Made by a program: the position numbers and the translations under genes. A stretch of DNA of 64,000 nt from Calditrichales bacterium. GTDB taxonomy: Bacteria; Calditrichota; Calditrichia; Calditrichales; J004. The notes under the pieces were generated by a model, which was given only the letters and a program-made list of their open reading frames with translations, did not search any database and had not been told where the DNA came from. This document shows positions 1-64,000 of the stretch, one piece after another. Within the stretch, counting starts at the first letter, position 1. Every line of letters begins with the position of its first letter. The stretch covers positions 192,001 to 256,000 of the forward strand of contig OZ254086.1 of NCBI GenBank assembly GCA_965267575.1. The letters are read 5' to 3'.

Positions 1-1767
1 CCCGGTGAGGCTTTTGGCGCTGCGTGCCACCTGCTTCGGCGTTCCTGCCACCACCACTTCGCCACCGTGACGTCCGGCGCGTGGCCCCAGGTCGACGATA
101 AAATCGGCGGCTTCCATGGTTTCCTTGTCATGCTCCACCACCAGCACCGTGTTTCCCAGGTCGCGTAGCTTTTTCAATGTGCGGATCAGCTTGGCGTTGT
201 CGCGCTGGTGTAAACCGATGCTGGGCTCATCCAGGATGTAAAGCACTCCCACGAGCTGTGCCCCGATCTGCGTGGCCAGCCGGATGCGCTGGGCCTCTCC
301 CCCGGACAAAGTGCCTGCCGCGCGGTTCAGCGTCAGGTATTCCAGACCCACGTTGACCAGGAACTCAAGACGTTCGCGCACCTCTTTTAAAATCTGGTGG
401 GCGATCTTTTTTTGCTGAGCCGTCAGTTTAAGCTCTTTAAAAAAGCGCATGCTTTGGCCAATTGACAGCGAGGTCAGTTCATCGATGTTTTGGCCGCTGA
501 GGGTTACGGCCAGGGCCTCCGGCTTAAGGCGGGCGCCTTTACATTCGTGGCAGGGGATATTATTCATGAAGCTTTCAATCCAGCGCCGCACATGCATTGA
601 CGAGGTCTGCTTGTAGCGCCTCTCCAGGTTGGGGATGATGCCTTCATAGGTGCTTTCCCATTCCACGTAGCCGTTCTTGCGTTTGTAGATGAATTTAACT
701 TTTTCATCCACGCCGTACATGATCATGTGGCGCGCGTTTTCAGGCAGCTTTTTCCAGGATTTGTCCATGGCAAAGTTGTATTGCCGGGCCAGGTTCTGAA
801 TCATCTCATACTGCCAGCCCTCGTTACGGGCATTTAGCACTTTGATTGCACCCTGCCGAATGGAAAGATTGTCATCAGGCACGATCAGCCTCGGGTCGAT
901 TTGCGTCAATACGCCCAGGCCGTCGCACTGCGGGCAGGCGCCAAACGGGCTGTTAAATGAAAACAATCGCGGCGCCGGCTCATCATAGGATTTGCCCGTG
1001 GCCGGATCGTAATAGTGCTCACTGAACATGACGTCCTCACCGCCGTCCACCTTGTTGATAAACAAAATGCCCTCGGCCTGTTTCAGCGCCAGCTCCACCG
1101 ATTCGGTCAAACGCTTCTGGATTGACGGATCGATCACCAGACGGTCGATGACAAGATCGACGTCATGCTTTTTCTTTTTGTCCAGCTCGATCTCTTCATC
1201 CAACATGCGCATTTCACCATCCACACGCACACGTACAAAGCCGTCACGCCGGAACTGGTTAAATAACTCCTTGTATTCACCCTTGCGTCCGCTCACCACT
1301 GGTGCCAGCACCTGGATGCGCGTCTTTTCCGGCCATTTCAGGATTGTATCCACGATTTGCTGGACGGTCTGCTTTTGCAGCGGTTTGCCGGTTACAGGGG
1401 AATGCAGCTGCCCGATGCGGGCAAAAAGCAGGCGGTAATAGTCATAAATTTCCGTAACCGTGCCAACTGTGGAGCGCGGGTTGCGGCTTGTCGATTTCTG
1501 CTCGATTGAAACAGCGGGTGACAGCCCGTCAATATAATCCACATCGGGCTTTTCCATAAGGCCCAGAAACTGCCGGGCATACGCGGAAAGTGATTCCACA
1601 TAGCGTCTTTGCCCTTCGGCGTAGATTGTATCAAAGGCAAGGCTCGACTTACCCGACCCTGACAATCCGGTGATCACCACCAGCCTGTCGCGGGGAATTT
1701 CCACATCAATATTGCGCAGATTGTGCTCGCGCGCGCCCTTTACAAGGATCGTATTTTTCCTGGCCAT
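1..1767 (-). CDS. uvrA: Excinuclease ABC subunit A, 5' part (runs off window start)
   Basis: Not in the ORF track because it has no stop in the window. Manual translation from ATG at 1767 gives [84 protein letters not shown] and [16 protein letters not shown] occur further on. Confidence 0.97.
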
Positions 1768-2061
1768 TACTCACTCATATCACAAAAATATTGTCCGGAT
1801 TTTAGACATTCAGGATTACTTCCGCCCCTCAATGTCGTTACTTAGTCACTCAAAGCGATGATTTTTTGCTTAAAAACAGTAGACCGGTAATATACGTTTT
1901 TCCCCGCTGCTCTTCCACACGCAACAGCGCGCGGAAGGCTTAAAATTGAGAAAAGGCCTTTTAATGCGCCTTATCACACTGCCATGCACGGGGCATCTTT
2001 TATATTGCCGAACCAACGATCAACCTGTTTTTAAGGAAAGCTCACAACACAAGGAGTAGAC

Positions 2062-4266
2062 ATGCGCAAAAGTGTACAACTTTTCGTCATTCATTTTCTG
2101 TTTTTCGGCATTGCCTTTTCTGCCGACCTGCCATCGAAGCGCATCAGCCAGGTAAACGGCGGCGATTTCGTCGGCTGGAAAAATAATGAGATCGTCGTCA
2201 AGTTTGATCTCAACTTGCTGGAGGAGATTGATATTCCACGCGCTCAGAACGAAGGACGTACAGGCGTCAGCCGTATTGATTCGTTTGCCGTTGAGCGTGG
2301 TATCAGCAAACTGAAACAACGCTACCCCAATGCCCCGCTGGAAGATATTTATGGCGAAGTCATGAACCTGCGCGGTTGGTTTAAAGCCCGTTTCAAGGAT
2401 TCCGTCAACGCGGAATTGGTGGCCCGTGATTTTAAAAAGATTGCCGGCGTTGTAGACGCACAGCCCATTGGCATCCACGAACTGAGCGTGGTTCATCCCA
2501 ATGACCCGCGGTATACCGGCGGAGATATGTGGTATATGGATCAGCTCAACGACAGTGACGTGGACGCGCCTGAAGCATGGGATTTTACGCGCGGCACCAG
2601 CGACATCATTGTAGCCCCGATGGATAGCGGCGTACGCTACTATCATAAAGATCTGGGCGGTGCCAACGCCTCTTCCAGCAACCCGGAAAACGCCCGTGGC
2701 AACATGTGGATCAATGAAACCGAGCTTAACGGTACAAATGGCGTGGATGATGACGGCAACGGCTACATTGATGACTGGGTTGGCTGGGATTTTGTAACGG
2801 GTAACCCGCAAAGTTTTGATGTAGGCGATGATTATGATGTGGAAGATAACGACCCGCGTGATCACAATGGCCACGGTACGCACACAGCCGGTACAGTAGG
2901 CGCCATTAGCAATAATGGCTATGGCGTGCCTTCCATGGCCGGCGGCAATGGTGAAAGCGGAGGTGTTGGCAACGGCGTAAAGGTAATGGGTTTAAGGATT
3001 GGCTGGAATGACATTTTTGATCTTGGTTTCGTGGGTATGGACTATGCAGCCAATGCTTTAATTTATGCTGCTGACAATGGCGCGCACATCGCCTCCTGTA
3101 GCTGGGGCTCTTCAAATTCCGGCGGGCTGGAAGACGCGCTCAATTATTTTCTTTACGGTACAACGACACCAACCGGCAGCGATCCGCAATTGCGCCTGGT
3201 ATTTAAAGCAGCCGGTAACGCCGATGACGAAGGCAGTGACTTTATGCTGGACCGTTCTGACGTCATCGGTGTTGCCGCTACGGACAGTAACGATGTTAAA
3301 GCTGATTTTTCCACATACGGCACCTTTGTTGATATATCCGCTCCCGGTACCCAGATATGGAGCACGTATCACAACAACAGTGATCCGGGTCCGGATTATG
3401 TGGCCGCACTGGACGGAACATCTATGGCCACGCCGCTGGTTGCTTCCATTGCCGCAATGGTGTGGGCGCACAACCAGGCGCTGACAGCCGATGAAGTCGA
3501 ATCCATCTTGCTAAGCACCGCAGATGATATCGAAGGCATATCAGGCAACTCTGCCTATATCGGCAAGCTTGGTTCCGGCCGTGTTAATGCCTATGCCGCT
3601 ATCCAGCAGGCCGATGCCGCGCTTCCGGTAAGTCTCTCCTCCTTCGCCGTAAGGATGCACCTGGGTAATGTTAAGCTTAGCTGGTCTACGGCCAGCGAGG
3701 TTAACAACAGCGGTTTTGCCATCAAGCGCAGCACTTCCGAGAATGGCGAGTATGAGCTGCTTGCCGACTTTACGCAGGACAACAAACTGCGCGGCCAGGG
3801 CAATTCATCCTCCGGCAAAAGCTACAGCTACACCGATTTCAGCGTGCAGGAAGGTCAGGATTACTGGTACCTGCTGGAAGATATCGACTTTAACGGAAGA
3901 CGCACGCAGCACGGGCCTTTGCATATCTTTGTTTCCGGTTCAGCGGACCTAACCAAGACCGACGGGCTGATTCCCAGGGAATACGCTTTGGGTGAAAACT
4001 ACCCCAACCCGTTTAACCCAACCACGCGTTTTGCGCTGGATATTCCGGCACTGAAAGACGGTAACACGCAGATTACCGTCCACGTGTATGATCTGCTGGG
4101 CAAGCGTGTCCGCACCTTGTACGACGGCACGATCGCACCGGGTAATTACACATTCGAGTGGGATGGCCGCAATGAATCGGGCCGGGTTCTGCCCAGCGGC
4201 ATGTATATTTACCGTGTCAGCACCGAGCAATTTTCGCAGGCCCGCAAAATGGTCTTGATGAAATAG
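2062..4266 (+). CDS. Secreted S8 (subtilisin-family) serine peptidase with C-terminal FlgD-Ig/T9SS-type sorting tail
   Basis: Signal peptide; triad motifs MDSG, HGTHTAG, GTSMATP; LPVSLSSF and YPNPFNPTT tail; AAGGAG RBS. Confidence 0.92.
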   Translation: MRKSVQLFVIHFLFFGIAFSADLPSKRISQVNGGDFVGWKNNEIVVKFDLNLLEEIDIPRAQNEGRTGVSRIDSFAVERGISKLKQRYPNAPLEDIYGEVMNLRGWFKARFKDSVNAELVARDFKKIAGVVDAQPIGIHELSVVHPNDPRYTGGDMWYMDQLNDSDVDAPEAWDFTRGTSDIIVAPMDSGVRYYHKDLGGANASSSNPENARGNMWINETELNGTNGVDDDGNGYIDDWVGWDFVTGNPQSFDVGDDYDVEDNDPRDHNGHGTHTAGTVGAISNNGYGVPSMAGGNGESGGVGNGVKVMGLRIGWNDIFDLGFVGMDYAANALIYAADNGAHIASCSWGSSNSGGLEDALNYFLYGTTTPTGSDPQLRLVFKAAGNADDEGSDFMLDRSDVIGVAATDSNDVKADFSTYGTFVDISAPGTQIWSTYHNNSDPGPDYVAALDGTSMATPLVASIAAMVWAHNQALTADEVESILLSTADDIEGISGNSAYIGKLGSGRVNAYAAIQQADAALPVSLSSFAVRMHLGNVKLSWSTASEVNNSGFAIKRSTSENGEYELLADFTQDNKLRGQGNSSSGKSYSYTDFSVQEGQDYWYLLEDIDFNGRRTQHGPLHIFVSGSADLTKTDGLIPREYALGENYPNPFNPTTRFALDIPALKDGNTQITVHVYDLLGKRVRTLYDGTIAPGNYTFEWDGRNESGRVLPSGMYIYRVSTEQFSQARKMVLMK

Positions 4267-4285
4267 GAAAAGCAAGCTGCTGTTT

Positions 4286-4317
4286 ATGCCCTGTCCACTA
4301 CGGACGGGGCATTTTTG
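4286..4317 (+). terminator. Intrinsic terminator after first S8 peptidase
   Basis: Stem ATGCCCTGTCC/GGACGGGGCAT followed by a T-run. Confidence 0.7.
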
Positions 4318-4350
4318 ATTTAAACCGACAACCAACCAGAAGAGGCTCTA

Positions 4351-6654
4351 ATGCGAACAGTGTATGTTTTCCTGCTGGCTGCGCTGTTTTGTAGTTCCGG
4401 CTACAGCCAAACTTATACCAACACGGATCGTCTACAGCAACTGGAAGAGCTTTTCCGCCAGCGTTATGAGCAACAAAAGGAAAAGGCTATTCAGTGGGCC
4501 ATCGACAATAATTTCCCGATCCGCCGGGTCTACGATGACGGGACGATCATCGAAATCCAGCGCATAACTCCCAATGGCAAACCGATTTATTACAGCACCG
4601 AAAACGTTGATGCCGCGGGCACAATCTCCAGCGACGATGTCTGGAGCGGTGGTTCGGCCGGACTTAATCTCACCGGCAGCGGACAAACATTAGGCGAATG
4701 GGATGGCGGTCAAATCCGCTATACACACCAGGACCTGACCGGACGCGTGACCTGGGAGGACAGCGCCAGTCCCTCCAGCAGTCAGCATAGTACGCATGTG
4801 GCCGGCACGATGATCGGCAGCGGTGTAAACAGCAATGCCCAGGGCATGGCCGAAGGCGCAAACCTGCGCGCCTGGGATTACAATAATGATACGGCGGAGA
4901 TGTCCGGAGCCGCGGCAAGCTTATATGTTTCCAATCACTCGTATGGCATTATTTGTGGTTGGGACAGTTTTGGTATCAATTGGTACGGTGATGATTCGAT
5001 TGATCCAAACGAAGATTGGAAATTCGGCTACTACACATCCAGCGAAAGTCAGGCTTATGATGACATCGCCTATAACGCACCCTATTACCTGATCTGTGCC
5101 AGCGCTGGTAACGATCGCGGCAACTCACCGCTCTTTGGTGGTCCGCCGCCCGCAGATGCCGCCAATGACGGTGGATACGATACAGTCGGACCGGCCAAAT
5201 GCGCCAAAAATATTCTTACCGTGGGCGCGGTGGAAGATATTCCGGCCGGCTGGACACAAGCCAGCGATGTGGTAATGAGCAGCTTCAGCAGCTGGGGGCC
5301 TACTGATGACGGACGCATCAAACCGGATGTTGTTGGCAACGGGGTCAGCCTTTTCTCCTGCGACGATGACAGTGACGCGGATTATGCAACGTTAAGCGGC
5401 ACCAGCATGGCCACACCAAGCATCAGCGGTTCGATTGCTTTACTGCATCAGCACTATAATACCCTCAGCAGTGGTTCAATGATGCGCGCGGCAACCGTAA
5501 AAGCGCTGCTGATCCATACCGCGGATGAGGCCGGTAGCAATCCAGGCCCGGATTACCGTTTTGGCTGGGGCCTGGTTAATATCAGGAAAGCTGCCGAACT
5601 GCTTTCCGATGTATTCGTGAGCCAGGATGAACATACCCTGCAGGAACGCACCCTGACCAATGGCGGCTCCTACAGCTTCCAGGTTACTTCAGACGGCACG
5701 CAACCGCTGCGCGTAACGATTGTCTGGACCGACGTCCCGGGCACGCCGGTCGAGCCTGTCACGCAAATCGATCCGCCCGACCTGATGCTTGTAAACGATC
5801 TTGACCTGCGCGTGACCGGCAACAGCACCACCTATTATCCCTGGACACTCGATCCGGCCAACGTGGCAAACGCCGCCCTGCGCAGCACCGACAACTTCCG
5901 AGACAACGTGGAACAGGTGCTGATCGACAATCCGGGTTCAGGCACCTATACCATCACCGTGAATCATAAAGGCACACTAACCAATGGTCCACAGGCTTTT
6001 TCTTTGCTGATGAGCGGCGCCTATTATTCGGACAACTCGCTGCCCGTCCAACTCAGCAGCTTTAGCGCATTGCAGCAGGCGGACCGCGTGAAGCTGTACT
6101 GGGTCAGTGAAAGCGAGGAAAACAATCTGGGTTATGAAATATATAAGGCCGCCTCTGAAGGGCCGTGGCAGCTTCTGGCCGATTACCGCACACATGATCA
6201 GCTGGAAGGCGCCGGCAATACATCGGCTAAAAGCGAATACAGCTTTGAAGATACCGACGTTTTACCCGGGGAAAGCTACCGCTACCGCCTGGCAGATGTC
6301 GATTACAGCGGAACGCGCACATTTCATCCGGCGGTTTCGGTCTTTATCGATCCTGCTAAATACGAAGGACAAAAAGCAACGGGTATCGCTGAAGGGTTCA
6401 TGCTCTATCCCAACTATCCCAACCCCTTCAATCCGCAAACAAAGATTGCGTTTCAGCTGCCGCAAGCCACACAGGTTAGTCTGTCAATCTATGATGAGGC
6501 AGGCCGCCTTGTGGCAAACCTGATTGATGAAGAAATGGCGGAAGGATCGTATTCTGTATCGTGGAACGCTGCCAACATGCCGTCAGGTATCTATTTTTAC
6601 CGTCTCAGCACCCCGGCATGGACGCAAAGCAGGAAAATGCTGCTCATCAAGTAA
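4351..6654 (+). CDS. Secreted S8 serine peptidase with C-terminal FlgD-Ig/T9SS-type sorting tail
   Basis: Signal peptide; WDGG, HSTHVAGT, GTSMATP; GPTDDGRIKPD; LPVQLSSF and YPNPFNPQT tail. Confidence 0.92.
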   Translation: MRTVYVFLLAALFCSSGYSQTYTNTDRLQQLEELFRQRYEQQKEKAIQWAIDNNFPIRRVYDDGTIIEIQRITPNGKPIYYSTENVDAAGTISSDDVWSGGSAGLNLTGSGQTLGEWDGGQIRYTHQDLTGRVTWEDSASPSSSQHSTHVAGTMIGSGVNSNAQGMAEGANLRAWDYNNDTAEMSGAAASLYVSNHSYGIICGWDSFGINWYGDDSIDPNEDWKFGYYTSSESQAYDDIAYNAPYYLICASAGNDRGNSPLFGGPPPADAANDGGYDTVGPAKCAKNILTVGAVEDIPAGWTQASDVVMSSFSSWGPTDDGRIKPDVVGNGVSLFSCDDDSDADYATLSGTSMATPSISGSIALLHQHYNTLSSGSMMRAATVKALLIHTADEAGSNPGPDYRFGWGLVNIRKAAELLSDVFVSQDEHTLQERTLTNGGSYSFQVTSDGTQPLRVTIVWTDVPGTPVEPVTQIDPPDLMLVNDLDLRVTGNSTTYYPWTLDPANVANAALRSTDNFRDNVEQVLIDNPGSGTYTITVNHKGTLTNGPQAFSLLMSGAYYSDNSLPVQLSSFSALQQADRVKLYWVSESEENNLGYEIYKAASEGPWQLLADYRTHDQLEGAGNTSAKSEYSFEDTDVLPGESYRYRLADVDYSGTRTFHPAVSVFIDPAKYEGQKATGIAEGFMLYPNYPNPFNPQTKIAFQLPQATQVSLSIYDEAGRLVANLIDEEMAEGSYSVSWNAANMPSGIYFYRLSTPAWTQSRKMLLIK

Positions 6655-6704
6655 ATCCGTAATCGACACGATTTTTATCCATTGAAGATTGTGCAGTTTG
6701 GCAT

Positions 6705-6743
6705 AAAAAAAGGGAAGACCGCATGGCCTTCCCTTTTCTTTTT
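6705..6743. terminator. Bidirectional intrinsic terminator
   Basis: AAAAAAAGGGAAG-loop-CTTCCCTTTTCTTTTT between convergent genes. Confidence 0.75.
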
Positions 6744-6761
6744 CTGCGCATCCCTGCAAAC

Positions 6762-8114
6762 TTAGTTGATGCCGTATTTTTTGAGCTTGGACATAAAGGT
6801 GCTGCGGTTAACCTGCAGCTCTTTTGCTGTTTGCACTTTGTTGTTCTTATTCTTTTCCAGGGCGTCCAGAATAATCTTTTTCTCAAAACTTTCCACGGCA
6901 TGCACCAGGCCCTTATCCAGTTCAACCATTCCCGCTTCGGCTGATCCCTTGATATCTCCGGGCAAATCTTCCGGATGGATAACGCCATTCTTGTTAAGCA
7001 CAACCGTTCTTTCGATCATATTTTCCAGTTCACGGATATTACCCGGATAATCGTAGGATTTAAACATGGCCATTGCACGGTTGTCGATATCACGGATGTT
7101 CTTTCCGTAAATCTTGCTGAATTTTTCGATAAAATGGTTTACGAGATAAGGAATGTCCTCGCGGCGCTCGCGTAACGGCGGAACCTGGATCGGTATGACA
7201 TTCAGGCGGTAAAACAGGTCGCTGCGGAAAGATCCCTTTTCCATGGCATCTTCGAGGTTTTTATTTGTAGCGGTAATTATGCGCACATCCACCTTGATGG
7301 TTTCCGTTCCGCCAACCCTTTCAAATTCCCCTTCCTGCAAAACCCGCAACAGTTTCAACTGCATATTCAAAGATATGTCGCCGATCTCATCCAGAAATAG
7401 CGTGCCGCCATTGGCCAGTTCAAAGCGCCCCACACGATCCTTAATGGCACCCGTAAAGGCGCCGCGTACATGGCCAAACAACTCGCTTTCCAACAAGCTT
7501 TCAGCAAACACGCCGCAGTTAACCTTGATAAAGGGACGCTTCATGCGCTGGCTGTTGTAATGTATGGCGTTGGCGATCAGTTCCTTGCCTGTGCCGCTTT
7601 CGCCGCGTATAAGGACGGTGGTATTGGTAGCGGCCACATCGCGCACCAGCGAGAAAAGCTCTTTGATCTTGTCCGTCTTACCGATGATATTTGTAAAATC
7701 ATATTTCTGCTGCAGCTTGTTTAGCAGAAATTCGTTTTCCTTTATCAGGGAGCTCAGTTGAGAAATGCGCTCAACCTTGGCATGCAACTCTTCGAAGCGC
7801 AGCGGCTTGGTGATGTAATCCTTGGCACCGATCTTCATAGCTTCGACAGCATTATCTATGGTGCCGTACGCGGTCATCATCAAAACCGGAATGTGCGGAT
7901 AATCCTTGGTGATGTTTTTGAGCAGTTCCATGCCGTCCATACCGGGCATGTAAATATCGGACAAAATGATATCCGGCTCGCTTTGTTTCACCTGACGCAA
8001 TGCCTCTATGCCGTTTGAAGCTTTGTCAACTTCGTACCCTTTGCTGACAAATACTTCCGCCATGAGTTCCAGAGCGTCCTTTTCGTCATCTACAACCAAG
8101 ATTCGGGTTTTCAT
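6762..8114 (-). CDS. Sigma-54-dependent response regulator (NtrC/AtoC family)
   Basis: N-terminal receiver (VVDDE, SDIYMP), AAA+ domain (GESGTGKEL, GAFTGA, LFLDEIG), C-terminal Fis-type HTH. Confidence 0.95.
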   Translation of the reverse strand: MKTRILVVDDEKDALELMAEVFVSKGYEVDKASNGIEALRQVKQSEPDIILSDIYMPGMDGMELLKNITKDYPHIPVLMMTAYGTIDNAVEAMKIGAKDYITKPLRFEELHAKVERISQLSSLIKENEFLLNKLQQKYDFTNIIGKTDKIKELFSLVRDVAATNTTVLIRGESGTGKELIANAIHYNSQRMKRPFIKVNCGVFAESLLESELFGHVRGAFTGAIKDRVGRFELANGGTLFLDEIGDISLNMQLKLLRVLQEGEFERVGGTETIKVDVRIITATNKNLEDAMEKGSFRSDLFYRLNVIPIQVPPLRERREDIPYLVNHFIEKFSKIYGKNIRDIDNRAMAMFKSYDYPGNIRELENMIERTVVLNKNGVIHPEDLPGDIKGSAEAGMVELDKGLVHAVESFEKKIILDALEKNKNNKVQTAKELQVNRSTFMSKLKKYGIN

Positions 8115-8185
8115 CCGCTTTGCCTCCCTAGTGATGCGGGATTAGAATTAAAAATGGGGCTAATGAGTTAAGATTGGCATTGTTA

Positions 8186-8214
8186 AATTTAAAGGGGTTA
8201 ATAGTTTAAGGCAA
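8186..8214 (-). promoter_or_regulatory. Putative sigma-70 promoter
   Basis: TTGCCT-N17-TAAATT upstream of the regulator. Confidence 0.45.
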
Positions 8215-8223
8215 ATTCAAACA

Positions 8224-9009
8224 TCAATTATTGAGATAGTCTTCAAGCATCTTTTGCAACATTTGGGCATTACGCACAGCTTTGGCCGTGGGGTGGTTAT
8301 TAAAGAATACATAATTCTTATAGGCTGTCTTTAAGAGCTCGCTGATGCGAATCATCCACGGCTCCAGTTCTTCGCCGCTATACTCATAATTGTAGCGCGC
8401 CGATCCTTCTCCCTCCCACCAATCCTTCGCATTGCGGCCATGTAAACGGAAGTAACTGTTTTCGCCGGTCATAATGTTTTGCGCCGGAAGCAGGCCCTTC
8501 AACTTCGGCTGGTCAACATTTACAAAGTCCAGATGCAATCCACGCATGAAATCGTACATTGCCGGTTTCAGCCAGCTGTCATGGCGAAACTCCACAAAAA
8601 CCGCCGAAGCATCCGCCAGCCTATCTTGGACCAAACTTAGATAATGTCTGTTTTGCTGATTGTTTTTAAACGAGAACGGAAATTGCGCCAGGTAGCCGCC
8701 CAGTTTGTTACTTTCGGCGAGCGGCGCTGTGGCTTCTTTCAGGTAATCGATGTAGGTTAATCCGTCTTTGCGTGTGTGCGTTGTCTCCCTGTTGAGCTTT
8801 ATGACAAAGGAAAAATCATCCGGGGTTTGGCGGGCCATTCGCTCAAAAGTTGAAGCCGCCGGAATAGTGTAATAGCTCACATTGATTTCAACACAATTGA
8901 AATAGCGGGCGTAATACGACAGCATGTCGCGGTTGGCCATGTTTTCAGGGTAAAACGGCCCCTTCCAGTCAGCATAGCTGAATCCGCTCGTTCCGATGTA
9001 AAGTGTCAT
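8224..9009 (-). CDS. DUF72 family protein
   Basis: IGTSGFSY.DW, VEIN.SYY, VEFRH.SW, YFRLHG, FFNN motifs. Confidence 0.9.
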   Translation of the reverse strand: MTLYIGTSGFSYADWKGPFYPENMANRDMLSYYARYFNCVEINVSYYTIPAASTFERMARQTPDDFSFVIKLNRETTHTRKDGLTYIDYLKEATAPLAESNKLGGYLAQFPFSFKNNQQNRHYLSLVQDRLADASAVFVEFRHDSWLKPAMYDFMRGLHLDFVNVDQPKLKGLLPAQNIMTGENSYFRLHGRNAKDWWEGEGSARYNYEYSGEELEPWMIRISELLKTAYKNYVFFNNHPTAKAVRNAQMLQKMLEDYLNN

Positions 9010-9094
9010 GAATTACATTATGCCAATCTTTTTGCAGTTGAGATCATGAACCTTTCAGCAATTCATTAACGCAGTTTACAGGATAAAATTTTCC

Positions 9095-9835
9095 ATGACA
9101 AAAATATTAATTATAGGTGCTTCATCGGGGATTGGTTTAAGCCTTGCAAAGTATTATCTGGCCCGTGGTAGTTCCGTGGCGGCAACGGCAAGAAGTACGG
9201 ATGCATTTGAAAAACTGCTTAAACGATACCCTGAAAATTTTCAATTTCGAGCGGCTGACATTAGCGATCAGGCGAATAACGAAAAGGCCTGCCGCGACAT
9301 GATAGAACAAATGGGCGGACTAGACGTGGCCGTGATTTCCGCCGGTGTCAGTTTACAGAATCTGTCGCTAACCATTGACAAAGAGCAGCTTACGGTAGAT
9401 ATAAATGTAAGAGGATTCGTTTATGCCGCGATTTGGCTGGCGCACTTTTTTGAAGAACAGGGTTACGGTCATCTGGCGGCAACCTCATCCATGGCGCAGT
9501 TTTATGGCAGCCCGCAAAGACCTTCCTACAACGCATCTAAAGCTTTTATTTCCACCTTTGCGGAAGGGCTTGCCATCAAATACCATGGCAGCGGCATATT
9601 CATCAGCGATATCAGACCCGGCCTGATTGACACGCCGATGACGGTCGGTCTGGGTTATGACAAGTTGAAGATCAGCAGCGAACAAGCGGCATTGATCATC
9701 GCTAAAGGTTTGGCACGCCGCAAGCGTAAAATTATTATCGGAAAAGGATGGATGTTCCTGGCGCGGTTGTCGGCCTTGCTGCCGTTGCGGCTATTCCGGA
9801 AAATTTATTACTCCGCGTCACCCAAAAGAAGCTGA
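9095..9835 (+). CDS. Short-chain dehydrogenase/reductase
   Basis: GASSGIG Rossmann motif, YxxSK (YNASK), PGLIDT. Confidence 0.9.
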   Translation: MTKILIIGASSGIGLSLAKYYLARGSSVAATARSTDAFEKLLKRYPENFQFRAADISDQANNEKACRDMIEQMGGLDVAVISAGVSLQNLSLTIDKEQLTVDINVRGFVYAAIWLAHFFEEQGYGHLAATSSMAQFYGSPQRPSYNASKAFISTFAEGLAIKYHGSGIFISDIRPGLIDTPMTVGLGYDKLKISSEQAALIIAKGLARRKRKIIIGKGWMFLARLSALLPLRLFRKIYYSASPKRS

Positions 9836-12009
9836 TCGCCGCCAATCAGAAAATTGTTATTGAGGACTTTGTAGGCCCAGTAATTTTTCATCACCTTGCG
9901 CACATAGTCGCGCGTTTCGGAGTATTCCACATTCTCAATAAAGACGTCGATTTGCCGGGAGCCGGGCAATTTAAGCCAGCGCTTAACGCGATGCGGACCG
10001 GCGTTATAGGCGGCAAGCACGTGTTCCTTGCGCTCCAGGCTGCCCAGCAGTCGTTTAACATAATATGTGCCCAGGCGGATGTTAATTTCCGGGTTAAACA
10101 GGCGGTTTACATCACTCAGATCAACCTTCTGGTAAGTGGCCATTTCCCTGCCCGTTGCCGGAACAAGCTGCATTAATCCGTAGGCGTTGGCCCAGCTGTG
10201 CGCCTTATTATCAAACACGCTTTCCTGCTTCATAATCGCCAGTACCAACTCGGGCTCAACGCCAAAGCGTGATGCGTATTCCTGCACATGGCTGTCATAA
10301 TAATAGGGGAAGCGTTCGCGCAGGATAACCAGCTTATCATTATAAGAAATATTGGAATAATATTTACGATCAATATAATCATAAGCGCGGTAGGCGCGGG
10401 CATAAGCGCCAAGCTTTTTATAAATCTCAGCCAGTGCCATCCACTCATCGCGATCCGAGGCCCTGGCTTTTATGTTTTCAAGGGCGACAAAAGCGTAATG
10501 CTCGCCCAGAACGTCTTTTACTTCAAAAGCTTCTTCAAACGGACCCATCAACTTCTGGAAGCCAGTGGCATAATGCACCAGTTCATCACGCTGAGCGCTG
10601 AATTTTTCGCGGAAGTTCCACAGACTGTCGGCCTGCTCCTTTTCCATCAGGTAGCTTTTCATCGTGTAGTAGTCATCCCACGGCTCACGGGCCAGTTCCA
10701 CCCGCAGCCTTTTCGCCGTTTGGTAATCGCCGCGGTTTTCGCTGCACAGTGAAGCCCAGAAGGTAGCACGGTTCTTGTCCACATCAGGCCAGCGCTTAAA
10801 GCGGATAGCGTTAAATATATCCTCTGCTTCCTTGATCTCTCCCTGGCGGAAATGGGTAAAACCTTCCCTGAACATGGCTTCGCGGGCGTAGCCGCTGGAG
10901 GGCCAGCGTTTTCTTACCGTCTTGTAAAGTTCCTGCGCCTTGTCCAGGTCGCCGCTTTCTTCGGCAATCCAGGCCGCTTTCCACATCGCTTCCGGCGCAA
11001 TGCGGCGGCGCGGGTAGCGGTCGGCATAATCGCTGTAGGCGTCAACGGACTGGTTGCGATAGCCTTTGCGCCAGTAAATACGCGCAATATGAAGACGGAT
11101 ATAGGGCTCCAGCGTCTTATTGGTCAGTTCGCTCAGCATATTTTTAAAGCCGTACAGGGCCGTGCTGTATTCGCCTTTGGCGTAATAGATCTTGATAAGC
11201 TGGTAACGCGCTTTTTCTTTTTTGGCAGGATCGCTTTCAGCTTTGGCGTACTCTTCCAGCATATCCCGTAGTTCGTCAAAGCGCCCGTTGGAATGATAGA
11301 CATCAACTACCTTAAAGAAATTTTCCCGGTAAAAAGATGCCTCGGGCTTCTCCAGCCAGCGAACAAGTTCAAGGGTTTCTTCATTACCCGTGTAAACATT
11401 CATGGCACGACTGAATTCGTCCAGCGCGGCCAGGCGCCGCCCCTGGTAATAAAGAGCGTGTGCCGCACGAATATAGCTGTAGGCAAATCTGGATTTATCC
11501 ACCTTGCGTGAGCGAAAAGCCTGATAATACTGGCGTGCCTTGCTGAAATTGCGCCTGTCAAAATGATAATCGGCCAGGGTGAGGTAAAGGGAATCTTTAA
11601 GGCTGCTGTTGCTGCTGTTTGCGATGTAGGCCTCCGATTCACGGGCGGCAGCGCTACTGTCTGTTTGCCACAGGCTGCGAATGCGGAAATAGCGGGCGTA
11701 TTCTTTCAGGTAGCCCTTTTTTTCAAGTTCACGGAATTCGCTGAGCGCATCGGTATAATGCCCGGCGCGAAAGGCGGATACGGCAAACTTAAAGTGGGTC
11801 GACAAAGGCAGCGGATCACTGCTGCCATTGAGGGCTTCGGCGTAGTGGTTGCGCGCGCTACCGAAATCTCGCTGGAAGTAGGCACTGTCGGCGCGGGACA
11901 ATTGCTTCAGGATGCCGGAAAAACCGGAAGAGACGTTGCGGCTGTTTCCGGTGGGCAACAATCCGAACAAGACCAAGCTTATTACCGACAGATAGAGTGT
12001 GTATCGCAT
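9808..12009 (-). CDS. TPR-containing soluble lytic murein transglycosylase (SLT domain)
   Basis: Signal peptide, TPR-like helices, QES / GLMQL / AAYNAG / ETRDYV motifs. Confidence 0.9.
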   Translation of the reverse strand: MRYTLYLSVISLVLFGLLPTGNSRNVSSGFSGILKQLSRADSAYFQRDFGSARNHYAEALNGSSDPLPLSTHFKFAVSAFRAGHYTDALSEFRELEKKGYLKEYARYFRIRSLWQTDSSAAARESEAYIANSSNSSLKDSLYLTLADYHFDRRNFSKARQYYQAFRSRKVDKSRFAYSYIRAAHALYYQGRRLAALDEFSRAMNVYTGNEETLELVRWLEKPEASFYRENFFKVVDVYHSNGRFDELRDMLEEYAKAESDPAKKEKARYQLIKIYYAKGEYSTALYGFKNMLSELTNKTLEPYIRLHIARIYWRKGYRNQSVDAYSDYADRYPRRRIAPEAMWKAAWIAEESGDLDKAQELYKTVRKRWPSSGYAREAMFREGFTHFRQGEIKEAEDIFNAIRFKRWPDVDKNRATFWASLCSENRGDYQTAKRLRVELAREPWDDYYTMKSYLMEKEQADSLWNFREKFSAQRDELVHYATGFQKLMGPFEEAFEVKDVLGEHYAFVALENIKARASDRDEWMALAEIYKKLGAYARAYRAYDYIDRKYYSNISYNDKLVILRERFPYYYDSHVQEYASRFGVEPELVLAIMKQESVFDNKAHSWANAYGLMQLVPATGREMATYQKVDLSDVNRLFNPEINIRLGTYYVKRLLGSLERKEHVLAAYNAGPHRVKRWLKLPGSRQIDVFIENVEYSETRDYVRKVMKNYWAYKVLNNNFLIGGDQLLLGDAE

Positions 12010-12173
12010 GCAACAACATCCTTATCATTTATCCATTTCTTCGGATAAGATAGACATCACCTGAAATATATATATGATATCACCAAATTTCGGGCATCCA
12101 AATCACAATTCAATCAGGGTTGCCTAAAAAATATAAACGAATTTGTAAAATGTGCGTTCCGGCGGTTGAGTGG

Positions 12174-13313
12174 TTACAAATAGGAGAGGGCTTGCTCTGC
12201 ATCCTGCAGAAGGTCTTCCTCATCTTCCACACCAACGGAAAGGCGTACAAGGCCGTCGCTTATGCCCAGTTTTTTGCGGTCTTCCCGGGGTACAGACGCA
12301 TGCGTCATGATCGCCGGATGGTCAACCAGGCTCTCAACGCCGCCAAGGCTTTCGGCCAGCGCAAAGATCTTCAGGTTTTCCGCAAAAAGCTTCGCCGCTT
12401 TCAGATTGCCCAGTTCCAGGCTCACAATTCCGCCAAAACCGCGCATTTGCTGTTTGGCGAGCTCATGCTGCGGGTGACTTTCCAGTCCGGGATAGTAAAC
12501 ACGGCCAACCTTCGGATGCTCACTTAAAAAGCGGGCAATGGCATTGGCGTTTTTTTCATGTTCGCGCATACGCAAGGCCAATGTTTTAGTAGCCCGTAAA
12601 ATCAAAAAGCAATCCTGCGGTCCGGGCACGGCACCAACCGCATTTTGCAGATAGCGCAGCTTTCCGGCCAGGTCATCGCTTTTGGTCACAATAATGCCCC
12701 CTACCACATCACTATGCCCGTTGATGTATTTCGTGGAGCTGTGTATCACCATGTCAATGCCGTAGTCCAGCGGGTTTTGAAAATAGGGGCTCATAAAGGT
12801 GTTGTCGACAACGGAGAGCAGTTTATGTTTCTTGGCAAAATCGGCCAGTTCCTGCAGCGAGGTAAGCGTTAACATGGGATTTGTCGGCGTTTCCACAAAG
12901 ATCAGACGCGTTTCCGGACGAACGGCTTTTTCTACGGCGCCGAAATCCGCGGTGTTTACAAAACTGAAGGAGACACCAAATTTTTTAAACACAGCGTCAA
13001 AAACACGGAAGGTTCCGCCATAAACGTTGTCGGTACAGATAATATGATCGCCCTGCTGCAACAGTTGCACAATAGACGAAATCGCCGCCATCCCGCTGGC
13101 GTAGGCGATGCCATGCCTGCCTTTTTCCAGTGCCGCGATATTGGCCTCCATGGCGCCGCGGGTGGGGTTTTGTGTGCGCGAATATTCGTATCCCTTGTGC
13201 TTTCCGATTTCTTCCTGCACATAGGTGGATGTTTGAAAAACCGGAGTCATGATTGCGCCTGTTGCCGGATCCGGTTTCTGCCCGGCATGGATGGCATCCG
13301 TCTGAAAACCCAT
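12174..13313 (-). CDS. Cystathionine gamma-synthase/gamma-lyase (PLP-dependent)
   Basis: YSRTQNPT, ETPTNP, DNTF, HSSTKYINGHSD, AESLGGVESL. Confidence 0.93.
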   Translation of the reverse strand: MGFQTDAIHAGQKPDPATGAIMTPVFQTSTYVQEEIGKHKGYEYSRTQNPTRGAMEANIAALEKGRHGIAYASGMAAISSIVQLLQQGDHIICTDNVYGGTFRVFDAVFKKFGVSFSFVNTADFGAVEKAVRPETRLIFVETPTNPMLTLTSLQELADFAKKHKLLSVVDNTFMSPYFQNPLDYGIDMVIHSSTKYINGHSDVVGGIIVTKSDDLAGKLRYLQNAVGAVPGPQDCFLILRATKTLALRMREHEKNANAIARFLSEHPKVGRVYYPGLESHPQHELAKQQMRGFGGIVSLELGNLKAAKLFAENLKIFALAESLGGVESLVDHPAIMTHASVPREDRKKLGISDGLVRLSVGVEDEEDLLQDAEQALSYL

Positions 13314-13316
13314 CTG

Positions 13317-13811
13317 TTAACCTTCGTGTTGTACTGTTTTTTCCACTGTTTTTTCAATCGCGTTTGTTAAAATTTTTACGATAGATTTTTCGTCATTCCT
13401 GTTGTATACAAAAAGATGCGAGTCGTTTTCCACGATCATCGGCTCGTTGTTGAAACGCAGATGCCTGCCTTCCTCATCCTTTGGAGCAATAAAATAAGCC
13501 GGCGTACTGTAGCGTTGCAGGTATGTCTCAAACAAATGTCCCAGCCGCGTCTTGTCAAAACCCTCGTCCAAATCCAGCACAAAAAGGCTGAATGGTACCT
13601 TGGGAATGATCTGATCGATAAGCGTAAAGTTGCCAAAATCGGGCAGCGTATGAATCACATAAATATATACCGAATAGGTCTCGTCAAGATCGATCTCCAG
13701 CAGCTTAAAGTCGCCATAAACCTTTGAATAAAGCTGTTCTTCGCCGGGGAAAACGCTCTCTATGTGGGCATCGCGCAGGGCAAATACCGGTATTTCCAGA
13801 ATCCGCCTCAT
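13317..13811 (-). CDS. Hypothetical protein, possibly a degenerate small-GTPase-like fold
   Basis: 164 aa; ATGA overlap with the upstream gene; alpha/beta pattern resembles the C-terminal domain of 14947..16506; no P-loop. Confidence 0.6.
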   Translation of the reverse strand: MRRILEIPVFALRDAHIESVFPGEEQLYSKVYGDFKLLEIDLDETYSVYIYVIHTLPDFGNFTLIDQIIPKVPFSLFVLDLDEGFDKTRLGHLFETYLQRYSTPAYFIAPKDEEGRHLRFNNEPMIVENDSHLFVYNRNDEKSIVKILTNAIEKTVEKTVQHEG

Positions 13812-14950
13812 AGCTTCTCCAGACGCTGGCGAAAATCGTGCAGCAAGGTCAGGTCCTCAAAAAGATGCGGTTTGCGTTTTAGTTGAACTTCTTCCTGCAG
13901 ACTCTCTTCGGTTTCACCTTTTGCAGCGTTCTGTCCGCGCATATGCCGCTCCACTTCGCTGCTGCGGGCAAACAACTTGTTTACCACTTTGCGTATGGGC
14001 GACGTGTTCTCGCGCTCTTTAAGCAAGGCCAGCTGGTCCTTATAATCCATACGCTGTACAAGCCATTTTTTGTCGATCCAGGTCTCCAGGTCTTCCAGCA
14101 TGCGCAGGCTTCCGTCCGCATTTTGCTCGATGAAACTCATCAGTGTTTTGCCTTCCTTGAAGAACAACAGGTTTTTGCGCGCCGCCGGTCCGATCTCTTC
14201 ATAATCCAATAGCGGTGCGGCATAAAAAACAACATTGCGATCCGGTAAAGATTGCAGCAGCTTTTCCCTTTTCTGTAAATGGTTCTGGCACTCTTTGATA
14301 ACCTGCTGGTTATCCAGCAGAATACGTTCATTATGACGCATATTATCCAGATTGACCTTGAAAGCACCGCTCATCCATGTAGCCATGGCCAGAATCGCCT
14401 CAAGCGGGTCTTTATTATCCAGCCGGGCGTTCACAACCTTGCCGCGGTTGAACTGAATCTCACCGCGTTTTTCCTGATGTTTCAATTCCACGCTGCCATT
14501 TTTGCGGCCGTCCTCAAATGTCTGGATCAGGTCGATTACATTAAACACATTCAGGCTGCCGCTCAGATCGCTTTCCTGCTTGCGTCCGGCTGTGCGGGCG
14601 ACCATCAGCGTTTCGATTATTTTGTGGAATTCGTTGCGGATCATCGGCAGCTGGATGATATCGGCGGCCCCGGCCATCCACAGCAGTTCGCGTTTTTCCC
14701 AGGAAATACGCGGCGTAAAACAGAGAAAAGGAATGTCCAGCTTGAACTTTTTATAACGGGCAATCCAGTTATGTAAAATGGTAACGCGGCGAACGGCAAA
14801 AAAGACGAAATCCGGCTTTTCCGTTCGCAGCTGACCTTCCGCGGCATCCATGTCTCCGGCCCAGGAGAGGTGAATCGGCAAATGATTCAGGTTGTCCGAA
14901 AAAATGGAGAAGACATCGCGGTTCTCGCAGATAACAAATACTTCTCTCAT
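13808..14950 (-). CDS. Atypical receiver + DUF4388 domain protein
   Basis: Receiver-like N-terminus lacking canonical acidic residues; LSGSL...DLIQTF...G.I.F..G.VV.A pattern of DUF4388 (PatA-N-like). Confidence 0.75.
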   Translation of the reverse strand: MREVFVICENRDVFSIFSDNLNHLPIHLSWAGDMDAAEGQLRTEKPDFVFFAVRRVTILHNWIARYKKFKLDIPFLCFTPRISWEKRELLWMAGAADIIQLPMIRNEFHKIIETLMVARTAGRKQESDLSGSLNVFNVIDLIQTFEDGRKNGSVELKHQEKRGEIQFNRGKVVNARLDNKDPLEAILAMATWMSGAFKVNLDNMRHNERILLDNQQVIKECQNHLQKREKLLQSLPDRNVVFYAAPLLDYEEIGPAARKNLLFFKEGKTLMSFIEQNADGSLRMLEDLETWIDKKWLVQRMDYKDQLALLKERENTSPIRKVVNKLFARSSEVERHMRGQNAAKGETEESLQEEVQLKRKPHLFEDLTLLHDFRQRLEKL

Positions 14951-16506
14951 TGTTCACCCTCTTCCTGCTCTTCCTGTCCGGTCTCTTCTTCCTCTTCCCG
15001 CGGCTTCTCGTAAACTCTCAGCATCAGCATGGCGTGCTTCACATCTTCCGCCTCGCCGGGCTCGCATTGAATAAACGGCACCTCGCGGCGCAGAGAAAGC
15101 TTCTCGCTTATCCACTCCATATCCTGATCCGCGCGCAGGTTAAAAACGCCGGCAATCCACGGTAATGAATAAATCGTCAAAATCTGATTGATCGCGTAAT
15201 TGATATATTCAAAACGGTCTTCCATCCCGGCATCGATCAGAAAGACAAAACCGGCAAGGCCTTCTACAAGCTTTTCGATGCTCATCAGAATGTTTTTGTC
15301 CATAGAAAGGCTGAAACACATCAGGCTGGTTTCGTCATTCAGCTTTATGTGGGCCAGTGACACACGGCTCAGATCGTGGGAGGGGACATTCACGCCGGCC
15401 ATTTTACAAATAAAACCCAGGCTGCCTTTCCCGGCAGAAGAAATAACGGCGATTTTGGCGTTGTCCTGCCCGCCGATGCCAAGCTGTCCTATAATCTGGC
15501 TGCTTTCCTCCGCATTAAACAACGGACTTTTAATGTTGCTGGCCACCAGTTGCGATTCATATTCTTTCAACACGGGCTGCGCCGGCTGGCGCACACTTAA
15601 AAATCCGCCCGCTTTAAGCTTGCGCAGTAAGGACGCTGTTTCAAAAGAGGTGTAAACGGGGTTTTCCAGAATCCGGTTAAGCCTTACCGGGTGTTCGATC
15701 AACCGGATAAAAGCCGTGTCCACTTCGATCGAAGAATGGGCCAGGTCGCCGGCATATTGCAGCCTTACGACGCTATGCATGGGGCCAATGTTTTCAAGAT
15801 CATCAATATATGCGATGCGCAGTTTTTCTGCTTCGATCAGCAATGCCACATTACTGATATGAACGCTGTACGCGCCATCCACTCCGGCGGTGGAAATAAA
15901 CTGGAACGTGCCCTGATGCCAGAACAGCATATGCAGCAGAGCCCTTTCGCCACGATGCACGCCTACCTGGGCGTGTGTGGCCTGCCCTTCCTTAAAATAA
16001 ATCTTACCGCTGTTTTCGGATGTCACCATTTTCAAAATACCGGTGCGCTCTTCGCGGGCCAGGTTGTTAAGCAGCGTTTTAAGTGATACATCTTCGAGGT
16101 TGCCGGCGGAGAAAAGGGTCGCCTTATCCAGGTCGCCACGCAGGTTTTTCAACGGCCAGGCCAGCGCGTAGTAGATCTCTTCTCCCGGCTGCGAGGCATC
16201 GAAAACGCGGCGCGCTCCCAGTTCGTAAAAAGCCAGACGTTTATTGGCGTTATCAGGCACGTTATACACAAACAGATTGTGTCCCCTGTACCTTGAAAAA
16301 AAGGCTACCACGTCGGCGCGCTCCTCATCAACGAGGGTGCCGTATTCAACAAGAACGGCGTTTATATCATTTTGGGCATTGGTTTGAGGCAGGCTTTTCA
16401 GGGAATCGAAAACGGACACTTTATAGTCATCCCTCATAAAAAGGCTTTCAAAAAAATCGGAGCGTTTTTCGTTTGCATCCAGGATAATTATTGAATATGA
16501 GGCCAT
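14947..16506 (-). CDS. Atypical receiver + DUF4388 + degenerate GTPase-like C-terminal domain
   Basis: FSAGNLEDVSL...ERTGIL...GKIYF.EG...HA (DUF4388); C-terminal KIAVISSAGKGSLGFI...GFVFLID resembles a MglA/ATP_bind_1-type GTPase without GKT. Confidence 0.7.
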   Translation of the reverse strand: MASYSIIILDANEKRSDFFESLFMRDDYKVSVFDSLKSLPQTNAQNDINAVLVEYGTLVDEERADVVAFFSRYRGHNLFVYNVPDNANKRLAFYELGARRVFDASQPGEEIYYALAWPLKNLRGDLDKATLFSAGNLEDVSLKTLLNNLAREERTGILKMVTSENSGKIYFKEGQATHAQVGVHRGERALLHMLFWHQGTFQFISTAGVDGAYSVHISNVALLIEAEKLRIAYIDDLENIGPMHSVVRLQYAGDLAHSSIEVDTAFIRLIEHPVRLNRILENPVYTSFETASLLRKLKAGGFLSVRQPAQPVLKEYESQLVASNIKSPLFNAEESSQIIGQLGIGGQDNAKIAVISSAGKGSLGFICKMAGVNVPSHDLSRVSLAHIKLNDETSLMCFSLSMDKNILMSIEKLVEGLAGFVFLIDAGMEDRFEYINYAINQILTIYSLPWIAGVFNLRADQDMEWISEKLSLRREVPFIQCEPGEAEDVKHAMLMLRVYEKPREEEEETGQEEQEEGEQ

Positions 16507-16546
16507 GTCTGAGGTTATACCCGCGCTTGTGTCTTAATCCACTGTC

Positions 16547-16575
16547 AATTTAGACGTGCGCTATCAATGTGTCAA
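16547..16575 (-). promoter_or_regulatory. Putative sigma-70 promoter for the DUF4388 operon
   Basis: TTGACA-N17-TAAATT ending 41 bp upstream of the ATG. Confidence 0.6.
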
Positions 16576-16590
16576 GTTTTAAGCCAATAT

Positions 16591-17121
16591 TTACAAGTAC
16601 TTAGCAAGCAAATCATAAACGATTACGGCATAGGCCACGGAAACATTCAGCGAGTGTTTAACCCCCAGCATTGGAATCTCCACAGCCATATCTGCCATGG
16701 ATACGATCTCCGCTGAAACGCCCTCCACTTCGTTGCCAAAAACAAGACAAACGGGGAAATCATATTTAGCCCTGTAATAGGGCACACTGTCGGTCGTATG
16801 TTCCACCGTCACAATCTGATAACCTTTTTGCCGGAATTCTTTTATGGCATCGATTGCTGATTTAGCATAGCTCCACGGTACCGTCTCCGTTGCGCCCAGG
16901 GCGGTTTTGTTTATTTCGGGCCGCGGCGGACGGGCGGTAAAGCCGCATAAGACCAGCTCCTGCAGACGCACGCCATCCGATGTGCGGAAAATGCTGCCCA
17001 CATTATGCATGCTGCGGATGTTTTCGATAACCGCGCAAACCGGTGTGCGTTTCAGCTTTTTCAGATCTTCTTCAGCGGGTCGCTGACTGAAGATTTCATC
17101 ATAATTAAGCTTACGGCGCAT
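16591..17121 (-). CDS. SpoU/TrmH-family RNA methyltransferase
   Basis: NVGSIFRT, FGNEVEGVS, IPMLG.KHSLNVS. Start moved to the ATG at 17121, which overlaps the rlmD stop. Confidence 0.9.
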   Translation of the reverse strand: MRRKLNYDEIFSQRPAEEDLKKLKRTPVCAVIENIRSMHNVGSIFRTSDGVRLQELVLCGFTARPPRPEINKTALGATETVPWSYAKSAIDAIKEFRQKGYQIVTVEHTTDSVPYYRAKYDFPVCLVFGNEVEGVSAEIVSMADMAVEIPMLGVKHSLNVSVAYAVIVYDLLAKYL

Positions 17122-18521
17122 TAGCGGCGCTCCAGGAGAGCCACGCACTCGATGTGGTAGGTCTGCGGAAACATGTCCACGGGCTGCACTTTTTCCAGGC
17201 GATAGTCGTTTTCCATTAGCTTGATGTCCCGCGCCATGGTGGTGGGATTACAGGAAACATAAACCACACGCCGCGGTGCCGTTTCAAGTATCGCTTTCAC
17301 CACATCCTCGTGCATGCCGGCGCGCGGTGGGTCGGTCAAAATGATATCCGGTCGCGTGCGATTGTGCAGCATATTATCACGGACATCTCCGGCGATGAAG
17401 GTGCAATTGTCAAAGCCGTGTTCGGTGGCATTCTCGCGGGCATCGGCTACGGCGCTTTCCACCAGCTCAAAGCCGGTTACGTGACGCGCCTTGCCGGCCA
17501 GGAAAAGACTGATTGTGCCGGTGCCGGAGTAGAGATCCCATACCTCATCCTTTCCGCTGATGGCGGCGAAATCGAGCGCCGTGTCATAGAGCTTTTCGGC
17601 CTGCGCCGTATTGGTCTGAAAAAAAGAGTTGGCCGAGATCCGAAACTCAAAAGACCCGATCTTGTCCTTAATAAACGGTTCACCGTAAAGAAGATGCTCT
17701 TCTTCGCCCTGGGCGATCTGTGCCTTGCGGCTGTTTATGTTATTGACAATAGACGTGACCGCCGGAAAACGCTGCGCCAAGGATTCCGCCATCGGCTTAA
17801 GCCGCTTATCTGCGGCGGAGGTCACGATGTTGACCATCACTTCCCCGGACGAATGACTTTTACGGAGCACCAGGAAACGCAACAATCCTTCATGACTGCG
17901 AATGCCGTAGGGCGGCATGCCCTGTTCCCGGGCATAGTCGCTTACAAAACGCAAAACCTCATTGCAGACGTCGTCCTGCAGCAGGCAATGTTCTATATGG
18001 ATAATTTTGTCGAAGGTGCCCGGCACATGCAGGCCCAATGCAAAGTCTTTGGAAATATCGGGGTTGCCCAGGTCTTCGGGGAAAAGCCACTTCCTGTCGG
18101 CAAAGGAAAATTCCATCTTGTTGCGGTAGGCAAAAGGTTTGTCGGAGGCAAGGACCGGCAGAACGGTGGCGGACCCAAGACCGGCAATATGCTTGACGGA
18201 ATCGGCAACGATCTTTTGTTTCTGTACAAGCTGTTCGGCGTAGGTCATATTTTGCCAGGTGCAGCCGCCGCAATAACGGAAATAGGGACAAGGCGCATCC
18301 ACGCGCAAAGCGGAAGGCTCAACTATTTCCAGCACTGCGGCTTCGGCGTAGCTCTTCTTGCGCTTGCGGATGCGTACTTTAACGGTGTCGCCGGGTAAGG
18401 CTCTTTTTACAAAAAGTACATAATCTTCAATGCGCGCAACACCATGGCCGCCAAAGGCCAGGGAATCCACACGCACCGTGTACTCGCCGTTTTTTTTAAC
18501 GGGATATACGCGTTGTTCCAT
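17121..18521 (-). CDS. rlmD: 23S rRNA (uracil-5)-methyltransferase RlmD
   Basis: TRAM domain, CPYF..CGGC Fe-S motif, SFFQTN, DPPRAG, YVSCNP, DMFPQT.HIE. Confidence 0.92.
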   Translation of the reverse strand: MEQRVYPVKKNGEYTVRVDSLAFGGHGVARIEDYVLFVKRALPGDTVKVRIRKRKKSYAEAAVLEIVEPSALRVDAPCPYFRYCGGCTWQNMTYAEQLVQKQKIVADSVKHIAGLGSATVLPVLASDKPFAYRNKMEFSFADRKWLFPEDLGNPDISKDFALGLHVPGTFDKIIHIEHCLLQDDVCNEVLRFVSDYAREQGMPPYGIRSHEGLLRFLVLRKSHSSGEVMVNIVTSAADKRLKPMAESLAQRFPAVTSIVNNINSRKAQIAQGEEEHLLYGEPFIKDKIGSFEFRISANSFFQTNTAQAEKLYDTALDFAAISGKDEVWDLYSGTGTISLFLAGKARHVTGFELVESAVADARENATEHGFDNCTFIAGDVRDNMLHNRTRPDIILTDPPRAGMHEDVVKAILETAPRRVVYVSCNPTTMARDIKLMENDYRLEKVQPVDMFPQTYHIECVALLERR

Positions 18522-18560
18522 GCTCTAAATCAGTATCGGATCGAAGGTGTATGAGTTATA

Positions 18561-19640
18561 TCAGTTGGTCTGCTTTTCTTCCTCAGTCAGGCGCTCTTCA
18601 TGCGTTTTGTAAGTTTGACTATCCAAATTAAAGCGATTATTCAGCTTTGTCCAGCAATCCAGTTCTTCTTTTACAAAACGGATTGTGCCTTTGTCTTCGT
18701 CAAAATAACAGGGTAAGCTCTCATTAAATGCTTTACGGGTCAAATCAAACGGACGTTCAAACCCCAGATAACGCGCGGCGGTGGCCGCATTCCACATATT
18801 TTTTTCATCCAAGGATGGCAGTTTGTATTCCCAGTCGTCTCGTACTTTTGCCGCTGTCCAGGCAGGGTCTTCATTGTCCGCCGCCTCCAGGTAAGGCATG
18901 TAGTCGGCGCCTTTTTTATAGGCAATCTGCGCACGCCCGAAGTTGGCGGTTAACGAATCACCAAAATTTTCTGCAATCTGCTGATATATCGCATCGGCTT
19001 TGTCATACTCTTCAAGATTGATGTAGGCCATTGCCAGGGCGGCCAGGGCTTCGGCGCTGTTTTCGGCGTCAGCGTATTTTTGCAATGGTTCCACGGCATC
19101 CTGAAAACGGCCGGCCTTATTATAAGCCATGGCCAAAAACTTATTCACGGTAATATCTTCGGAATCATATTTTAAAGCATGTTTAAAGTCTTCTATAGCC
19201 TGGTCCCACAAATCACCGCTCACCTTATTCATGCCGCGGTTCAGGTGCACAAAAAAGCGGATCGTGTCATCAAGCTGCTCATAGTCATGGTCATTATAGA
19301 AAAAGTCGATGCTGCGCGTGGAGATCATACGCGTTTTACGGTTCTGCTTATTGTTGCGAAACTCCTTAACAATCTTTTTAAAAAAATGATCAAGTTTCTG
19401 CTTGAGATCATTCTCATTATAAATAGTAAAGGATTCGGAGGCGTTGTTTTCACGTGCCTGCTGTACCACGTCATTTAAGAGCTGGCTAACCAGCACATCG
19501 GAGCGACCGATGCGTAAATCCACATGATGACGGTAATATGAGCCGTTAAAGCAAAAAGTGTAATTAACCGTAAAACGGTTATCTTTATAAGACCATTTTC
19601 TTAAATAGGCCGATAAGACATACAGATATTCGGAAGACAT
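18561..19640 (-). CDS. TPR protein with C-terminal excisionase/MerR-like HTH
   Basis: Central TPR repeats; C-terminal MWNAATAARYLGF...IRFVKEELDCW. Confidence 0.7.
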   Translation of the reverse strand: MSSEYLYVLSAYLRKWSYKDNRFTVNYTFCFNGSYYRHHVDLRIGRSDVLVSQLLNDVVQQARENNASESFTIYNENDLKQKLDHFFKKIVKEFRNNKQNRKTRMISTRSIDFFYNDHDYEQLDDTIRFFVHLNRGMNKVSGDLWDQAIEDFKHALKYDSEDITVNKFLAMAYNKAGRFQDAVEPLQKYADAENSAEALAALAMAYINLEEYDKADAIYQQIAENFGDSLTANFGRAQIAYKKGADYMPYLEAADNEDPAWTAAKVRDDWEYKLPSLDEKNMWNAATAARYLGFERPFDLTRKAFNESLPCYFDEDKGTIRFVKEELDCWTKLNNRFNLDSQTYKTHEERLTEEEKQTN

Positions 19641-19891
19641 AAAAACTCCAGAAAAAGAATAAAAGATTTAACGATATTTTAAGGGAGATGGTTAAAAAAG
19701 ACCATTCATCCCGCGTTTGAAAAACCACAATAAAAGTATTGGGGAAAATCAGGACGGCTTTTACAGCGGATGCCGTTCCAAATATAGCAGTCCCCAATTA
19801 TATCAATCAAGGCGTTATTAAGAGTATTCGGAGGAGCGAGAGCACGCTTAATATAATCTGCTAAACGTTGTCAGTTTTTGGCAAGTTCCGT

Positions 19892-21394
19892 TTATTTGAG
19901 ATGATATTGAATCTCGAGGCTGAAAAAGGAGCTGACCACATCATTGGAGTCATTATCGATATCCTTATCGTTGTCGTACGAGGCCAGCAGATCTATGCTC
20001 CAGCGATCGGACAGTGGCAGATGCCCGAATGCCAGCAATGTAATGATATTGCGGCTGGAATAGATACTCAGCACATCCTGGCCGCTGGCTTGCGGGTAGC
20101 GCCGCGCCGTATAGGAAAGCTCCGCGCTTAGAATGAAACCCGACAGAGAGCTGTGGTCCACCCCAACAGAAAACCCGTTGGCAAAATAATCCTGCTCCAG
20201 GATATATTGATCCTGCAGGCCGGCAGACGTCTCGTGGGTGCGTTCTTCGTAAATGTAACCGGTGGAAAGCACAGTCATTTCGGAGAGATCGTAGTAGAGG
20301 CGGGGATGCAGTGTATGCCAGGTATAATCGGCATCCTGCTCTGTCTTTTTTCCGAAGGTTTTAAACTGACCGGAATAGCTCATCGAAACCGACCAGGACG
20401 AGGAGAGACGCCATTTCAGGTACGGTTCGGCGCCCCTTACAAAACTGCTGTTTTGAAAAACGCTATCGCCCAGAAGATAATTAAAGCGGTTAGTGCGATA
20501 GAAAAAACGCATGTCCGCCTGCAACCGGCTGAAATCCAGAAAATGATATCCCAACGCCGCCTGCCGCTCATCCTGATCGTTTGTGCTTCTGTCGATTCCG
20601 CGCAGATAATCCCAATCATACGTGGCTTCCAGCGTATGACCCTGCCCGGGGCTGTGGCTGGCCAGCGCATACATCGTGTTACGTCGGAAATCGGGCAGCG
20701 TAGATGACGGTGACTTATAGCTCTTGATTCGTGTAATATTGCTAAGGCTAAAACGGCTGCCAGCAACACGCAGATCGGCATCCGCATCCACGTTTACTTC
20801 GTTGTAGCATTGATTTTCATAGGTAAAATTACGATCGAGAATATGCGAAGCTTTTACACCCGCGTGAAGGTTTGGTGACTGCCAGCGCAGACCGGCACTG
20901 AAGCGGTTGCTGAGATTTTCTTTATCATAACGTATATCGTTGTAAAGACTGAAAGGACTATCCTGCTGCCTGTAAGAGGCGGTCAGGCCGATAAACGGTT
21001 TATGGATTTCATCCAGCAGCACACTGTCACTTTGTTCAAAGCCCAGTTCAAACTCCTGGCGGTTATAGTCCACCCCGCTTTTAAACGCCAACGACCAGGG
21101 GCTTTGCGTGGGCGGGACGGCCGGCTTGCCGGTTTGAACCTGTGGCGCGTTTTCTTCCAGCGCTTGCTGCAGAAATATGGTGGCCAGCAGATAATCCTGC
21201 CGCGCTTCGTAGGCTTCTGCCGAATCTATCAGGCTTTTGGCCCGCGCTGACAGTCCTTCAAGGCTTTGCTGAAGCTGAATTTGAAGTTGGAGGTTTTCGA
21301 AAGCTTCCTTGTCATCCTGCGCGCATAGGGGAAATAAACCCATAAACAGCAGCACGCAAATGGCCGGCATGAAGGTGGACGTTCGGTTAAGCAT
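19892..21394 (-). CDS. Hypothetical outer-membrane beta-barrel protein
   Basis: Signal peptide; long alternating Tyr/hydrophobic beta-strand pattern; ends FSLEIQYHLK. Confidence 0.65.
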   Translation of the reverse strand: MLNRTSTFMPAICVLLFMGLFPLCAQDDKEAFENLQLQIQLQQSLEGLSARAKSLIDSAEAYEARQDYLLATIFLQQALEENAPQVQTGKPAVPPTQSPWSLAFKSGVDYNRQEFELGFEQSDSVLLDEIHKPFIGLTASYRQQDSPFSLYNDIRYDKENLSNRFSAGLRWQSPNLHAGVKASHILDRNFTYENQCYNEVNVDADADLRVAGSRFSLSNITRIKSYKSPSSTLPDFRRNTMYALASHSPGQGHTLEATYDWDYLRGIDRSTNDQDERQAALGYHFLDFSRLQADMRFFYRTNRFNYLLGDSVFQNSSFVRGAEPYLKWRLSSSWSVSMSYSGQFKTFGKKTEQDADYTWHTLHPRLYYDLSEMTVLSTGYIYEERTHETSAGLQDQYILEQDYFANGFSVGVDHSSLSGFILSAELSYTARRYPQASGQDVLSIYSSRNIITLLAFGHLPLSDRWSIDLLASYDNDKDIDNDSNDVVSSFFSLEIQYHLK

Positions 21395-21399
21395 ATGAG

Positions 21400-22908
21400 T
21401 CAGCGTACAATTCGTTCTATCTGATCGCGAACAAGCCGGTTGAGCTCCTGCACCAGCGACCAGTTTCCTTTCCGGCTCTCTTCACGCGCCTGCGCCAACA
21501 TCTCCCCGGCGCTTTCCAGCCGCGCCTGCTGCATTTCATCTAGCTCGTTGTTTTGCGACAAACGGGAAACTATGGTTTCCAGCCGCGATAACTCGTTTTC
21601 TACCGATTGTTGATCCGGTTTTTGCGGCTTCTGAATCTTGCGCATTTTCTCAACGTGGTTAAGTGTTTGCAGGCTCAGGTTTATCATAATAGAGGCGCGG
21701 CGCGGATTGCCGCCGGAAACCGCCTGTTGGGCGTTGCGAAAGAAGTGCCCGGCCTGTTCGTGCAACATATCCAGCTGCGCGTCTGATAGTTGCTGCAACT
21801 GGTTTTTCTGGAGCGTCAGGAAACGTTCGATGTCATTAAGCTGGGCATTAAGCGCGCTGTCATCGGCAACGGAACGATCATCCTGATTCAGCCTGAAAGC
21901 TTTTTGCGCCACTTTTTGCGCCAGGTCCAAATTGAGGCGGGCCTGCGTAAGATCACCGTCGCGCAGGCTGTTTTCGGCTTTTTGCAGAAGCTGTTCCGAT
22001 TTTGTGAGAAGCTGGCGCGGCTGGCCGTCTTCCCCGACATCGTCGGAAAGAGAGCGAACATAGCGCTGCAGCGACTGCAGATTATTTTCCAGGCGCTCCC
22101 GGCCACCCATTCCTTCATTCTGCGCCATATCTATTACACGGTACAACAACCGTTCGGCAATACGCATCATGGAGAGGGCCTGGCGCTGCTGATTGCCGCC
22201 GTAAAGATTGCGCGCCTGCTGCAGATATTGTCCGGCTTCCTGCAGCAATTCGGAAGCCTGGTCGTTTTCTTCCACCAGGGATTCGGCGCGCCCGTAAAGG
22301 GTTGTTAATCCGGAAAAATATTGTTCAAACCGCTGCGGGCTGTTTCCCCGGGCATCAGAGAATAAAGAAATGCCCTTGTCCGCGAAATGGCGGGCTACGC
22401 GCATAAGTTCGTGACCGCGCAGATATTCGCCGCGTTCAAAAGCCTGCTCGGCTTGCTGTTTAAAGGCCCGTGCTTTATTCAGAAAATAAAAAAGATCGCT
22501 GTTGTCGCTGCGTCCGCTTAATTGTTCGAGACGCTGGATCAGCTGTTCCAGCTCATTTTTAAGGTTGGCAGCGGGCTTCAGCAAAACCAGCCTCGCGGCA
22601 CGGTCAGCCAGGGCATTGGCCTGCATAAGCTGCTGCCTGGCCTGGAAAAAGCGCGGCGGTTCTTCACGCAAAAGGTCCTTTGCCCGCTGCAGGCCGCTTT
22701 CGGCTTCATTCAACAGGCTCAGAGCCACATCGTTCTGGTAGCGCTGCGCCATCTGCCGCACCTGCTCGATCTTGCGCTCCAGCAGGCGGAAGGTCCGTTG
22801 AATTCTCTCGCGGGAATCCTGTTGCTGCGCAAACCCCGCCGCTACAAAGAACAGAGTGGCAAGGATTACCAGGATCGTTTTTCCGTAAGGTCTTTTTGCG
22901 CTTTTCAT
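21400..22908 (-). CDS. Secreted all-helical repeat hypothetical protein
   Basis: Signal peptide; repeated L..A...L..A...L..G....A helical units. Confidence 0.7.
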   Translation of the reverse strand: MKSAKRPYGKTILVILATLFFVAAGFAQQQDSRERIQRTFRLLERKIEQVRQMAQRYQNDVALSLLNEAESGLQRAKDLLREEPPRFFQARQQLMQANALADRAARLVLLKPAANLKNELEQLIQRLEQLSGRSDNSDLFYFLNKARAFKQQAEQAFERGEYLRGHELMRVARHFADKGISLFSDARGNSPQRFEQYFSGLTTLYGRAESLVEENDQASELLQEAGQYLQQARNLYGGNQQRQALSMMRIAERLLYRVIDMAQNEGMGGRERLENNLQSLQRYVRSLSDDVGEDGQPRQLLTKSEQLLQKAENSLRDGDLTQARLNLDLAQKVAQKAFRLNQDDRSVADDSALNAQLNDIERFLTLQKNQLQQLSDAQLDMLHEQAGHFFRNAQQAVSGGNPRRASIMINLSLQTLNHVEKMRKIQKPQKPDQQSVENELSRLETIVSRLSQNNELDEMQQARLESAGEMLAQAREESRKGNWSLVQELNRLVRDQIERIVR

Positions 22909-22941
22909 TTTACGATTTTACACCTTAAAAGTATGTGAATC

Positions 22942-22977
22942 AAAAAAAGGAAACGCGCCACGAGCGGCGCGCTTCCC
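22942..22977 (-). terminator. Intrinsic terminator after lipoprotein gene
   Basis: GGAAGCGCGCC-loop-GGCGCGTTTCC followed by T7. Confidence 0.75.
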
Positions 22978-22985
22978 ATCCGGGC

Positions 22986-23966
22986 TTAGTTGGAAGGCAG
23001 CACCAGATATGGTGTACCCCACGTGGCAGAGTTGTAAGGATAAGCCTGGTCATCATCATCCAGAATGGTGCCGTTGTCGATCACGTCGATAACCGCGTGA
23101 TGAAATCCGGGGAATTGCTGGATACGCCAGGTTCCTTCGTAGATATTCTGGCCCGTGTCTGTTTGACCAACCCAATCAAAGCGTGCCTTGGCATGGTGCC
23201 CGCGGCGATTGCGGCCGTAGTGCAAACGCACGTTTTCGGTTGCCCGTGTATCTTCCGGGAAAACGATCGGATCAGGCGTGCTGTTCTGCACATATACCCT
23301 TACCGTTACTTCGTCAAAGCGGCGGAACTGGAACATGTTCTGGCGGGTCATGCGGAAGGCCAGCGGGTCTTCGATTACGATGCTGTCAGCATTATGCGGA
23401 ATTACAACAACTTTGCTGATCGCAATGCGGTTTGGATCGGATTTTCCTGAAGCAAGGCTAACCGCGTCGATCTTCCAGTTGCGTCCTGGCGTTGTACTGT
23501 CGGCACCGGCTCTTTTCTTAAGGCTGATAATGCGCTCCAGGGTGTGGCGCATCCGTTTCTCAAAGCGATTCAGTGAAAGCGTGTCACCGCGCAGCTCGCC
23601 CGTTGCAGAGACAAAACGTCCGTTAAAAGTACGGAAAACGTAAGCGGTAGCGGTGGAATCGGATGTACGGATGATCTCAATATTTCTCTCCATGGAGCGA
23701 TTCCAGATGCGGCCAAAACGCATACGCAGGTAGCCGTCTTTCTCCATGCCGCCACCCGTCCAGTTGGGATCGTAATCGCCAAACTCATTTTCGTTGGAAT
23801 CGGTAAAATCATCATAAAGAATATCCATCTCATCGTTCTCAAGAACGTATTTGATGGCCTGCTCGTCGGCAGTCTGGTCATCGTTGGCGTTATCCACAAC
23901 GCTGTCGCTGCAAGATGCCAGGATCATCATCCCGGCCAGTGTAAAAGCAAAAATCGACTTCTTCAT
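22986..23966 (-). CDS. Hypothetical lipoprotein
   Basis: Lipobox ILASC; AGGAGG RBS. Confidence 0.8.
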   Translation of the reverse strand: MKKSIFAFTLAGMMILASCSDSVVDNANDDQTADEQAIKYVLENDEMDILYDDFTDSNENEFGDYDPNWTGGGMEKDGYLRMRFGRIWNRSMERNIEIIRTSDSTATAYVFRTFNGRFVSATGELRGDTLSLNRFEKRMRHTLERIISLKKRAGADSTTPGRNWKIDAVSLASGKSDPNRIAISKVVVIPHNADSIVIEDPLAFRMTRQNMFQFRRFDEVTVRVYVQNSTPDPIVFPEDTRATENVRLHYGRNRRGHHAKARFDWVGQTDTGQNIYEGTWRIQQFPGFHHAVIDVIDNGTILDDDDQAYPYNSATWGTPYLVLPSN

Positions 23967-24033
23967 TTTATCCTCCTGTTGGACTTAAAAGTTGTTTTAC
24001 AGTTTTAGGGCCCTGTATTTCTGGTGCGTTTTA

Positions 24034-24051
24034 ATGCACAGGCCGTGCCAA
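24034..24051 (-). promoter_or_regulatory. Sigma-54 (-24/-12) promoter
   Basis: TTGGCACGGCCTGTGCAT: TGGCACG and GC with exact GG-N10-GC spacing, about 70 bp upstream of the ATG. Confidence 0.65.
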
Positions 24052-24167
24052 AGGAGAATGCGATCACTTAAAATGTTGTATTTATTTAATTTACATAAAT
24101 ATAGAAATTAACAGGCGGGTGTACGCAGCCGTACGATTACCTGTACCAAATGGTACGTTTGTACGGA

Positions 24168-25139
24168 TCAGGACAGTTTTTGCAACTGTTTGGAGATTTC
24201 GTTAAGCAGCCGTGAAAGCAGTGTGTCATAAGTGCCGGAATAACGGCAGCCAGAGGCGTGAAAGTGGCCGCCGCCGTTAAAAGCCTGGGCGACCTCACGC
24301 ACATTAACACGGTCCCGCGAGCGCAGACTGATCTTAAAAAAGCCCGGCTCAATTTCACGGATATATGCGCCCACCTCCGTACCATTAACGGAAACGGTGT
24401 AATTGGCCAGTTCCTCAATCTCGTTTTGCTCAACTCCGTCCAGCTCATTGTTATGAAGCGCGATTACGGTAACCTTGTCATTCAAATGGCGTTGCACAGA
24501 TTGCAGGCCCCGCCCAATGACGCGCAAGGCTTCCGGGCGGTGATTGAGAAATACATTGCGGGTGATAACGGCGGGTTCCACGCCATATTTCATCAACCGG
24601 GCACAGGCTTCCAGGTCGCGCGTGTGCGTGTTGGAGTAAGATAAACGGCCGGTGTCATAAACAATACCGGTATAAAGCGCCTCAGCCAGCTCTTTGTCCA
24701 GGGCAATATCGCTCTCTTCAATGATCTCAAATAACAGAGACGCCGCGGAGGAGACATCTACTTCCACAAAATCCAAATCGCTGAAATCGTCTTCGCTGGG
24801 GTGATGGTCGATCTTCATCGCCGGCATATCCTCAGAAATCAACGCGCTGATATCACCGATACGTTTGCGACCGGGCGCGTCCAGTATCAGGGCAGCATCA
24901 AACGGCTGCTTATCTTTGAAATCTTTCAGGGAGGTAATCGCAGAAAAGTTTTTTAAGAAGGCGTAACGCGGGTCTATATGCTGGTCATGGACCACAATGC
25001 GCCAGCTTTTACCCAGCTTATCAAGAAAAACAGAAGCCGCCAGCACGGAAGCTATTGCGTCGCCATCGGCATTAAGGTGCGTGGTTATCAGGTAATGATC
25101 GTATTGACGCAAAAACGCCAGTCTTTTGCTATGGCTCAT
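24168..25139 (-). CDS. nrnA: DHH/DHHA1 oligoribonuclease/pAp phosphatase (NrnA family)
   Basis: H.NADGDA, IDHH, YDTG, SLRS, GGGH..ASG. Confidence 0.85.
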   Translation of the reverse strand: MSHSKRLAFLRQYDHYLITTHLNADGDAIASVLAASVFLDKLGKSWRIVVHDQHIDPRYAFLKNFSAITSLKDFKDKQPFDAALILDAPGRKRIGDISALISEDMPAMKIDHHPSEDDFSDLDFVEVDVSSAASLLFEIIEESDIALDKELAEALYTGIVYDTGRLSYSNTHTRDLEACARLMKYGVEPAVITRNVFLNHRPEALRVIGRGLQSVQRHLNDKVTVIALHNNELDGVEQNEIEELANYTVSVNGTEVGAYIREIEPGFFKISLRSRDRVNVREVAQAFNGGGHFHASGCRYSGTYDTLLSRLLNEISKQLQKLS

Positions 25140-25714
25140 GTTCCGTCCTCAGCATTTGCAATGGCAAGCAAGGGCCATTTTCGGGCAAGAATGTACCAGA
25201 TGTATATCATCAAAAAAGCCAGGATTGTTCCAACGGCAGCGCCGGCAAGGGCATCCAGCGGATAGTGTACGCCCACGGCAATGCGTGAGTAGGCGACCAG
25301 CGCGGCGAGGCTGTAAAACAATCCCCTGAAACGACGATAATAAAACGAAAAAACCGTTGCCAGGGCAAAAAAATTTGCAGCATGGTTGGATGGCATTGAG
25401 TAGGAGGAGGTTTTATTTACGGTCAGATGGACGTTTTCCAACGCATTGCAGGGCCGGATGCGCTGAATGTTTTTCTTTAGCACGCGGTGTGAAATCGCGT
25501 CCGCGCTGCCAACGGATAGTATTGCTATTACCAGGGCTATGCGTCCCCGTTTGCCGCCTTTCCACAGCAGGCCGAAAATGACGGCGAGCCAGACCGGCAG
25601 CCAGGTCCATTTATTTGTAATGATGGGCATGATAACATCAAAAACGGGATTGGCCAGAGTGACATTAAAGAAATAAAAAAGCGCAACATCCCATCCTACC
25701 AGCGTTTCAATCAT
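25136..25714 (-). CDS. PAP2-family membrane phosphatase
   Basis: K.....RP, SMPSNHA, SRIAVGVHYP.D. Start corrected to ATG 25714 because the longer ORF-track start overlaps the tRNA. Confidence 0.88.
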   Translation of the reverse strand: MIETLVGWDVALFYFFNVTLANPVFDVIMPIITNKWTWLPVWLAVIFGLLWKGGKRGRIALVIAILSVGSADAISHRVLKKNIQRIRPCNALENVHLTVNKTSSYSMPSNHAANFFALATVFSFYYRRFRGLFYSLAALVAYSRIAVGVHYPLDALAGAAVGTILAFLMIYIWYILARKWPLLAIANAEDGT

Positions 25715-25729
25715 GTTTATTCTCCGGAT

Positions 25730-25759
25730 AAAAAAAAAGCATCCCGTTTCCGGAATGCT
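25730..25759 (-). terminator. Intrinsic terminator downstream of tRNA-Leu
   Basis: AGCATTCCG-GAAA-CGGGATGCT followed by a T-run. Confidence 0.8.
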
Positions 25760-25765
25760 CTCAAG

Positions 25766-25850
25766 TGCTGAGGGCGGGACTCGAACCCGCACGGGCATCT
25801 CGCCCACTACCCCCTCAAGATAGCGTGTCTACCAATTCCACCACCCCAGC
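25766..25850 (-). tRNA. tRNA-Leu (GAG)
   Basis: GCTGGGGTGGTGGAATTGGTAGACACGCTATCTTGAGGGGGTAG...GGTTCGAGTCCCGCCCTCAGCA; long variable arm; typical position after secG; CCA not encoded. Confidence 0.95.
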
Positions 25851-25864
25851 GCTTTTAAGTTTTT

Positions 25865-26254
25865 TTAATTGCCTTGTGGTTGCTGCTGATCTTGCTGGTC
25901 ACCGGCGGGTGCCTGGGTTGGTGCCTCTTCAAGCGGTGCAACAGGCAGCGTGGATTCCGGTATGGACTGCTGCTCTTCCTGCATGCGCTGCTCGATCAGA
26001 CTTTGCTGAGCTTCCTCGGATTCGCTTTTGTACAGCACACCCATAATGATTGCCAGGATCATGTAGCCTGCCGCGATATACGTGGTAGTTTTGCTGAGAA
26101 AGTCTGCCGCACCGCGCGCGCCAAACATGGTTTGACCGGCCATACCGCCACCGATGCTTCCGGACAGGCCCTGGCCTTTACCGGCTTGAAGCAGGATTAC
26201 GACGACCATCAGAAAACTTAACAGAACAAATAAAATCACCAAAAAAGTATACAT
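25865..26254 (-). CDS. secG: Preprotein translocase subunit SecG
   Basis: Two TM helices, LLQ.GKGQGL...FGARGAADFLSKTT; lies between tpiA and tRNA-Leu. Confidence 0.93.
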   Translation of the reverse strand: MYTFLVILFVLLSFLMVVVILLQAGKGQGLSGSIGGGMAGQTMFGARGAADFLSKTTTYIAAGYMILAIIMGVLYKSESEEAQQSLIEQRMQEEQQSIPESTLPVAPLEEAPTQAPAGDQQDQQQPQGN

Positions 26255-26318
26255 CTAAAAATCAGCTCCTTTTTCAACCAAAGACGGGTAATTTAGTTAG
26301 TGGAAATAATGCCTGCAA

Positions 26319-27080
26319 CTATTTTTGTGCGCTTTGAATAATCGGTACGAAGCTCTCTGCCTTCAGACAGGCACCGCCAACCAGCGCGCCGTCTATATCC
26401 GGCTGTCCCAACAAACTCTGTGCGTTTTCCGGTTTCACGCTGCCGCCGTATTGAATACGGATCTCTTCGGCCCTTTCTACGCCGAACTGCTTTTCAATCA
26501 GGCCGCGGATGTGGGCGTGCACTTCCTGCGCCTGCTCCGGCGTGGCCGTCTTGCCCGTCCCAATGGCCCAGACCGGTTCATAAGCAATGACGACATTGGC
26601 CATTTCATCCGGTGTAAGACCTTCAAAAGCACCTTCCACCTGGCGGGCAACCACCTTGTTTGTAACGCCTGATTCACGTTCTTCCAGCACCTCGCCCACA
26701 CAGACAATCGGCTTAAGACCCGCATTAAGCGCGGCACGGATGCGCTTGTTAACCGTTTCGTCGCTCTCGCCAAAATACTGGCGCCTTTCAGAGTGACCAA
26801 TGATAACGTATTCCGCGCCGGTGCTTTTTATCATCCCGGCACTCACTTCACCGGTAAAAGCCCCGCTGTCTTCCCAGTATACATTCTGCGCGCCAAGGGC
26901 CAGCGGACTATCCTTTATTACATCCTGCACCACGGAAAGCGCCGTAAACGGCGGGCACAGCACAATATCCACATCATCGATACCGGTTGTCTTTATTTTT
27001 ATCTGATTGGCCAGTTGCTGCGCTTCTTTATTGTCCTTGTGCAGCTTCCAGTTGCCGGCGATAATCGGCCTGCGTTTCAT
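26319..27080 (-). CDS. tpiA: Triosephosphate isomerase
   Basis: AGNWK, IGHSERR, AYEPVWAIGTG, YGGSV, DGALVGGA. Confidence 0.97.
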   Translation of the reverse strand: MKRRPIIAGNWKLHKDNKEAQQLANQIKIKTTGIDDVDIVLCPPFTALSVVQDVIKDSPLALGAQNVYWEDSGAFTGEVSAGMIKSTGAEYVIIGHSERRQYFGESDETVNKRIRAALNAGLKPIVCVGEVLEERESGVTNKVVARQVEGAFEGLTPDEMANVVIAYEPVWAIGTGKTATPEQAQEVHAHIRGLIEKQFGVERAEEIRIQYGGSVKPENAQSLLGQPDIDGALVGGACLKAESFVPIIQSAQK

Positions 27081-27237
27081 AAATCCTCCTATATTTCACC
27101 ACAACAAATTCATGATCAGAATTCTAGAGCCTGATCAGCTGAGAAATTCTTCACGCCTTTCAGAACAACAAACAGCGGCATGTCATCCCGTGCCTGCGAA
27201 GAATCTGCTTTTTCATGCCCATTATGGTGATTGTTTT

Positions 27238-28437
27238 CTATTTAGCGTCTGTTAATGCGGCTATGCCCGGAAGTTCCTTACCTTCCAAAAATTCCAGAGA
27301 TGCGCCGCCGCCGGTTGAAATATGCGAAAAGCCGTCTTCCAGATTAAACTTTACCACCGCCGCGGCACTGTCTCCGCCGCCTACAATACTGATGGCGCCG
27401 TTGGTGGTGGCTTCAACCATGGCCTCGGCGACACGCCGCGTGCCGTGCGCAAAATTGGGCATTTCAAAAACGCCCATCGGGCCATTCCAGACAATCGTGT
27501 TGGCTTTGCTGATTATCTCACCAAAGTGCTCGGCTGTTTTGGGGCCTATATCAAGGCCCATCATAAACGGCGCGATACTGTCCACATTAAAAATTTCCGT
27601 GCGCGTGTTGTTGTCGAACTCTTCCCCGGCAACGACATCAAGCGGCAGGTGTAGTTTTGATTCGCTGGATTCGGCCTTTTTCATGATCGATCCAGCCAGC
27701 TCGATTTTATCTTCTTCGAGAAGCGATTTACCAATCTCATACCCTTTAGCCTTAAAAAAAGTGTAGGCCATGCCACCTCCGATGATCAGATCATCCACCT
27801 TATCCAGCAGATTGGTGATCACATCAATCTTGCCGGAGATTTTAGCGCCGCCCAAAACGGCCACCAACGGGCGCTTCGGTTTTTCGATCGCTTCGCCGAG
27901 ATAGGCCAGTTCTTTTTCTATCAGGTAGCCGGCCAGCGACTTGTCAAAAAATTCGGTAACGCCGTGTGTGCTGGCATGAGCGCGGTGCGCTGTCCCGAAT
28001 GCATCGTTTACAAAAATGTCACAACCCTGCGCCAGATCACGGGCAAAATTTTCATCATTGTCCGTTTCTTCGTTGTGGAAACGCAGGTTTTCCAGCAGCA
28101 TTATGTTGCCGGCCTTGAGGTTCTTTTTTTGCTTCAACACCTCCTGGCCAATACAATCAGAGGCCATAAAAACGTCTTTTTTCAATAATTGCCCCAGACG
28201 CTCCGCAACCGGTTTCAGACGCATTTCTTCTACTACTTTGCCCTTGGGCCGGCCGAGGTGGCTGCACAAAACCGCTTTGCCGCCATCGCCAATAATTTTC
28301 TGTATGGTTTTCAGCGACATCACGATGCGGCGGTCGTCGGTTATCTGCTGATGCTCATCCAGCGGCACATTAAAATCACAGCGCACCAGTACCGTTTTGT
28401 CTTTAAAATTTTCATTTGCCACGGACAATTTGGCCAT
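27238..28437 (-). CDS. pgk: Phosphoglycerate kinase
   Basis: DFNVP, SHLGRP, LENLRF, NDAFGTAHRAHAS, HISTGGGASLE. Confidence 0.97.
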   Translation of the reverse strand: MAKLSVANENFKDKTVLVRCDFNVPLDEHQQITDDRRIVMSLKTIQKIIGDGGKAVLCSHLGRPKGKVVEEMRLKPVAERLGQLLKKDVFMASDCIGQEVLKQKKNLKAGNIMLLENLRFHNEETDNDENFARDLAQGCDIFVNDAFGTAHRAHASTHGVTEFFDKSLAGYLIEKELAYLGEAIEKPKRPLVAVLGGAKISGKIDVITNLLDKVDDLIIGGGMAYTFFKAKGYEIGKSLLEEDKIELAGSIMKKAESSESKLHLPLDVVAGEEFDNNTRTEIFNVDSIAPFMMGLDIGPKTAEHFGEIISKANTIVWNGPMGVFEMPNFAHGTRRVAEAMVEATTNGAISIVGGGDSAAAVVKFNLEDGFSHISTGGGASLEFLEGKELPGIAALTDAK

Positions 28438-28461
28438 GGTTATTCCTCCTTATAATCAACA

Positions 28462-28487
28462 AAGGGCTACCCCTTAGGATAGCCCTT
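28462..28487 (-). terminator. Hairpin between gap and pgk (terminator/attenuator)
   Basis: AAGGGCTA.CC-loop-GG.TAGCCCTT. Confidence 0.55.
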
Positions 28488-28495
28488 GCGGCGTT

Positions 28496-29497
28496 TTACA
28501 GGTTTGCCATTTTCTTAATCAGATCCTTGGTGCGGCAGGAGTAACCCCATTCGTTGTCGTACCAGGAAATCACTTTCACAAAATTGCCGTCCAGAACGGA
28601 CGTGGAAAGCGAATCAAAAATGCTGGAGTGCGGGTTATCGATTATATCCACCGATACCAGCGGCTCATCACTGTACTCTAGAACACCTTTCATGGGACCC
28701 TCGGCTGCTTTTTTCATCGCGGCGTTGATCTCTTCGGCCGTGGCGTTTTTATTCAGCTCAACCACAAGGTCAACCACGGAACCGTCACTTACCGGAACGC
28801 GCATGGCCATGCCATCCAGTTTGCCGTTCAGTTCAGGGATCACTTTACCAACGGCACGGGCGGCACCCGTTGTTGTAGGAATAATACTTACGGCGGCAGC
28901 ACGTGCACGGCGCAGGTCGCTGTGCGGCAAATCGAGGATTTGCTGGTCATTTGTGTAAGCGTGCGTTGTTGTCATCAGGCCGCGCTTGATGCCGAATGTC
29001 TCGTGCAGCACTTTGGCAACAGGAGCCAGACAGTTGGTTGTACAGGAAGCGTTGGAAACAATGCGGTCGGAAGCTTTAAGCGTATCATCGTTAACACCAA
29101 GAACAACGGTATTATCAATTTCGTCTTTGGCCGGTACGGTCAAGATCACTTTTTTTGCACCTGCGTTGAGGTGGTTCTCAATCTGCGATCTTTTTCTGAA
29201 CACGCCGGTTGACTCCACAACCACATCTACATTAAGATCTTTCCACGGCAGGTTGGCCGGATCACGCTCGGCCATTACTTTCACTTTCCAGTCGCCGGCT
29301 ATCAGGCTGTCGCCTTCATGGCGTACAGGATGCGGGTAGCGGCCGTGAACGGAGTCATATTTTAAAAGATGGGCCAGTGTTTTTGCATCGGTAAGGTCGT
29401 TGATGGCAACAACCTGCATATCTTTGTCTTCCTGGCAGGCCTTAAAAACCAGACGACCGATACGTCCAAAACCGTTAATGGCAACGCGAATACTCAT
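28496..29497 (-). CDS. gap: Glyceraldehyde-3-phosphate dehydrogenase type I
   Basis: [31 protein letters not shown]. Confidence 0.97.
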
Positions 29498-29688
29498 GTG
29501 TAAGCTCCTTCATATTTAGGATTTTTAATGTCGTTTATTCCTCGTCTAAAAGAACGATAAATTAACTACTCCAAAAAGTTAAAGCAAGCAATCATTCGCT
29601 TTGTTTACAACAATCCAATGCCTTATCTTTCGGCATGCCTAACTTCAATAAAAATTGAGTTTTAAGGCACCAAAATCAAAGGGAACAC

Positions 29689-30999
29689 ATGTCACAACTC
29701 ATTCTTCGCAACGCGCTGATCGTAACCATGAATAAAAATGGTGATGTTTTCAGCGGCGACATACTTGTTAATAACGATCGCATTGCAGATGTTGCGCCAA
29801 ACATCCGTGTGCCCGGTGCAGCCATTTTTAACGCACAGAATTTGCTGGTGCTTCCCGGATTCGTACAAACACACATCCATTTGTGCCAGACACTTTTCCG
29901 CAACCTGGCCGATGACCTTTCGCTGCTGGACTGGCTGCGGCAAAAAATATGGCCCTACGAGGCGGCGCATACACCGGAAACGCTGCGCTTGAGTGCCCGA
30001 CTGGGTCTGGCAGAACTCATTCGCTGCGGAACCACCAGCATCATGGATATGGGAACGGTGCATCACCAGGATGTTATTTTTGAAGAGCTGGCCCAAAGCG
30101 GCATGCGCGCTTTTGCCGGCAAAACGATGATGGATTACGGACGCAGCGTAGCGGCGCTGGAAGAAAGTACAAAGTTCAGCCTGGATGAAAGCAATCGCCT
30201 GCAAAAAACATGGGATGGTTTTGACAACGGCCGTTTACGCTATGCCTACGCGCCGCGCTTTGCGCTTTCCTGCTCGGAAGAGTTGCTGCAGGAAGTAACC
30301 CGTCTGTGCCGCAGTCACAATACCCGTTTTCATACGCATGCCTCGGAAAACAGGCAGGAAATCGAATTGGTGCACAAGCGCTTTGGCAAACGCAACATCG
30401 AGGTGTTTGAAGGCCTGGGGGCGGCGGCGGACAATCTCTGCCTCGCGCATTGTATCTGGCTCAACGAAGCCGAAAAGGAGATCATGCGCGAGCGCGGCGT
30501 GCATGTGCTGCACTGCCCTTCCTCCAACCTTAAGCTGGCTTCGGGGATCGCGACCATCCCGGAATTACAGAAAATGGGCATCAATGTGTCGTTGGGTGCG
30601 GACGGTGCCCCCTGCAACAACAACCTCAATATTTTCCAGGAAATGCGGCTGGCGGCGCTGATACAAAAACCGCAACACGGGGCGGATTGCATGCCGGCAG
30701 AACAGGTGCTGCGTATGGCGACGATCGCAGGGGCCAAAGCGTTAGGCCTGGAAGGCGAAACGGGAAGCATCGAAAGCGGCAAAAAGGCCGATCTAACTTT
30801 TCTCAAATTAAATCAAGTTCATTCAATTCCATTCGACAATGTGTACTCAAAAATTGTATATTCCGCAAGCGCTCACGACGTATCGCACGTAATGATAAAC
30901 GGCACATGGGTCATGCAGGACAGAAAGCTGCTAACCATTGATGAGCCCGCGATCTATCGCGATATTGAAAAAAGCGTGCGCGCGGTAACCGGCACATAA
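29689..30999 (+). CDS. Amidohydrolase, 5'-deoxyadenosine/MTA/SAH deaminase family
   Basis: PGFVQTHIH, HTHASE, HCPSSNLKLASG, LGADG..CNN. Confidence 0.85.
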   Translation: MSQLILRNALIVTMNKNGDVFSGDILVNNDRIADVAPNIRVPGAAIFNAQNLLVLPGFVQTHIHLCQTLFRNLADDLSLLDWLRQKIWPYEAAHTPETLRLSARLGLAELIRCGTTSIMDMGTVHHQDVIFEELAQSGMRAFAGKTMMDYGRSVAALEESTKFSLDESNRLQKTWDGFDNGRLRYAYAPRFALSCSEELLQEVTRLCRSHNTRFHTHASENRQEIELVHKRFGKRNIEVFEGLGAAADNLCLAHCIWLNEAEKEIMRERGVHVLHCPSSNLKLASGIATIPELQKMGINVSLGADGAPCNNNLNIFQEMRLAALIQKPQHGADCMPAEQVLRMATIAGAKALGLEGETGSIESGKKADLTFLKLNQVHSIPFDNVYSKIVYSASAHDVSHVMINGTWVMQDRKLLTIDEPAIYRDIEKSVRAVTGT

Positions 31000-31013
31000 A
31001 AACGGAGATCTCT

Positions 31014-31976
31014 ATGCCAAAGCTAAAAACCGCTATTTTGTTAGCCGCAATATTTGGCCTTATTTCCTGCGGAGGTACCAAAAAAGACGAAATCGATCTG
31101 GCAACGATTACCGATCAGGAACTGTTGGAAAAAAGTCGCACGGCCCTGCAGCAGGGGAACTACAAACGTGCTGTTGAACTGGACAGTCTTTTGCTTACCA
31201 ATTTCCCCACTTCCAACCTGCATATCGAAGCCCAGCTGAACATGGCTGAAGCTTACGGTTATTTGGAAAAATGGGAAAAGCAGTATGGATTGCTGCACAG
31301 GCTGGTTAAGGAAAACATTATCCCGGAGCAAGTACCACGTATCTACGTTCAGATGGGTAAATTCTACGAAAAGGCCGCGCGTTTCAATCCCGGAACGGTA
31401 AGCAGCGACACGGTGGATTATAAAAACGCGCTGAAATACTATGAACTGGCCCGTGTCTACCAGGACAGCGAAGACGCACAGGCCAAAGCCAGCGCTTTGT
31501 ATCGAAAAGCCCTGGTTCACGCCAAGCTTGGACAGACAACGGAAGCTATCGAATTATACCAGGAACTGGAACGCGTCTATCCCAGCACGAATTACTCTGT
31601 TCTGGCAAAGATCAAATTACAGGATCCCGCCGATACGGGCGAGCTGGCAATGACCGATTCGGCCATGACGGTTTACCGTGACCGCCTTGGTCTCGAAGAA
31701 AGCACCGCGGTTGAAGCAGAACAGCCTGTTGTTGAAGAAGCAGGGCCGCAGCAACCCGCCGCACAGGACGATGAGAACCTGGAGGGTTTGATAGAACAAA
31801 CCGCGCCCGGCGCAGCACAAGATGTTCCGGCTGACACAACGGCCGACACACCTTCTGAAACACCGGATGAAATGCCTGCGGAATCACCGGAAGAATTGCC
31901 AACGGAAGAAGCGCCTGCCGATACCGGCGCAACCCAGCCGCCCACAGCCGCACCGGATACCAGCGGAACATTTTAA
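31014..31976 (+). CDS. TPR lipoprotein with acidic Pro/Ala/Thr-rich tail
   Basis: Lipobox LISC; BamD/CpoB-like TPR helices; low-complexity C-terminus. Confidence 0.75.
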   Translation: MPKLKTAILLAAIFGLISCGGTKKDEIDLATITDQELLEKSRTALQQGNYKRAVELDSLLLTNFPTSNLHIEAQLNMAEAYGYLEKWEKQYGLLHRLVKENIIPEQVPRIYVQMGKFYEKAARFNPGTVSSDTVDYKNALKYYELARVYQDSEDAQAKASALYRKALVHAKLGQTTEAIELYQELERVYPSTNYSVLAKIKLQDPADTGELAMTDSAMTVYRDRLGLEESTAVEAEQPVVEEAGPQQPAAQDDENLEGLIEQTAPGAAQDVPADTTADTPSETPDEMPAESPEELPTEEAPADTGATQPPTAAPDTSGTF

Positions 31977-31988
31977 AACAGAACAGGA

Positions 31989-32579
31989 ATGTTGATCGCC
32001 GTCGGAACCAAAAATAAAGCCAAACTAAAGGCCTGTCGCAATGCGCTTAATAAATTAAGCGACGTATTTCCTGAGCTGCCTGATCCGGATGAAATTGAGA
32101 TTAATGCTTTTAGTGCAGAATCCGGTGTTGCCGACATGCCTCTCACACTTGACGAATTAAAAACAGGAGCCCGTAACAGGGCTCTTTTTGTTTTAAAACA
32201 GCCGGAACTGGCAAACCGCGACATTGATTTTGCCATCGGGATGGAGGGCGGCGTCTATCGGATAGGAGAAGATGGGAGCGCCTTTTTACAAAGTTGGGTA
32301 TATGCCTGGCATAATGGTCGCGGCTTTTACGGATGCTCCGCCGGACTGCCCATTCCCGCCGCCATCGCCCGCGAGCTGTTCGAAAATAAAAGGGAGCTGG
32401 CTGATGTAATTGACGCCTTCTCCGGCAAAAAGGATGTGCGCTCCAAAGAAGGGGCCTACGGCATCCTGAGCCGCAACATCTATACACGCAGTCACGCCTT
32501 CGAAAGCGCCATCGTAAACGCCATGGTGCCCTTTCTCAACCAAACATATTACGGAAATGATTATGAGACCGGACCTTGA
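31989..32579 (+). CDS. Inosine/xanthosine triphosphatase (YjjX/DUF84 family)
   Basis: VGTKN.AK, SGV.DMP, GARNRA, IGMEGG, GAYGILS. Confidence 0.85.
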   Translation: MLIAVGTKNKAKLKACRNALNKLSDVFPELPDPDEIEINAFSAESGVADMPLTLDELKTGARNRALFVLKQPELANRDIDFAIGMEGGVYRIGEDGSAFLQSWVYAWHNGRGFYGCSAGLPIPAAIARELFENKRELADVIDAFSGKKDVRSKEGAYGILSRNIYTRSHAFESAIVNAMVPFLNQTYYGNDYETGP

Positions 32580-33591
32580 AACAATCAAAAAAATGCCCAA
32601 AACCGACCTGCACGTGCACCTCGACGGCAGCCTGCGTATAGACACGGTTCTGGAGCTGGCCGAGCAGCAAAAGATAAAACTGCCGGAAGAAAACCCCGAT
32701 AAGCTCAAAAAGATACTGGTACCCGGCATTCACTGTAAAAGCCTGGTGGAATACCTGAAGCCTTTCGACATCACCCTCTCCGTATTGCAGCAGGAAGACG
32801 CCCTGCGCCGTGTGGCCTTTGAACTGGCCGAAGACGCGGCAAAGGAAAACGTGTGGCATCTGGAGGTGCGTTACTCCCCTATTCTGCATACACAAAAAGG
32901 CCTAAAAATGCCGCAGATTGTGGAAGCGGTTAAAGCCGGACTGAACGAAGCGGAAAAGAAATATCCCATTCAATGCGGGATCATTATCTGCGGCATGCGC
33001 AATATCAATCCGCAAACATCAATGGCACTGGCCGAACTGACGGTAGCCTACAAACACAAAGGGGTTGTCGCTTTTGACCTTGCCGGCGCCGAGGAAAATT
33101 TCCCCGCCAAGGACCACCGCGAAGCTTTTTACCTGACGCTCAATAATAATATCAACTGTACGGCCCATGCCGGCGAAGCTTTCGGCCCGGAAAGCATTCA
33201 CCAGGCGATCCATTACTGCGGTGCCCACCGTATAGGCCACGGCACGCGCCTAAAGGAAGACGGCGATCTGCTGAATTACGTAAACGACCATCGCATCCCC
33301 CTGGAAGTCTGCCTGACCAGCAATATCCAGACCAAGGCCGCCATGAGTTTTGAATCGCATCCGTTAAAATTTTACTACGATTACGGCTTGCGCATCACCA
33401 TCAACACGGACAGCCGGCTTATCTCCGACACAACGGTCTCGCAAGAACTTTACCGCGCGGCCAAATACGCCGATCTGGGCATGGATGATATCAAAAAGAT
33501 TATAATAAGCGGATTTAAAAGTGCCTTTATCCCGATTCGGGAAAAGAAGATTTTGCTAAAGAAGGTACGCGCGGAACTGGAAAAATTTTAG
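32557..33591 (+). CDS. add: Adenosine deaminase
   Basis: PKTDLHVHLDGS, DLAGAE, HAGEA, RIGHG, EVCLTSN, INTD. Confidence 0.93.
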   Translation: MIMRPDLETIKKMPKTDLHVHLDGSLRIDTVLELAEQQKIKLPEENPDKLKKILVPGIHCKSLVEYLKPFDITLSVLQQEDALRRVAFELAEDAAKENVWHLEVRYSPILHTQKGLKMPQIVEAVKAGLNEAEKKYPIQCGIIICGMRNINPQTSMALAELTVAYKHKGVVAFDLAGAEENFPAKDHREAFYLTLNNNINCTAHAGEAFGPESIHQAIHYCGAHRIGHGTRLKEDGDLLNYVNDHRIPLEVCLTSNIQTKAAMSFESHPLKFYYDYGLRITINTDSRLISDTTVSQELYRAAKYADLGMDDIKKIIISGFKSAFIPIREKKILLKKVRAELEKF

Positions 33592-33818
33592 CTTTTCCAC
33601 AGCTCCTTCAGGCGCTTACGGATACGCGCCATCCAGCCCGGTTTGAACAAAGCGATGGCCAGCAGAAGGAATAAGAAGCCCGGCAGGATCGGGATAACAA
33701 AGCCCAAAAGCGCCAAAAGCAGCAACAGAAAGGCCCAGCTGTATTTTTTGCGGGAGAAAGAACGGATGTCTTCAGATAGGGGCTTTTTCCAGGATTGCAT
33801 GGATTGATTATTATTCAT
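33588..33818 (-). CDS. Small membrane hypothetical protein
   Basis: 76 aa with LGFVIPILPG hairpin-type TM segment; downstream of bshC. Confidence 0.6.
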   Translation of the reverse strand: MNNNQSMQSWKKPLSEDIRSFSRKKYSWAFLLLLLALLGFVIPILPGFLFLLLAIALFKPGWMARIRKRLKELWKS

Positions 33819-33836
33819 ATGGTTTCGTCTCGGTTT

Positions 33837-35453
33837 TCACAACTGTACGCATTGATGCTTCGAAAAGTTCTCCATATTTAGCTGCTGTTGCAGTGTTTCG
33901 ATAAAGCCCCTGCCATATTTATTAAAAAAGTAAACAGCGCCCAAAACACGCTCCTGTGGCGCGTTGCCCGGCAGCAAGGCTTCATGTAAGGCGCGCAGGT
34001 GTTTTTGGGTCTGCTTTTCCTTTTCTTCAACCCGTTGTAACAGACGCCCCTGAAATTTCTCCAGATTGTGCTGCATGCTCTGAAACGTTTTTTCCAGCGG
34101 CTTTTGCATAGTGGGGTCAATCTCATCCACAAAGGCGGACAATTTTTCCTGCGTCTCGCCGGCCATTCTATTGTATTCATCAAACAGACGGGTTAAGCCG
34201 GAGTAGGCCCGTTTACTGAAATAGTCCTGCAGAAACTCTTCCACATCCGCGGGTATCTCCATCACATCAAGATCGTATTTTTCCAGCAGACGCTCGGTCT
34301 TTGGCTCCAGGAGTGTTACACTATGGCGCGGCTGAATGTGCGGCATCTCCAGTCCAAAAAGATCAAAAGCCGGTTTAAGCTGCGCCCAGTATGCCACTTC
34401 AGCAGGACCGGCCACATACGAAATCGTCGGCAACAGGTAAGATTGCCATAAGGGTCGCGTCAGCACCGTCGAGGAAAACCACTGCGGATTCTCGTCAAGC
34501 ATTTTCAGCATGTCCGATTGCGAAAACGCTTTGTCGTGGTCTTTGAGACGGAAACCGTCCTCCCGGCGAAGAAGCGCCTCGCGGCCACCGCCCTGATAGC
34601 TTACAAAAAGCCAGGCTCGGTCCTCGAGGAAATGGACCTGGTTGTCATACCCCGCATCCTGCACTTTTTGTGATTGCTCGCGGAAGGCGGCGCACATGGC
34701 ATCATTTTCCGCAAGTGTTCCGGCGAAGAAATCCCTGCTAGATTGCTTGATAGATGTGCTGCCGTTATTAAAGTGCAACAAACCGCTGCCGCGCAGGATG
34801 TAGTGTAAAAGTTCCGAAAACGCCTGCAGCCAGTTTTTGCCCGGCTGCCAGGCATCGCGCAGTTTTTGCAAAAGCTCCGCTTTGAAATCCGTCTCCTGAA
34901 GGCTGTTTTCAATTTCATCAAGGACCGCTTTTATTTCTTCCGGCACCTCGCGGCGGTTCAGCGAATAGCCTTTGTGACGCGTATCTTCTTCAAGTTGCCA
35001 GCGACGCAGTTCATTTTTTTCATCCCAAAGCGCCATTTTGGCCACTTCCTCAAAATCGTGATCTTCACCTTCCAGCCAGAACATCGGTAGAACCGTGTAG
35101 CCATTCAGTTCTTTATCCAGCTTTGCTGCCAGCTTTACGGCGGTAAGTGCCTTGTAAATCACGTAAAGCGGCGATACAGTCATGCCCAGTTGCTGTCCGC
35201 TGACGACAAAAAGAGTCTTGCCCTTTTCAATGCGCTCAAGGTTTTCTTTTAAGGCGGGATCGTTTTCTGCGGCCGCCTCGTTCTGCCTGATCACCTCGTC
35301 CAACACTTCGTTCTTTTTATGCTTGTCCAAAACGCCTTTGGCTAACTCCGTCCATTGCGGTCGGAGCGGTTGCGCGTAAAGCCTGCGTACTTTTTCCTTT
35401 TGATCAATATAATCCTGGTTTTGTTCGTTTTGGCCGTAAAATGCGGGATTCAT
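33837..35453 (-). CDS. bshC: Bacillithiol biosynthesis cysteine-adding enzyme BshC
   Basis: VSGQQ.G, PLY.IYK, FWLEGEDHDFEE, YVAGPAEVAYWAQL, PQER. Confidence 0.92.
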   Translation of the reverse strand: MNPAFYGQNEQNQDYIDQKEKVRRLYAQPLRPQWTELAKGVLDKHKKNEVLDEVIRQNEAAAENDPALKENLERIEKGKTLFVVSGQQLGMTVSPLYVIYKALTAVKLAAKLDKELNGYTVLPMFWLEGEDHDFEEVAKMALWDEKNELRRWQLEEDTRHKGYSLNRREVPEEIKAVLDEIENSLQETDFKAELLQKLRDAWQPGKNWLQAFSELLHYILRGSGLLHFNNGSTSIKQSSRDFFAGTLAENDAMCAAFREQSQKVQDAGYDNQVHFLEDRAWLFVSYQGGGREALLRREDGFRLKDHDKAFSQSDMLKMLDENPQWFSSTVLTRPLWQSYLLPTISYVAGPAEVAYWAQLKPAFDLFGLEMPHIQPRHSVTLLEPKTERLLEKYDLDVMEIPADVEEFLQDYFSKRAYSGLTRLFDEYNRMAGETQEKLSAFVDEIDPTMQKPLEKTFQSMQHNLEKFQGRLLQRVEEKEKQTQKHLRALHEALLPGNAPQERVLGAVYFFNKYGRGFIETLQQQLNMENFSKHQCVQL

Positions 35454-36202
35454 TATGCTTTCTCTTTCCGCGCAAACAGGATCATGCGCTTGCTTTCTTT
35501 TTTAAAAGGTGAGCCGTCGTATGAGCCGCAGACCTTATTTACCTTCAGGTGATTGCGCGCCAGCATCTCCTGTAATTCCTGCAGTTCAAACATGCGTACA
35601 GATTCGTGGAAGTCCCGGATCTCCCCGCTGTCTTCAATGCGTATATTTTTATGAACGCGTCCACCGGATATCCAGCGCTCCTCTTGCACTTCCACCTCTC
35701 CCACCAGGCGCGCGCCTTGAGAAACCAAATTCGAACGTACATATTCCGGATTGAAGTAATCGATCACAAACTCTCCGCCCTCTTTCAAACTGCGCGCAAT
35801 TTCCCCGGCCACCAGTGTATGCTGGCTGTCATCTTCAAAGTAGCCAAACGAGGTGAATAAACTGACAATGGCATCAAAATGAATATCGAAGGGGAAAAAA
35901 CGCATATCGGCGCAGACAAAAGCAGGGTTTTTTTGAGAGGCATCCATGTTTTGGCGGGCTTCCAGCAGCAGGCGCAGCGACAGATCCAGCCCAAGGACGC
36001 GACAGCCTCTTTCGGCCAGGGCAAAAGCGTGGCGCCCGGTGCCGCAGGCTAGGTCCAATACAAACGCCCCCGGCCCGATATCCGAACCATCGAGAATCAG
36101 CTTTATCAGTCGGCGGGCATCATCGGCATCACGGTGCTTGTAAACCGTAAGATAATCTTCGCCAAACCACTCTTTGTACCAGTTTTTTTTATAGCCAGCC
36201 AT
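35453..36202 (-). CDS. Class I SAM-dependent methyltransferase, candidate N-methyl-bacillithiol synthase (NmbA-like)
   Basis: LDLACGTGRH, SLFTSFGYF. Start corrected to ATG 36202; its stop overlaps the bshC start (TAATG). Confidence 0.8.
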   Translation of the reverse strand: MAGYKKNWYKEWFGEDYLTVYKHRDADDARRLIKLILDGSDIGPGAFVLDLACGTGRHAFALAERGCRVLGLDLSLRLLLEARQNMDASQKNPAFVCADMRFFPFDIHFDAIVSLFTSFGYFEDDSQHTLVAGEIARSLKEGGEFVIDYFNPEYVRSNLVSQGARLVGEVEVQEERWISGGRVHKNIRIEDSGEIRDFHESVRMFELQELQEMLARNHLKVNKVCGSYDGSPFKKESKRMILFARKEKA

Positions 36203-37169
36203 GCTGCTTATACCAGGCCAGTGTCTCTTTAATGCCCTGTTCCAGGCTGATTGTCTCGTCGAAATCCAGCAGCACACGGGCTTTACGGCTGCTGCAAATC
36301 CAGAAATCGGGTTCCATCTCCAAAACCTTCTGGCGGTTAATGATCGTGCTGCTGCCGCTGATTTTCGCAATGCCTTCAGAAATCCCTGCTATGGCGCGTA
36401 CCAGGGGCATCGGCACAGGAACTTCTATGGCTTTTTTGCCCAGCACCTGCATGACAATGTGCGCGATTTCGCGCCAGGCCACCGGCCTTTTATTGGCGAC
36501 AAAAAATATCTCCCCTGCTGCCTTATCGTTTGTAGCCGCCAGCATTAGCCCTTTAACCAGGTCATCAACATGGATAATGCTGGTATATTTGTCCTGTCCT
36601 CCCACTTTCGGGACAATGCCCATTTTGACCGTTTTAAAAAATTCCAAAACATCTGTGTCCCTCGGTCCGTAGACAACGGGTGGCAAAACAACCGTCCAGG
36701 AAAGTTTTTTTCCTTCGGATTGCAGATAGCGCTGCGCCTTCAGTTTGCTGTGGCCGTAGTCCGTCAGCGGTCGGGGAATACTTTCTTCGTCGATGGGCTC
36801 CAATCCGGCGCTTGGGCCGTAGGCAGCCTGCGTGCCGGTAAAAACAAGGCGCTTCAGTTTACGATTGTTTTGCAACAGCGCGTCAACAAGGTTCTTTGTG
36901 GCTGTAAAATTGCCTTCTTCGTAGGCGCTGCTGTCGCGGCCCTTGGTAATACCGGCAAGGTGATAGACAACATCCATATCCTTAACAAGCGGATCAAGCG
37001 TTTCACGGCGGGTCAGTTCCCCGTAAACGAGTCGCACGTTAAGATCGGAAATCCAGCGCAGGTTACTGGAAGAGCGGACCAGGCAAAATACTTCGTGTTT
37101 CTGGCCGGAAAGCTGTTCGGCAAGGGCGCTGCCGATAAAGCCGGTGGCGCCTGTAATTAAAATTTTCAT
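36189..37169 (-). CDS. NAD-dependent epimerase/dehydratase-family SDR (candidate ceramide reductase)
   Basis: TGATGFIG, YGHSK, VYGPRD; divergent from the spt-like gene. Confidence 0.8.
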   Translation of the reverse strand: MKILITGATGFIGSALAEQLSGQKHEVFCLVRSSSNLRWISDLNVRLVYGELTRRETLDPLVKDMDVVYHLAGITKGRDSSAYEEGNFTATKNLVDALLQNNRKLKRLVFTGTQAAYGPSAGLEPIDEESIPRPLTDYGHSKLKAQRYLQSEGKKLSWTVVLPPVVYGPRDTDVLEFFKTVKMGIVPKVGGQDKYTSIIHVDDLVKGLMLAATNDKAAGEIFFVANKRPVAWREIAHIVMQVLGKKAIEVPVPMPLVRAIAGISEGIAKISGSSTIINRQKVLEMEPDFWICSSRKARVLLDFDETISLEQGIKETLAWYKQHGWL

Positions 37170-37364
37170 TATATTTTATTTTTCCATTATCTTAGGGCTT
37201 GAAAATCGTGGAAAGTATCAATATATCAAAGCTCTACGTTAGCATTTGAGTTTAAAAAAGTTTGCACATTTTGGCAAACGCTTTTCGTAAATTGATGCGT
37301 TTCCCGAACGACCAAACTCGACCGACTATTTATAAGGAAATAGACGTTATACCGCGGAGGCTTT

Positions 37365-38552
37365 GTGGATATATTCACCAAGTGCAAGGAATACACGCGT
37401 GCTAAAGAAGCGATAGAGTCGGGGAATTTCCCCTATTTCATTCCGATTTCCGGTAATGATGGTCCTGTTGTAAAAATGAACGGTCACGAAGTAATTATGA
37501 TTGGTTCCAATAATTACCTCGGCCTTACGCAGGATCCACGTGTAATTGAAGCAGCAACAGAAGCTACACGAAAGTATGGCACCAGTTGCTCCGGATCGCG
37601 CTTTCTGAACGGTACGCTGGACTTACATATCAAGCTGGAAGAAGAGATCGCCCGTGTGATGAAGCGCGAAAAAGCGCTCATTTTCAGTACCGGCTACCAG
37701 ACCAACCTGGGCGCCATCTCTACGCTGGCCGGCAAAGACGACATAATCATCATCGATAAGTCCGACCACTCATCGATTTATACGGGAACCCGCGCCAGTT
37801 TCGGCGCCACTGTTAAACGCTATCGACATAACGACATGGAAGACCTGGAAAGGGTGATGTCCCAGCTTGAGCCGGACAAGGGCAAGCTGATCGTGAGCGA
37901 CGGTGTTTTCAGCATGGAAGGCGACCTGGTGCATCTTGGCGACCTGACGCGTATCGCCAAAAAATATAATGCCCGCGTCTACATAGATGAAGCCCACGGC
38001 GTTGGCGTCATGGGCAAAAACGGGCGTGGCAGCTGCGAATACCTTGGTCATGAGGAAGAAGTCGACCTGATCATGAGCACGTTCAGTAAATCGTTCGCGT
38101 CACTCGGCGGCTTTGTAGCTGGCCCGGCCGTCGTTATTGATTATTTGAAACACACCGCCAGTTCATTGATCTTCAGCGCCGCGCCGACACCGGCAGCCAC
38201 GGCCGCTGCCATGACATCATTAAAGATCATCGAGACCGAGCCGGAGCGCCGCGAACGCCTGCTGCAGATTGGCCACTATATGCGTAAGGAGCTGCAAAAC
38301 CTGGGCTTCGATACCGGTGAAAGCAATAGCACGCCCATCGTTCCGATTTATATTGGCGATGATGGTAAAACCTTTTACTTCTGGCGCCGATTGTTTGAAG
38401 AAGGCATCTATGTTAACGCCGTTGTAAGCCCTGCCGTGGCACCGGATAAAGCCTTGTTGCGAACAAGCTACATGGCCGTGCATACCGATGACCTTTTGGA
38501 CAAGTGCCTCGAAATGATGAACAAAATCGGCAAAGAGATCGGTGTCATCTGA
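37365..38552 (+). CDS. Alpha-oxoamine synthase, likely serine palmitoyltransferase
   Basis: GSNNYLGL, GSRFLNGT, SDGVFSMEGD, DEAH, TFSKSFAS.GG; coupled to a bCerS-like GNAT gene. Confidence 0.8.
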   Translation: MDIFTKCKEYTRAKEAIESGNFPYFIPISGNDGPVVKMNGHEVIMIGSNNYLGLTQDPRVIEAATEATRKYGTSCSGSRFLNGTLDLHIKLEEEIARVMKREKALIFSTGYQTNLGAISTLAGKDDIIIIDKSDHSSIYTGTRASFGATVKRYRHNDMEDLERVMSQLEPDKGKLIVSDGVFSMEGDLVHLGDLTRIAKKYNARVYIDEAHGVGVMGKNGRGSCEYLGHEEEVDLIMSTFSKSFASLGGFVAGPAVVIDYLKHTASSLIFSAAPTPAATAAAMTSLKIIETEPERRERLLQIGHYMRKELQNLGFDTGESNSTPIVPIYIGDDGKTFYFWRRLFEEGIYVNAVVSPAVAPDKALLRTSYMAVHTDDLLDKCLEMMNKIGKEIGVI

Positions 38553-39682
38553 TGGCAGTAACCGTAAAGCAGGTTTCCGGTAAAAAGGGGAAAAAGGCCT
38601 TCATTGATTATGAATGGACGGCCAACAAAAAGACTGAGAACTGGGTAAGCCCCCTGCGCATGGACAGGCAAAAAACGCTGGACACGGACAAAAACCCCTT
38701 TTTTGAGCATGCCGAGATTGCCTTATTCCTCGCTTATAAAGAAGATCGCATTTGCGGTCGGATCGCTGCAATCGTAAATAGAAACCACAATGTTTTCCAC
38801 AACGATGATGCCGGCTTTTGGGGTTTTTTTGACTGCGAGAACGACCAGCAGACGGCCGATGCCCTTTTTGATGCCGCAGGCCAGTGGCTGGAGAATAACA
38901 ATAAAAGCGAGATGATCGGACCTGTCGACCCTTCCACAAACGATCCTGCCGGCATGCTGATAGACGGATTTGACAGCCCGCCGTTTGTATTGATGCGCCA
39001 TAACCCGCCCTACTATCCTGAGCTTTGTGAAAACTACGGCATGGCCAAAGCCAAAGATCTTTACGCCTGGTATCTTGGTACGGAAGAAGCGTTTAACAAC
39101 ATCACGGAAAAGATGGAACGCGTTGCCGGCAAGATCATGGATAAGTACAATCTGACGATCCGCAATATCAAGCTCAAAGAATTAGACCAGGAGATCCTGA
39201 AAGTTAAAGAAGTATACAACAACGCCTGGAGCAAAAACTGGGGCTTTGTACCTTTCACCGATGCCGAGATAAACCACATCGCCGACGACTTGAAGCAGAT
39301 CGCCGACGAAGATTTGCTGTTCATGGCCGAAAAAGAAGGCAAGCCAATCGGCTTTAGCATCACACTGCCAAATATCAATGAAGTCCTGGCACGTATTCCG
39401 GATGGCAAATTGTTTCCTTCCGGCATCTTTAAGCTGCTTACCGGCCTCAAAAAGATCGAAACCGTTCGGGTTTTGATTTTAGGGGTTAACAAAGAATATC
39501 AGTTTCTGGGGCTGGGTTCTATATTCTACATACGCACGATTAAGAGAGCCTACGAAAAGGGCTACAAGGCCGGCGAAATGTCCTGGATCCTGGAAGACAA
39601 TCTTACCATGAACCGGGCGATAGAATCTTTGGGTTCCAAACTCTATAAAAAATACCGTATCTACGGCTATTCGCTGAAATAA
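38552..39682 (+). CDS. GNAT-family N-acyltransferase, bacterial ceramide synthase-like
   Basis: GRIAA, GP..PSTN...G.LIDGF..PP...M.HNPPYY, SWILEDN. Start at the TGATG overlap (38552). Confidence 0.75.
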   Translation: MAVTVKQVSGKKGKKAFIDYEWTANKKTENWVSPLRMDRQKTLDTDKNPFFEHAEIALFLAYKEDRICGRIAAIVNRNHNVFHNDDAGFWGFFDCENDQQTADALFDAAGQWLENNNKSEMIGPVDPSTNDPAGMLIDGFDSPPFVLMRHNPPYYPELCENYGMAKAKDLYAWYLGTEEAFNNITEKMERVAGKIMDKYNLTIRNIKLKELDQEILKVKEVYNNAWSKNWGFVPFTDAEINHIADDLKQIADEDLLFMAEKEGKPIGFSITLPNINEVLARIPDGKLFPSGIFKLLTGLKKIETVRVLILGVNKEYQFLGLGSIFYIRTIKRAYEKGYKAGEMSWILEDNLTMNRAIESLGSKLYKKYRIYGYSLK

Positions 39683-39710
39683 AAAAGCCCGGCATTCAAC
39701 CGGGCTTTTT
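39681..39710. terminator. Bidirectional intrinsic terminator
   Basis: AAAAAAGCCCGG-loop-CCGGGCTTTTT between convergent genes. Confidence 0.85.
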
Positions 39711-39713
39711 ATG

Positions 39714-40538
39714 TCAGTTATAATTCTCTTTATCGTGCTCGCGTAAATAGCGGCTACCTTCATCAAGCAAGCGCTTTTCCTCATCCGACAAGTTCAAATA
39801 TCCCACGCGATTGATCTTGTCCAGCAATTCATCAATCACTTTACGGTAGTATTCATATTTGTCATCATCGCCGCCGCCTTTGGTGAATTTCATATTCGAC
39901 GAAGACGATTTGCTACTGCCCGTGTTCTGCAAAAATGACTTCAATTTATAATGGATTTGCCAGTATTTGAGATAGACAAAACCGACCACGGCGCCGCCAA
40001 GGTGCGCGGCATGGGCGATGTTGGAGGCCGATGAGCCGACCGTCATGAACAACGAGAGCAGCACCAGAAAACCCATCAGATACTTCACCTTAACCGGGAA
40101 AAGAAAATAAAGATATACCAGGCGATCCGGATACTTGATAGCGTAAGCTGCCATTACCCCGTAAACCGCGGCCGATGCACCGACTGTGGGCGCGCCAGAG
40201 AGGAACAGGTTAAAAACACCGCCACCAATACCGGTGATAAAATAGTATTTCAGAAAATCCTTGGTGCCCCATTCATATTCCAGCTCGGTGCCAAACATCC
40301 ACAAAATGAACATGTTGAAAAAAATGTGGGTGAAGTTACCATGCAAAAACATGTAGGTAACAATCTGCCAGATTTTGAAGTCCCCGAAAACACCCTCTGA
40401 GCTTAGCGCGAACTGTTCAAGAATAACAGAACCGATAGGCATGAAGTAGGTGATAATGAAGAGCACGCCATTGGCATAAAGCAAATTCTTGATGGCCGGT
40501 GTTAGCCTGCCGCCCATGCCTAAACGATGTTGATCCAT
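39714..40538 (-). CDS. Rhomboid intramembrane serine protease
   Basis: YMFLH, HIFFNM, GASAA, AHAAHLGG; C-terminal IDELLDKI...GY..LS.EEK..L. Confidence 0.92.
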   Translation of the reverse strand: MDQHRLGMGGRLTPAIKNLLYANGVLFIITYFMPIGSVILEQFALSSEGVFGDFKIWQIVTYMFLHGNFTHIFFNMFILWMFGTELEYEWGTKDFLKYYFITGIGGGVFNLFLSGAPTVGASAAVYGVMAAYAIKYPDRLVYLYFLFPVKVKYLMGFLVLLSLFMTVGSSASNIAHAAHLGGAVVGFVYLKYWQIHYKLKSFLQNTGSSKSSSSNMKFTKGGGDDDKYEYYRKVIDELLDKINRVGYLNLSDEEKRLLDEGSRYLREHDKENYN

Positions 40539-40613
40539 AAAAATTACCTGTTAAAACACTTTCATAAAGTAAAAGATAGAAGCATTACCTCTGTTATGAT
40601 ATTCCCGCCGCGC

Positions 40614-42044
40614 TTAGTATGCCTTGGCGAAAATCACCCTTCCGTCGGATTCTTTTCCGCAACAGATACATTTTCCTTTTTCCTGCGGCCGGTCAAAAGG
40701 GATACAACGGATTGTCGCTTTTGTTTCTTCTTTTATTTTTGTTTCACATTCGGCGCTGCCACACCAATGGCAATTGAGAAAACCACCCTCGCTGTCGACC
40801 CGTTTTTTAAACTCGTTATAATCATCGATATCATAAGTATGATCTTCACGAAATTTGCGTGCTTTTTCCAGCATATCGGTTTGCATTTGCTTTAATTCCC
40901 GCTCTACGCGATCGGCAATTCCTTCGCGGGGCACAAATTGCTTCTCTTTGGTGTCGCGCCGTGCCAGAACAAGCTGGTCTTTTTCCACGTCTTTGGGGCC
41001 GATTTCTATGCGGATCGGTATGCCTTGTATTTCCCATTCGGCAAATTTATAGCCCGGCTTGTATTGCTCACGATCGTCAAAGATGACCGTATGCTTTTCC
41101 TTAAGCTGAGCGTGGATCGAATCGGCAAATTCCAGAACGCGCTTTTTGTCTTCATCCCCGCGGTAGATAGGCACGATCACTACCTGGCGCTGGGCCAGTT
41201 TGGGAGGAATCACCAGCCCGTCGTCATCACTGTGCGTCATGATCAGCGCGCCGATCAGCCGTGTGCTTACACCCCACGATGTGGCGTAAACATATTTGCG
41301 CTCGCCATCCTGGTCCTGATACTGCACATCAAAAGCTTTGGCAAAATTCTGGCCCAGGTTATGCGATGTGCCGGCCTGGAGTGCTTTTTTATCCTGCATC
41401 ATCGCTTCAATGCAGTAAGTATGCAGCGCGCCGGCAAATTTTTCGGAATCGGATTTTTTACCGGCAATAACGGGGATGGCCAGGTAATCTTCAGCAAATT
41501 TTTTATACACATTGAGCATGCGGACGGTTTCTTCTTCGGCCTCTTCGGGCGTGGCGTGGGCCGTGTGCCCTTCCTGCCACAAGAACTCCGATGTGCGCAA
41601 AAAAAGACGCGTGCGCATTTCCCAGCGCATCACATTGGCCCACTGGTTAATCAATATAGGCAGGTCACGATAGCTCATGATCCATTTTTTGTACATGCTC
41701 CAGATGATCGTTTCTGAAGTAGGACGAATATAGAGGTTCTCCTCCAGTTTCTGCCCGCCACCATGGGTAACAACGGCACACTCCGGCGCAAAGCCTTCCA
41801 CGTGCTCAGCCTCTTTCTGCATAAAGCTTTCAGGGATCAGCAAGGGGAAATAGGCATTTACGTGCCCCGTTTCCTTAAACATGCGATCCAGGTTTTGCTG
41901 GATTTTTTCCCAGATGGCGTAGCCGTTGGGCCGGATGACCATCGAGCCTTTAACGGGTGAATAATCCGCCATCTGTGCCTGGATGACGACATCCGTGTAC
42001 CATCTGGAATAGTCTTCTGAGCGTTTGGTAATATTTTTGGCCAT
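40614..42044 (-). CDS. proS: Proline-tRNA ligase (archaeal/eukaryote-like type)
   Basis: [36 protein letters not shown]-terminal FAKAY. Confidence 0.97.
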
Positions 42045-42145
42045 TACAAAAATCCGTTTGTTTTAAAATGATTGTTTAACATGTAAGCGGTGCATTTCCG
42101 GCGGAGCGGGAAGCTCGCATGGCGTGACGCCCAAGTTTAGAGTAG

Positions 42146-42219
42146 TACGCCCGGAGGGAATCGAACCCCCAACCTTTGGAACCGGAATCCAACGCTCTAT
42201 CCAATTGAGCTACGGGCGC
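42146..42219 (-). tRNA. tRNA-Arg (CCG)
   Basis: GCGCCCGTAGCTCAATTGGATAGAGCGTTGGATTCCGGTTCCAAAGGTTGGGGGTTCGATTCCCTCCGGGCGTA; CCA not encoded. Confidence 0.95.
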
Positions 42220-42245
42220 ATTTTTTGGTTTCAATCGAACTGTGT

Positions 42246-42274
42246 AATTTATTGGCTTCCTCGTTTTATGTCAA
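42246..42274 (-). promoter_or_regulatory. Putative sigma-70 promoter of tRNA-Arg
   Basis: TTGACA-N17-TAAATT. Confidence 0.65.
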
Positions 42275-42444
42275 GCAAGATCGGGGGCTTAACAGACGGG
42301 CAAAAAGGTCTGACTTATCCATCTCTAGAAATGCGGCTAGGCGCTTTGCTGAGACGCAAAATCTTGCGTCTCTATGTTTCATATTTTACGAACAATGGTA
42401 AACAGCGGGCCACTATACAAAAAGGCCCACACACAAACCTCGCA

Positions 42445-42495
42445 ACTTCAAGACTTCAAGACTTCAAGACTTCAAGACCTCAAGACCTCAAGACC
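42445..42495. repeat. 8-bp tandem repeat AC(T/C)TCAAG x6
   Basis: Four ACTTCAAG then two ACCTCAAG, intergenic. Confidence 0.9.
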
Positions 42496-42537
42496 AAATA
42501 TGATAAAGATAATGAGAACGATAATGAAAAAGATTAT

Positions 42538-44289
42538 TTAAAAGCGATTCACAATTCCAAAGTGTATTTTGGCTTGCGAGAAGCTGTCTCCCTCACCCAG
42601 GCCAAAGTCCACGCCAAGCACGCCCAGGCCGGTATCAAGGCGCAGACCTATCCCGTAGCCGGGCTTGATTTCCTCAATGGTTTCAGTGGCCGTGGGGAAG
42701 CGCCAGGCGCCCCAATCGTTAAAGACAAAAAGCCGTGAATTGCGGCCCAGTAGAAAACGGTATTCCAGGTTTATCCAGGCGGCGATGTCCCCGCGGAACT
42801 GGTTTTCACGATAACCGCGCAGGGTACGCGCGCCGCCAAACCAGAAAAAATCGGTAAGTTGCAGACGTTCTCCACGGATGCTGTTGCCTGTAAAATGAAA
42901 CGCCAGCACCTGGTTGCGGAACAGTTCGTAATACCAGCGGAATTGCAGGCGGATGGTTTCCACCGTTTCCGATTGCCTGACGCTGTCTTCGCGGAAAAGG
43001 TAGGAGGGTCCGAAGTTTTCTTTAAAACCGCTGCTATAGGTAGTGTGGTAAAAGACGCCCGCGCGCGGATTCAACAGATAGTCGCGTGTGTCATATTCAA
43101 TGCCCACTTCGATATTGTTCTGGGCGTAACGCAGCAACCGCAAATCGCGGCTGGCGACGGAATCCGGCAAAACCACCAGGCGTGAGAATCCGGCCAGGAA
43201 GCTGAGATTTTCACTGTAACGATAGCGGCCGTTGACGGCGCTGCGCCACTCCAGGTAGGTGCTGTCGCGTAAGGTGCGCTGCAAACCAAACTGCGTGTCC
43301 AGCGGGATGCCCCCTATCCAGGGCTCAGTATATTGCAGCGAGAAAAATTCGGAGAGGCGGTCGGTTTTTTCCCAATGCACATCAAAGGCACGGGCGGTAC
43401 CAAACAGGTTTTTAAAGGAAATATCAATCAGGCCGGTAAAAAAGCCGTCACCTTTAGCCTGCGGGCCGGTTTCGGGGATATAGCCGATCACACCGTCGAA
43501 TGTGGTGGCGTTGCCCTCCTCCACCTGCAGCAGCAAAATATGCCGGCCCTGCGGGTCAAGCTGCAGCTGCGGCGCTTTGACATCCCTGAAAATATTCAAG
43601 CGCTCCAGGCGGCGCGGCACGGACTCCACACGACGCCGGTTAAAGCGCGCGCCTTCGGAAAAAGGCAGCTCACGCAGGATTACATTCTCGCGGGTGTAGC
43701 TGTTGCCGCGCACCTCGATGCGGTCAATGGTCACCTGCTCTCCTTCACGGATGCGGATGAGCACATCAGCCAGCACGCCATCATCTTCGTGCAGTTGCGC
43801 GTTACCGATAAGTGCGCTGGCAAAAACATGCCCGGAATCAGCGGCCATCTTCAGCATCTGCTCCAGATCGCTTTCCAAGCGGCCGCGGTTGAACGGATCG
43901 AATCGACGGACGCTCAAAATTCTTTCATAGTTGGACGCGGCAATGCTGTCGCTAACAACCTTTACATCGCCAAAAAGCACATGCGCACCGAGACTGCCAT
44001 ACACAAAAATATCAGCACGCTGCGCCTCGTTTGGAGTGTGGATCAGACTGTCAATGCGTACAAAAAGATAGCCCTGTTCGTAAAGCAGGTTTTGCAGCTC
44101 CCGGCGTTGCTGCTCCAGCCGGCTGCTGTCCAGAAGGGCGTTTTCGCTGATGCCCATGTCATCAAGCGCCTCAACAACAACCTCCTCCTGCAAGGGCTCG
44201 TCCAGTTGGACACGCTCAATGCTGAGCTGGGCGTAAAGACGATCGCAAAACAAAAAAAATAAAAGGGAGGTGATGAACAGAAACTTCAT
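42538..44289 (-). CDS. Omp85 (BamA/TamA-family) outer-membrane protein
   Basis: Signal peptide, POTRA-like segments, NLFGT, GG.RTLRGY.E, C-terminal Phe. Confidence 0.88.
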   Translation of the reverse strand: MKFLFITSLLFFLFCDRLYAQLSIERVQLDEPLQEEVVVEALDDMGISENALLDSSRLEQQRRELQNLLYEQGYLFVRIDSLIHTPNEAQRADIFVYGSLGAHVLFGDVKVVSDSIAASNYERILSVRRFDPFNRGRLESDLEQMLKMAADSGHVFASALIGNAQLHEDDGVLADVLIRIREGEQVTIDRIEVRGNSYTRENVILRELPFSEGARFNRRRVESVPRRLERLNIFRDVKAPQLQLDPQGRHILLLQVEEGNATTFDGVIGYIPETGPQAKGDGFFTGLIDISFKNLFGTARAFDVHWEKTDRLSEFFSLQYTEPWIGGIPLDTQFGLQRTLRDSTYLEWRSAVNGRYRYSENLSFLAGFSRLVVLPDSVASRDLRLLRYAQNNIEVGIEYDTRDYLLNPRAGVFYHTTYSSGFKENFGPSYLFREDSVRQSETVETIRLQFRWYYELFRNQVLAFHFTGNSIRGERLQLTDFFWFGGARTLRGYRENQFRGDIAAWINLEYRFLLGRNSRLFVFNDWGAWRFPTATETIEEIKPGYGIGLRLDTGLGVLGVDFGLGEGDSFSQAKIHFGIVNRF

Positions 44290-44301
44290 GATCGGGATTT
44301 T

Positions 44302-45048
44302 CTACGATCGCCGGAAGGCCGGGTAAACGGCGTCGTATTGCTCGGCGGAGATGTATTTGTATTGTTTCAGCTTGCCCAGAATCCAGCGCGATTTCCACTT
44401 GAGCCAGCGGCTGTCCCCGTTGGCGCGGATGCTGAGCGGGCGCGGGATAACTGCGGTAAGCCGGATGATTTCCTCCAGGTTCAGGTCGTCCACGTTTTTG
44501 CCAAAATAATAGAGCGACGCCGCCTGCACGCCGTAAACGCCGGGTCCGAATTCAATCACATTCAGGTAAATATGAAAAATGCGCGCCTTGGAAAGATGCT
44601 TCTCCAGCTGCATGGTTATCAGCAATTCCTTCAGCTTGCGCCATAAGGATTTTTCCGTTGACAGATAGAGGTTTTTAGCGAGTTGCTGCGTTATGGTGCT
44701 TGCCCCGCGCACAAATCCGCCTTCTTCCCAGTTGGCCTTTATCGATTCCTGAAGCTCATGCCAGTCCAGACCCTCGTGGTCAAAAAAGGACGCGTCCTCG
44801 GTGATGCGCACGGCCTTTTTCATCAGATCAGGAATGCGGTTGTAAGTGACCCAGGTCTGGCGCACGCGCAGTCTCTGGCCTTTCTCCGTGGCTTCGGCTT
44901 TGCGTTGCTCGATGAGCGATGTGGTTTGCGGGTTACTGTTTGCCAGCGGCTCCACATCCGGCAGCGTGGCATAGAGATAAAGCGCCACAAACAGGGGTAA
45001 AAGAAGCAAGGCAACCAGAATGTACTGCCATTTAAGATACTGTTTCAT
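44302..45048 (-). CDS. mtgA: Monofunctional peptidoglycan transglycosylase
   Basis: TEDASFFDHEGLD, RGASTITQQLAKNL, YLNVIEFG. Confidence 0.9.
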   Translation of the reverse strand: MKQYLKWQYILVALLLLPLFVALYLYATLPDVEPLANSNPQTTSLIEQRKAEATEKGQRLRVRQTWVTYNRIPDLMKKAVRITEDASFFDHEGLDWHELQESIKANWEEGGFVRGASTITQQLAKNLYLSTEKSLWRKLKELLITMQLEKHLSKARIFHIYLNVIEFGPGVYGVQAASLYYFGKNVDDLNLEEIIRLTAVIPRPLSIRANGDSRWLKWKSRWILGKLKQYKYISAEQYDAVYPAFRRS

Positions 45049-45055
45049 TGAAGAC

Positions 45056-45163
45056 TGAATTGGTGAATTATTGAATTAATGGATTGGTGAATTTAGGCCT
45101 TTAAGTTTCTATTGCCACTGTCCTACAACCTGAACACTTGAACACCCGGACACTTCAATACAC
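45056..45163. repeat. Two degenerate 8-bp tandem repeats
   Basis: TGAATTnn-like x5 (45056-45095) and nTGAACAC-like x4 (45130-45161). Confidence 0.7.
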
Positions 45164-45166
45164 GCA

Positions 45167-46138
45167 CTACAGATACTCCACAAATTCCGGCCAGAACGGC
45201 AGCAAGCCGAAAATACCGCCGGTATGGATAAACGCTGCATCGGGACCACGAAGCTGCCGGCGCTGAACCAGGTCTTCAAACCCCAGAAAGGCTTTGGCCG
45301 AATAGACCGGGTCGAGCACGAGGCCGCTTTGGCGGGCAATCTTTAAAATGGCCTTTTGCTGATTGCCATCCACCTGCGCGTAGCCTTTTCCCACAAAACC
45401 GTCATGCACTTTGATATCGCTTTTGTTCCATGAAATATTTTTCCCGTAGCGATCGCGAAAATCCGTCAAAATGGTGTCGATTTTATCCACGAACGTTTGC
45501 GCGTCATCGGACACATTCACGGAAACTATATCCACATCCGCGTCGAGCAGCAACTTACCGATCAGCAGCCCGGCGTGGGTGCCCCCGCTGCCACTGGCCA
45601 CAACGATCGATTTGAGCTGCGGCTTCTGGCGCATCAGCTCATCAAAGCAACGCGCGTAACCCCAGGCCCCTACGGCGTTGGAACCGCCCTCCGGAATCAC
45701 GTAGACCGTCCCGGCATAGTTGGAGGCATGGGTCAGCATCAGGTCATCCACCTGTTTGTACTGCTCCGGTGTAATAAAAATAATATCGCAACCGCTAAGA
45801 CGATCGAGAAAATAGTTGCCGTGCAGTTCATCGGGTTCCGTGCCGCGCAGAACCAGTGTGCATTTGAGGCCCAGACGCAGGGCTGCAAAAGCCGTGGCCC
45901 GGCAATGGTTGGATTGCAATCCTCCACAGGTCATTACACGGTTGGCGCCGCGGTCCAGGGCATCCTGCAGCAAAAAATCGAGCTTGCGGATTTTGTTGCC
46001 GCTTAGTTCCATGCCGGTCAGGTCATCGCGCTTTACCCACAGGTTATAGCCGTTATCCTTTTCCAGCCCAAGCGGTTCAAGCGGTGTTGGCAGATGGCTG
46101 AGCGATACGTGGGGCGGCAGGTGCATTTGCTTGTTCAT
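45167..46138 (-). CDS. D-cysteine desulfhydrase / ACC deaminase family PLP enzyme
   Basis: PTPL, KRDD, GNKIRKL, GGLQSNH, IPEGGS, LDPVYSAKA, IHTGG. Confidence 0.9.
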   Translation of the reverse strand: MNKQMHLPPHVSLSHLPTPLEPLGLEKDNGYNLWVKRDDLTGMELSGNKIRKLDFLLQDALDRGANRVMTCGGLQSNHCRATAFAALRLGLKCTLVLRGTEPDELHGNYFLDRLSGCDIIFITPEQYKQVDDLMLTHASNYAGTVYVIPEGGSNAVGAWGYARCFDELMRQKPQLKSIVVASGSGGTHAGLLIGKLLLDADVDIVSVNVSDDAQTFVDKIDTILTDFRDRYGKNISWNKSDIKVHDGFVGKGYAQVDGNQQKAILKIARQSGLVLDPVYSAKAFLGFEDLVQRRQLRGPDAAFIHTGGIFGLLPFWPEFVEYL

Positions 46139-46192
46139 GATATCTTTCACAGTGAATGTTTAATGTATATGTTAAGATAATTGTTCTGATAT

Positions 46193-48769
46193 GTGGAAAT
46201 ATATCTCTTCCGTACGATAATGCGAAACAGGTTTCAAAACCGGAAAGCAGATTTATTGAAAGAAACATACCAGCCCGAACGAGACAAAACAACCCGGGAA
46301 AAAACGCCGAATACCTCCGTCGCTCTTGAAGTACATTTCCCCAACAGCAGCGATAAGGGTTTACTGCGTCATGTTTTTGATTTTGCCAAAGGCTGCGGCC
46401 TTAGCCGGATTTACTGTGCCTTTCCGGCCCATGCCGGCGAAGATCCTCCCAACCTGCCCGATGTAAGCAAAAGCGGACAGCAAGCTTTTTTTATGCACAC
46501 GCCATTGCTGCAGGCCGCTATGCTCAAGGAAGTGCATCAGTTTCCGCAGATTTTTCAACCGTTGCTTTTTTGCCGCAAAAACTATTTTAAAAAGCACCGC
46601 TCATGGGGCCTGCCTGTTTTTCATTTTATTGATGACCAGCCGGAAATATACACCGTGGAGGCGCGCAAACGCCCGGCCCTTTTACGTTTGGATAATCCCG
46701 AGGATGTATGTGCCGTTTACATGTTCAAACGCGGTTCCGGCGCTCTGCAGTCGGACAATCTGATCCACGGGCTGGACCGGGAGAGCGGCGCGCTGGAAAT
46801 ACAGCCGCTGGACGAAACCGCGGAGATCGTGGTTATCCGTCGCTGCTACCTTTTTTACAAAAACGGGCTTTCCTACCGGCTCAACCTGCACGATGACTTT
46901 ATTCTTAAGAGGCACCGCCCCATTTTGCCCGAGGAAGGCAGCGGCTACCATGGCGCGCTGATCAATGCCGATGCGCTGTTTGGCAGCAGCAGCCTGGTTT
47001 CCGCCGGCCCCGAGATCACGCGTATTTATTCACACCTGTCGCCGCATCATTTCCGGCACGACCTGGCGTTGTTCTGGCTGCGCTTTGGCAATAAAACCGG
47101 TGTCACCAACCCGGCGCTGGTACGGATGATCAATCATTATATCAGCGGCGTTTTCTGGCCCAAGACCAAGCTCATTGCCAAAGAGGTGCGCCTGCAGGCC
47201 GATGTGCTGAACCCTTACTTTATAAACAATCTGGCCGCGCTTTACTGTGACTACCGCGTGGATGAAGACCGTTTTTTGCACGACCGCTCCTACTACCTGC
47301 GCGCCCTGGTCAACCTGAAACGGTCAGCCACATACCGGGCGTCCAAAGATGTGTTTAAGACAAGTGTCATTTGCGATTATTTTTTGTGTGACAAGTTCGG
47401 CTTTCATGAAAAAAGGGAGATTGTTTCGGCACTGGCGGCAGCGGGAGCGGGCAATTTTGTTTTTCCCCTGCATGTGCCCCCTTCATCCACGCCGACACTG
47501 ATACACGAGCTGCTGCGTGATGGAGAGCAGCAGTTGCTTTACCGTAAATGGGCCGAGACGATCCAAAAGCTGACCTCTTTCCTGAATGACGGCACAAACG
47601 GCACGGAAATCGCCATTCTCTATCCCGGGCTGGATGCCGATGATGATACCTTTTTACAGGCTTTGAATACCCTCGACGCAGCGGGCTATGACCCGGATGT
47701 GCTGGACTTTGAGTCTTTTCTGGATAAAGAGTGTCGCATAGAGGACAAGCGCCTTGTCTTTAAAGGGCGGCGATACGCCCTGCTGATACTGGCAGGCATC
47801 AAGCTGGTAACGATTGACGTGATGCGTAAGGTGGAACGTTTTCTTGCGTCCGGCGGTTGCGTGGCCGGGCTAAAAAACCTGCCGGTAAAATGCGCCGATG
47901 AAGCCAACAACAGCATTCTCAAGCGTATTCTCAAAGAGGGTTGGGTAACCACCTCGCGGCTGAACGCGACCACCTTCCGCGCCCATCCCGGGGGCGGCCT
48001 GGCCTATTTCCAATCGGACGCGCGCCAGATCATTGATATATTGGGTGAAATCGATGAGCGTTTTGTGCATTCCGTGGCACCACCGGCGAAGGGTGTTAAA
48101 ACCATCACCCGGATTGCGGGCGATACACGCTATGTTTTTCTCTTTAACAACACAACCACAACCTATGAGCGCCTTCCGGTGAGCTATCCCGTCGAAAGCC
48201 TTGTTTCCGTTTACAGCGATAACCAGCACCATTTTGAGCCGCTGTATGAAAAGGCCGTGACGCTAAAGCCGCTGCAATCGGTTTTGCTGAAGGTTGAAGA
48301 AAAACAACAGCAACTGCAGGCGCCCGGCCGGCAATGGATAAAATACCGCGATGTAGAAATTGAAAGCAGCGACTGGCACCTGGATGACGGCGAGCTGGAA
48401 TACCGTATCTCACTGGGTGACCGCAGCCGAACAACGCCTTTTAACTGGCGGCGACAGATCTATACCAAAATGGTGGTGCTGCCGGAAAAGCCCGGCGAAG
48501 ATGTGCGCATCCTGCTTAATCTGGGGGATTTACGCGACTGGTGCACGCTGTACTGGAACAATCTGCCGGTGGAAACGCGCCTTTTTGAACCGTGGCTGTT
48601 TGATATTACGGGCCGTGTATTAAAAGGCAAAAACGTTCTGGCCGTGGAAATCGGCTACAGGCTGTCCAATTATTACGCCGGGGTGAATGGTACGACGGAG
48701 CGGCTGCATCCCGTTGTGGCCTATGGCCTGCTGGGACCGGTAAAGATCGAGATGTACAGTCCGGCATAG
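46193..48769 (+). CDS. Large hypothetical protein with glycoside-hydrolase-106-like C-terminal architecture
   Basis: C-terminal LNLGDL...NN......FEPW.FDIT......N.L.VEI...GLLGPV jelly-roll pattern; start uncertain. Confidence 0.55.
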   Translation: MEIYLFRTIMRNRFQNRKADLLKETYQPERDKTTREKTPNTSVALEVHFPNSSDKGLLRHVFDFAKGCGLSRIYCAFPAHAGEDPPNLPDVSKSGQQAFFMHTPLLQAAMLKEVHQFPQIFQPLLFCRKNYFKKHRSWGLPVFHFIDDQPEIYTVEARKRPALLRLDNPEDVCAVYMFKRGSGALQSDNLIHGLDRESGALEIQPLDETAEIVVIRRCYLFYKNGLSYRLNLHDDFILKRHRPILPEEGSGYHGALINADALFGSSSLVSAGPEITRIYSHLSPHHFRHDLALFWLRFGNKTGVTNPALVRMINHYISGVFWPKTKLIAKEVRLQADVLNPYFINNLAALYCDYRVDEDRFLHDRSYYLRALVNLKRSATYRASKDVFKTSVICDYFLCDKFGFHEKREIVSALAAAGAGNFVFPLHVPPSSTPTLIHELLRDGEQQLLYRKWAETIQKLTSFLNDGTNGTEIAILYPGLDADDDTFLQALNTLDAAGYDPDVLDFESFLDKECRIEDKRLVFKGRRYALLILAGIKLVTIDVMRKVERFLASGGCVAGLKNLPVKCADEANNSILKRILKEGWVTTSRLNATTFRAHPGGGLAYFQSDARQIIDILGEIDERFVHSVAPPAKGVKTITRIAGDTRYVFLFNNTTTTYERLPVSYPVESLVSVYSDNQHHFEPLYEKAVTLKPLQSVLLKVEEKQQQLQAPGRQWIKYRDVEIESSDWHLDDGELEYRISLGDRSRTTPFNWRRQIYTKMVVLPEKPGEDVRILLNLGDLRDWCTLYWNNLPVETRLFEPWLFDITGRVLKGKNVLAVEIGYRLSNYYAGVNGTTERLHPVVAYGLLGPVKIEMYSPA

Positions 48770-48772
48770 AAC

Positions 48773-48852
48773 CCGGAAAATTCCAAAAAACAAAATTCAA
48801 ATCTCAAATAACGGCGGTTTGTTTTTTGGAGTTTGATATTTGTTTTTTCCGG
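48773..48852. repeat. Inverted array of 7-bp units between convergent genes
   Basis: CCGGAAA + four nnnCAAA-type units, spacer, four TTTGnnn units + TTTCCGG. Confidence 0.7.
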
Positions 48853-48862
48853 CTTGTCCGGC

Positions 48863-49381
48863 TCAGGGTTTGGCGCCCTCAGCGATCCATTGTTTGATGC
48901 CGTTGATCTGGTTTTGGGTAAGCGGTTCGCGGCCCATGGAAAGCGGCGGCATGCGTTCAATGCCGGCATAATTTTCGGTAACAATCTGGTAAAGCACGGA
49001 CAATTCGGGCGCCTCGCGATCCACCAGCGGGCGGACGAGGGGCAGACCGGTGATGGAAACGGTGTAATTTATAAAAGCATCGCGGTCAGTGAAGTTGATA
49101 TAGAGTTCGGAATTGTCCGGGGCGTGGCACTGCGAGCCAAAGCCGCATTTGCCGTTGAACATGGGTTGCAGGTCATCATAATAGCTTAAATTTTTATCCG
49201 GCAGAACGTATTCGCGCTGATCCGGCGCTGTACCGCTGTCGCCGCAGTAGATAAGCAGAAACAGCAAGGTGAGAATAAAAGTGCCTTTTAACAGGGTATG
49301 TTTCAAAATAAGACTCCTTAAAACTAACAAAAGCCAGTTAAAACACCGACAAAAGCTACTGTGCTTTTTGTTTAACATCAA
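48863..49381 (-). CDS. Putative lipoprotein with planctomycete-type cytochrome c-like domain
   Basis: LIYC lipobox; SY..D.QP.F...C-X5-CH; RMPP...LT..QI..IKQWI.EGA. True start probably downstream of 49381. Confidence 0.6.
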   Translation of the reverse strand: MMLNKKHSSFCRCFNWLLLVLRSLILKHTLLKGTFILTLLFLLIYCGDSGTAPDQREYVLPDKNLSYYDDLQPMFNGKCGFGSQCHAPDNSELYINFTDRDAFINYTVSITGLPLVRPLVDREAPELSVLYQIVTENYAGIERMPPLSMGREPLTQNQINGIKQWIAEGAKP

Positions 49382-49449
49382 TTTTCCGTGGTTGTTTTAA
49401 AACATAATTTTAGTTAAAGTTGAAATTTACAAGTGTCCGGCATAGGGAT

Positions 49450-50973
49450 ATGAACCAACCCAAGCACAATAAAGTTCTGATAGTGGAAGATCATCGCGAT
49501 ATGCTGATGGTTTTGCGCAAATATCTGGAAGATCAGGAGTTCACCGTTTTTGAAGCAGAAAGCGGTGAAAAGGGCATTGAGCTTTACCAAAAACATCTGC
49601 CCGATCTGGTTTTGCTGGACATTATGCTGCCCGGCATATCCGGCCTGGATGTGCTGAACCAGATAAAAAACCACAAGAGAAACAACGGTTACATCCCTGT
49701 TATCATCATCACCGCCAAAAACGACATCAGCGACATCGTGCGCGGTTTAAGCACCGGTGCCGATGATTATATCACCAAGCCTTTTCATTTTGACGAACTG
49801 ATCGCGCGCATCAAATCGGCTCTGCGCCTGAAGGAATTGAACGAAATGCTGGTTGATCAGTCACGCCGGCTGGAAGGGGCCAATAACGAGATCAAGGGGC
49901 TTAACAGCGCGCTGCTGAAAAAAAACCGCGAACTGCGCAAAAATATTTACGGCCTGCATTCGCTTTTTGAAGTCTCAATGGACCTCAGTTCTATCCTCGA
50001 GCTGGACAATCTGATCAACTCGGCTTTGCTGACTATCATCGGGCAATATTCCTGCAAGAACGCGCTCTTTTTGCTGCGCGATGAACGGGAGCAGGACCGT
50101 CTGCATGTTTTCGGCCACAAGGGTTTCGGTGAAGAGATTGTTGAAAAAATCGCCCTGCCGGCGGACGATCCGATGGTCAGCTTCTTTTTAACGCACCCGG
50201 CGCCGATACACCTGCCGGATCTGGAAAAGCAAATTGTAACCACCCAGGCCTTTACGGATCTGCAAAACAATGAAATCGAGCTGGTGATGCCGGTCATCAG
50301 CAGCCAAAAAGTGAATGGCGTTTTATGTTTCGGCCCGCGGGTAAAAAAGGGACAATACGAGGAACGCGAGCTGCAGCAGATCACCATTCTTGGCAATATT
50401 ATTTCCATTGCCGTGAACAACGCGCTGCTTTATGAAGAGGTGGAACAGCTTTCTTACACCGACGGCATGACTGATCTGCACAATTACCGCTACTTCGAGC
50501 TGCGTCTCAAGGAAGAAGTGATGCGCCATAACCGGACGCGCGCCGGGCTCTCGCTGCTGATCCTCGATGTGGACCATTTTAAAAATTTTAACGACACCTT
50601 GGGTCACCAGGCCGGCGACCGCGTGCTGCGCAAACTGGCCGGCATCCTCAAGGAAACAGTGCGCGAAAACGATATCGTGGCCCGTTACGGCGGCGAAGAG
50701 TTTGCCGTGATTTTACCGGCCGTGGACCGCGCCGGGGCCAAGATACTGGCCGAGCGGATACGCCAGCGCGTGGAAGAAAGCTTCTTTGAAGGCGAGCATG
50801 TGCAGCCTTTGGGCAAAGTGACCGTAAGCGTCGGCGAAGCCAATCTGCCGCATGACTCAGACAACTTTATGGACCTGATACGCAAAGCCGACACGGCGCT
50901 CTATGCCGCCAAGAAAAACGGCCGCAACCAGGTTAAAACATTCAGCCCGGATGTGACGGGCCAAAAACAATGA
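49450..50973 (+). CDS. Diguanylate cyclase (REC-GAF-GGEEF)
   Basis: Receiver (LLDIMLP), GAF-like middle, RxxD I-site (REND) and RYGGEEF. Confidence 0.92.
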   Translation: MNQPKHNKVLIVEDHRDMLMVLRKYLEDQEFTVFEAESGEKGIELYQKHLPDLVLLDIMLPGISGLDVLNQIKNHKRNNGYIPVIIITAKNDISDIVRGLSTGADDYITKPFHFDELIARIKSALRLKELNEMLVDQSRRLEGANNEIKGLNSALLKKNRELRKNIYGLHSLFEVSMDLSSILELDNLINSALLTIIGQYSCKNALFLLRDEREQDRLHVFGHKGFGEEIVEKIALPADDPMVSFFLTHPAPIHLPDLEKQIVTTQAFTDLQNNEIELVMPVISSQKVNGVLCFGPRVKKGQYEERELQQITILGNIISIAVNNALLYEEVEQLSYTDGMTDLHNYRYFELRLKEEVMRHNRTRAGLSLLILDVDHFKNFNDTLGHQAGDRVLRKLAGILKETVRENDIVARYGGEEFAVILPAVDRAGAKILAERIRQRVEESFFEGEHVQPLGKVTVSVGEANLPHDSDNFMDLIRKADTALYAAKKNGRNQVKTFSPDVTGQKQ

Positions 50974-52088
50974 AAATTGGAATTACCTGTTATCCCACAT
51001 ATGGCGGAAGTGGCGTTGTAGCCACGGAACTGGGCAAGAAAATGGCCACACTGGGCCATGAGATTCACTTTATCTCCTACCAGCTTCCTTACCGCCTCAG
51101 TCGTTTTACACCCAACATCTATTTCCACGAAGTGGATGTGCTGCACTACCCGCTTTTTGAATATCCGCCCTACTCGCTTTCGCTGGCCTCAAAAATGGTC
51201 GAGGTGATCGACAACGCCAAGCTGGATATTCTGCATGTGCACTACGCCATCCCCCATGCCACCAGCGCTTTCCTGGCACGGGAGATGACCAACGGCAGCT
51301 TTAAATTTGTAACCACCCTGCACGGCACGGACATCACGCTGATCGGCTCGGATCCGTCCTATCTGAATATTGTGAAATTTTCCATCGATAAGAGCGACGG
51401 CGTAACAGCGGTATCCGATTACCTGCGCCGCGAAACCTACGATACGTTCCATGTCAAAAACGACATTCGCGTAATTCCCAACTTTATACCGGACCAGTTT
51501 TTGGAAGTGGATGTGACCAGCAAGCGCGATTCCTGCCTGCGTGAAAAAGATGAGCTGATCATCACCCATATCTCCAATTTCCGCCCGCTCAAACGGGTGA
51601 TGGACCTCGTCTATGTTATGGAAAAGCTGGTCGATCGTTTTGATTTCAAGCTGTACATGGTGGGCGACGGGCCGGACCGTTACAAGATGGAACAGCTCTG
51701 CCGTGAACGCAATCTGTGCGACCGCATTATTTTCCTGGGCAAGCAGCAAAGTGTGGAAGAAGTGCTGGCCTGCAGCGACGTATTTGTCCTGCCCAGCGAA
51801 GAAGAGAGCTTTGGCCTGGCCGTACTGGAAGCGCTTGCCTGCGGCGTGCCTTGTGTAACCACCAACGCCGGCGGTCTGCCCGAGGTAAACGTGGACGGCG
51901 AAACCGGCTACACCGTGGACATCGGCGACATCGACGCTTTTGCCGACCGCATTGGCCGGCTGCTGGAAGACAAAGAGCTGCGCCTGAAAATGGGCATCAG
52001 CGCCCGTGATATCTCGCGCGCCCGTTTCCGCTCCGACAACGTGGTCCCCAAATACATTCAATACTATGAAGACGTTCTGAATTCGTGA
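50970..52088 (+). CDS. bshA: N-acetyl-alpha-D-glucosaminyl L-malate synthase BshA
   Basis: MKIGITCYPTYGGSGVVATELG, HVHYAIPHA, TTLHGTDIT, HISNFR..KR, EESFGL..LEA. Confidence 0.95.
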   Translation: MKIGITCYPTYGGSGVVATELGKKMATLGHEIHFISYQLPYRLSRFTPNIYFHEVDVLHYPLFEYPPYSLSLASKMVEVIDNAKLDILHVHYAIPHATSAFLAREMTNGSFKFVTTLHGTDITLIGSDPSYLNIVKFSIDKSDGVTAVSDYLRRETYDTFHVKNDIRVIPNFIPDQFLEVDVTSKRDSCLREKDELIITHISNFRPLKRVMDLVYVMEKLVDRFDFKLYMVGDGPDRYKMEQLCRERNLCDRIIFLGKQQSVEEVLACSDVFVLPSEEESFGLAVLEALACGVPCVTTNAGGLPEVNVDGETGYTVDIGDIDAFADRIGRLLEDKELRLKMGISARDISRARFRSDNVVPKYIQYYEDVLNS

Positions 52089-52816
52089 AGACTCCAACGA
52101 TCATCTCCCACCGCGGCAGGGGAGATCACTCCCTTCCCGAAAATACAATCGAAGCGTGCGAAGAAGCGCTGAAACAAGGTGCCGAAGCACTGGAAGTGGA
52201 TGTGCGCTTTTGCGGCAGCGGCGAACTGGTGGTATTTCACGATCTTTATTTGAAACGGCTTACCGGCAAAAGCGGTCGCATCTGGGCCACCACACTGGGA
52301 GAACTGAAGCGCCGGCCGCTGGTACAGTCGCCGCAGGACAAGCCGCTGTACATCCCCACTCTGGCGGAATTTATCGATCACTTCAAGGGCACCGTGCCCA
52401 TCAACCTGGATGCCAAGGTATTTACGCCGCTGGCCGGGCAATTTGCCAAGTACCTGGTGCGGGCCATCAAAGCCTCCGGCTACCGCGAGCAGTTCTGGGT
52501 CTCTTCTTTTAACCCCATTTTTCTGCGCACCGTAAAAGTGTGCGGCATGGACATAAAAACCGGCTACCTTTTTCAGCATTTCAACAAGTTGCGGCATTGG
52601 ACGGAATCTTTGTGGTACACGGAATACTGGCACCCGCACGTGGATATGGTGGATGATAAATTTCTGCAGCTCGCCGAAAGGGAAGACAAACCGCTTTACG
52701 TGTGGACGGTGAACGACGAAACGAATGTCCGCCGTCTTATAAACGAGCCGATGGTTGCCGGTATTATTTCCGATGTACCGCAACACGTACATACAATTAT
52801 CAACAGGCATTCCTGA
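52085..52816 (+). CDS. Glycerophosphodiester phosphodiesterase family protein
   Basis: SHRG, PENT, EVDV, VFHD, SSFN, VWTVN, GIISD.P. Confidence 0.9.
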   Translation: MKTPTIISHRGRGDHSLPENTIEACEEALKQGAEALEVDVRFCGSGELVVFHDLYLKRLTGKSGRIWATTLGELKRRPLVQSPQDKPLYIPTLAEFIDHFKGTVPINLDAKVFTPLAGQFAKYLVRAIKASGYREQFWVSSFNPIFLRTVKVCGMDIKTGYLFQHFNKLRHWTESLWYTEYWHPHVDMVDDKFLQLAEREDKPLYVWTVNDETNVRRLINEPMVAGIISDVPQHVHTIINRHS

Positions 52817-52824
52817 TTGCATTT

Positions 52825-52853
52825 TTGTCAAATCAAAGCTGATTGCCTATAAT
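52825..52853 (+). promoter_or_regulatory. Putative sigma-70 promoter of clpS
   Basis: TTGTCA-N17-TATAAT. Confidence 0.6.
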
Positions 52854-52870
52854 GGGGCAGGAGTTGAGCT

Positions 52871-53221
52871 ATGGCTAAAAAAGAAGTACCTGTCCTGCCG
52901 GAAATTGAAACCGAAGAGCAGGAAGAGACAAGCACGGGACACGTTCCGCAATACAACGTGGTCCTTCATGACGATGACGATCACACCTACGATTATGTCA
53001 TCGAAATGCTGCGCGGTTTGTTTGGGCATGATTTTGATACGGCCTTCCAAATGGCTGTGGAGGTGGACACCATGGGCCGCGTGATTGTTTTTACCACCCA
53101 CAAAGAGCAGGCCGAGTTTAAGCGCGACCAGATAAAAAGCTACGGCCCCGATCCGCGGCTGGATCGCTCCAAAACCTCCATGCGCGCCACCATCGAACCG
53201 GTTTCCGGGGATAAGAAATAA
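52871..53221 (+). CDS. clpS: ATP-dependent Clp protease adaptor ClpS
   Basis: YNVVLHDDDDHTYDYVIEML...EVD..G. Confidence 0.85.
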   Translation: MAKKEVPVLPEIETEEQEETSTGHVPQYNVVLHDDDDHTYDYVIEMLRGLFGHDFDTAFQMAVEVDTMGRVIVFTTHKEQAEFKRDQIKSYGPDPRLDRSKTSMRATIEPVSGDKK

Positions 53222-53243
53222 AACATCAATACAAGGACGTATC

Positions 53244-53861
53244 ATGAACCAGAAAACCCCGCTCATTCTCCTGGCCATTTACATCATCCTTTTTACCGTG
53301 CTGGCCATTGACCCCTATGACCGTCCCGTGTGGTGGGCCGAGAACCTGCCGATCATGATGATTGTGGTCACTTTGATTATCCTGCAGCGTTGGTTTGTTT
53401 TTTCCCCGCTGGCTTATGGCCTGATGTTTGTGCTGATCGTCCTGCACACCATCGGCGGGCATTATACTTTCAGCCGCGTACCGTTTGGCTTTGTAACCGA
53501 CCTGTTTGGCTTTGAGCGCAACCATTACGACCGCATGGCCCACTTCACCGTTGGTTTTTACGCCTACCCGATTGCCGAGATGGTGCTGCGCAAACGGGCG
53601 GTTAACTCCAAATGGCTGCTTTTTCTTTTTCCCCTATTCAGTATTATTTCCGTCGCCGCGGTCTATGAATTGTTCGAATGGCAATTCGCCATCCTGGCCG
53701 ACCCGCAGGCCGGGGCCGAGGTCCTTGGCTCACAGGGTGATGTCTGGGATGCCCAAAAAGATATTCTTGCCGACACGCTGGGCGCCTTGGCCGTTATGGC
53801 GCTCTTTTTCTGGCGAAATGCAGGGGAGATTAAAGAGGGGATAAGGAAGCAAAAGGTCTAA
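53244..53861 (+). CDS. DUF2238 (YjdF-like) inner-membrane protein
   Basis: WWAEN, HTIGGHYTF..VPF, RNHYDR..H, YEL.EW, LGSQGDVWDAQKD. Confidence 0.88.
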   Translation: MNQKTPLILLAIYIILFTVLAIDPYDRPVWWAENLPIMMIVVTLIILQRWFVFSPLAYGLMFVLIVLHTIGGHYTFSRVPFGFVTDLFGFERNHYDRMAHFTVGFYAYPIAEMVLRKRAVNSKWLLFLFPLFSIISVAAVYELFEWQFAILADPQAGAEVLGSQGDVWDAQKDILADTLGALAVMALFFWRNAGEIKEGIRKQKV

Positions 53862-53928
53862 AACATTACGGGTTAAAGACTGTAATAACATTTGAAAACA
53901 CATATACCACTGTAGCCCCCATCTGACG

Positions 53929-54072
53929 CTAGTCCAGCCCGGAGTAGTCGATGCGCTCCCCGGCGTAGACGTACTGATCTATAGGGCTGATGATAGAAAC
54001 GGGATTCTTAAAGCCGCCAAACGCCGTTGAACAAAAAATTAAAAGCAGAGAACATACGATTGCGGTTTTCAT
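53929..54072 (-). pseudogene. Truncated copy (E) of the signal-PKD-RHS cassette; end of array
   Basis: MKTAIVCSLLLIFCSTAFGGFKNPVSIISPIDQYVYAGERIDYSGLD then TAG (47 aa); identical to the start of the 63150 protein. Confidence 0.9.
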
Positions 54073-54097
54073 TGTTCTTCCACGTCAGTATTTTCTT

Positions 54098-55027
54098 TTA
54101 AGGCAATATTTTAAAAATAACTGTCTTTTTATTATTTGAACCCATTAAATAAATCTGTTCATTTTGATATTTTATATCATAGTTAAAGCCACCAAACACA
54201 ACCATAAAGTCTTTTCCATATTTGCCCCCAAAGATATTTTCCAAATATGGAACCATATTAATAGAGTTAAAAACTCCATTATCCAGATCAAATTCTCTTA
54301 AGATCAAAGGTCCGTCCAGGGGCACAGCTATGCCACAATCGTTTTCAAAATGCAATATACCAGAAAAATTCTCTAAACCATTGACTACTGTTTTTTTACG
54401 GAGTTCTCCATTTAAATCAATAAAATAAATAAGGCTATCAGAAGGTAGAATAAAATAACCGTTATTATATGCAATCGTCGGCTCAAAAATTAGTGGCTTA
54501 TTAAAGTTCTTTATGTCGATTTTTTTTTCTATCCTCAGATGACCATTGCTTAGACTAAAAGATCTTAAAACCAAGTTGTAACGTTTCTCAAAAAAAGCAA
54601 AAAGTAGGCTATCAACCACGTGATAATCGATAATATTTCCTGATCCGATAGAAAAATTACTTAAAAGAACACCGTTAGTGTTAAATTCGCTTATTTCATT
54701 TTTTGGGACAGTGAAAAGGAATATTGATTTTCTATTCTGATCATATTTTATCTTGCGGATATCCTCAGGTACCTTGAACGTTCTATACAAAGAGTCATTT
54801 TTAAACACGATGATTTTGTTTTTATAATTATCAGGCAAATAGATGAATCCTTTTTCATCAATAGCAAAAGAATAAGGCACGGATTCACTACCTGAGCTTA
54901 TATAGACTTCACTCTTGTTACTATCTTCAAAAGGCACCTCTGAGAAGACGGAAATCTTCTCATTTTGTGAGAAGCATTTCGTGAAAATTATCATAAGAAA
55001 AAAGAACACGCGTAATTTATTTATCAC
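54098..55027 (-). CDS. Exported beta-rich protein, immunity position for cassette D
   Basis: AT-rich; signal peptide; PYSFAIDEKGFIYLPD propeller-like start; 20 bp downstream of the toxin ORF. Confidence 0.6.
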   Translation of the reverse strand: MINKLRVFFFLMIIFTKCFSQNEKISVFSEVPFEDSNKSEVYISSGSESVPYSFAIDEKGFIYLPDNYKNKIIVFKNDSLYRTFKVPEDIRKIKYDQNRKSIFLFTVPKNEISEFNTNGVLLSNFSIGSGNIIDYHVVDSLLFAFFEKRYNLVLRSFSLSNGHLRIEKKIDIKNFNKPLIFEPTIAYNNGYFILPSDSLIYFIDLNGELRKKTVVNGLENFSGILHFENDCGIAVPLDGPLILREFDLDNGVFNSINMVPYLENIFGGKYGKDFMVVFGGFNYDIKYQNEQIYLMGSNNKKTVIFKILP

Positions 55028-55046
55028 AGTATATCCTTTCCACTGA

Positions 55047-55829
55047 CTACTTACTTAGGATTGGTTTAATGTTGGACGGTTTTTTAGGAAAGGCAATTAT
55101 ACTATAGCCTGCATCTACAACATCACGTCTATTAACTCTTCCAATGCCTGCCATATTGTTATTTAAATATTTACCTTCATTTGTTGAGAATTGCGATTTC
55201 TTTACTCTTTTTGCGGAAGAACTGGCACTTGATAGTGTAATCTGACCATTATTTGGATTGTCTATGGCAACCATTACGTGTGTTATATTGCCAGCGCCAT
55301 TACCAATAAAGACGTAATCTCCTCCTTTTATTTGAGACGCATCATTTGTTTCTATATAGCTTCCAGCTTCGCCCGAATTAATTTCCTCAACTGACATACC
55401 AGATGGATCTACAAAAATTAAAGGATTATTAAATACATAATGATAGGGGGTTTGAGATAGATATTTCCTGCTAAGCGGATCAACAGATAAAAACCTTCCA
55501 ATCACGGGGTCATAATACCGTGCCCCAAAATAATAAAGCCCCAGCCCATTCTCATCATCCAGTTCCTTGCCGGAGAATTTGTAGATATCATTACCGGCGC
55601 CGGATGTGTGGCTGCGTCCGGGCATCCGTAAGCCAAAGGGATAGTAATCATCCTTGCTGACGATTTCGCCCTGTTCGTCCACCGTAACCACGCCAAAGGC
55701 GGGCAGGCGCGGATGTTGCCCAGATGGTCCTTCACATAATTGGTATTCCGGTTTACGCTTGATGGCGATCTGGAAGCTGTAGTAATTTCTATCGTTTACT
55801 TTTTTGCCGCTTTTTACCGCCTCCTCGTG
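55047..55829 (-). pseudogene. Cassette D: 5'-degenerate RHS core with partial NlpC/P60-like tip
   Basis: YYPFG, KFSGKELD, YFGARYYDP, DPSG. Signal and PKD are lost; a 20-bp insertion and a 2-bp deletion lie in the 5' homologous part. The ORF-track start (55691) is a GTG created at the insertion junction. Confidence 0.8.
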
Positions 55830-55873
55830 CTAAGAAGCAGAAAAAAATATAATTTCACCAAGATGTTCTGAAA

Positions 55874-56275
55874 TTAATCGTAGCCCCCAAGTGAATCTGA
55901 TAATATAAATAAAAATTCGTTTCTTGGATTGACCGATAAATCAATATAAATATCTTCGCTGAACATAAAACCGTGACTAACCTCTTTATCTCGCCAAACG
56001 GATTTAACTCTGACTAAGTTATATTTTCCCTTCTCTAAATTAATTTCAAAAACATTTATGTCCTCATGATTAATGCGTGTTAATCCTTCAGAGAAAATTA
56101 ATTTCTCGAATCCGTTATTGTTAACGACAAATATGTTTATTACTTCATCAGGCAAAAATCCATCTGACAGAATCAAATTCAAAGTGATACTGTCTGGTTT
56201 AGAATTAATATCTTGTGCTAAAGAAACAAGAGCTAATAGCACAACAAATAGAACTGACGATATGGTATTATTCAT
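55874..56275 (-). CDS. Exported small protein, immunity position for cassette C
   Basis: ATG 56275 overlaps (ATGA) the stop of the read-through toxin frame; signal peptide MNNTISSVLFVVLLALVSLA. Confidence 0.7.
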   Translation of the reverse strand: MNNTISSVLFVVLLALVSLAQDINSKPDSITLNLILSDGFLPDEVINIFVVNNNGFEKLIFSEGLTRINHEDINVFEINLEKGKYNLVRVKSVWRDKEVSHGFMFSEDIYIDLSVNPRNEFLFILSDSLGGYD

Positions 56276-57498
56276 TTTTTCTTTGCTCCATACCAAAAAT
56301 TAACTAATTCGTGTAAGCTTTTAATTTGCTTTAAAGTCGTTTTAGTGCCTATTGAGTACTTGGATTGTTGCATAATATTACCAATATCCTTTCGAATTAA
56401 TTCGCCTATGCTATTTCGAGGATGTTCAAGCCCTGCACCGTGTCCAAATTCGTGGGCCCCTGTTCTGGCTAATTGGTTATTCTCGCCAGAACTTGCAAGC
56501 TGCGCAGATACTTTTTGTACAGAACCTAAACGATGGGAAGAACCTAACTTTCCAGGCGCGGTATCGACAAGCTTAATTATGTTATCTCCTTCTCTTGGTT
56601 TCCCACTAGCTATATCAACATTTGCCTGCCATTTAGTTTTTCCATCTTTTGAATGTCCATTAAAAGAAGATTCAATCTGATCTTTAATGGTAGCTGCAAT
56701 ATTATCTAATTGCTCTTAAGTAAAGCTTTCTGAACTTTCATTAACTATTGTAGCAGTATACGTAATAGTATAAGTTACATTGCCATCCTTATCTTCTTCC
56801 TTAGTAGAGGATATATCTTTTCCGTCTGGATCAATATATATAATAGGATTATTGGCCACATAGACATAAGGACTTAGGTTACGATATGAATCGTAGTGCG
56901 GATCAACAGAAATAAACCTTCCTATCTCCGCATCATAGTACCGTGCCCCAAAATAATAAAGTCCCAGCCCATTCTCATCATCAAGCTCTTTACCGGAGAA
57001 TTTGTAGATATCATTCCCGGCACCGGATGTGTGGCTGCGGCCGGGCATCCGTAAGCCAAAGGGATAGTAATCATCCTTGCTTACGATTTCGCCCTGTTCG
57101 TCCACCGTAACCCGGATATTGCCCAGGTGGTCCTTCACATAAAAATGGTATTCCGGTTTGCGCTTGATGGCAATCTGGTAGCTGTAATAGTCTATCGCGC
57201 CTTCGTTGTCTTTTACTTTTAGCTTGATGCTGATGACGCGGTGGGTTTCCGTTTTGTCCAGCATGTAGGTTTGGGAAAAGCCGGAGCCCGTACCCGCCTG
57301 TTGGTCATCTATGTACCAGGTGTATTGGGTAATACTGCCGCCATCAGGATCGTAGCTGTCCAGCCCGGAGTAGTCGATGCGCTCCCCGGCGTAAACGTAC
57401 TGATCTATCGGACTGATGATGGAAACGGGATTCTTAAAGCCGCCAATTGCCGTTGAGCAAAAAATTAAAAGCAGAGAACATACGATTGCGGTTTTCAA
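56272..57498 (-). pseudogene. Cassette C: signal-PKD-RHS core-metzincin toxin with one in-frame stop
   Basis: TAA at 56716-56718; the same frame continues 147 aa with HEFGHGAGLEH and NIM to TGA at 56272. Confidence 0.85.
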
Positions 57499-57520
57499 TA
57501 CTCTTCCCTTAGACTTCCAA

Positions 57521-57985
57521 TTATTCCCATCCCATTATTTCATAAAATTGTTTTTTAAATGATGATATTTGCGAATTTGAATACAATTTTTTGATGACTT
57601 CTAAAGCTTCCTTAAATCCCCAATAATCTGCAATCTCTTCGTCTTTGCTTTTTCTTCTATTTTTTTTCCCATTTAAAAAATGTTTATGATGATAAAGTTC
57701 ATGCAAAAGAATACGGGATAATTCAAAAACAATGGTGATTTCTTTTTCAAGCATCGAAGATGGATATATATCTAATGTGTCAAACATTATTTCTATTTCA
57801 AATACGCCACCGTCTTTCTTAATCCACCTTCCTGCACTATTTTTTGAAGAATAATCTTTATCTAATAATATAATTTTGTTTATTCCATGAAAATTTTCTT
57901 TTCCATAAGTATCAATTATCTTTTGTAATAATTCTGCTCCATTCCAACTTGTATATTTTTCTTTTCTTAAGTCAACTATATTCAT
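57521..57985 (-). CDS. Cytoplasmic HExxH-motif protein in immunity position
   Basis: AT-rich, 154 aa; LLHELYH...EE.AD; begins 8 bp after the stop of the broken upstream toxin tip. Confidence 0.65.
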   Translation of the reverse strand: MNIVDLRKEKYTSWNGAELLQKIIDTYGKENFHGINKIILLDKDYSSKNSAGRWIKKDGGVFEIEIMFDTLDIYPSSMLEKEITIVFELSRILLHELYHHKHFLNGKKNRRKSKDEEIADYWGFKEALEVIKKLYSNSQISSFKKQFYEIMGWE

Positions 57986-57993
57986 AACAATAA

Positions 57994-58680
57994 CTAATTA
58001 CCTCCACTATTTGGGTCTTCTAAATTCCCAACTGCATCCATCAAATCTTTCAACCTTTGATTTTTAGGACTTAGCTTTTTTGCTTCTTCTTGGAGTTTAA
58101 ATTTCTCAGCTTCTTTTTGTTCAGCAGTTCTTGTGTCTGCACCCTCTTTTTTTCTGGATGCTTCAGCTTTGCTTTTTGCCTTTTTTCCCTGGTTCGCTTG
58201 GTCAGCAGTTTTAGTCTTCGAATTATTACTCGATCTTTCAGTAGGCTGCTCTATTGGATTCGAATCAATTCCCTCGCATTTAAAGGCGTATTAAGCGTAT
58301 AATTATAAGGAGACCACGCCGGATACTTATTTGCCAACGGATCAACCGCTACCCACCTTCCAATCACGGGGTCATAATACCGTGCCCCAAAATAATAAAG
58401 TCCCAGCCCATTCTCGTCATCCAATTCCTTCCCCGAATACTTATAAATATCATTATCCGTGCCGGCATTAAAGGAGCGGCCCGCCATCTGCAGCCCAAAG
58501 GGGTAATAGTCATCATGGCTGACCACGTCGCCGTTTTCATCCACGGTGACGCGGATATTGCCAAGGTGGTCCCACAGGTAGTAGTTGGCCGTGTATTCGA
58601 TCTTGTATTTAACTTCCAGGTAGGGCCGGTTGCTGCTCGCTTCCGAGCTGCGGAAACGGACGTGGCAGATGTCAAAGAAC
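57994..58680 (-). pseudogene. Cassette F 3' part: DNRLRE-like domain end + divergent RHS core + frameshifted tip
   Basis: RFRSSEASSNRPYLEVKY-KIEYTANYYLWDHLGNIRV...YYPFG...SPYNYTLNTPL. DPxG is missing; another frame gives EGIDSNPIEQ...DPNSGGN* ending at 57994. Confidence 0.75.
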
Positions 58681-59047
58681 TAAAAACCCAATCGCGCCCC
58701 AAGCGCGACGACGCATTATAGAGCCCCTATCCCCGGCCATAATCTTGCACGGAAGCCTGAAAGAAGCAAGACCCAATGCGTCAGGTCTTTTTGGTTCTTT
58801 TTGGACAGGCAAAAAGAACAATGTGCCTTGACTTAAAATCCCAGGCCAAAAGAAAAATTCTAAATGAGTCTGTCTGACCATTCTCAAGACAATTAGTCAG
58901 GCGGGAATATGAATGTTCTTTTTGTTTAGCCAAAAAGAACCAAAAAGCATATGCGCTTTCAGAGCGTATTTTGGGCCTGGCGGAGTTGTGTTCGCTGCCT
59001 TCCCCGCTCTACAAATGCGCAGTTCACGCCTCAGGGCGTGATTAGGT
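58681..59047. other. Structured non-coding element with 34-bp inverted repeats
   Basis: 58787-58820 and 58914-58947 are 30/34 reverse-complementary, each with an internal hairpin; several further hairpins. Confidence 0.7.
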
Positions 59048-59233
59048 TTAAAGATTCCCTTTTACATTCTTATAGTTGATGACCGCCGCGGAGATACGCG
59101 CCGTGTAGCTGCTGTCTTCTTCATTGAAGTAGATGTTGGCGTAGTTGCTGCGCTTTACCGGTTCTTCCTGGCCAAACAGTGGTAGGGAGAGAATGAAGGT
59201 GGAAAGGAGAAGGGTGGTGAATTTTGTTTGCAT
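59048..59233 (-). pseudogene. Cassette F 5' fragment (signal peptide + start of mature domain)
   Basis: MQTKFTTLLLSTFILSLPLFG-QEEPVKRSNYANIYFNEEDSSYTARISAAVINYKNVKGNL*; host-like GC. Confidence 0.55.
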
Positions 59234-59338
59234 GTGCTTTATGCTTAGGCTATAAAAACCATATAAAAAATATGCTTAAGATTACAGCTGAGATTTTCTT
59301 AACTACAGTCTTATTACTAACTGTTGATACCAAACCAA

Positions 59339-59740
59339 TTAATCGAAGACATACAGATCTATGTCTATTGACGAATCTAATTCATAAATATTTTTAATTG
59401 TTGCTTTTTTCAAATTAATAGCCGGCGTTTCATTACCATGCAAATTAACAACACATGATATTTCAGATTCGATCTGATATTTTTCGCAAATTTCCACAAT
59501 CTTTTTTTTAGCAGGCAAAATGATATTAATTAGTTTTTCTATTTCATAATTTAGATCTATCGATTCTGTCTCTTTTGAAGAGAGACACCACCCGTCTTGT
59601 TTTCTTTTTAGGGAAGAGTTCTGAATTTTCTCTCCCATTCTCCAAGTTTTTGTAGGAATTATTCCAATAAACTTAGTTATTTTATCAGGCTTTACACCAA
59701 TACCTGTCAATATAAATGAAACCTTTATTGTAGTTTGCAT
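59339..59740 (-). CDS. DUF4279-family immunity protein
   Basis: F.LTG..V.PD.IT...GI.PT.TW..GE...W...IDIDLY; directly after the Ntox33-like toxin. Confidence 0.8.
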   Translation of the reverse strand: MQTTIKVSFILTGIGVKPDKITKFIGIIPTKTWRMGEKIQNSSLKRKQDGWCLSSKETESIDLNYEIEKLINIILPAKKKIVEICEKYQIESEISCVVNLHGNETPAINLKKATIKNIYELDSSIDIDLYVFD

Positions 59741-59751
59741 CTTCGTTCCTA

Positions 59752-60873
59752 TTAAAAATTATTAATGTTTAGTCCAGTGGGTTCCCCCGGTCCAGTGGCA
59801 CTTTTTGGTTTTATTTTGATATTTCCTTTCGGGTCTTTGTACAAATCATATTTACTGGCACTTTTTCCGCCTTTAAGATCATGCACATCGACACCCCCAT
59901 CTTTGAGTTTCTTTATCTCCCCTTTTGATAGTTTCTTGTCTTGTGCAGAATCACTGTCTTCCTCTTCTTTATCATTTTCGTTTTCATTATTTGAATCCGA
60001 GTCTTTAACTTTCTTATATAAATGGTACCCCAAAATTCCGCCAAGTATTAGATCGCCTAGCGGAAGTGGCCCATCAATAGCTGCTGCACTTATGCCTACT
60101 GCGACAGCAGCGGCTTCCGCTGCTTCTTCTGGTTCATCCCCTTTATTTTCATCTTCATCTGAGTTTTTATCTTGTGTATCCGTGCTATCCATTCCTGTTG
60201 GGTCAATAAACCTAAGTGGGTTATTACCAACATAATTATAAGGAGTCAAGCTTAAGTAAGAGTCTGAATGCGGATCTGAGGTTGTAAACCGCCCCAAAGC
60301 CGGATCATAATATCTTCCAGGATTAAACCAATACAACCCCAGCCCATTCTCATCATCCAGTTCCTTGCCGGAAAATTTGTAGATATCATTCCCGGCACCG
60401 GATGTGTGGCTGCGGCCGGGCATCCGTAAGCCAAAGGGATAGTAATCATCCTTACTGACGATTTCGCCCTGTTCGTCCACCGTAACCCGGATATTGCCCA
60501 GGTGGTCTTTCACATAAAAATGGTATTCCGGCTTACGCTTGATGGCGATCTGGTAGCTGTAATAATCTATCGCGCCTTCGTTGTCTTTTACTTTTAGCTT
60601 GATGCTGATGACGCGGTGGGTTTCCGTTTTGTCCAGGATGTAAGTTTGGGAAAAGCCGGAGCCCGTGCCCGCCTGCTGGTCATCTATGTACCAGGTGTAT
60701 TGCGTAATACTGCCGCCATCAGGATCGTAGCTGTCCAGCCCGGAGTAGTCGATGCGCTCTCCGGCGTAAACATACTGATCTATTGGGCTGATGATGGAGA
60801 CGGGATTCTTAAAGCCGCCAATTGCCGTTGTACAAAAAATTAAAAGCAGGGAACATACGATTGTGGTTTTCAT
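59752..60873 (-). CDS. Cassette B: signal-PKD-RHS core-Ntox33-like toxin
   Basis: Conserved N-terminal block, DPTG, hydrophobic DGPLPLGD linker, tip DKKLSKGEIKKLK...HDLKGG...YDLYKD..GNI.IKPK...GPGEPTG.NIN. Confidence 0.85.
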   Translation of the reverse strand: MKTTIVCSLLLIFCTTAIGGFKNPVSIISPIDQYVYAGERIDYSGLDSYDPDGGSITQYTWYIDDQQAGTGSGFSQTYILDKTETHRVISIKLKVKDNEGAIDYYSYQIAIKRKPEYHFYVKDHLGNIRVTVDEQGEIVSKDDYYPFGLRMPGRSHTSGAGNDIYKFSGKELDDENGLGLYWFNPGRYYDPALGRFTTSDPHSDSYLSLTPYNYVGNNPLRFIDPTGMDSTDTQDKNSDEDENKGDEPEEAAEAAAVAVGISAAAIDGPLPLGDLILGGILGYHLYKKVKDSDSNNENENDKEEEDSDSAQDKKLSKGEIKKLKDGGVDVHDLKGGKSASKYDLYKDPKGNIKIKPKSATGPGEPTGLNINNF

Positions 60874-60883
60874 AGGCACATTT

Positions 60884-61810
60884 CTAAAGCGGCAAATTAT
60901 TCACAACAAAAAACATACCGTTACATCCCCAGATAATTAACTCACCGGATTTGGCCAAAAAGGCAGAATAACAACTATTTAAGGTTGCTAGTTCAGGTAA
61001 ATGTTTATTTAAATTTATTTTATAACTTCCGTCTTTATGTACAATAAAATCGCTAAATTCTTCATCTTCGGTTATTATAAATATGGAGTCATTTAAGCTC
61101 ACAAAAGCGCCATCAAGTGCCAGAAAATCAAAAATCGTATATGTTGTATCCTGATTAATATTAAATTCTAAAACTTTACCCACATAATCGTAAGCACCGC
61201 GGCTGGCGTTATACGTGTCAAATAGATATACTATACTATCTCTGGCGTTTTTAAACTGTCCTATTAAACTTCCTTCGGCATTTAGAGAATCATCACTGGC
61301 AACATAGGTATTGTATTTCTCGGTAGTATAAAATAATCTTTTATTTGCTGTATAATAGATATCTCGAACATCCTTGGCTAAAAAACGAAAAACTTCTTCA
61401 TGATCATCAAATGTGATAGCAATTATGCTGTCACGAGTATTTAAAAATATTTTATTGTCCTCAATGCTAACATATTGAATATTCCATCCTTTAGGGAATA
61501 GGGCTATTTTCTGCAAGGATCTTAGTTTAAAATTAAAATGAAACAATTCGTTTGTTTTATCCCCAAACAACCCAGCTAAATATAATGAGGAGGTATCGAT
61601 TCCCACGATTGATAGTATTTTTATATTAAAATCACCATACAAATATGAAATGGATGAATCTAAAAGAGATTCTTTTTTATATAGTGTATCCGGGACAACT
61701 GTAATTGTTGAATCTAATTTGTAATTGGGATTATCTTTAGCGCTTGGTTTCGCGTTTTTGTTTCCGCAGCTTAAGATAATTAAAATAAAAATTAATATTG
61801 TCGATTTCAC
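60884..61810 (-). CDS. Lipoprotein, immunity position for cassette A
   Basis: GTG start, lipobox IILSC, AT-rich, beta-rich. Confidence 0.7.
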   Translation of the reverse strand: MKSTILIFILIILSCGNKNAKPSAKDNPNYKLDSTITVVPDTLYKKESLLDSSISYLYGDFNIKILSIVGIDTSSLYLAGLFGDKTNELFHFNFKLRSLQKIALFPKGWNIQYVSIEDNKIFLNTRDSIIAITFDDHEEVFRFLAKDVRDIYYTANKRLFYTTEKYNTYVASDDSLNAEGSLIGQFKNARDSIVYLFDTYNASRGAYDYVGKVLEFNINQDTTYTIFDFLALDGAFVSLNDSIFIITEDEEFSDFIVHKDGSYKINLNKHLPELATLNSCYSAFLAKSGELIIWGCNGMFFVVNNLPL

Positions 61811-61842
61811 AAGAAGCTCCCATCATAAAGTCTATACTCTTT

Positions 61843-63150
61843 TTAATTGGAATCAAGCCGAAATGCACGCCCACTATTTAAGCCTCTTAGCCACGATTCA
61901 TAAATTGCCCGGCCAATTGGACTATCTGTATTTCTTTTTCTGCTGTCATACGACCTTTTATCTTTGGCCAAAATAAAAGCCTTGGGTTGATTATCACGAT
62001 CAAAGGCCCAATTTGCTCCTATCTTACCATTGTTTTTTCCAATATTATACACAATTGGAACCATTTTGCCCCACTCTGTACTTGGTATCATATCTTCAGG
62101 AGCTACAATAGCCACATGTCCCGAACCATTTTCGTTAAAAGATGCCAATATTGTTGTTATCCCTTCCTTCGCGTAATTAGCCGCCTGTTCATAGCTAATT
62201 TCTATTGCATTTGGCTCGTCTAGCGGAACAGACATTAAAAAACTATACATGTCATTTGCGCGCATACCATCTAGTGAATGGTCTTGTCCTTCATTTAAGA
62301 TATCCCTTACTCCAAAATTACAAAACGTAGTAAGATTTATATTTATCATTTCGAAGCCATCGTCAAGCGTAGTAACAGAACCGCTAAACCAATACCTGGG
62401 CTGAAGATTGCTGTCATTTACTATCTTCATTCCTGCCTCATTCAGTTTTGCGGCTGTGCCAAAATCAGCTTTCCCATCGGGATCAACTCTATTTATAGCA
62501 TTGTTATGAGTGTATTGAAAAGGACTGTCACTTAAAAATTTATCCGCCAACGGATCAACCGCTACCCATCTGCCAATCATGGGGTCATAATACCGTGCCC
62601 CAAAATAATAAAGTCCCAGCCCATTCTCATCATCCAGTTCCTTGCCGGAGAATTTGTAGATATTATTGCCGGCACCGGATGTGTGGCTGCGGCCGGGCAT
62701 CCGTAAGCCAAAGGGATAGTAATCATCCTTGCTTACGATTTCGCCCTGTTCGTCCACCGTAACCCGGATATTGCCCAGGTGGTCCTTCACATAAAAATGG
62801 TATTCCGGTTTACGCTTGATGGCGATCTGGTAGCTGTAATAGTCTATGGCGCCTTCGTTGTCTTTTACTTTTAGCTTGATGCTGATGACACGGTGGGTTT
62901 CCGTTTTGTCCAGCATGTAGGTTTGGGAAAAGCCGGAGCCCGTGCCGACCTGCTGGTCATCTATGTACCAGGTGTATTGGGTAATACTGCCGCCATCCGG
63001 ATCGTAGCTGTCCAGCCCTGAGTAGTCGATGCGCTCCCCGGCGTAAACGTACTGATCTATCGGGCTGATGATGGAGACGGGATTCTTAAAACCGCCAAAC
63101 GCCGTTGAGCAAAAAATTAAAAGCAGAGAACATACGATTGCGGTTTTCAT
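61843..63150 (-). CDS. Cassette A: signal-PKD-RHS core-Cys/His amidase-like toxin
   Basis: PKD-like DSYDPDGGSITQYTW...LKVKDNEGA; DHLGN, YYPFG, ARYYDP, DPDG; tip TFCN...RANDM...GHVAIV. Confidence 0.85.
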   Translation of the reverse strand: MKTAIVCSLLLIFCSTAFGGFKNPVSIISPIDQYVYAGERIDYSGLDSYDPDGGSITQYTWYIDDQQVGTGSGFSQTYMLDKTETHRVISIKLKVKDNEGAIDYYSYQIAIKRKPEYHFYVKDHLGNIRVTVDEQGEIVSKDDYYPFGLRMPGRSHTSGAGNNIYKFSGKELDDENGLGLYYFGARYYDPMIGRWVAVDPLADKFLSDSPFQYTHNNAINRVDPDGKADFGTAAKLNEAGMKIVNDSNLQPRYWFSGSVTTLDDGFEMININLTTFCNFGVRDILNEGQDHSLDGMRANDMYSFLMSVPLDEPNAIEISYEQAANYAKEGITTILASFNENGSGHVAIVAPEDMIPSTEWGKMVPIVYNIGKNNGKIGANWAFDRDNQPKAFILAKDKRSYDSRKRNTDSPIGRAIYESWLRGLNSGRAFRLDSN

Positions 63151-63290
63151 TGTTCTTCCTCCGCGGCTTCGCGTTTCTCCAGCCAGGCCAGTTCGTCTTC
63201 GCAGATAGCGGCTTCTTCACTCTCCGGCCAGCCGCTCTTTATTTCCGTAAATAGCGTACGTGCTTCTTCCCACTGTCCGTCGCATTGTCG
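63147..63290 (-). pseudogene. 3' remnant of a TPR-like gene coupled to cassette A
   Basis: Start-less, GC-rich frame DGQWEEARTLFTEIKSGWPESEEAAICEDELAWLEKREAAEEEQ*, with ATGA overlap on the cassette A start. Confidence 0.6.
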
Positions 63291-63346
63291 CTACTACTTT
63301 TGGGACATGACCCTTAATAAAATACGACAAACTACAAAACTTGTAG

Positions 63347-64000
63347 TTACTCTAAGAGCCTAAATAGTAATTGTTCTTCTATATCAAATTGGTTGTTCTC
63401 ATATTTGTACAATAAAACATAATAGCTTATAACATTGCCCTTTTGTGTTTTAAAAAATTGTTCATAGTAATAGTTGCCATCTTCCATAACAATTTGATTA
63501 TTTGGCTCTATCTTATATTCATTAATGAGATAATTAAACTCGTCTTTATTTTCGGCGGCAAAAATAGTAGCTTCACTGCCTATAAAAATCTCACTCATTA
63601 TATTTATTATTTTATTAAAACTTGCCTTAGTAACATCTTCTAAAAAAAACCTATTTACGAAATCAATAATATTATTTTTATTTAGGTCATAGGTCTCATA
63701 ATCATATTCCCGAATGTGTATGGCAAAAATAACCTCGCTATCTATAAATATACTCTGAATGTCGTGTTCAGCTTTATAAAATCTAACATCATCAACTTTT
63801 TCGAGTAAAGTTAAAAGTATAGCGGTATCTGAAAGGCTTGTAACCTTATTAATTAGTGTAAACATCTCATTAACGTCTTTTTTGTTAACCTGTTCGTGAT
63901 GTTTCACGATTGAACGAACAAAATAAAACCTAGAAAAATCTTTAACTTCTTCTACGCTTAGTACGGTTTGTCCCTTACAAAAAAGCACTGTACTGAATAC
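63347..64000 (-). CDS. AT-rich hypothetical protein, probable immunity gene of an upstream cassette (5' end outside window)
   Basis: Frame is open to the window edge (VFSTVLFCKGQ..., possible end of a signal peptide); composition matches the other immunity-position genes. Confidence 0.6.
   Translation of the reverse strand, partial: VFSTVLFCKGQTVLSVEEVKDFSRFYFVRSIVKHHEQVNKKDVNEMFTLINKVTSLSDTAILLTLLEKVDDVRFYKAEHDIQSIFIDSEVIFAIHIREYDYETYDLNKNNIIDFVNRFFLEDVTKASFNKIINIMSEIFIGSEATIFAAENKDEFNYLINEYKIEPNNQIVMEDGNYYYEQFFKTQKGNVISYYVLLYKYENNQFDIEEQLLFRLLE

Follow-up and report, generated by a model that had tools for sequence, protein, structure and literature searches.

Mini-Rhs Genes in a Calditrichales Genome, Possibly the Warhead Set of a Split Rhs Toxin System

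Overview of the Array

We propose that a tandem array of short genes in a Calditrichales bacterium is the "warhead" gene set of split-Rhs polymorphic toxins, the intact copies of which would be exported alone and cleave themselves, a reading to which we assign a probability of roughly 0.5. The array was found in a 64,000-nt stretch of contig OZ254086.1 (the window), where it lies on the minus strand and runs from position 53932 to beyond 64000. Its unit is composed, in order, of a Sec-type signal-like N-terminus, a PKD fold, the last Rhs hairpin, the RHS-associated core and a variable tip, followed by an AT-rich gene. A preliminary description of the window counted three full-length copies: two of these (A and B) are intact, the third (C) has an in-frame TAA, and a fourth (Z) lies outside the window.

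The host genome consists of one contig and is 98% complete. Nine places in it match the RHS-associated core family TIGR03696: six array copies, a Tc gene and two short loci. This genome-wide search revealed no long Rhs gene sharing the block of the array. Nor is there one upstream of the array, where the genes 5' of copy Z are a TPR gene, a PIN gene and housekeeping genes, in agreement with the earlier view that the copies are not a piece of an upstream canonical Rhs gene.

The Shared Block

Copy A is 94.5–95.7% identical to B, C or Z in the DNA of the block (498–575 nt compared), far above chance, and its identity with C begins 9 nt 5' of the start codon. The tips diverge after about residue 196 and are unrelated, as had been described. 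TIGR03696 scored 62–73.6 bits in all five window copies (cut-off 32.5 bits), while none of the 12 window proteins matched an RHS/YD repeat family (PF05593, TIGR01643, PF25023) at E ≤ 0.01. Copies Z, A, B and C each have their own start and a signal-like N-terminus, so that the characterization of the genes as self-standing and free of YD repeats held for these four. We use "signal-like" for a heuristic call based on hydrophobicity and a small-residue site; by this heuristic the N-termini of the copies have 10-residue hydropathy values of 2.7–3.2 and candidate AxG/AxA sites.

The Pfam match to PKD_4 was 21.2–22.5 bits in the scan of the window proteins and 21.2–24.4 bits overall, against a cut-off of 27. 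An AlphaFold model of copy A residues 1–235 (pLDDT 85) superimposed on the PKD domain of ColG with a TM-score of 0.88 by target and an rmsd of 1.8 Å, and also matched TccC, YenC2 and Rhs chains at their C-terminal ends, although the confident core fold may merely echo the solved Rhs and Tc structures. Residues 123–231 of copy A align with the last ~105 residues of TccC3, as far as DPDGL. Two aspartates are the known catalytic pair of core self-cleavage (PMC11461821). In an alignment of 105 sequences, D199 and G226 never vary, and at least 90% of the sequences have D223. The cleavage site, PxxxxDPxG, is present in Z, A (in which A replaces P), B, C and E and is absent from D; the residue after its G is K or M, not L, W or F.

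Comparison of the mature block between Z, A, B and C gave 15–23 synonymous and 2–6 non-synonymous changes, with dN/dS values of 0.02–0.10 at dS 0.16–0.27. This suggests that the block is under purifying selection, although gene conversion could mimic the pattern.

These features bear on the possibility that the units are silent orphan rhs-CT cassettes, a reservoir used only upon recombination into a full-length rhs gene. Tandem core-tip-immunity units with a common homology block are consistent with such a reservoir, as are the lack of starts in D and E and the orphan arrays of a related genome (L001), which start within the Ig-like domain. Against it, no full-length gene with the block is found among the nine TIGR03696 places (the Tc core is dissimilar), starts and signal-like N-termini are present in Z, A, B and C, the start of A is preceded by a GGAGG ribosome-binding site, and the block appears to be selectively constrained; we therefore consider this explanation quite improbable. 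Their own starts, the low dN/dS of their block and the lack of a matching long Rhs gene indicate that Z, A, B and C are not ordinary orphans.

Intact Copies and Their Partner Genes

Copy A (61843..63150, minus strand) is an intact 435-aa gene with an ATG start and GGAGG 7 nt upstream, and is composed of a signal-like N-terminus, PKD, core and a tip resembling the Tse1/Tae1 Cys-His amidases. Residues C45, H113 and D121 of the tip are invariant in five sequences. Foldseek searches with a model of the tip (pLDDT 75) placed Tse1/Tae1 proteins at all of ranks 1–16, with E values of 1e-3 to 8e-3 and TM-scores of 0.60–0.71 by target. The 308-aa ORF at 60884..61810 (minus strand) has a lipoprotein-like N-terminus (Leu-Ser-Cys) and no Pfam or NCBIfam family match, and is a putative periplasmic immunity protein for A.

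Copy B (59752..60873, minus strand) is also intact, with 373 aa from its ATG. It has a signal-like N-terminus, PKD, core (TIGR03696, 63.3 bits) and an Ntox33 tip (76.6 bits), and its putative cytoplasmic immunity protein is a DUF4279 protein of 133 aa at 59339..59740 on the minus strand (PF14106, 88.7 bits). Copy Z, in the sequence beyond 64000 that it had been suggested to read, is a further intact, full-length gene of 401 aa on the minus strand (window-equivalent 64035-65240). Its signal-like N-terminus is different from that of the other copies and is joined at the same point. A 231-aa ORF with a signal-like N-terminus (minus strand, 63347..64000, continuing to 64042) is its putative immunity protein. 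Altogether, four of the six ORFs downstream of copies have a signal-like N-terminus by our heuristic, which fits the amidase-like tip of A.

Broken Copies and Their Neighbors

Copy C (56272..57498, minus strand) has a TTG start, a signal-like N-terminus, PKD, core and a metzincin-like tip. An in-frame TAA at 56716-56718 leaves an ORF of 260 aa (56716-57498); past it, 147 further codons in the same frame encode the tip with its HExxHxxGxxH motif. The TAA was found without differences in the contigs of four runs from one sample, which are not independent of the assembly. Downstream of C, a 140-aa ORF (55874..56296, minus strand), which begins with a signal-like N-terminus and matched no family in Pfam or NCBIfam, is a putative immunity protein.

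Copies D and E had been thought to share the ~190-aa block; the core part is indeed shared, but the rest of the block is not. Copy D (58251..58679, minus strand; 58251-58544 by the narrower delimitation) is a fragment in which a CBM96/DNRLRE-type domain is represented by its last strand, ahead of the hairpin and the core (TIGR03696, 62 bits). It ends before DPxG, has no start or export signal, and is the tail of a different, CBM96-type gene; the fragment is similar to a 343-aa gene at genome position 1859024. The 154-aa ORF downstream of D (57521..57985, minus strand) has an HExxH motif, with Peptidase_M91 at 19.9 bits (below the cut-off), and no signal-like N-terminus. A 61-aa ORF at 59048..59233 (minus strand) was assigned, by eye against the N-termini of P0121-P0130, as the N-terminal remnant (signal-like segment and first strands) of a ~800-aa type of protein composed of a signal peptide, CBM96, core and tip.

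Copy E (55047..55735, minus strand; 55047-55691 by the narrower delimitation) is broken, and in a three-frame reading of the DNA retains the last PKD strand, followed by a frameshift, an insert of ~20 nt, the core (TIGR03696, 73.6 bits) and a tip with a weak NLPC_P60 match (16.7–18 bits, below the cut-off). Directly downstream, a 309-aa ORF (54098..55027, minus strand; GC 0.31–0.33) has a signal-like N-terminus, matches neither a Pfam nor an NCBIfam family, and is a putative exported immunity protein. Fragment F (~53932..54081, minus strand), a truncated seventh copy at the edge of the island, has only the first 47 codons (signal-like N-terminus and PKD start) and then a stop; it is 92–95% identical to the 5' ends of A, B and C over 141–150 nt and 94.5% identical to Z over 73 nt. 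We infer that C, D, E and F are decaying copies, and with the TAA and TTG of C and three fragment copies the locus itself may be decaying.

Related Mini-Genes and the Split Rhs Operon

A search for the same architecture in other genomes, which had been recommended, uncovered a large natural family. Of the 150 best clusters from our profile search, 104 have no more than 600 aa and place the core motif at residue 100–220; 60 of these begin with M and a hydrophobic, signal-like N-terminus, and 55 of the 60 are 407–494 aa long. The layout of the family is a signal peptide, an Ig/PKD domain, the last hairpin, the core and a tip, at ~400–490 aa, and the array copies fit it. YD repeat families were matched by none of the 54 members scanned (E ≤ 1e-4). 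Thirteen of the 54 have known toxin domains in their tips (WHH, Colicin_D, TseH, M91, JAB1, Ntox50, lipase, RNase, M15 and GIY-YIG). The mini-genes likely serve as a widespread weapon among Bacteroidota and Calditrichota of marine and sediment habitats, and the family includes a protein from a cultured Gracilimonas. The literature that we searched contained no description of the architecture, which had been put forward as undescribed.

In Bacteroidota, the mini gene is the third gene of an operon, preceded by a YD-repeat shell gene and a TPR gene, in 10 of 13 loci and in six of the eight genomes inspected. The shell gene, whose product is predicted to be exported, has YD repeats without a core and stops exactly before the hairpin: in the numbering of a fused Rhs protein of 2339 aa, the shell extends to position 2032, and the mini takes up its Rhs part from position 2022. 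The contents of the two genes are complementary, since the core was present in 11 of 11 minis, and YD repeats and no core in three of three shells. The middle gene is an exported CBM20-like/TPR gene. By sequence, this three-gene arrangement appears to be a split Rhs; the grouping is proposed here, and we did not find it described in the literature searched. Minis also occur as stand-alone genes at two of the 13 loci (L041 and L042), and in another genome (L038) only an 89-aa remnant of the shell adjoins two minis.

Search for a Shell and a Delivery Route

The preliminary description envisaged a split Rhs system with a separately encoded shell, which is what 10 of the 13 Bacteroidota loci have; in this genome, however, neither a shell nor a TPR partner is present. 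Searches with PF20041, two shell proteins, tblastn and a shell profile yielded no YD-repeat shell gene without a core. The operon-type TPR partner has no homolog in the genome, and a TPR profile gave no convincing match in 86 Calditrichota genomes. The TPR gene upstream of Z encodes a 388-aa protein that lacks a signal-like N-terminus and is dissimilar to the operon TPR protein (E 0.9). Because a shell and a TPR partner are lacking, the split mechanism cannot operate here as in the Bacteroidota loci. With regard to delivery, no TssC gene was found in the genome, and since the tips end the protein the copies have no type IX C-terminal signal. No evident route across the outer membrane emerged.

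The sole YD-repeat gene of the genome is a fused TcB-TcC of 2521 aa, in a Tc toxin locus at ~95-102.5 kb that also encodes TcA (3146 aa). We considered whether the minis dock onto this protein, or onto a shell too divergent to recognize. TcA and TcB-TcC are at hand in the genome, and Tc cocoons are naturally two-chain according to PDB titles. The fused TcB-TcC already has a core and tip of its own, however, the core being dissimilar to that of the array, and is encoded ~150 kb away, and no core-less YD gene was found in the genome; docking of this kind is very improbable.

An alternative that accommodates the missing shell and TPR genes is that the array is a stranded relic. Either a shell/TPR operon would have been lost or the warhead part would have been transferred by itself; the copies would no longer reach any target, and the immunity genes alone may still matter. 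The TAA and TTG start of C, the fragmentary state of D, E and F, and the remnant shell beside two minis at L038 are all consistent with such a fate. A relic does not readily explain why dN/dS is so low among the four copies at their level of synonymous divergence, why the three intact copies keep both catalytic aspartates, why Z has an independent signal-like N-terminus, or why minis stand alone at L041 and L042 as well, and we regard it as rather unlikely.

Proposed Mechanism

In the relatives, shell and warhead would leave the cytoplasm separately and be joined outside it, the warhead supplying the hairpin and plug that complete the shell, by analogy with the way that TcC completes TcB. Additional warhead genes with their own export signals could then supply one shell with several toxins. 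Since shell and TPR genes are absent from the Calditrichales genome, we infer that Z, A and B are produced and exported without partners. Self-cleavage at DPxG would free tips that are probably a peptidoglycan amidase-like enzyme (A), Ntox33 (B) and an uncharacterized type (Z), and the producer would be protected by exported or cytoplasmic immunity proteins.

More broadly, and only tentatively, we suggest that there are Rhs toxins assembled from a separately exported shell, a TPR helper and swappable warheads, and that the warhead may perhaps also work cage-free. In the first case loading of the toxin, into the cage or onto it, would follow translation; in the cage-free case, that of this genome, the RHS-associated core would be a free-standing, self-cleaving release module.

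Comparison with Known Systems

Like the array, canonical Rhs proteins (type VI effectors) and WapA proteins have a core with a two-aspartate self-cleavage site and a variable toxin behind it, with an immunity gene downstream, and WapA of Gram-positive bacteria is exported by Sec through an N-terminal signal peptide (PMC12704120; PMC11461821; bioRxiv 10.1101/2024.02.26.582050). Unlike the array, they enclose the toxin in a YD-repeat cage of hundreds of residues, whereas the minis have only the last ~105 Rhs residues, with PKD in front, in a total of 373–435 aa.

Orphan rhs-CT cassettes resemble the array in that core end, tip and immunity gene recur as tandem units with a common homology block, and D and E fit this pattern. 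Such cassettes have no start or delivery part (PMC3967940, PMC7043789). Copies Z, A, B and C differ in that each has a start and a signal-like N-terminus as well as a folded N-terminal domain, with no parent gene in the genome. The tip of A is predicted to share the papain-like Cys-His fold of the type VI amidase Tse1/Tae1, but the identity with these effectors is 14–17% at an E value of only ~1e-3 and, with no TssC, delivery of A is not type VI.

Among known systems, the TcB-TcC cocoon comes closest to a split shell. As in the operons, the Rhs-type shell is made by two chains, the second having the core and toxin (PDB 4igl, 5kis, 4o9x, 6h6e). TcC differs from the minis in having some 600 residues of YD repeats, and the TcB-TcC pair docks on TcA; the operon minis have one hairpin and a plug, their own signal peptide and PKD, and a TPR gene lies between shell and mini. 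In solved Rhs, Tc and teneurin-like structures, the cage around the toxin is formed either by the toxin's own chain or by one that has hundreds of YD residues. Cage and 400-aa warhead of the split system would instead be separate exported proteins, with spare warheads that have their own export signals and tips that include nucleases, lipases and cell-wall enzymes. This raises the questions of how an exported toxin enters or mounts a pre-made cage, what roles the TPR protein and PKD domain have, and whether the core protease can fold and cut without a cage, for a split-Rhs family that is testable in culturable hosts.

The shared block and the state of its copies

The preliminary description held that the short Rhs genes of this island share a common block, and our alignments bore this out: the block of copy A (61843-63150, minus strand, as for all copies) is 95.7% identical to that of copy C (56272-57498) over 575 nt, 94.5% identical to that of copy B (59752-60873) over 544 nt, and 95.6% identical over 498 nt to that of copy Z, a further intact copy just past the window end. 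The homology begins at the start codon, except in Z, in which it begins only past a different signal-like N-terminus. The domain content was also as described, with the RHS-associated core (TIGR03696) in all five window copies scanned and a YD repeat family in none of 12 proteins. We refer to this layout, a signal-like N-terminus (signal peptides being called by heuristic only), a PKD/Ig-like domain, the last Rhs hairpin, the core and a variable C-terminal toxin part or tip, as a mini. PKD_4 reached 21-24 bits against a cut-off of 27, and the predicted structure of A residues 1-235 (pLDDT 85, pTM 0.62, residues 1-18 disordered) resembles the PKD domain of ColG (TM 0.88, rmsd 1.8 A). The same model also matches TccC, YenC2 and Rhs chains at their ends (E about 1e-8).

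The copy inventory required revision. Fragments E (55047-55735) and D (58251-58679) are broken, as had been proposed, but C, previously counted as full-length, has an in-frame TAA, and fragment F (53932-54081), the 47-codon head of a further, truncated copy, must be added. Past the TAA of C the same frame goes on for 147 codons into a metzincin-like tip, and the stop is present in contigs from four runs of a single sample, from which the assembly may itself derive; four contigs carry the stretch, all from one sample and with flat depth, and no RNA contig is listed among them. E keeps the last PKD strand, followed by a frameshift and a short insert (~20 nt, 55690-55720). A short insert, a 7-residue PA(R/G)AGQV-like segment directly after or near the KDH(LG) motif, is also found in the same region of several Calditrichota Rhs ends (P0036 and P0050 from our block search, and a locus, L004, at 2143-5606). 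D derives from the end of another gene, one of CBM96 type, and the 61-aa ORF looks like the head of such a gene.

On the main rival explanation the array would be a relic in the course of being lost, and the broken state of D and E, the truncation of F and the stop in C are in keeping with this. However, when the mature block (158 codons) is compared among Z, A, B and C, synonymous differences number 15-23 and non-synonymous ones 2-6, with dN/dS values of 0.02-0.10 at dS 0.16-0.27. These low values argue that the protein encoded by the block has been preserved in every copy, although gene conversion could produce the same pattern.

Organization of the island

The host genome is a single contig of 4,732,520 bp with a GC content of 0.496, in which the window occupies bases 192001-256000; the names attached to its closest homologs point to Calditrichota. 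The AT-rich island extends from ~53900 to the window end, its GC content being 0.385 (genome 245900-258430) versus 0.51 in the 20 kb on each side. No tRNA was found near it (genome 235-270 kb). All of the island genes are on the minus strand, in the 5' to 3' order copy Z (401 aa, 64035-65240, outside the window), a 231-aa ORF, copy A (435 aa), a 308-aa ORF, copy B (373 aa), a DUF4279 gene, the 61-aa ORF with fragment D, a 154-aa HExxH ORF, copy C, a 140-aa ORF, fragment E, a 309-aa ORF and fragment F. Upstream of Z are a 388-aa TPR gene, a PIN gene and housekeeping genes.

The spacer upstream of A (63151-63346; 196 nt) is GC-rich, unique in the genome, and contains an open frame with an acidic tail at its end. 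The left flank (49420-53861) consists of ordinary genes, including those for ClpS (62 bits) and DUF2238 (165 bits), along with a response regulator/GGDEF-like gene and a glycosyltransferase gene, both named from reading their translations. A repeat of ~370 nt lies between genes at several sites (window 58673-59047; genome 4065307-4065678, 1997064-1997439 and 1857515-1863387), some of which adjoin other Rhs-core remnants; two long copies are 76-90% identical and shorter pieces up to 93%. We considered whether the 370 nt separating D from the 61-aa ORF could be a carrier gene and rejected this, as copies of this sequence elsewhere are intergenic.

Other Rhs genes of the host

That these genes might be ordinary orphan cassettes, internal segments of a long Rhs gene, is contradicted by the absence from the genome of any long Rhs gene with the block, and by the low dN/dS of the block itself. 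TIGR03696 was found at nine places in the genome: six belong to the array, two to short loci and the ninth to a gene of 2521 aa. The latter encodes a fused TcB-TcC, with SpvB at 356 bits, TcdB middle regions and FG-GAP. This gene contains the sole YD repeat match of the genome, and its core does not resemble the array block. It lies in a Tc (ABC) toxin locus (L062, genome 84359-102523) beside a 3146-aa TcA (TcA_TcB_BD, 430 bits), and has its own core and tip. Of two further small Rhs-core loci (genome 1859024-1861848 and 1642131-1649524), one carries remnants of CBM96 together with a metallopeptidase-like tip, and the other has repeated tip fragments alternating with small membrane-protein genes.

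A large family of short Rhs-core proteins

The same architecture was looked for in other genomes, as the preliminary description had suggested, and was found. A word-based search with the block retrieved 180 proteins (239-762 aa), and among the 120 matches listed eight have a signal-like N-terminus and 100-199 residues ahead of the core motif. A profile of 15 mini sequences was then compared with 1.84 billion cluster representatives, and 104 of the best 150 clusters, which were those assessed, measure at most 600 aa and have their core motif at residue 100-220. Of these 104, 60 begin with a methionine and a hydrophobic N-terminal stretch, and 55 of that subset have lengths of 407-494 aa. Twenty of the best 150 exceed 600 aa; the core motif is missing in 15 of these, which, where checked, were hit via the Ig-like part in numerous repeated segments. 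A Pfam scan of 54 of the 60 signal-like minis (four of the others were treated separately and two were short) found known toxin domains in 13, a PKD family in three and a YD repeat family in none. The members include a Gracilimonas tropica protein (WP_020404502.1), whose database name is only "RHS repeat-associated core domain-containing protein", and proteins with TARA sample codes in two clusters.

Among the near relatives, P0002 is 85% identical. Scans of genome and metagenome contigs with the PKD-junction part gave 7 and 3 weak loci, respectively, the best at 68% over 34 residues. A tree of the core segment (105 columns), in which 24 of 47 inner branches did not resolve, placed the array copies with P0002 and two YD-bearing Calditrichota proteins (support 89/98) and is too weak to name an origin. 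There is also a second shell-less type of ~800 aa, composed of a signal peptide, a CBM96/disaggregatase-like part, core and tip. In Caldithrix and relatives, five proteins (P0004, P0030, P0037, P0040 and P0055) have an ILEI (interleukin-like EMT inducer, PF15711) domain of ~150 aa within the RHS-associated core, between KELDEE and YYFGARYYDP.

A split Rhs operon in relatives and its absence from the host

The proposal of a separately encoded shell, a YD-repeat gene without the core, is supported in Bacteroidota relatives but not in the host genome. When the Gracilimonas protein was searched against 401 genomes, drawn evenly from one Bacteroidota-type phylum, 30 gave a match at E<=1e-30. Thirteen loci from eight genomes were fetched on the criterion of a first mini with a signal-like N-terminus (outside these, locus L055 has a signal-bearing 407-aa gene behind genes of 674 and 470 aa), and the order YD-repeat gene, TPR gene, mini is present in 10 of the 13 (six genomes). 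The gap between shell and TPR gene is 11-16 nt, and the TPR stop overlaps the mini start by 1-4 nt. The first gene encodes DUF6443 and RHS/YD repeats without the core, and the four complete shells are 1618-2054 aa with signal-like N-termini; the second encodes a signal-like N-terminus and TPR repeats, with a CBM_20-like part in most and YfiO/BamD-like matches in two. TIGR03696 was found in 11 of 11 minis, and TIGR01643 without the core in three of three shells. One locus has an 89-aa YD remnant, a TPR gene and two minis and no more, and in two of the 13 the mini stands alone. Spare minis follow the first in three loci, with signal-like N-termini of their own in L048 and L038 and not in L037.

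The division point is evident from a fused 2339-aa Rhs protein of the same group: the alignment of a shell to it ends at residue 2032, and that of the corresponding mini begins at residue 2022. The gene is therefore split exactly ahead of the last hairpin, with a signal peptide and an Ig-like domain added to the mini. In a Calditrichota contig (L022), a shell end, an Ig-like domain and the core lie in a single frame. Ig-like matches in locus L021 were considered as the same junction and rejected, as they represent an insert inside the shell.

Searches of the host genome with DUF6443, two shell proteins, a profile of the shell C-terminal part, a TPR-gene protein and a profile of 11 TPR-gene proteins were all negative. 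Across 86 Calditrichota genomes the TPR-gene profile gave weak matches only (E 5.6e-11 or worse), all but one in the TPR part. We infer that the minis are probably exported by Sec and that, in the operon-bearing species, shell and warhead (the mini) would assemble outside the cytoplasm; in the host, Z, A and B would act shell-free. Of the secretion genes sought, one secretin was found and TssC was not. Type IX C-terminal sorting domains are numerous, at least 150 being over the cut-off (150 of 185 candidates were scored), and two are within window coordinates (genome 196000 and 198415); the minis are without a type IX signal because they end in tips.

Tips and downstream genes

The tip of B is Ntox33 (76.6 bits) and the next gene is DUF4279 (88.7 bits). 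The tip of A has four homologs, all short Rhs-core proteins or unnamed, across which Cys45, His113 and Asp121 are invariant. It had no match to PDB sequences; when its predicted structure (pLDDT 75) was compared, the peptidoglycan amidase Tse1/Tae1 took every one of ranks 1-16 (E 1e-3 to 8e-3; TM 0.60-0.71 by target), suggesting a candidate amidase, and the Atlas gave Tae4 as its lone lead, at 0.90. The tip of E has a weak NlpC/P60 match. The tips of A and E are unrelated in sequence, as are the two 300-aa proteins encoded downstream. By the heuristic, signal-like N-termini are present in four of the six downstream ORFs, one of them lipoprotein-like, in line with toxins that cross the periplasm or act there.

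Comparison with known Rhs toxins

Our literature search, which covered full text outside subscription journals, found no description of this architecture, as had been supposed, and no paper on YD-less Rhs-core proteins, split Rhs or DUF6443. RHS is tabled as a repeat type among signal-peptide ("T2SS") toxins in tables of Zhang et al. (2012; PMC3482391), whose figures and supplements may show such proteins.

The Rhs part retained in A (residues 123-231) resembles the final ~105 residues of the TccC3 conserved part, up to DPDGL (E 1.8e-16), and 22 PDB sequences match it at E<=0.001. Across 105 aligned homologs D199 and G226 do not vary, and at least 90% retain D223. By position, D199 and D223 would correspond to the TccC3 aspartates if the fused chain is offset by 1474; one of these, D651, is named in PDB titles. 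One study describes toxin self-cleavage as driven by two aspartates and gives a motif (PMC11461821), and another gives the cleavage motif as PxxxxDPxG[LWF] (10.1101/2024.02.26.582050). The minis may likewise self-cleave at DPxG, although the array copies depart from this motif in having K or M after PxxxxDPxG, and A has an alanine in place of the first proline.
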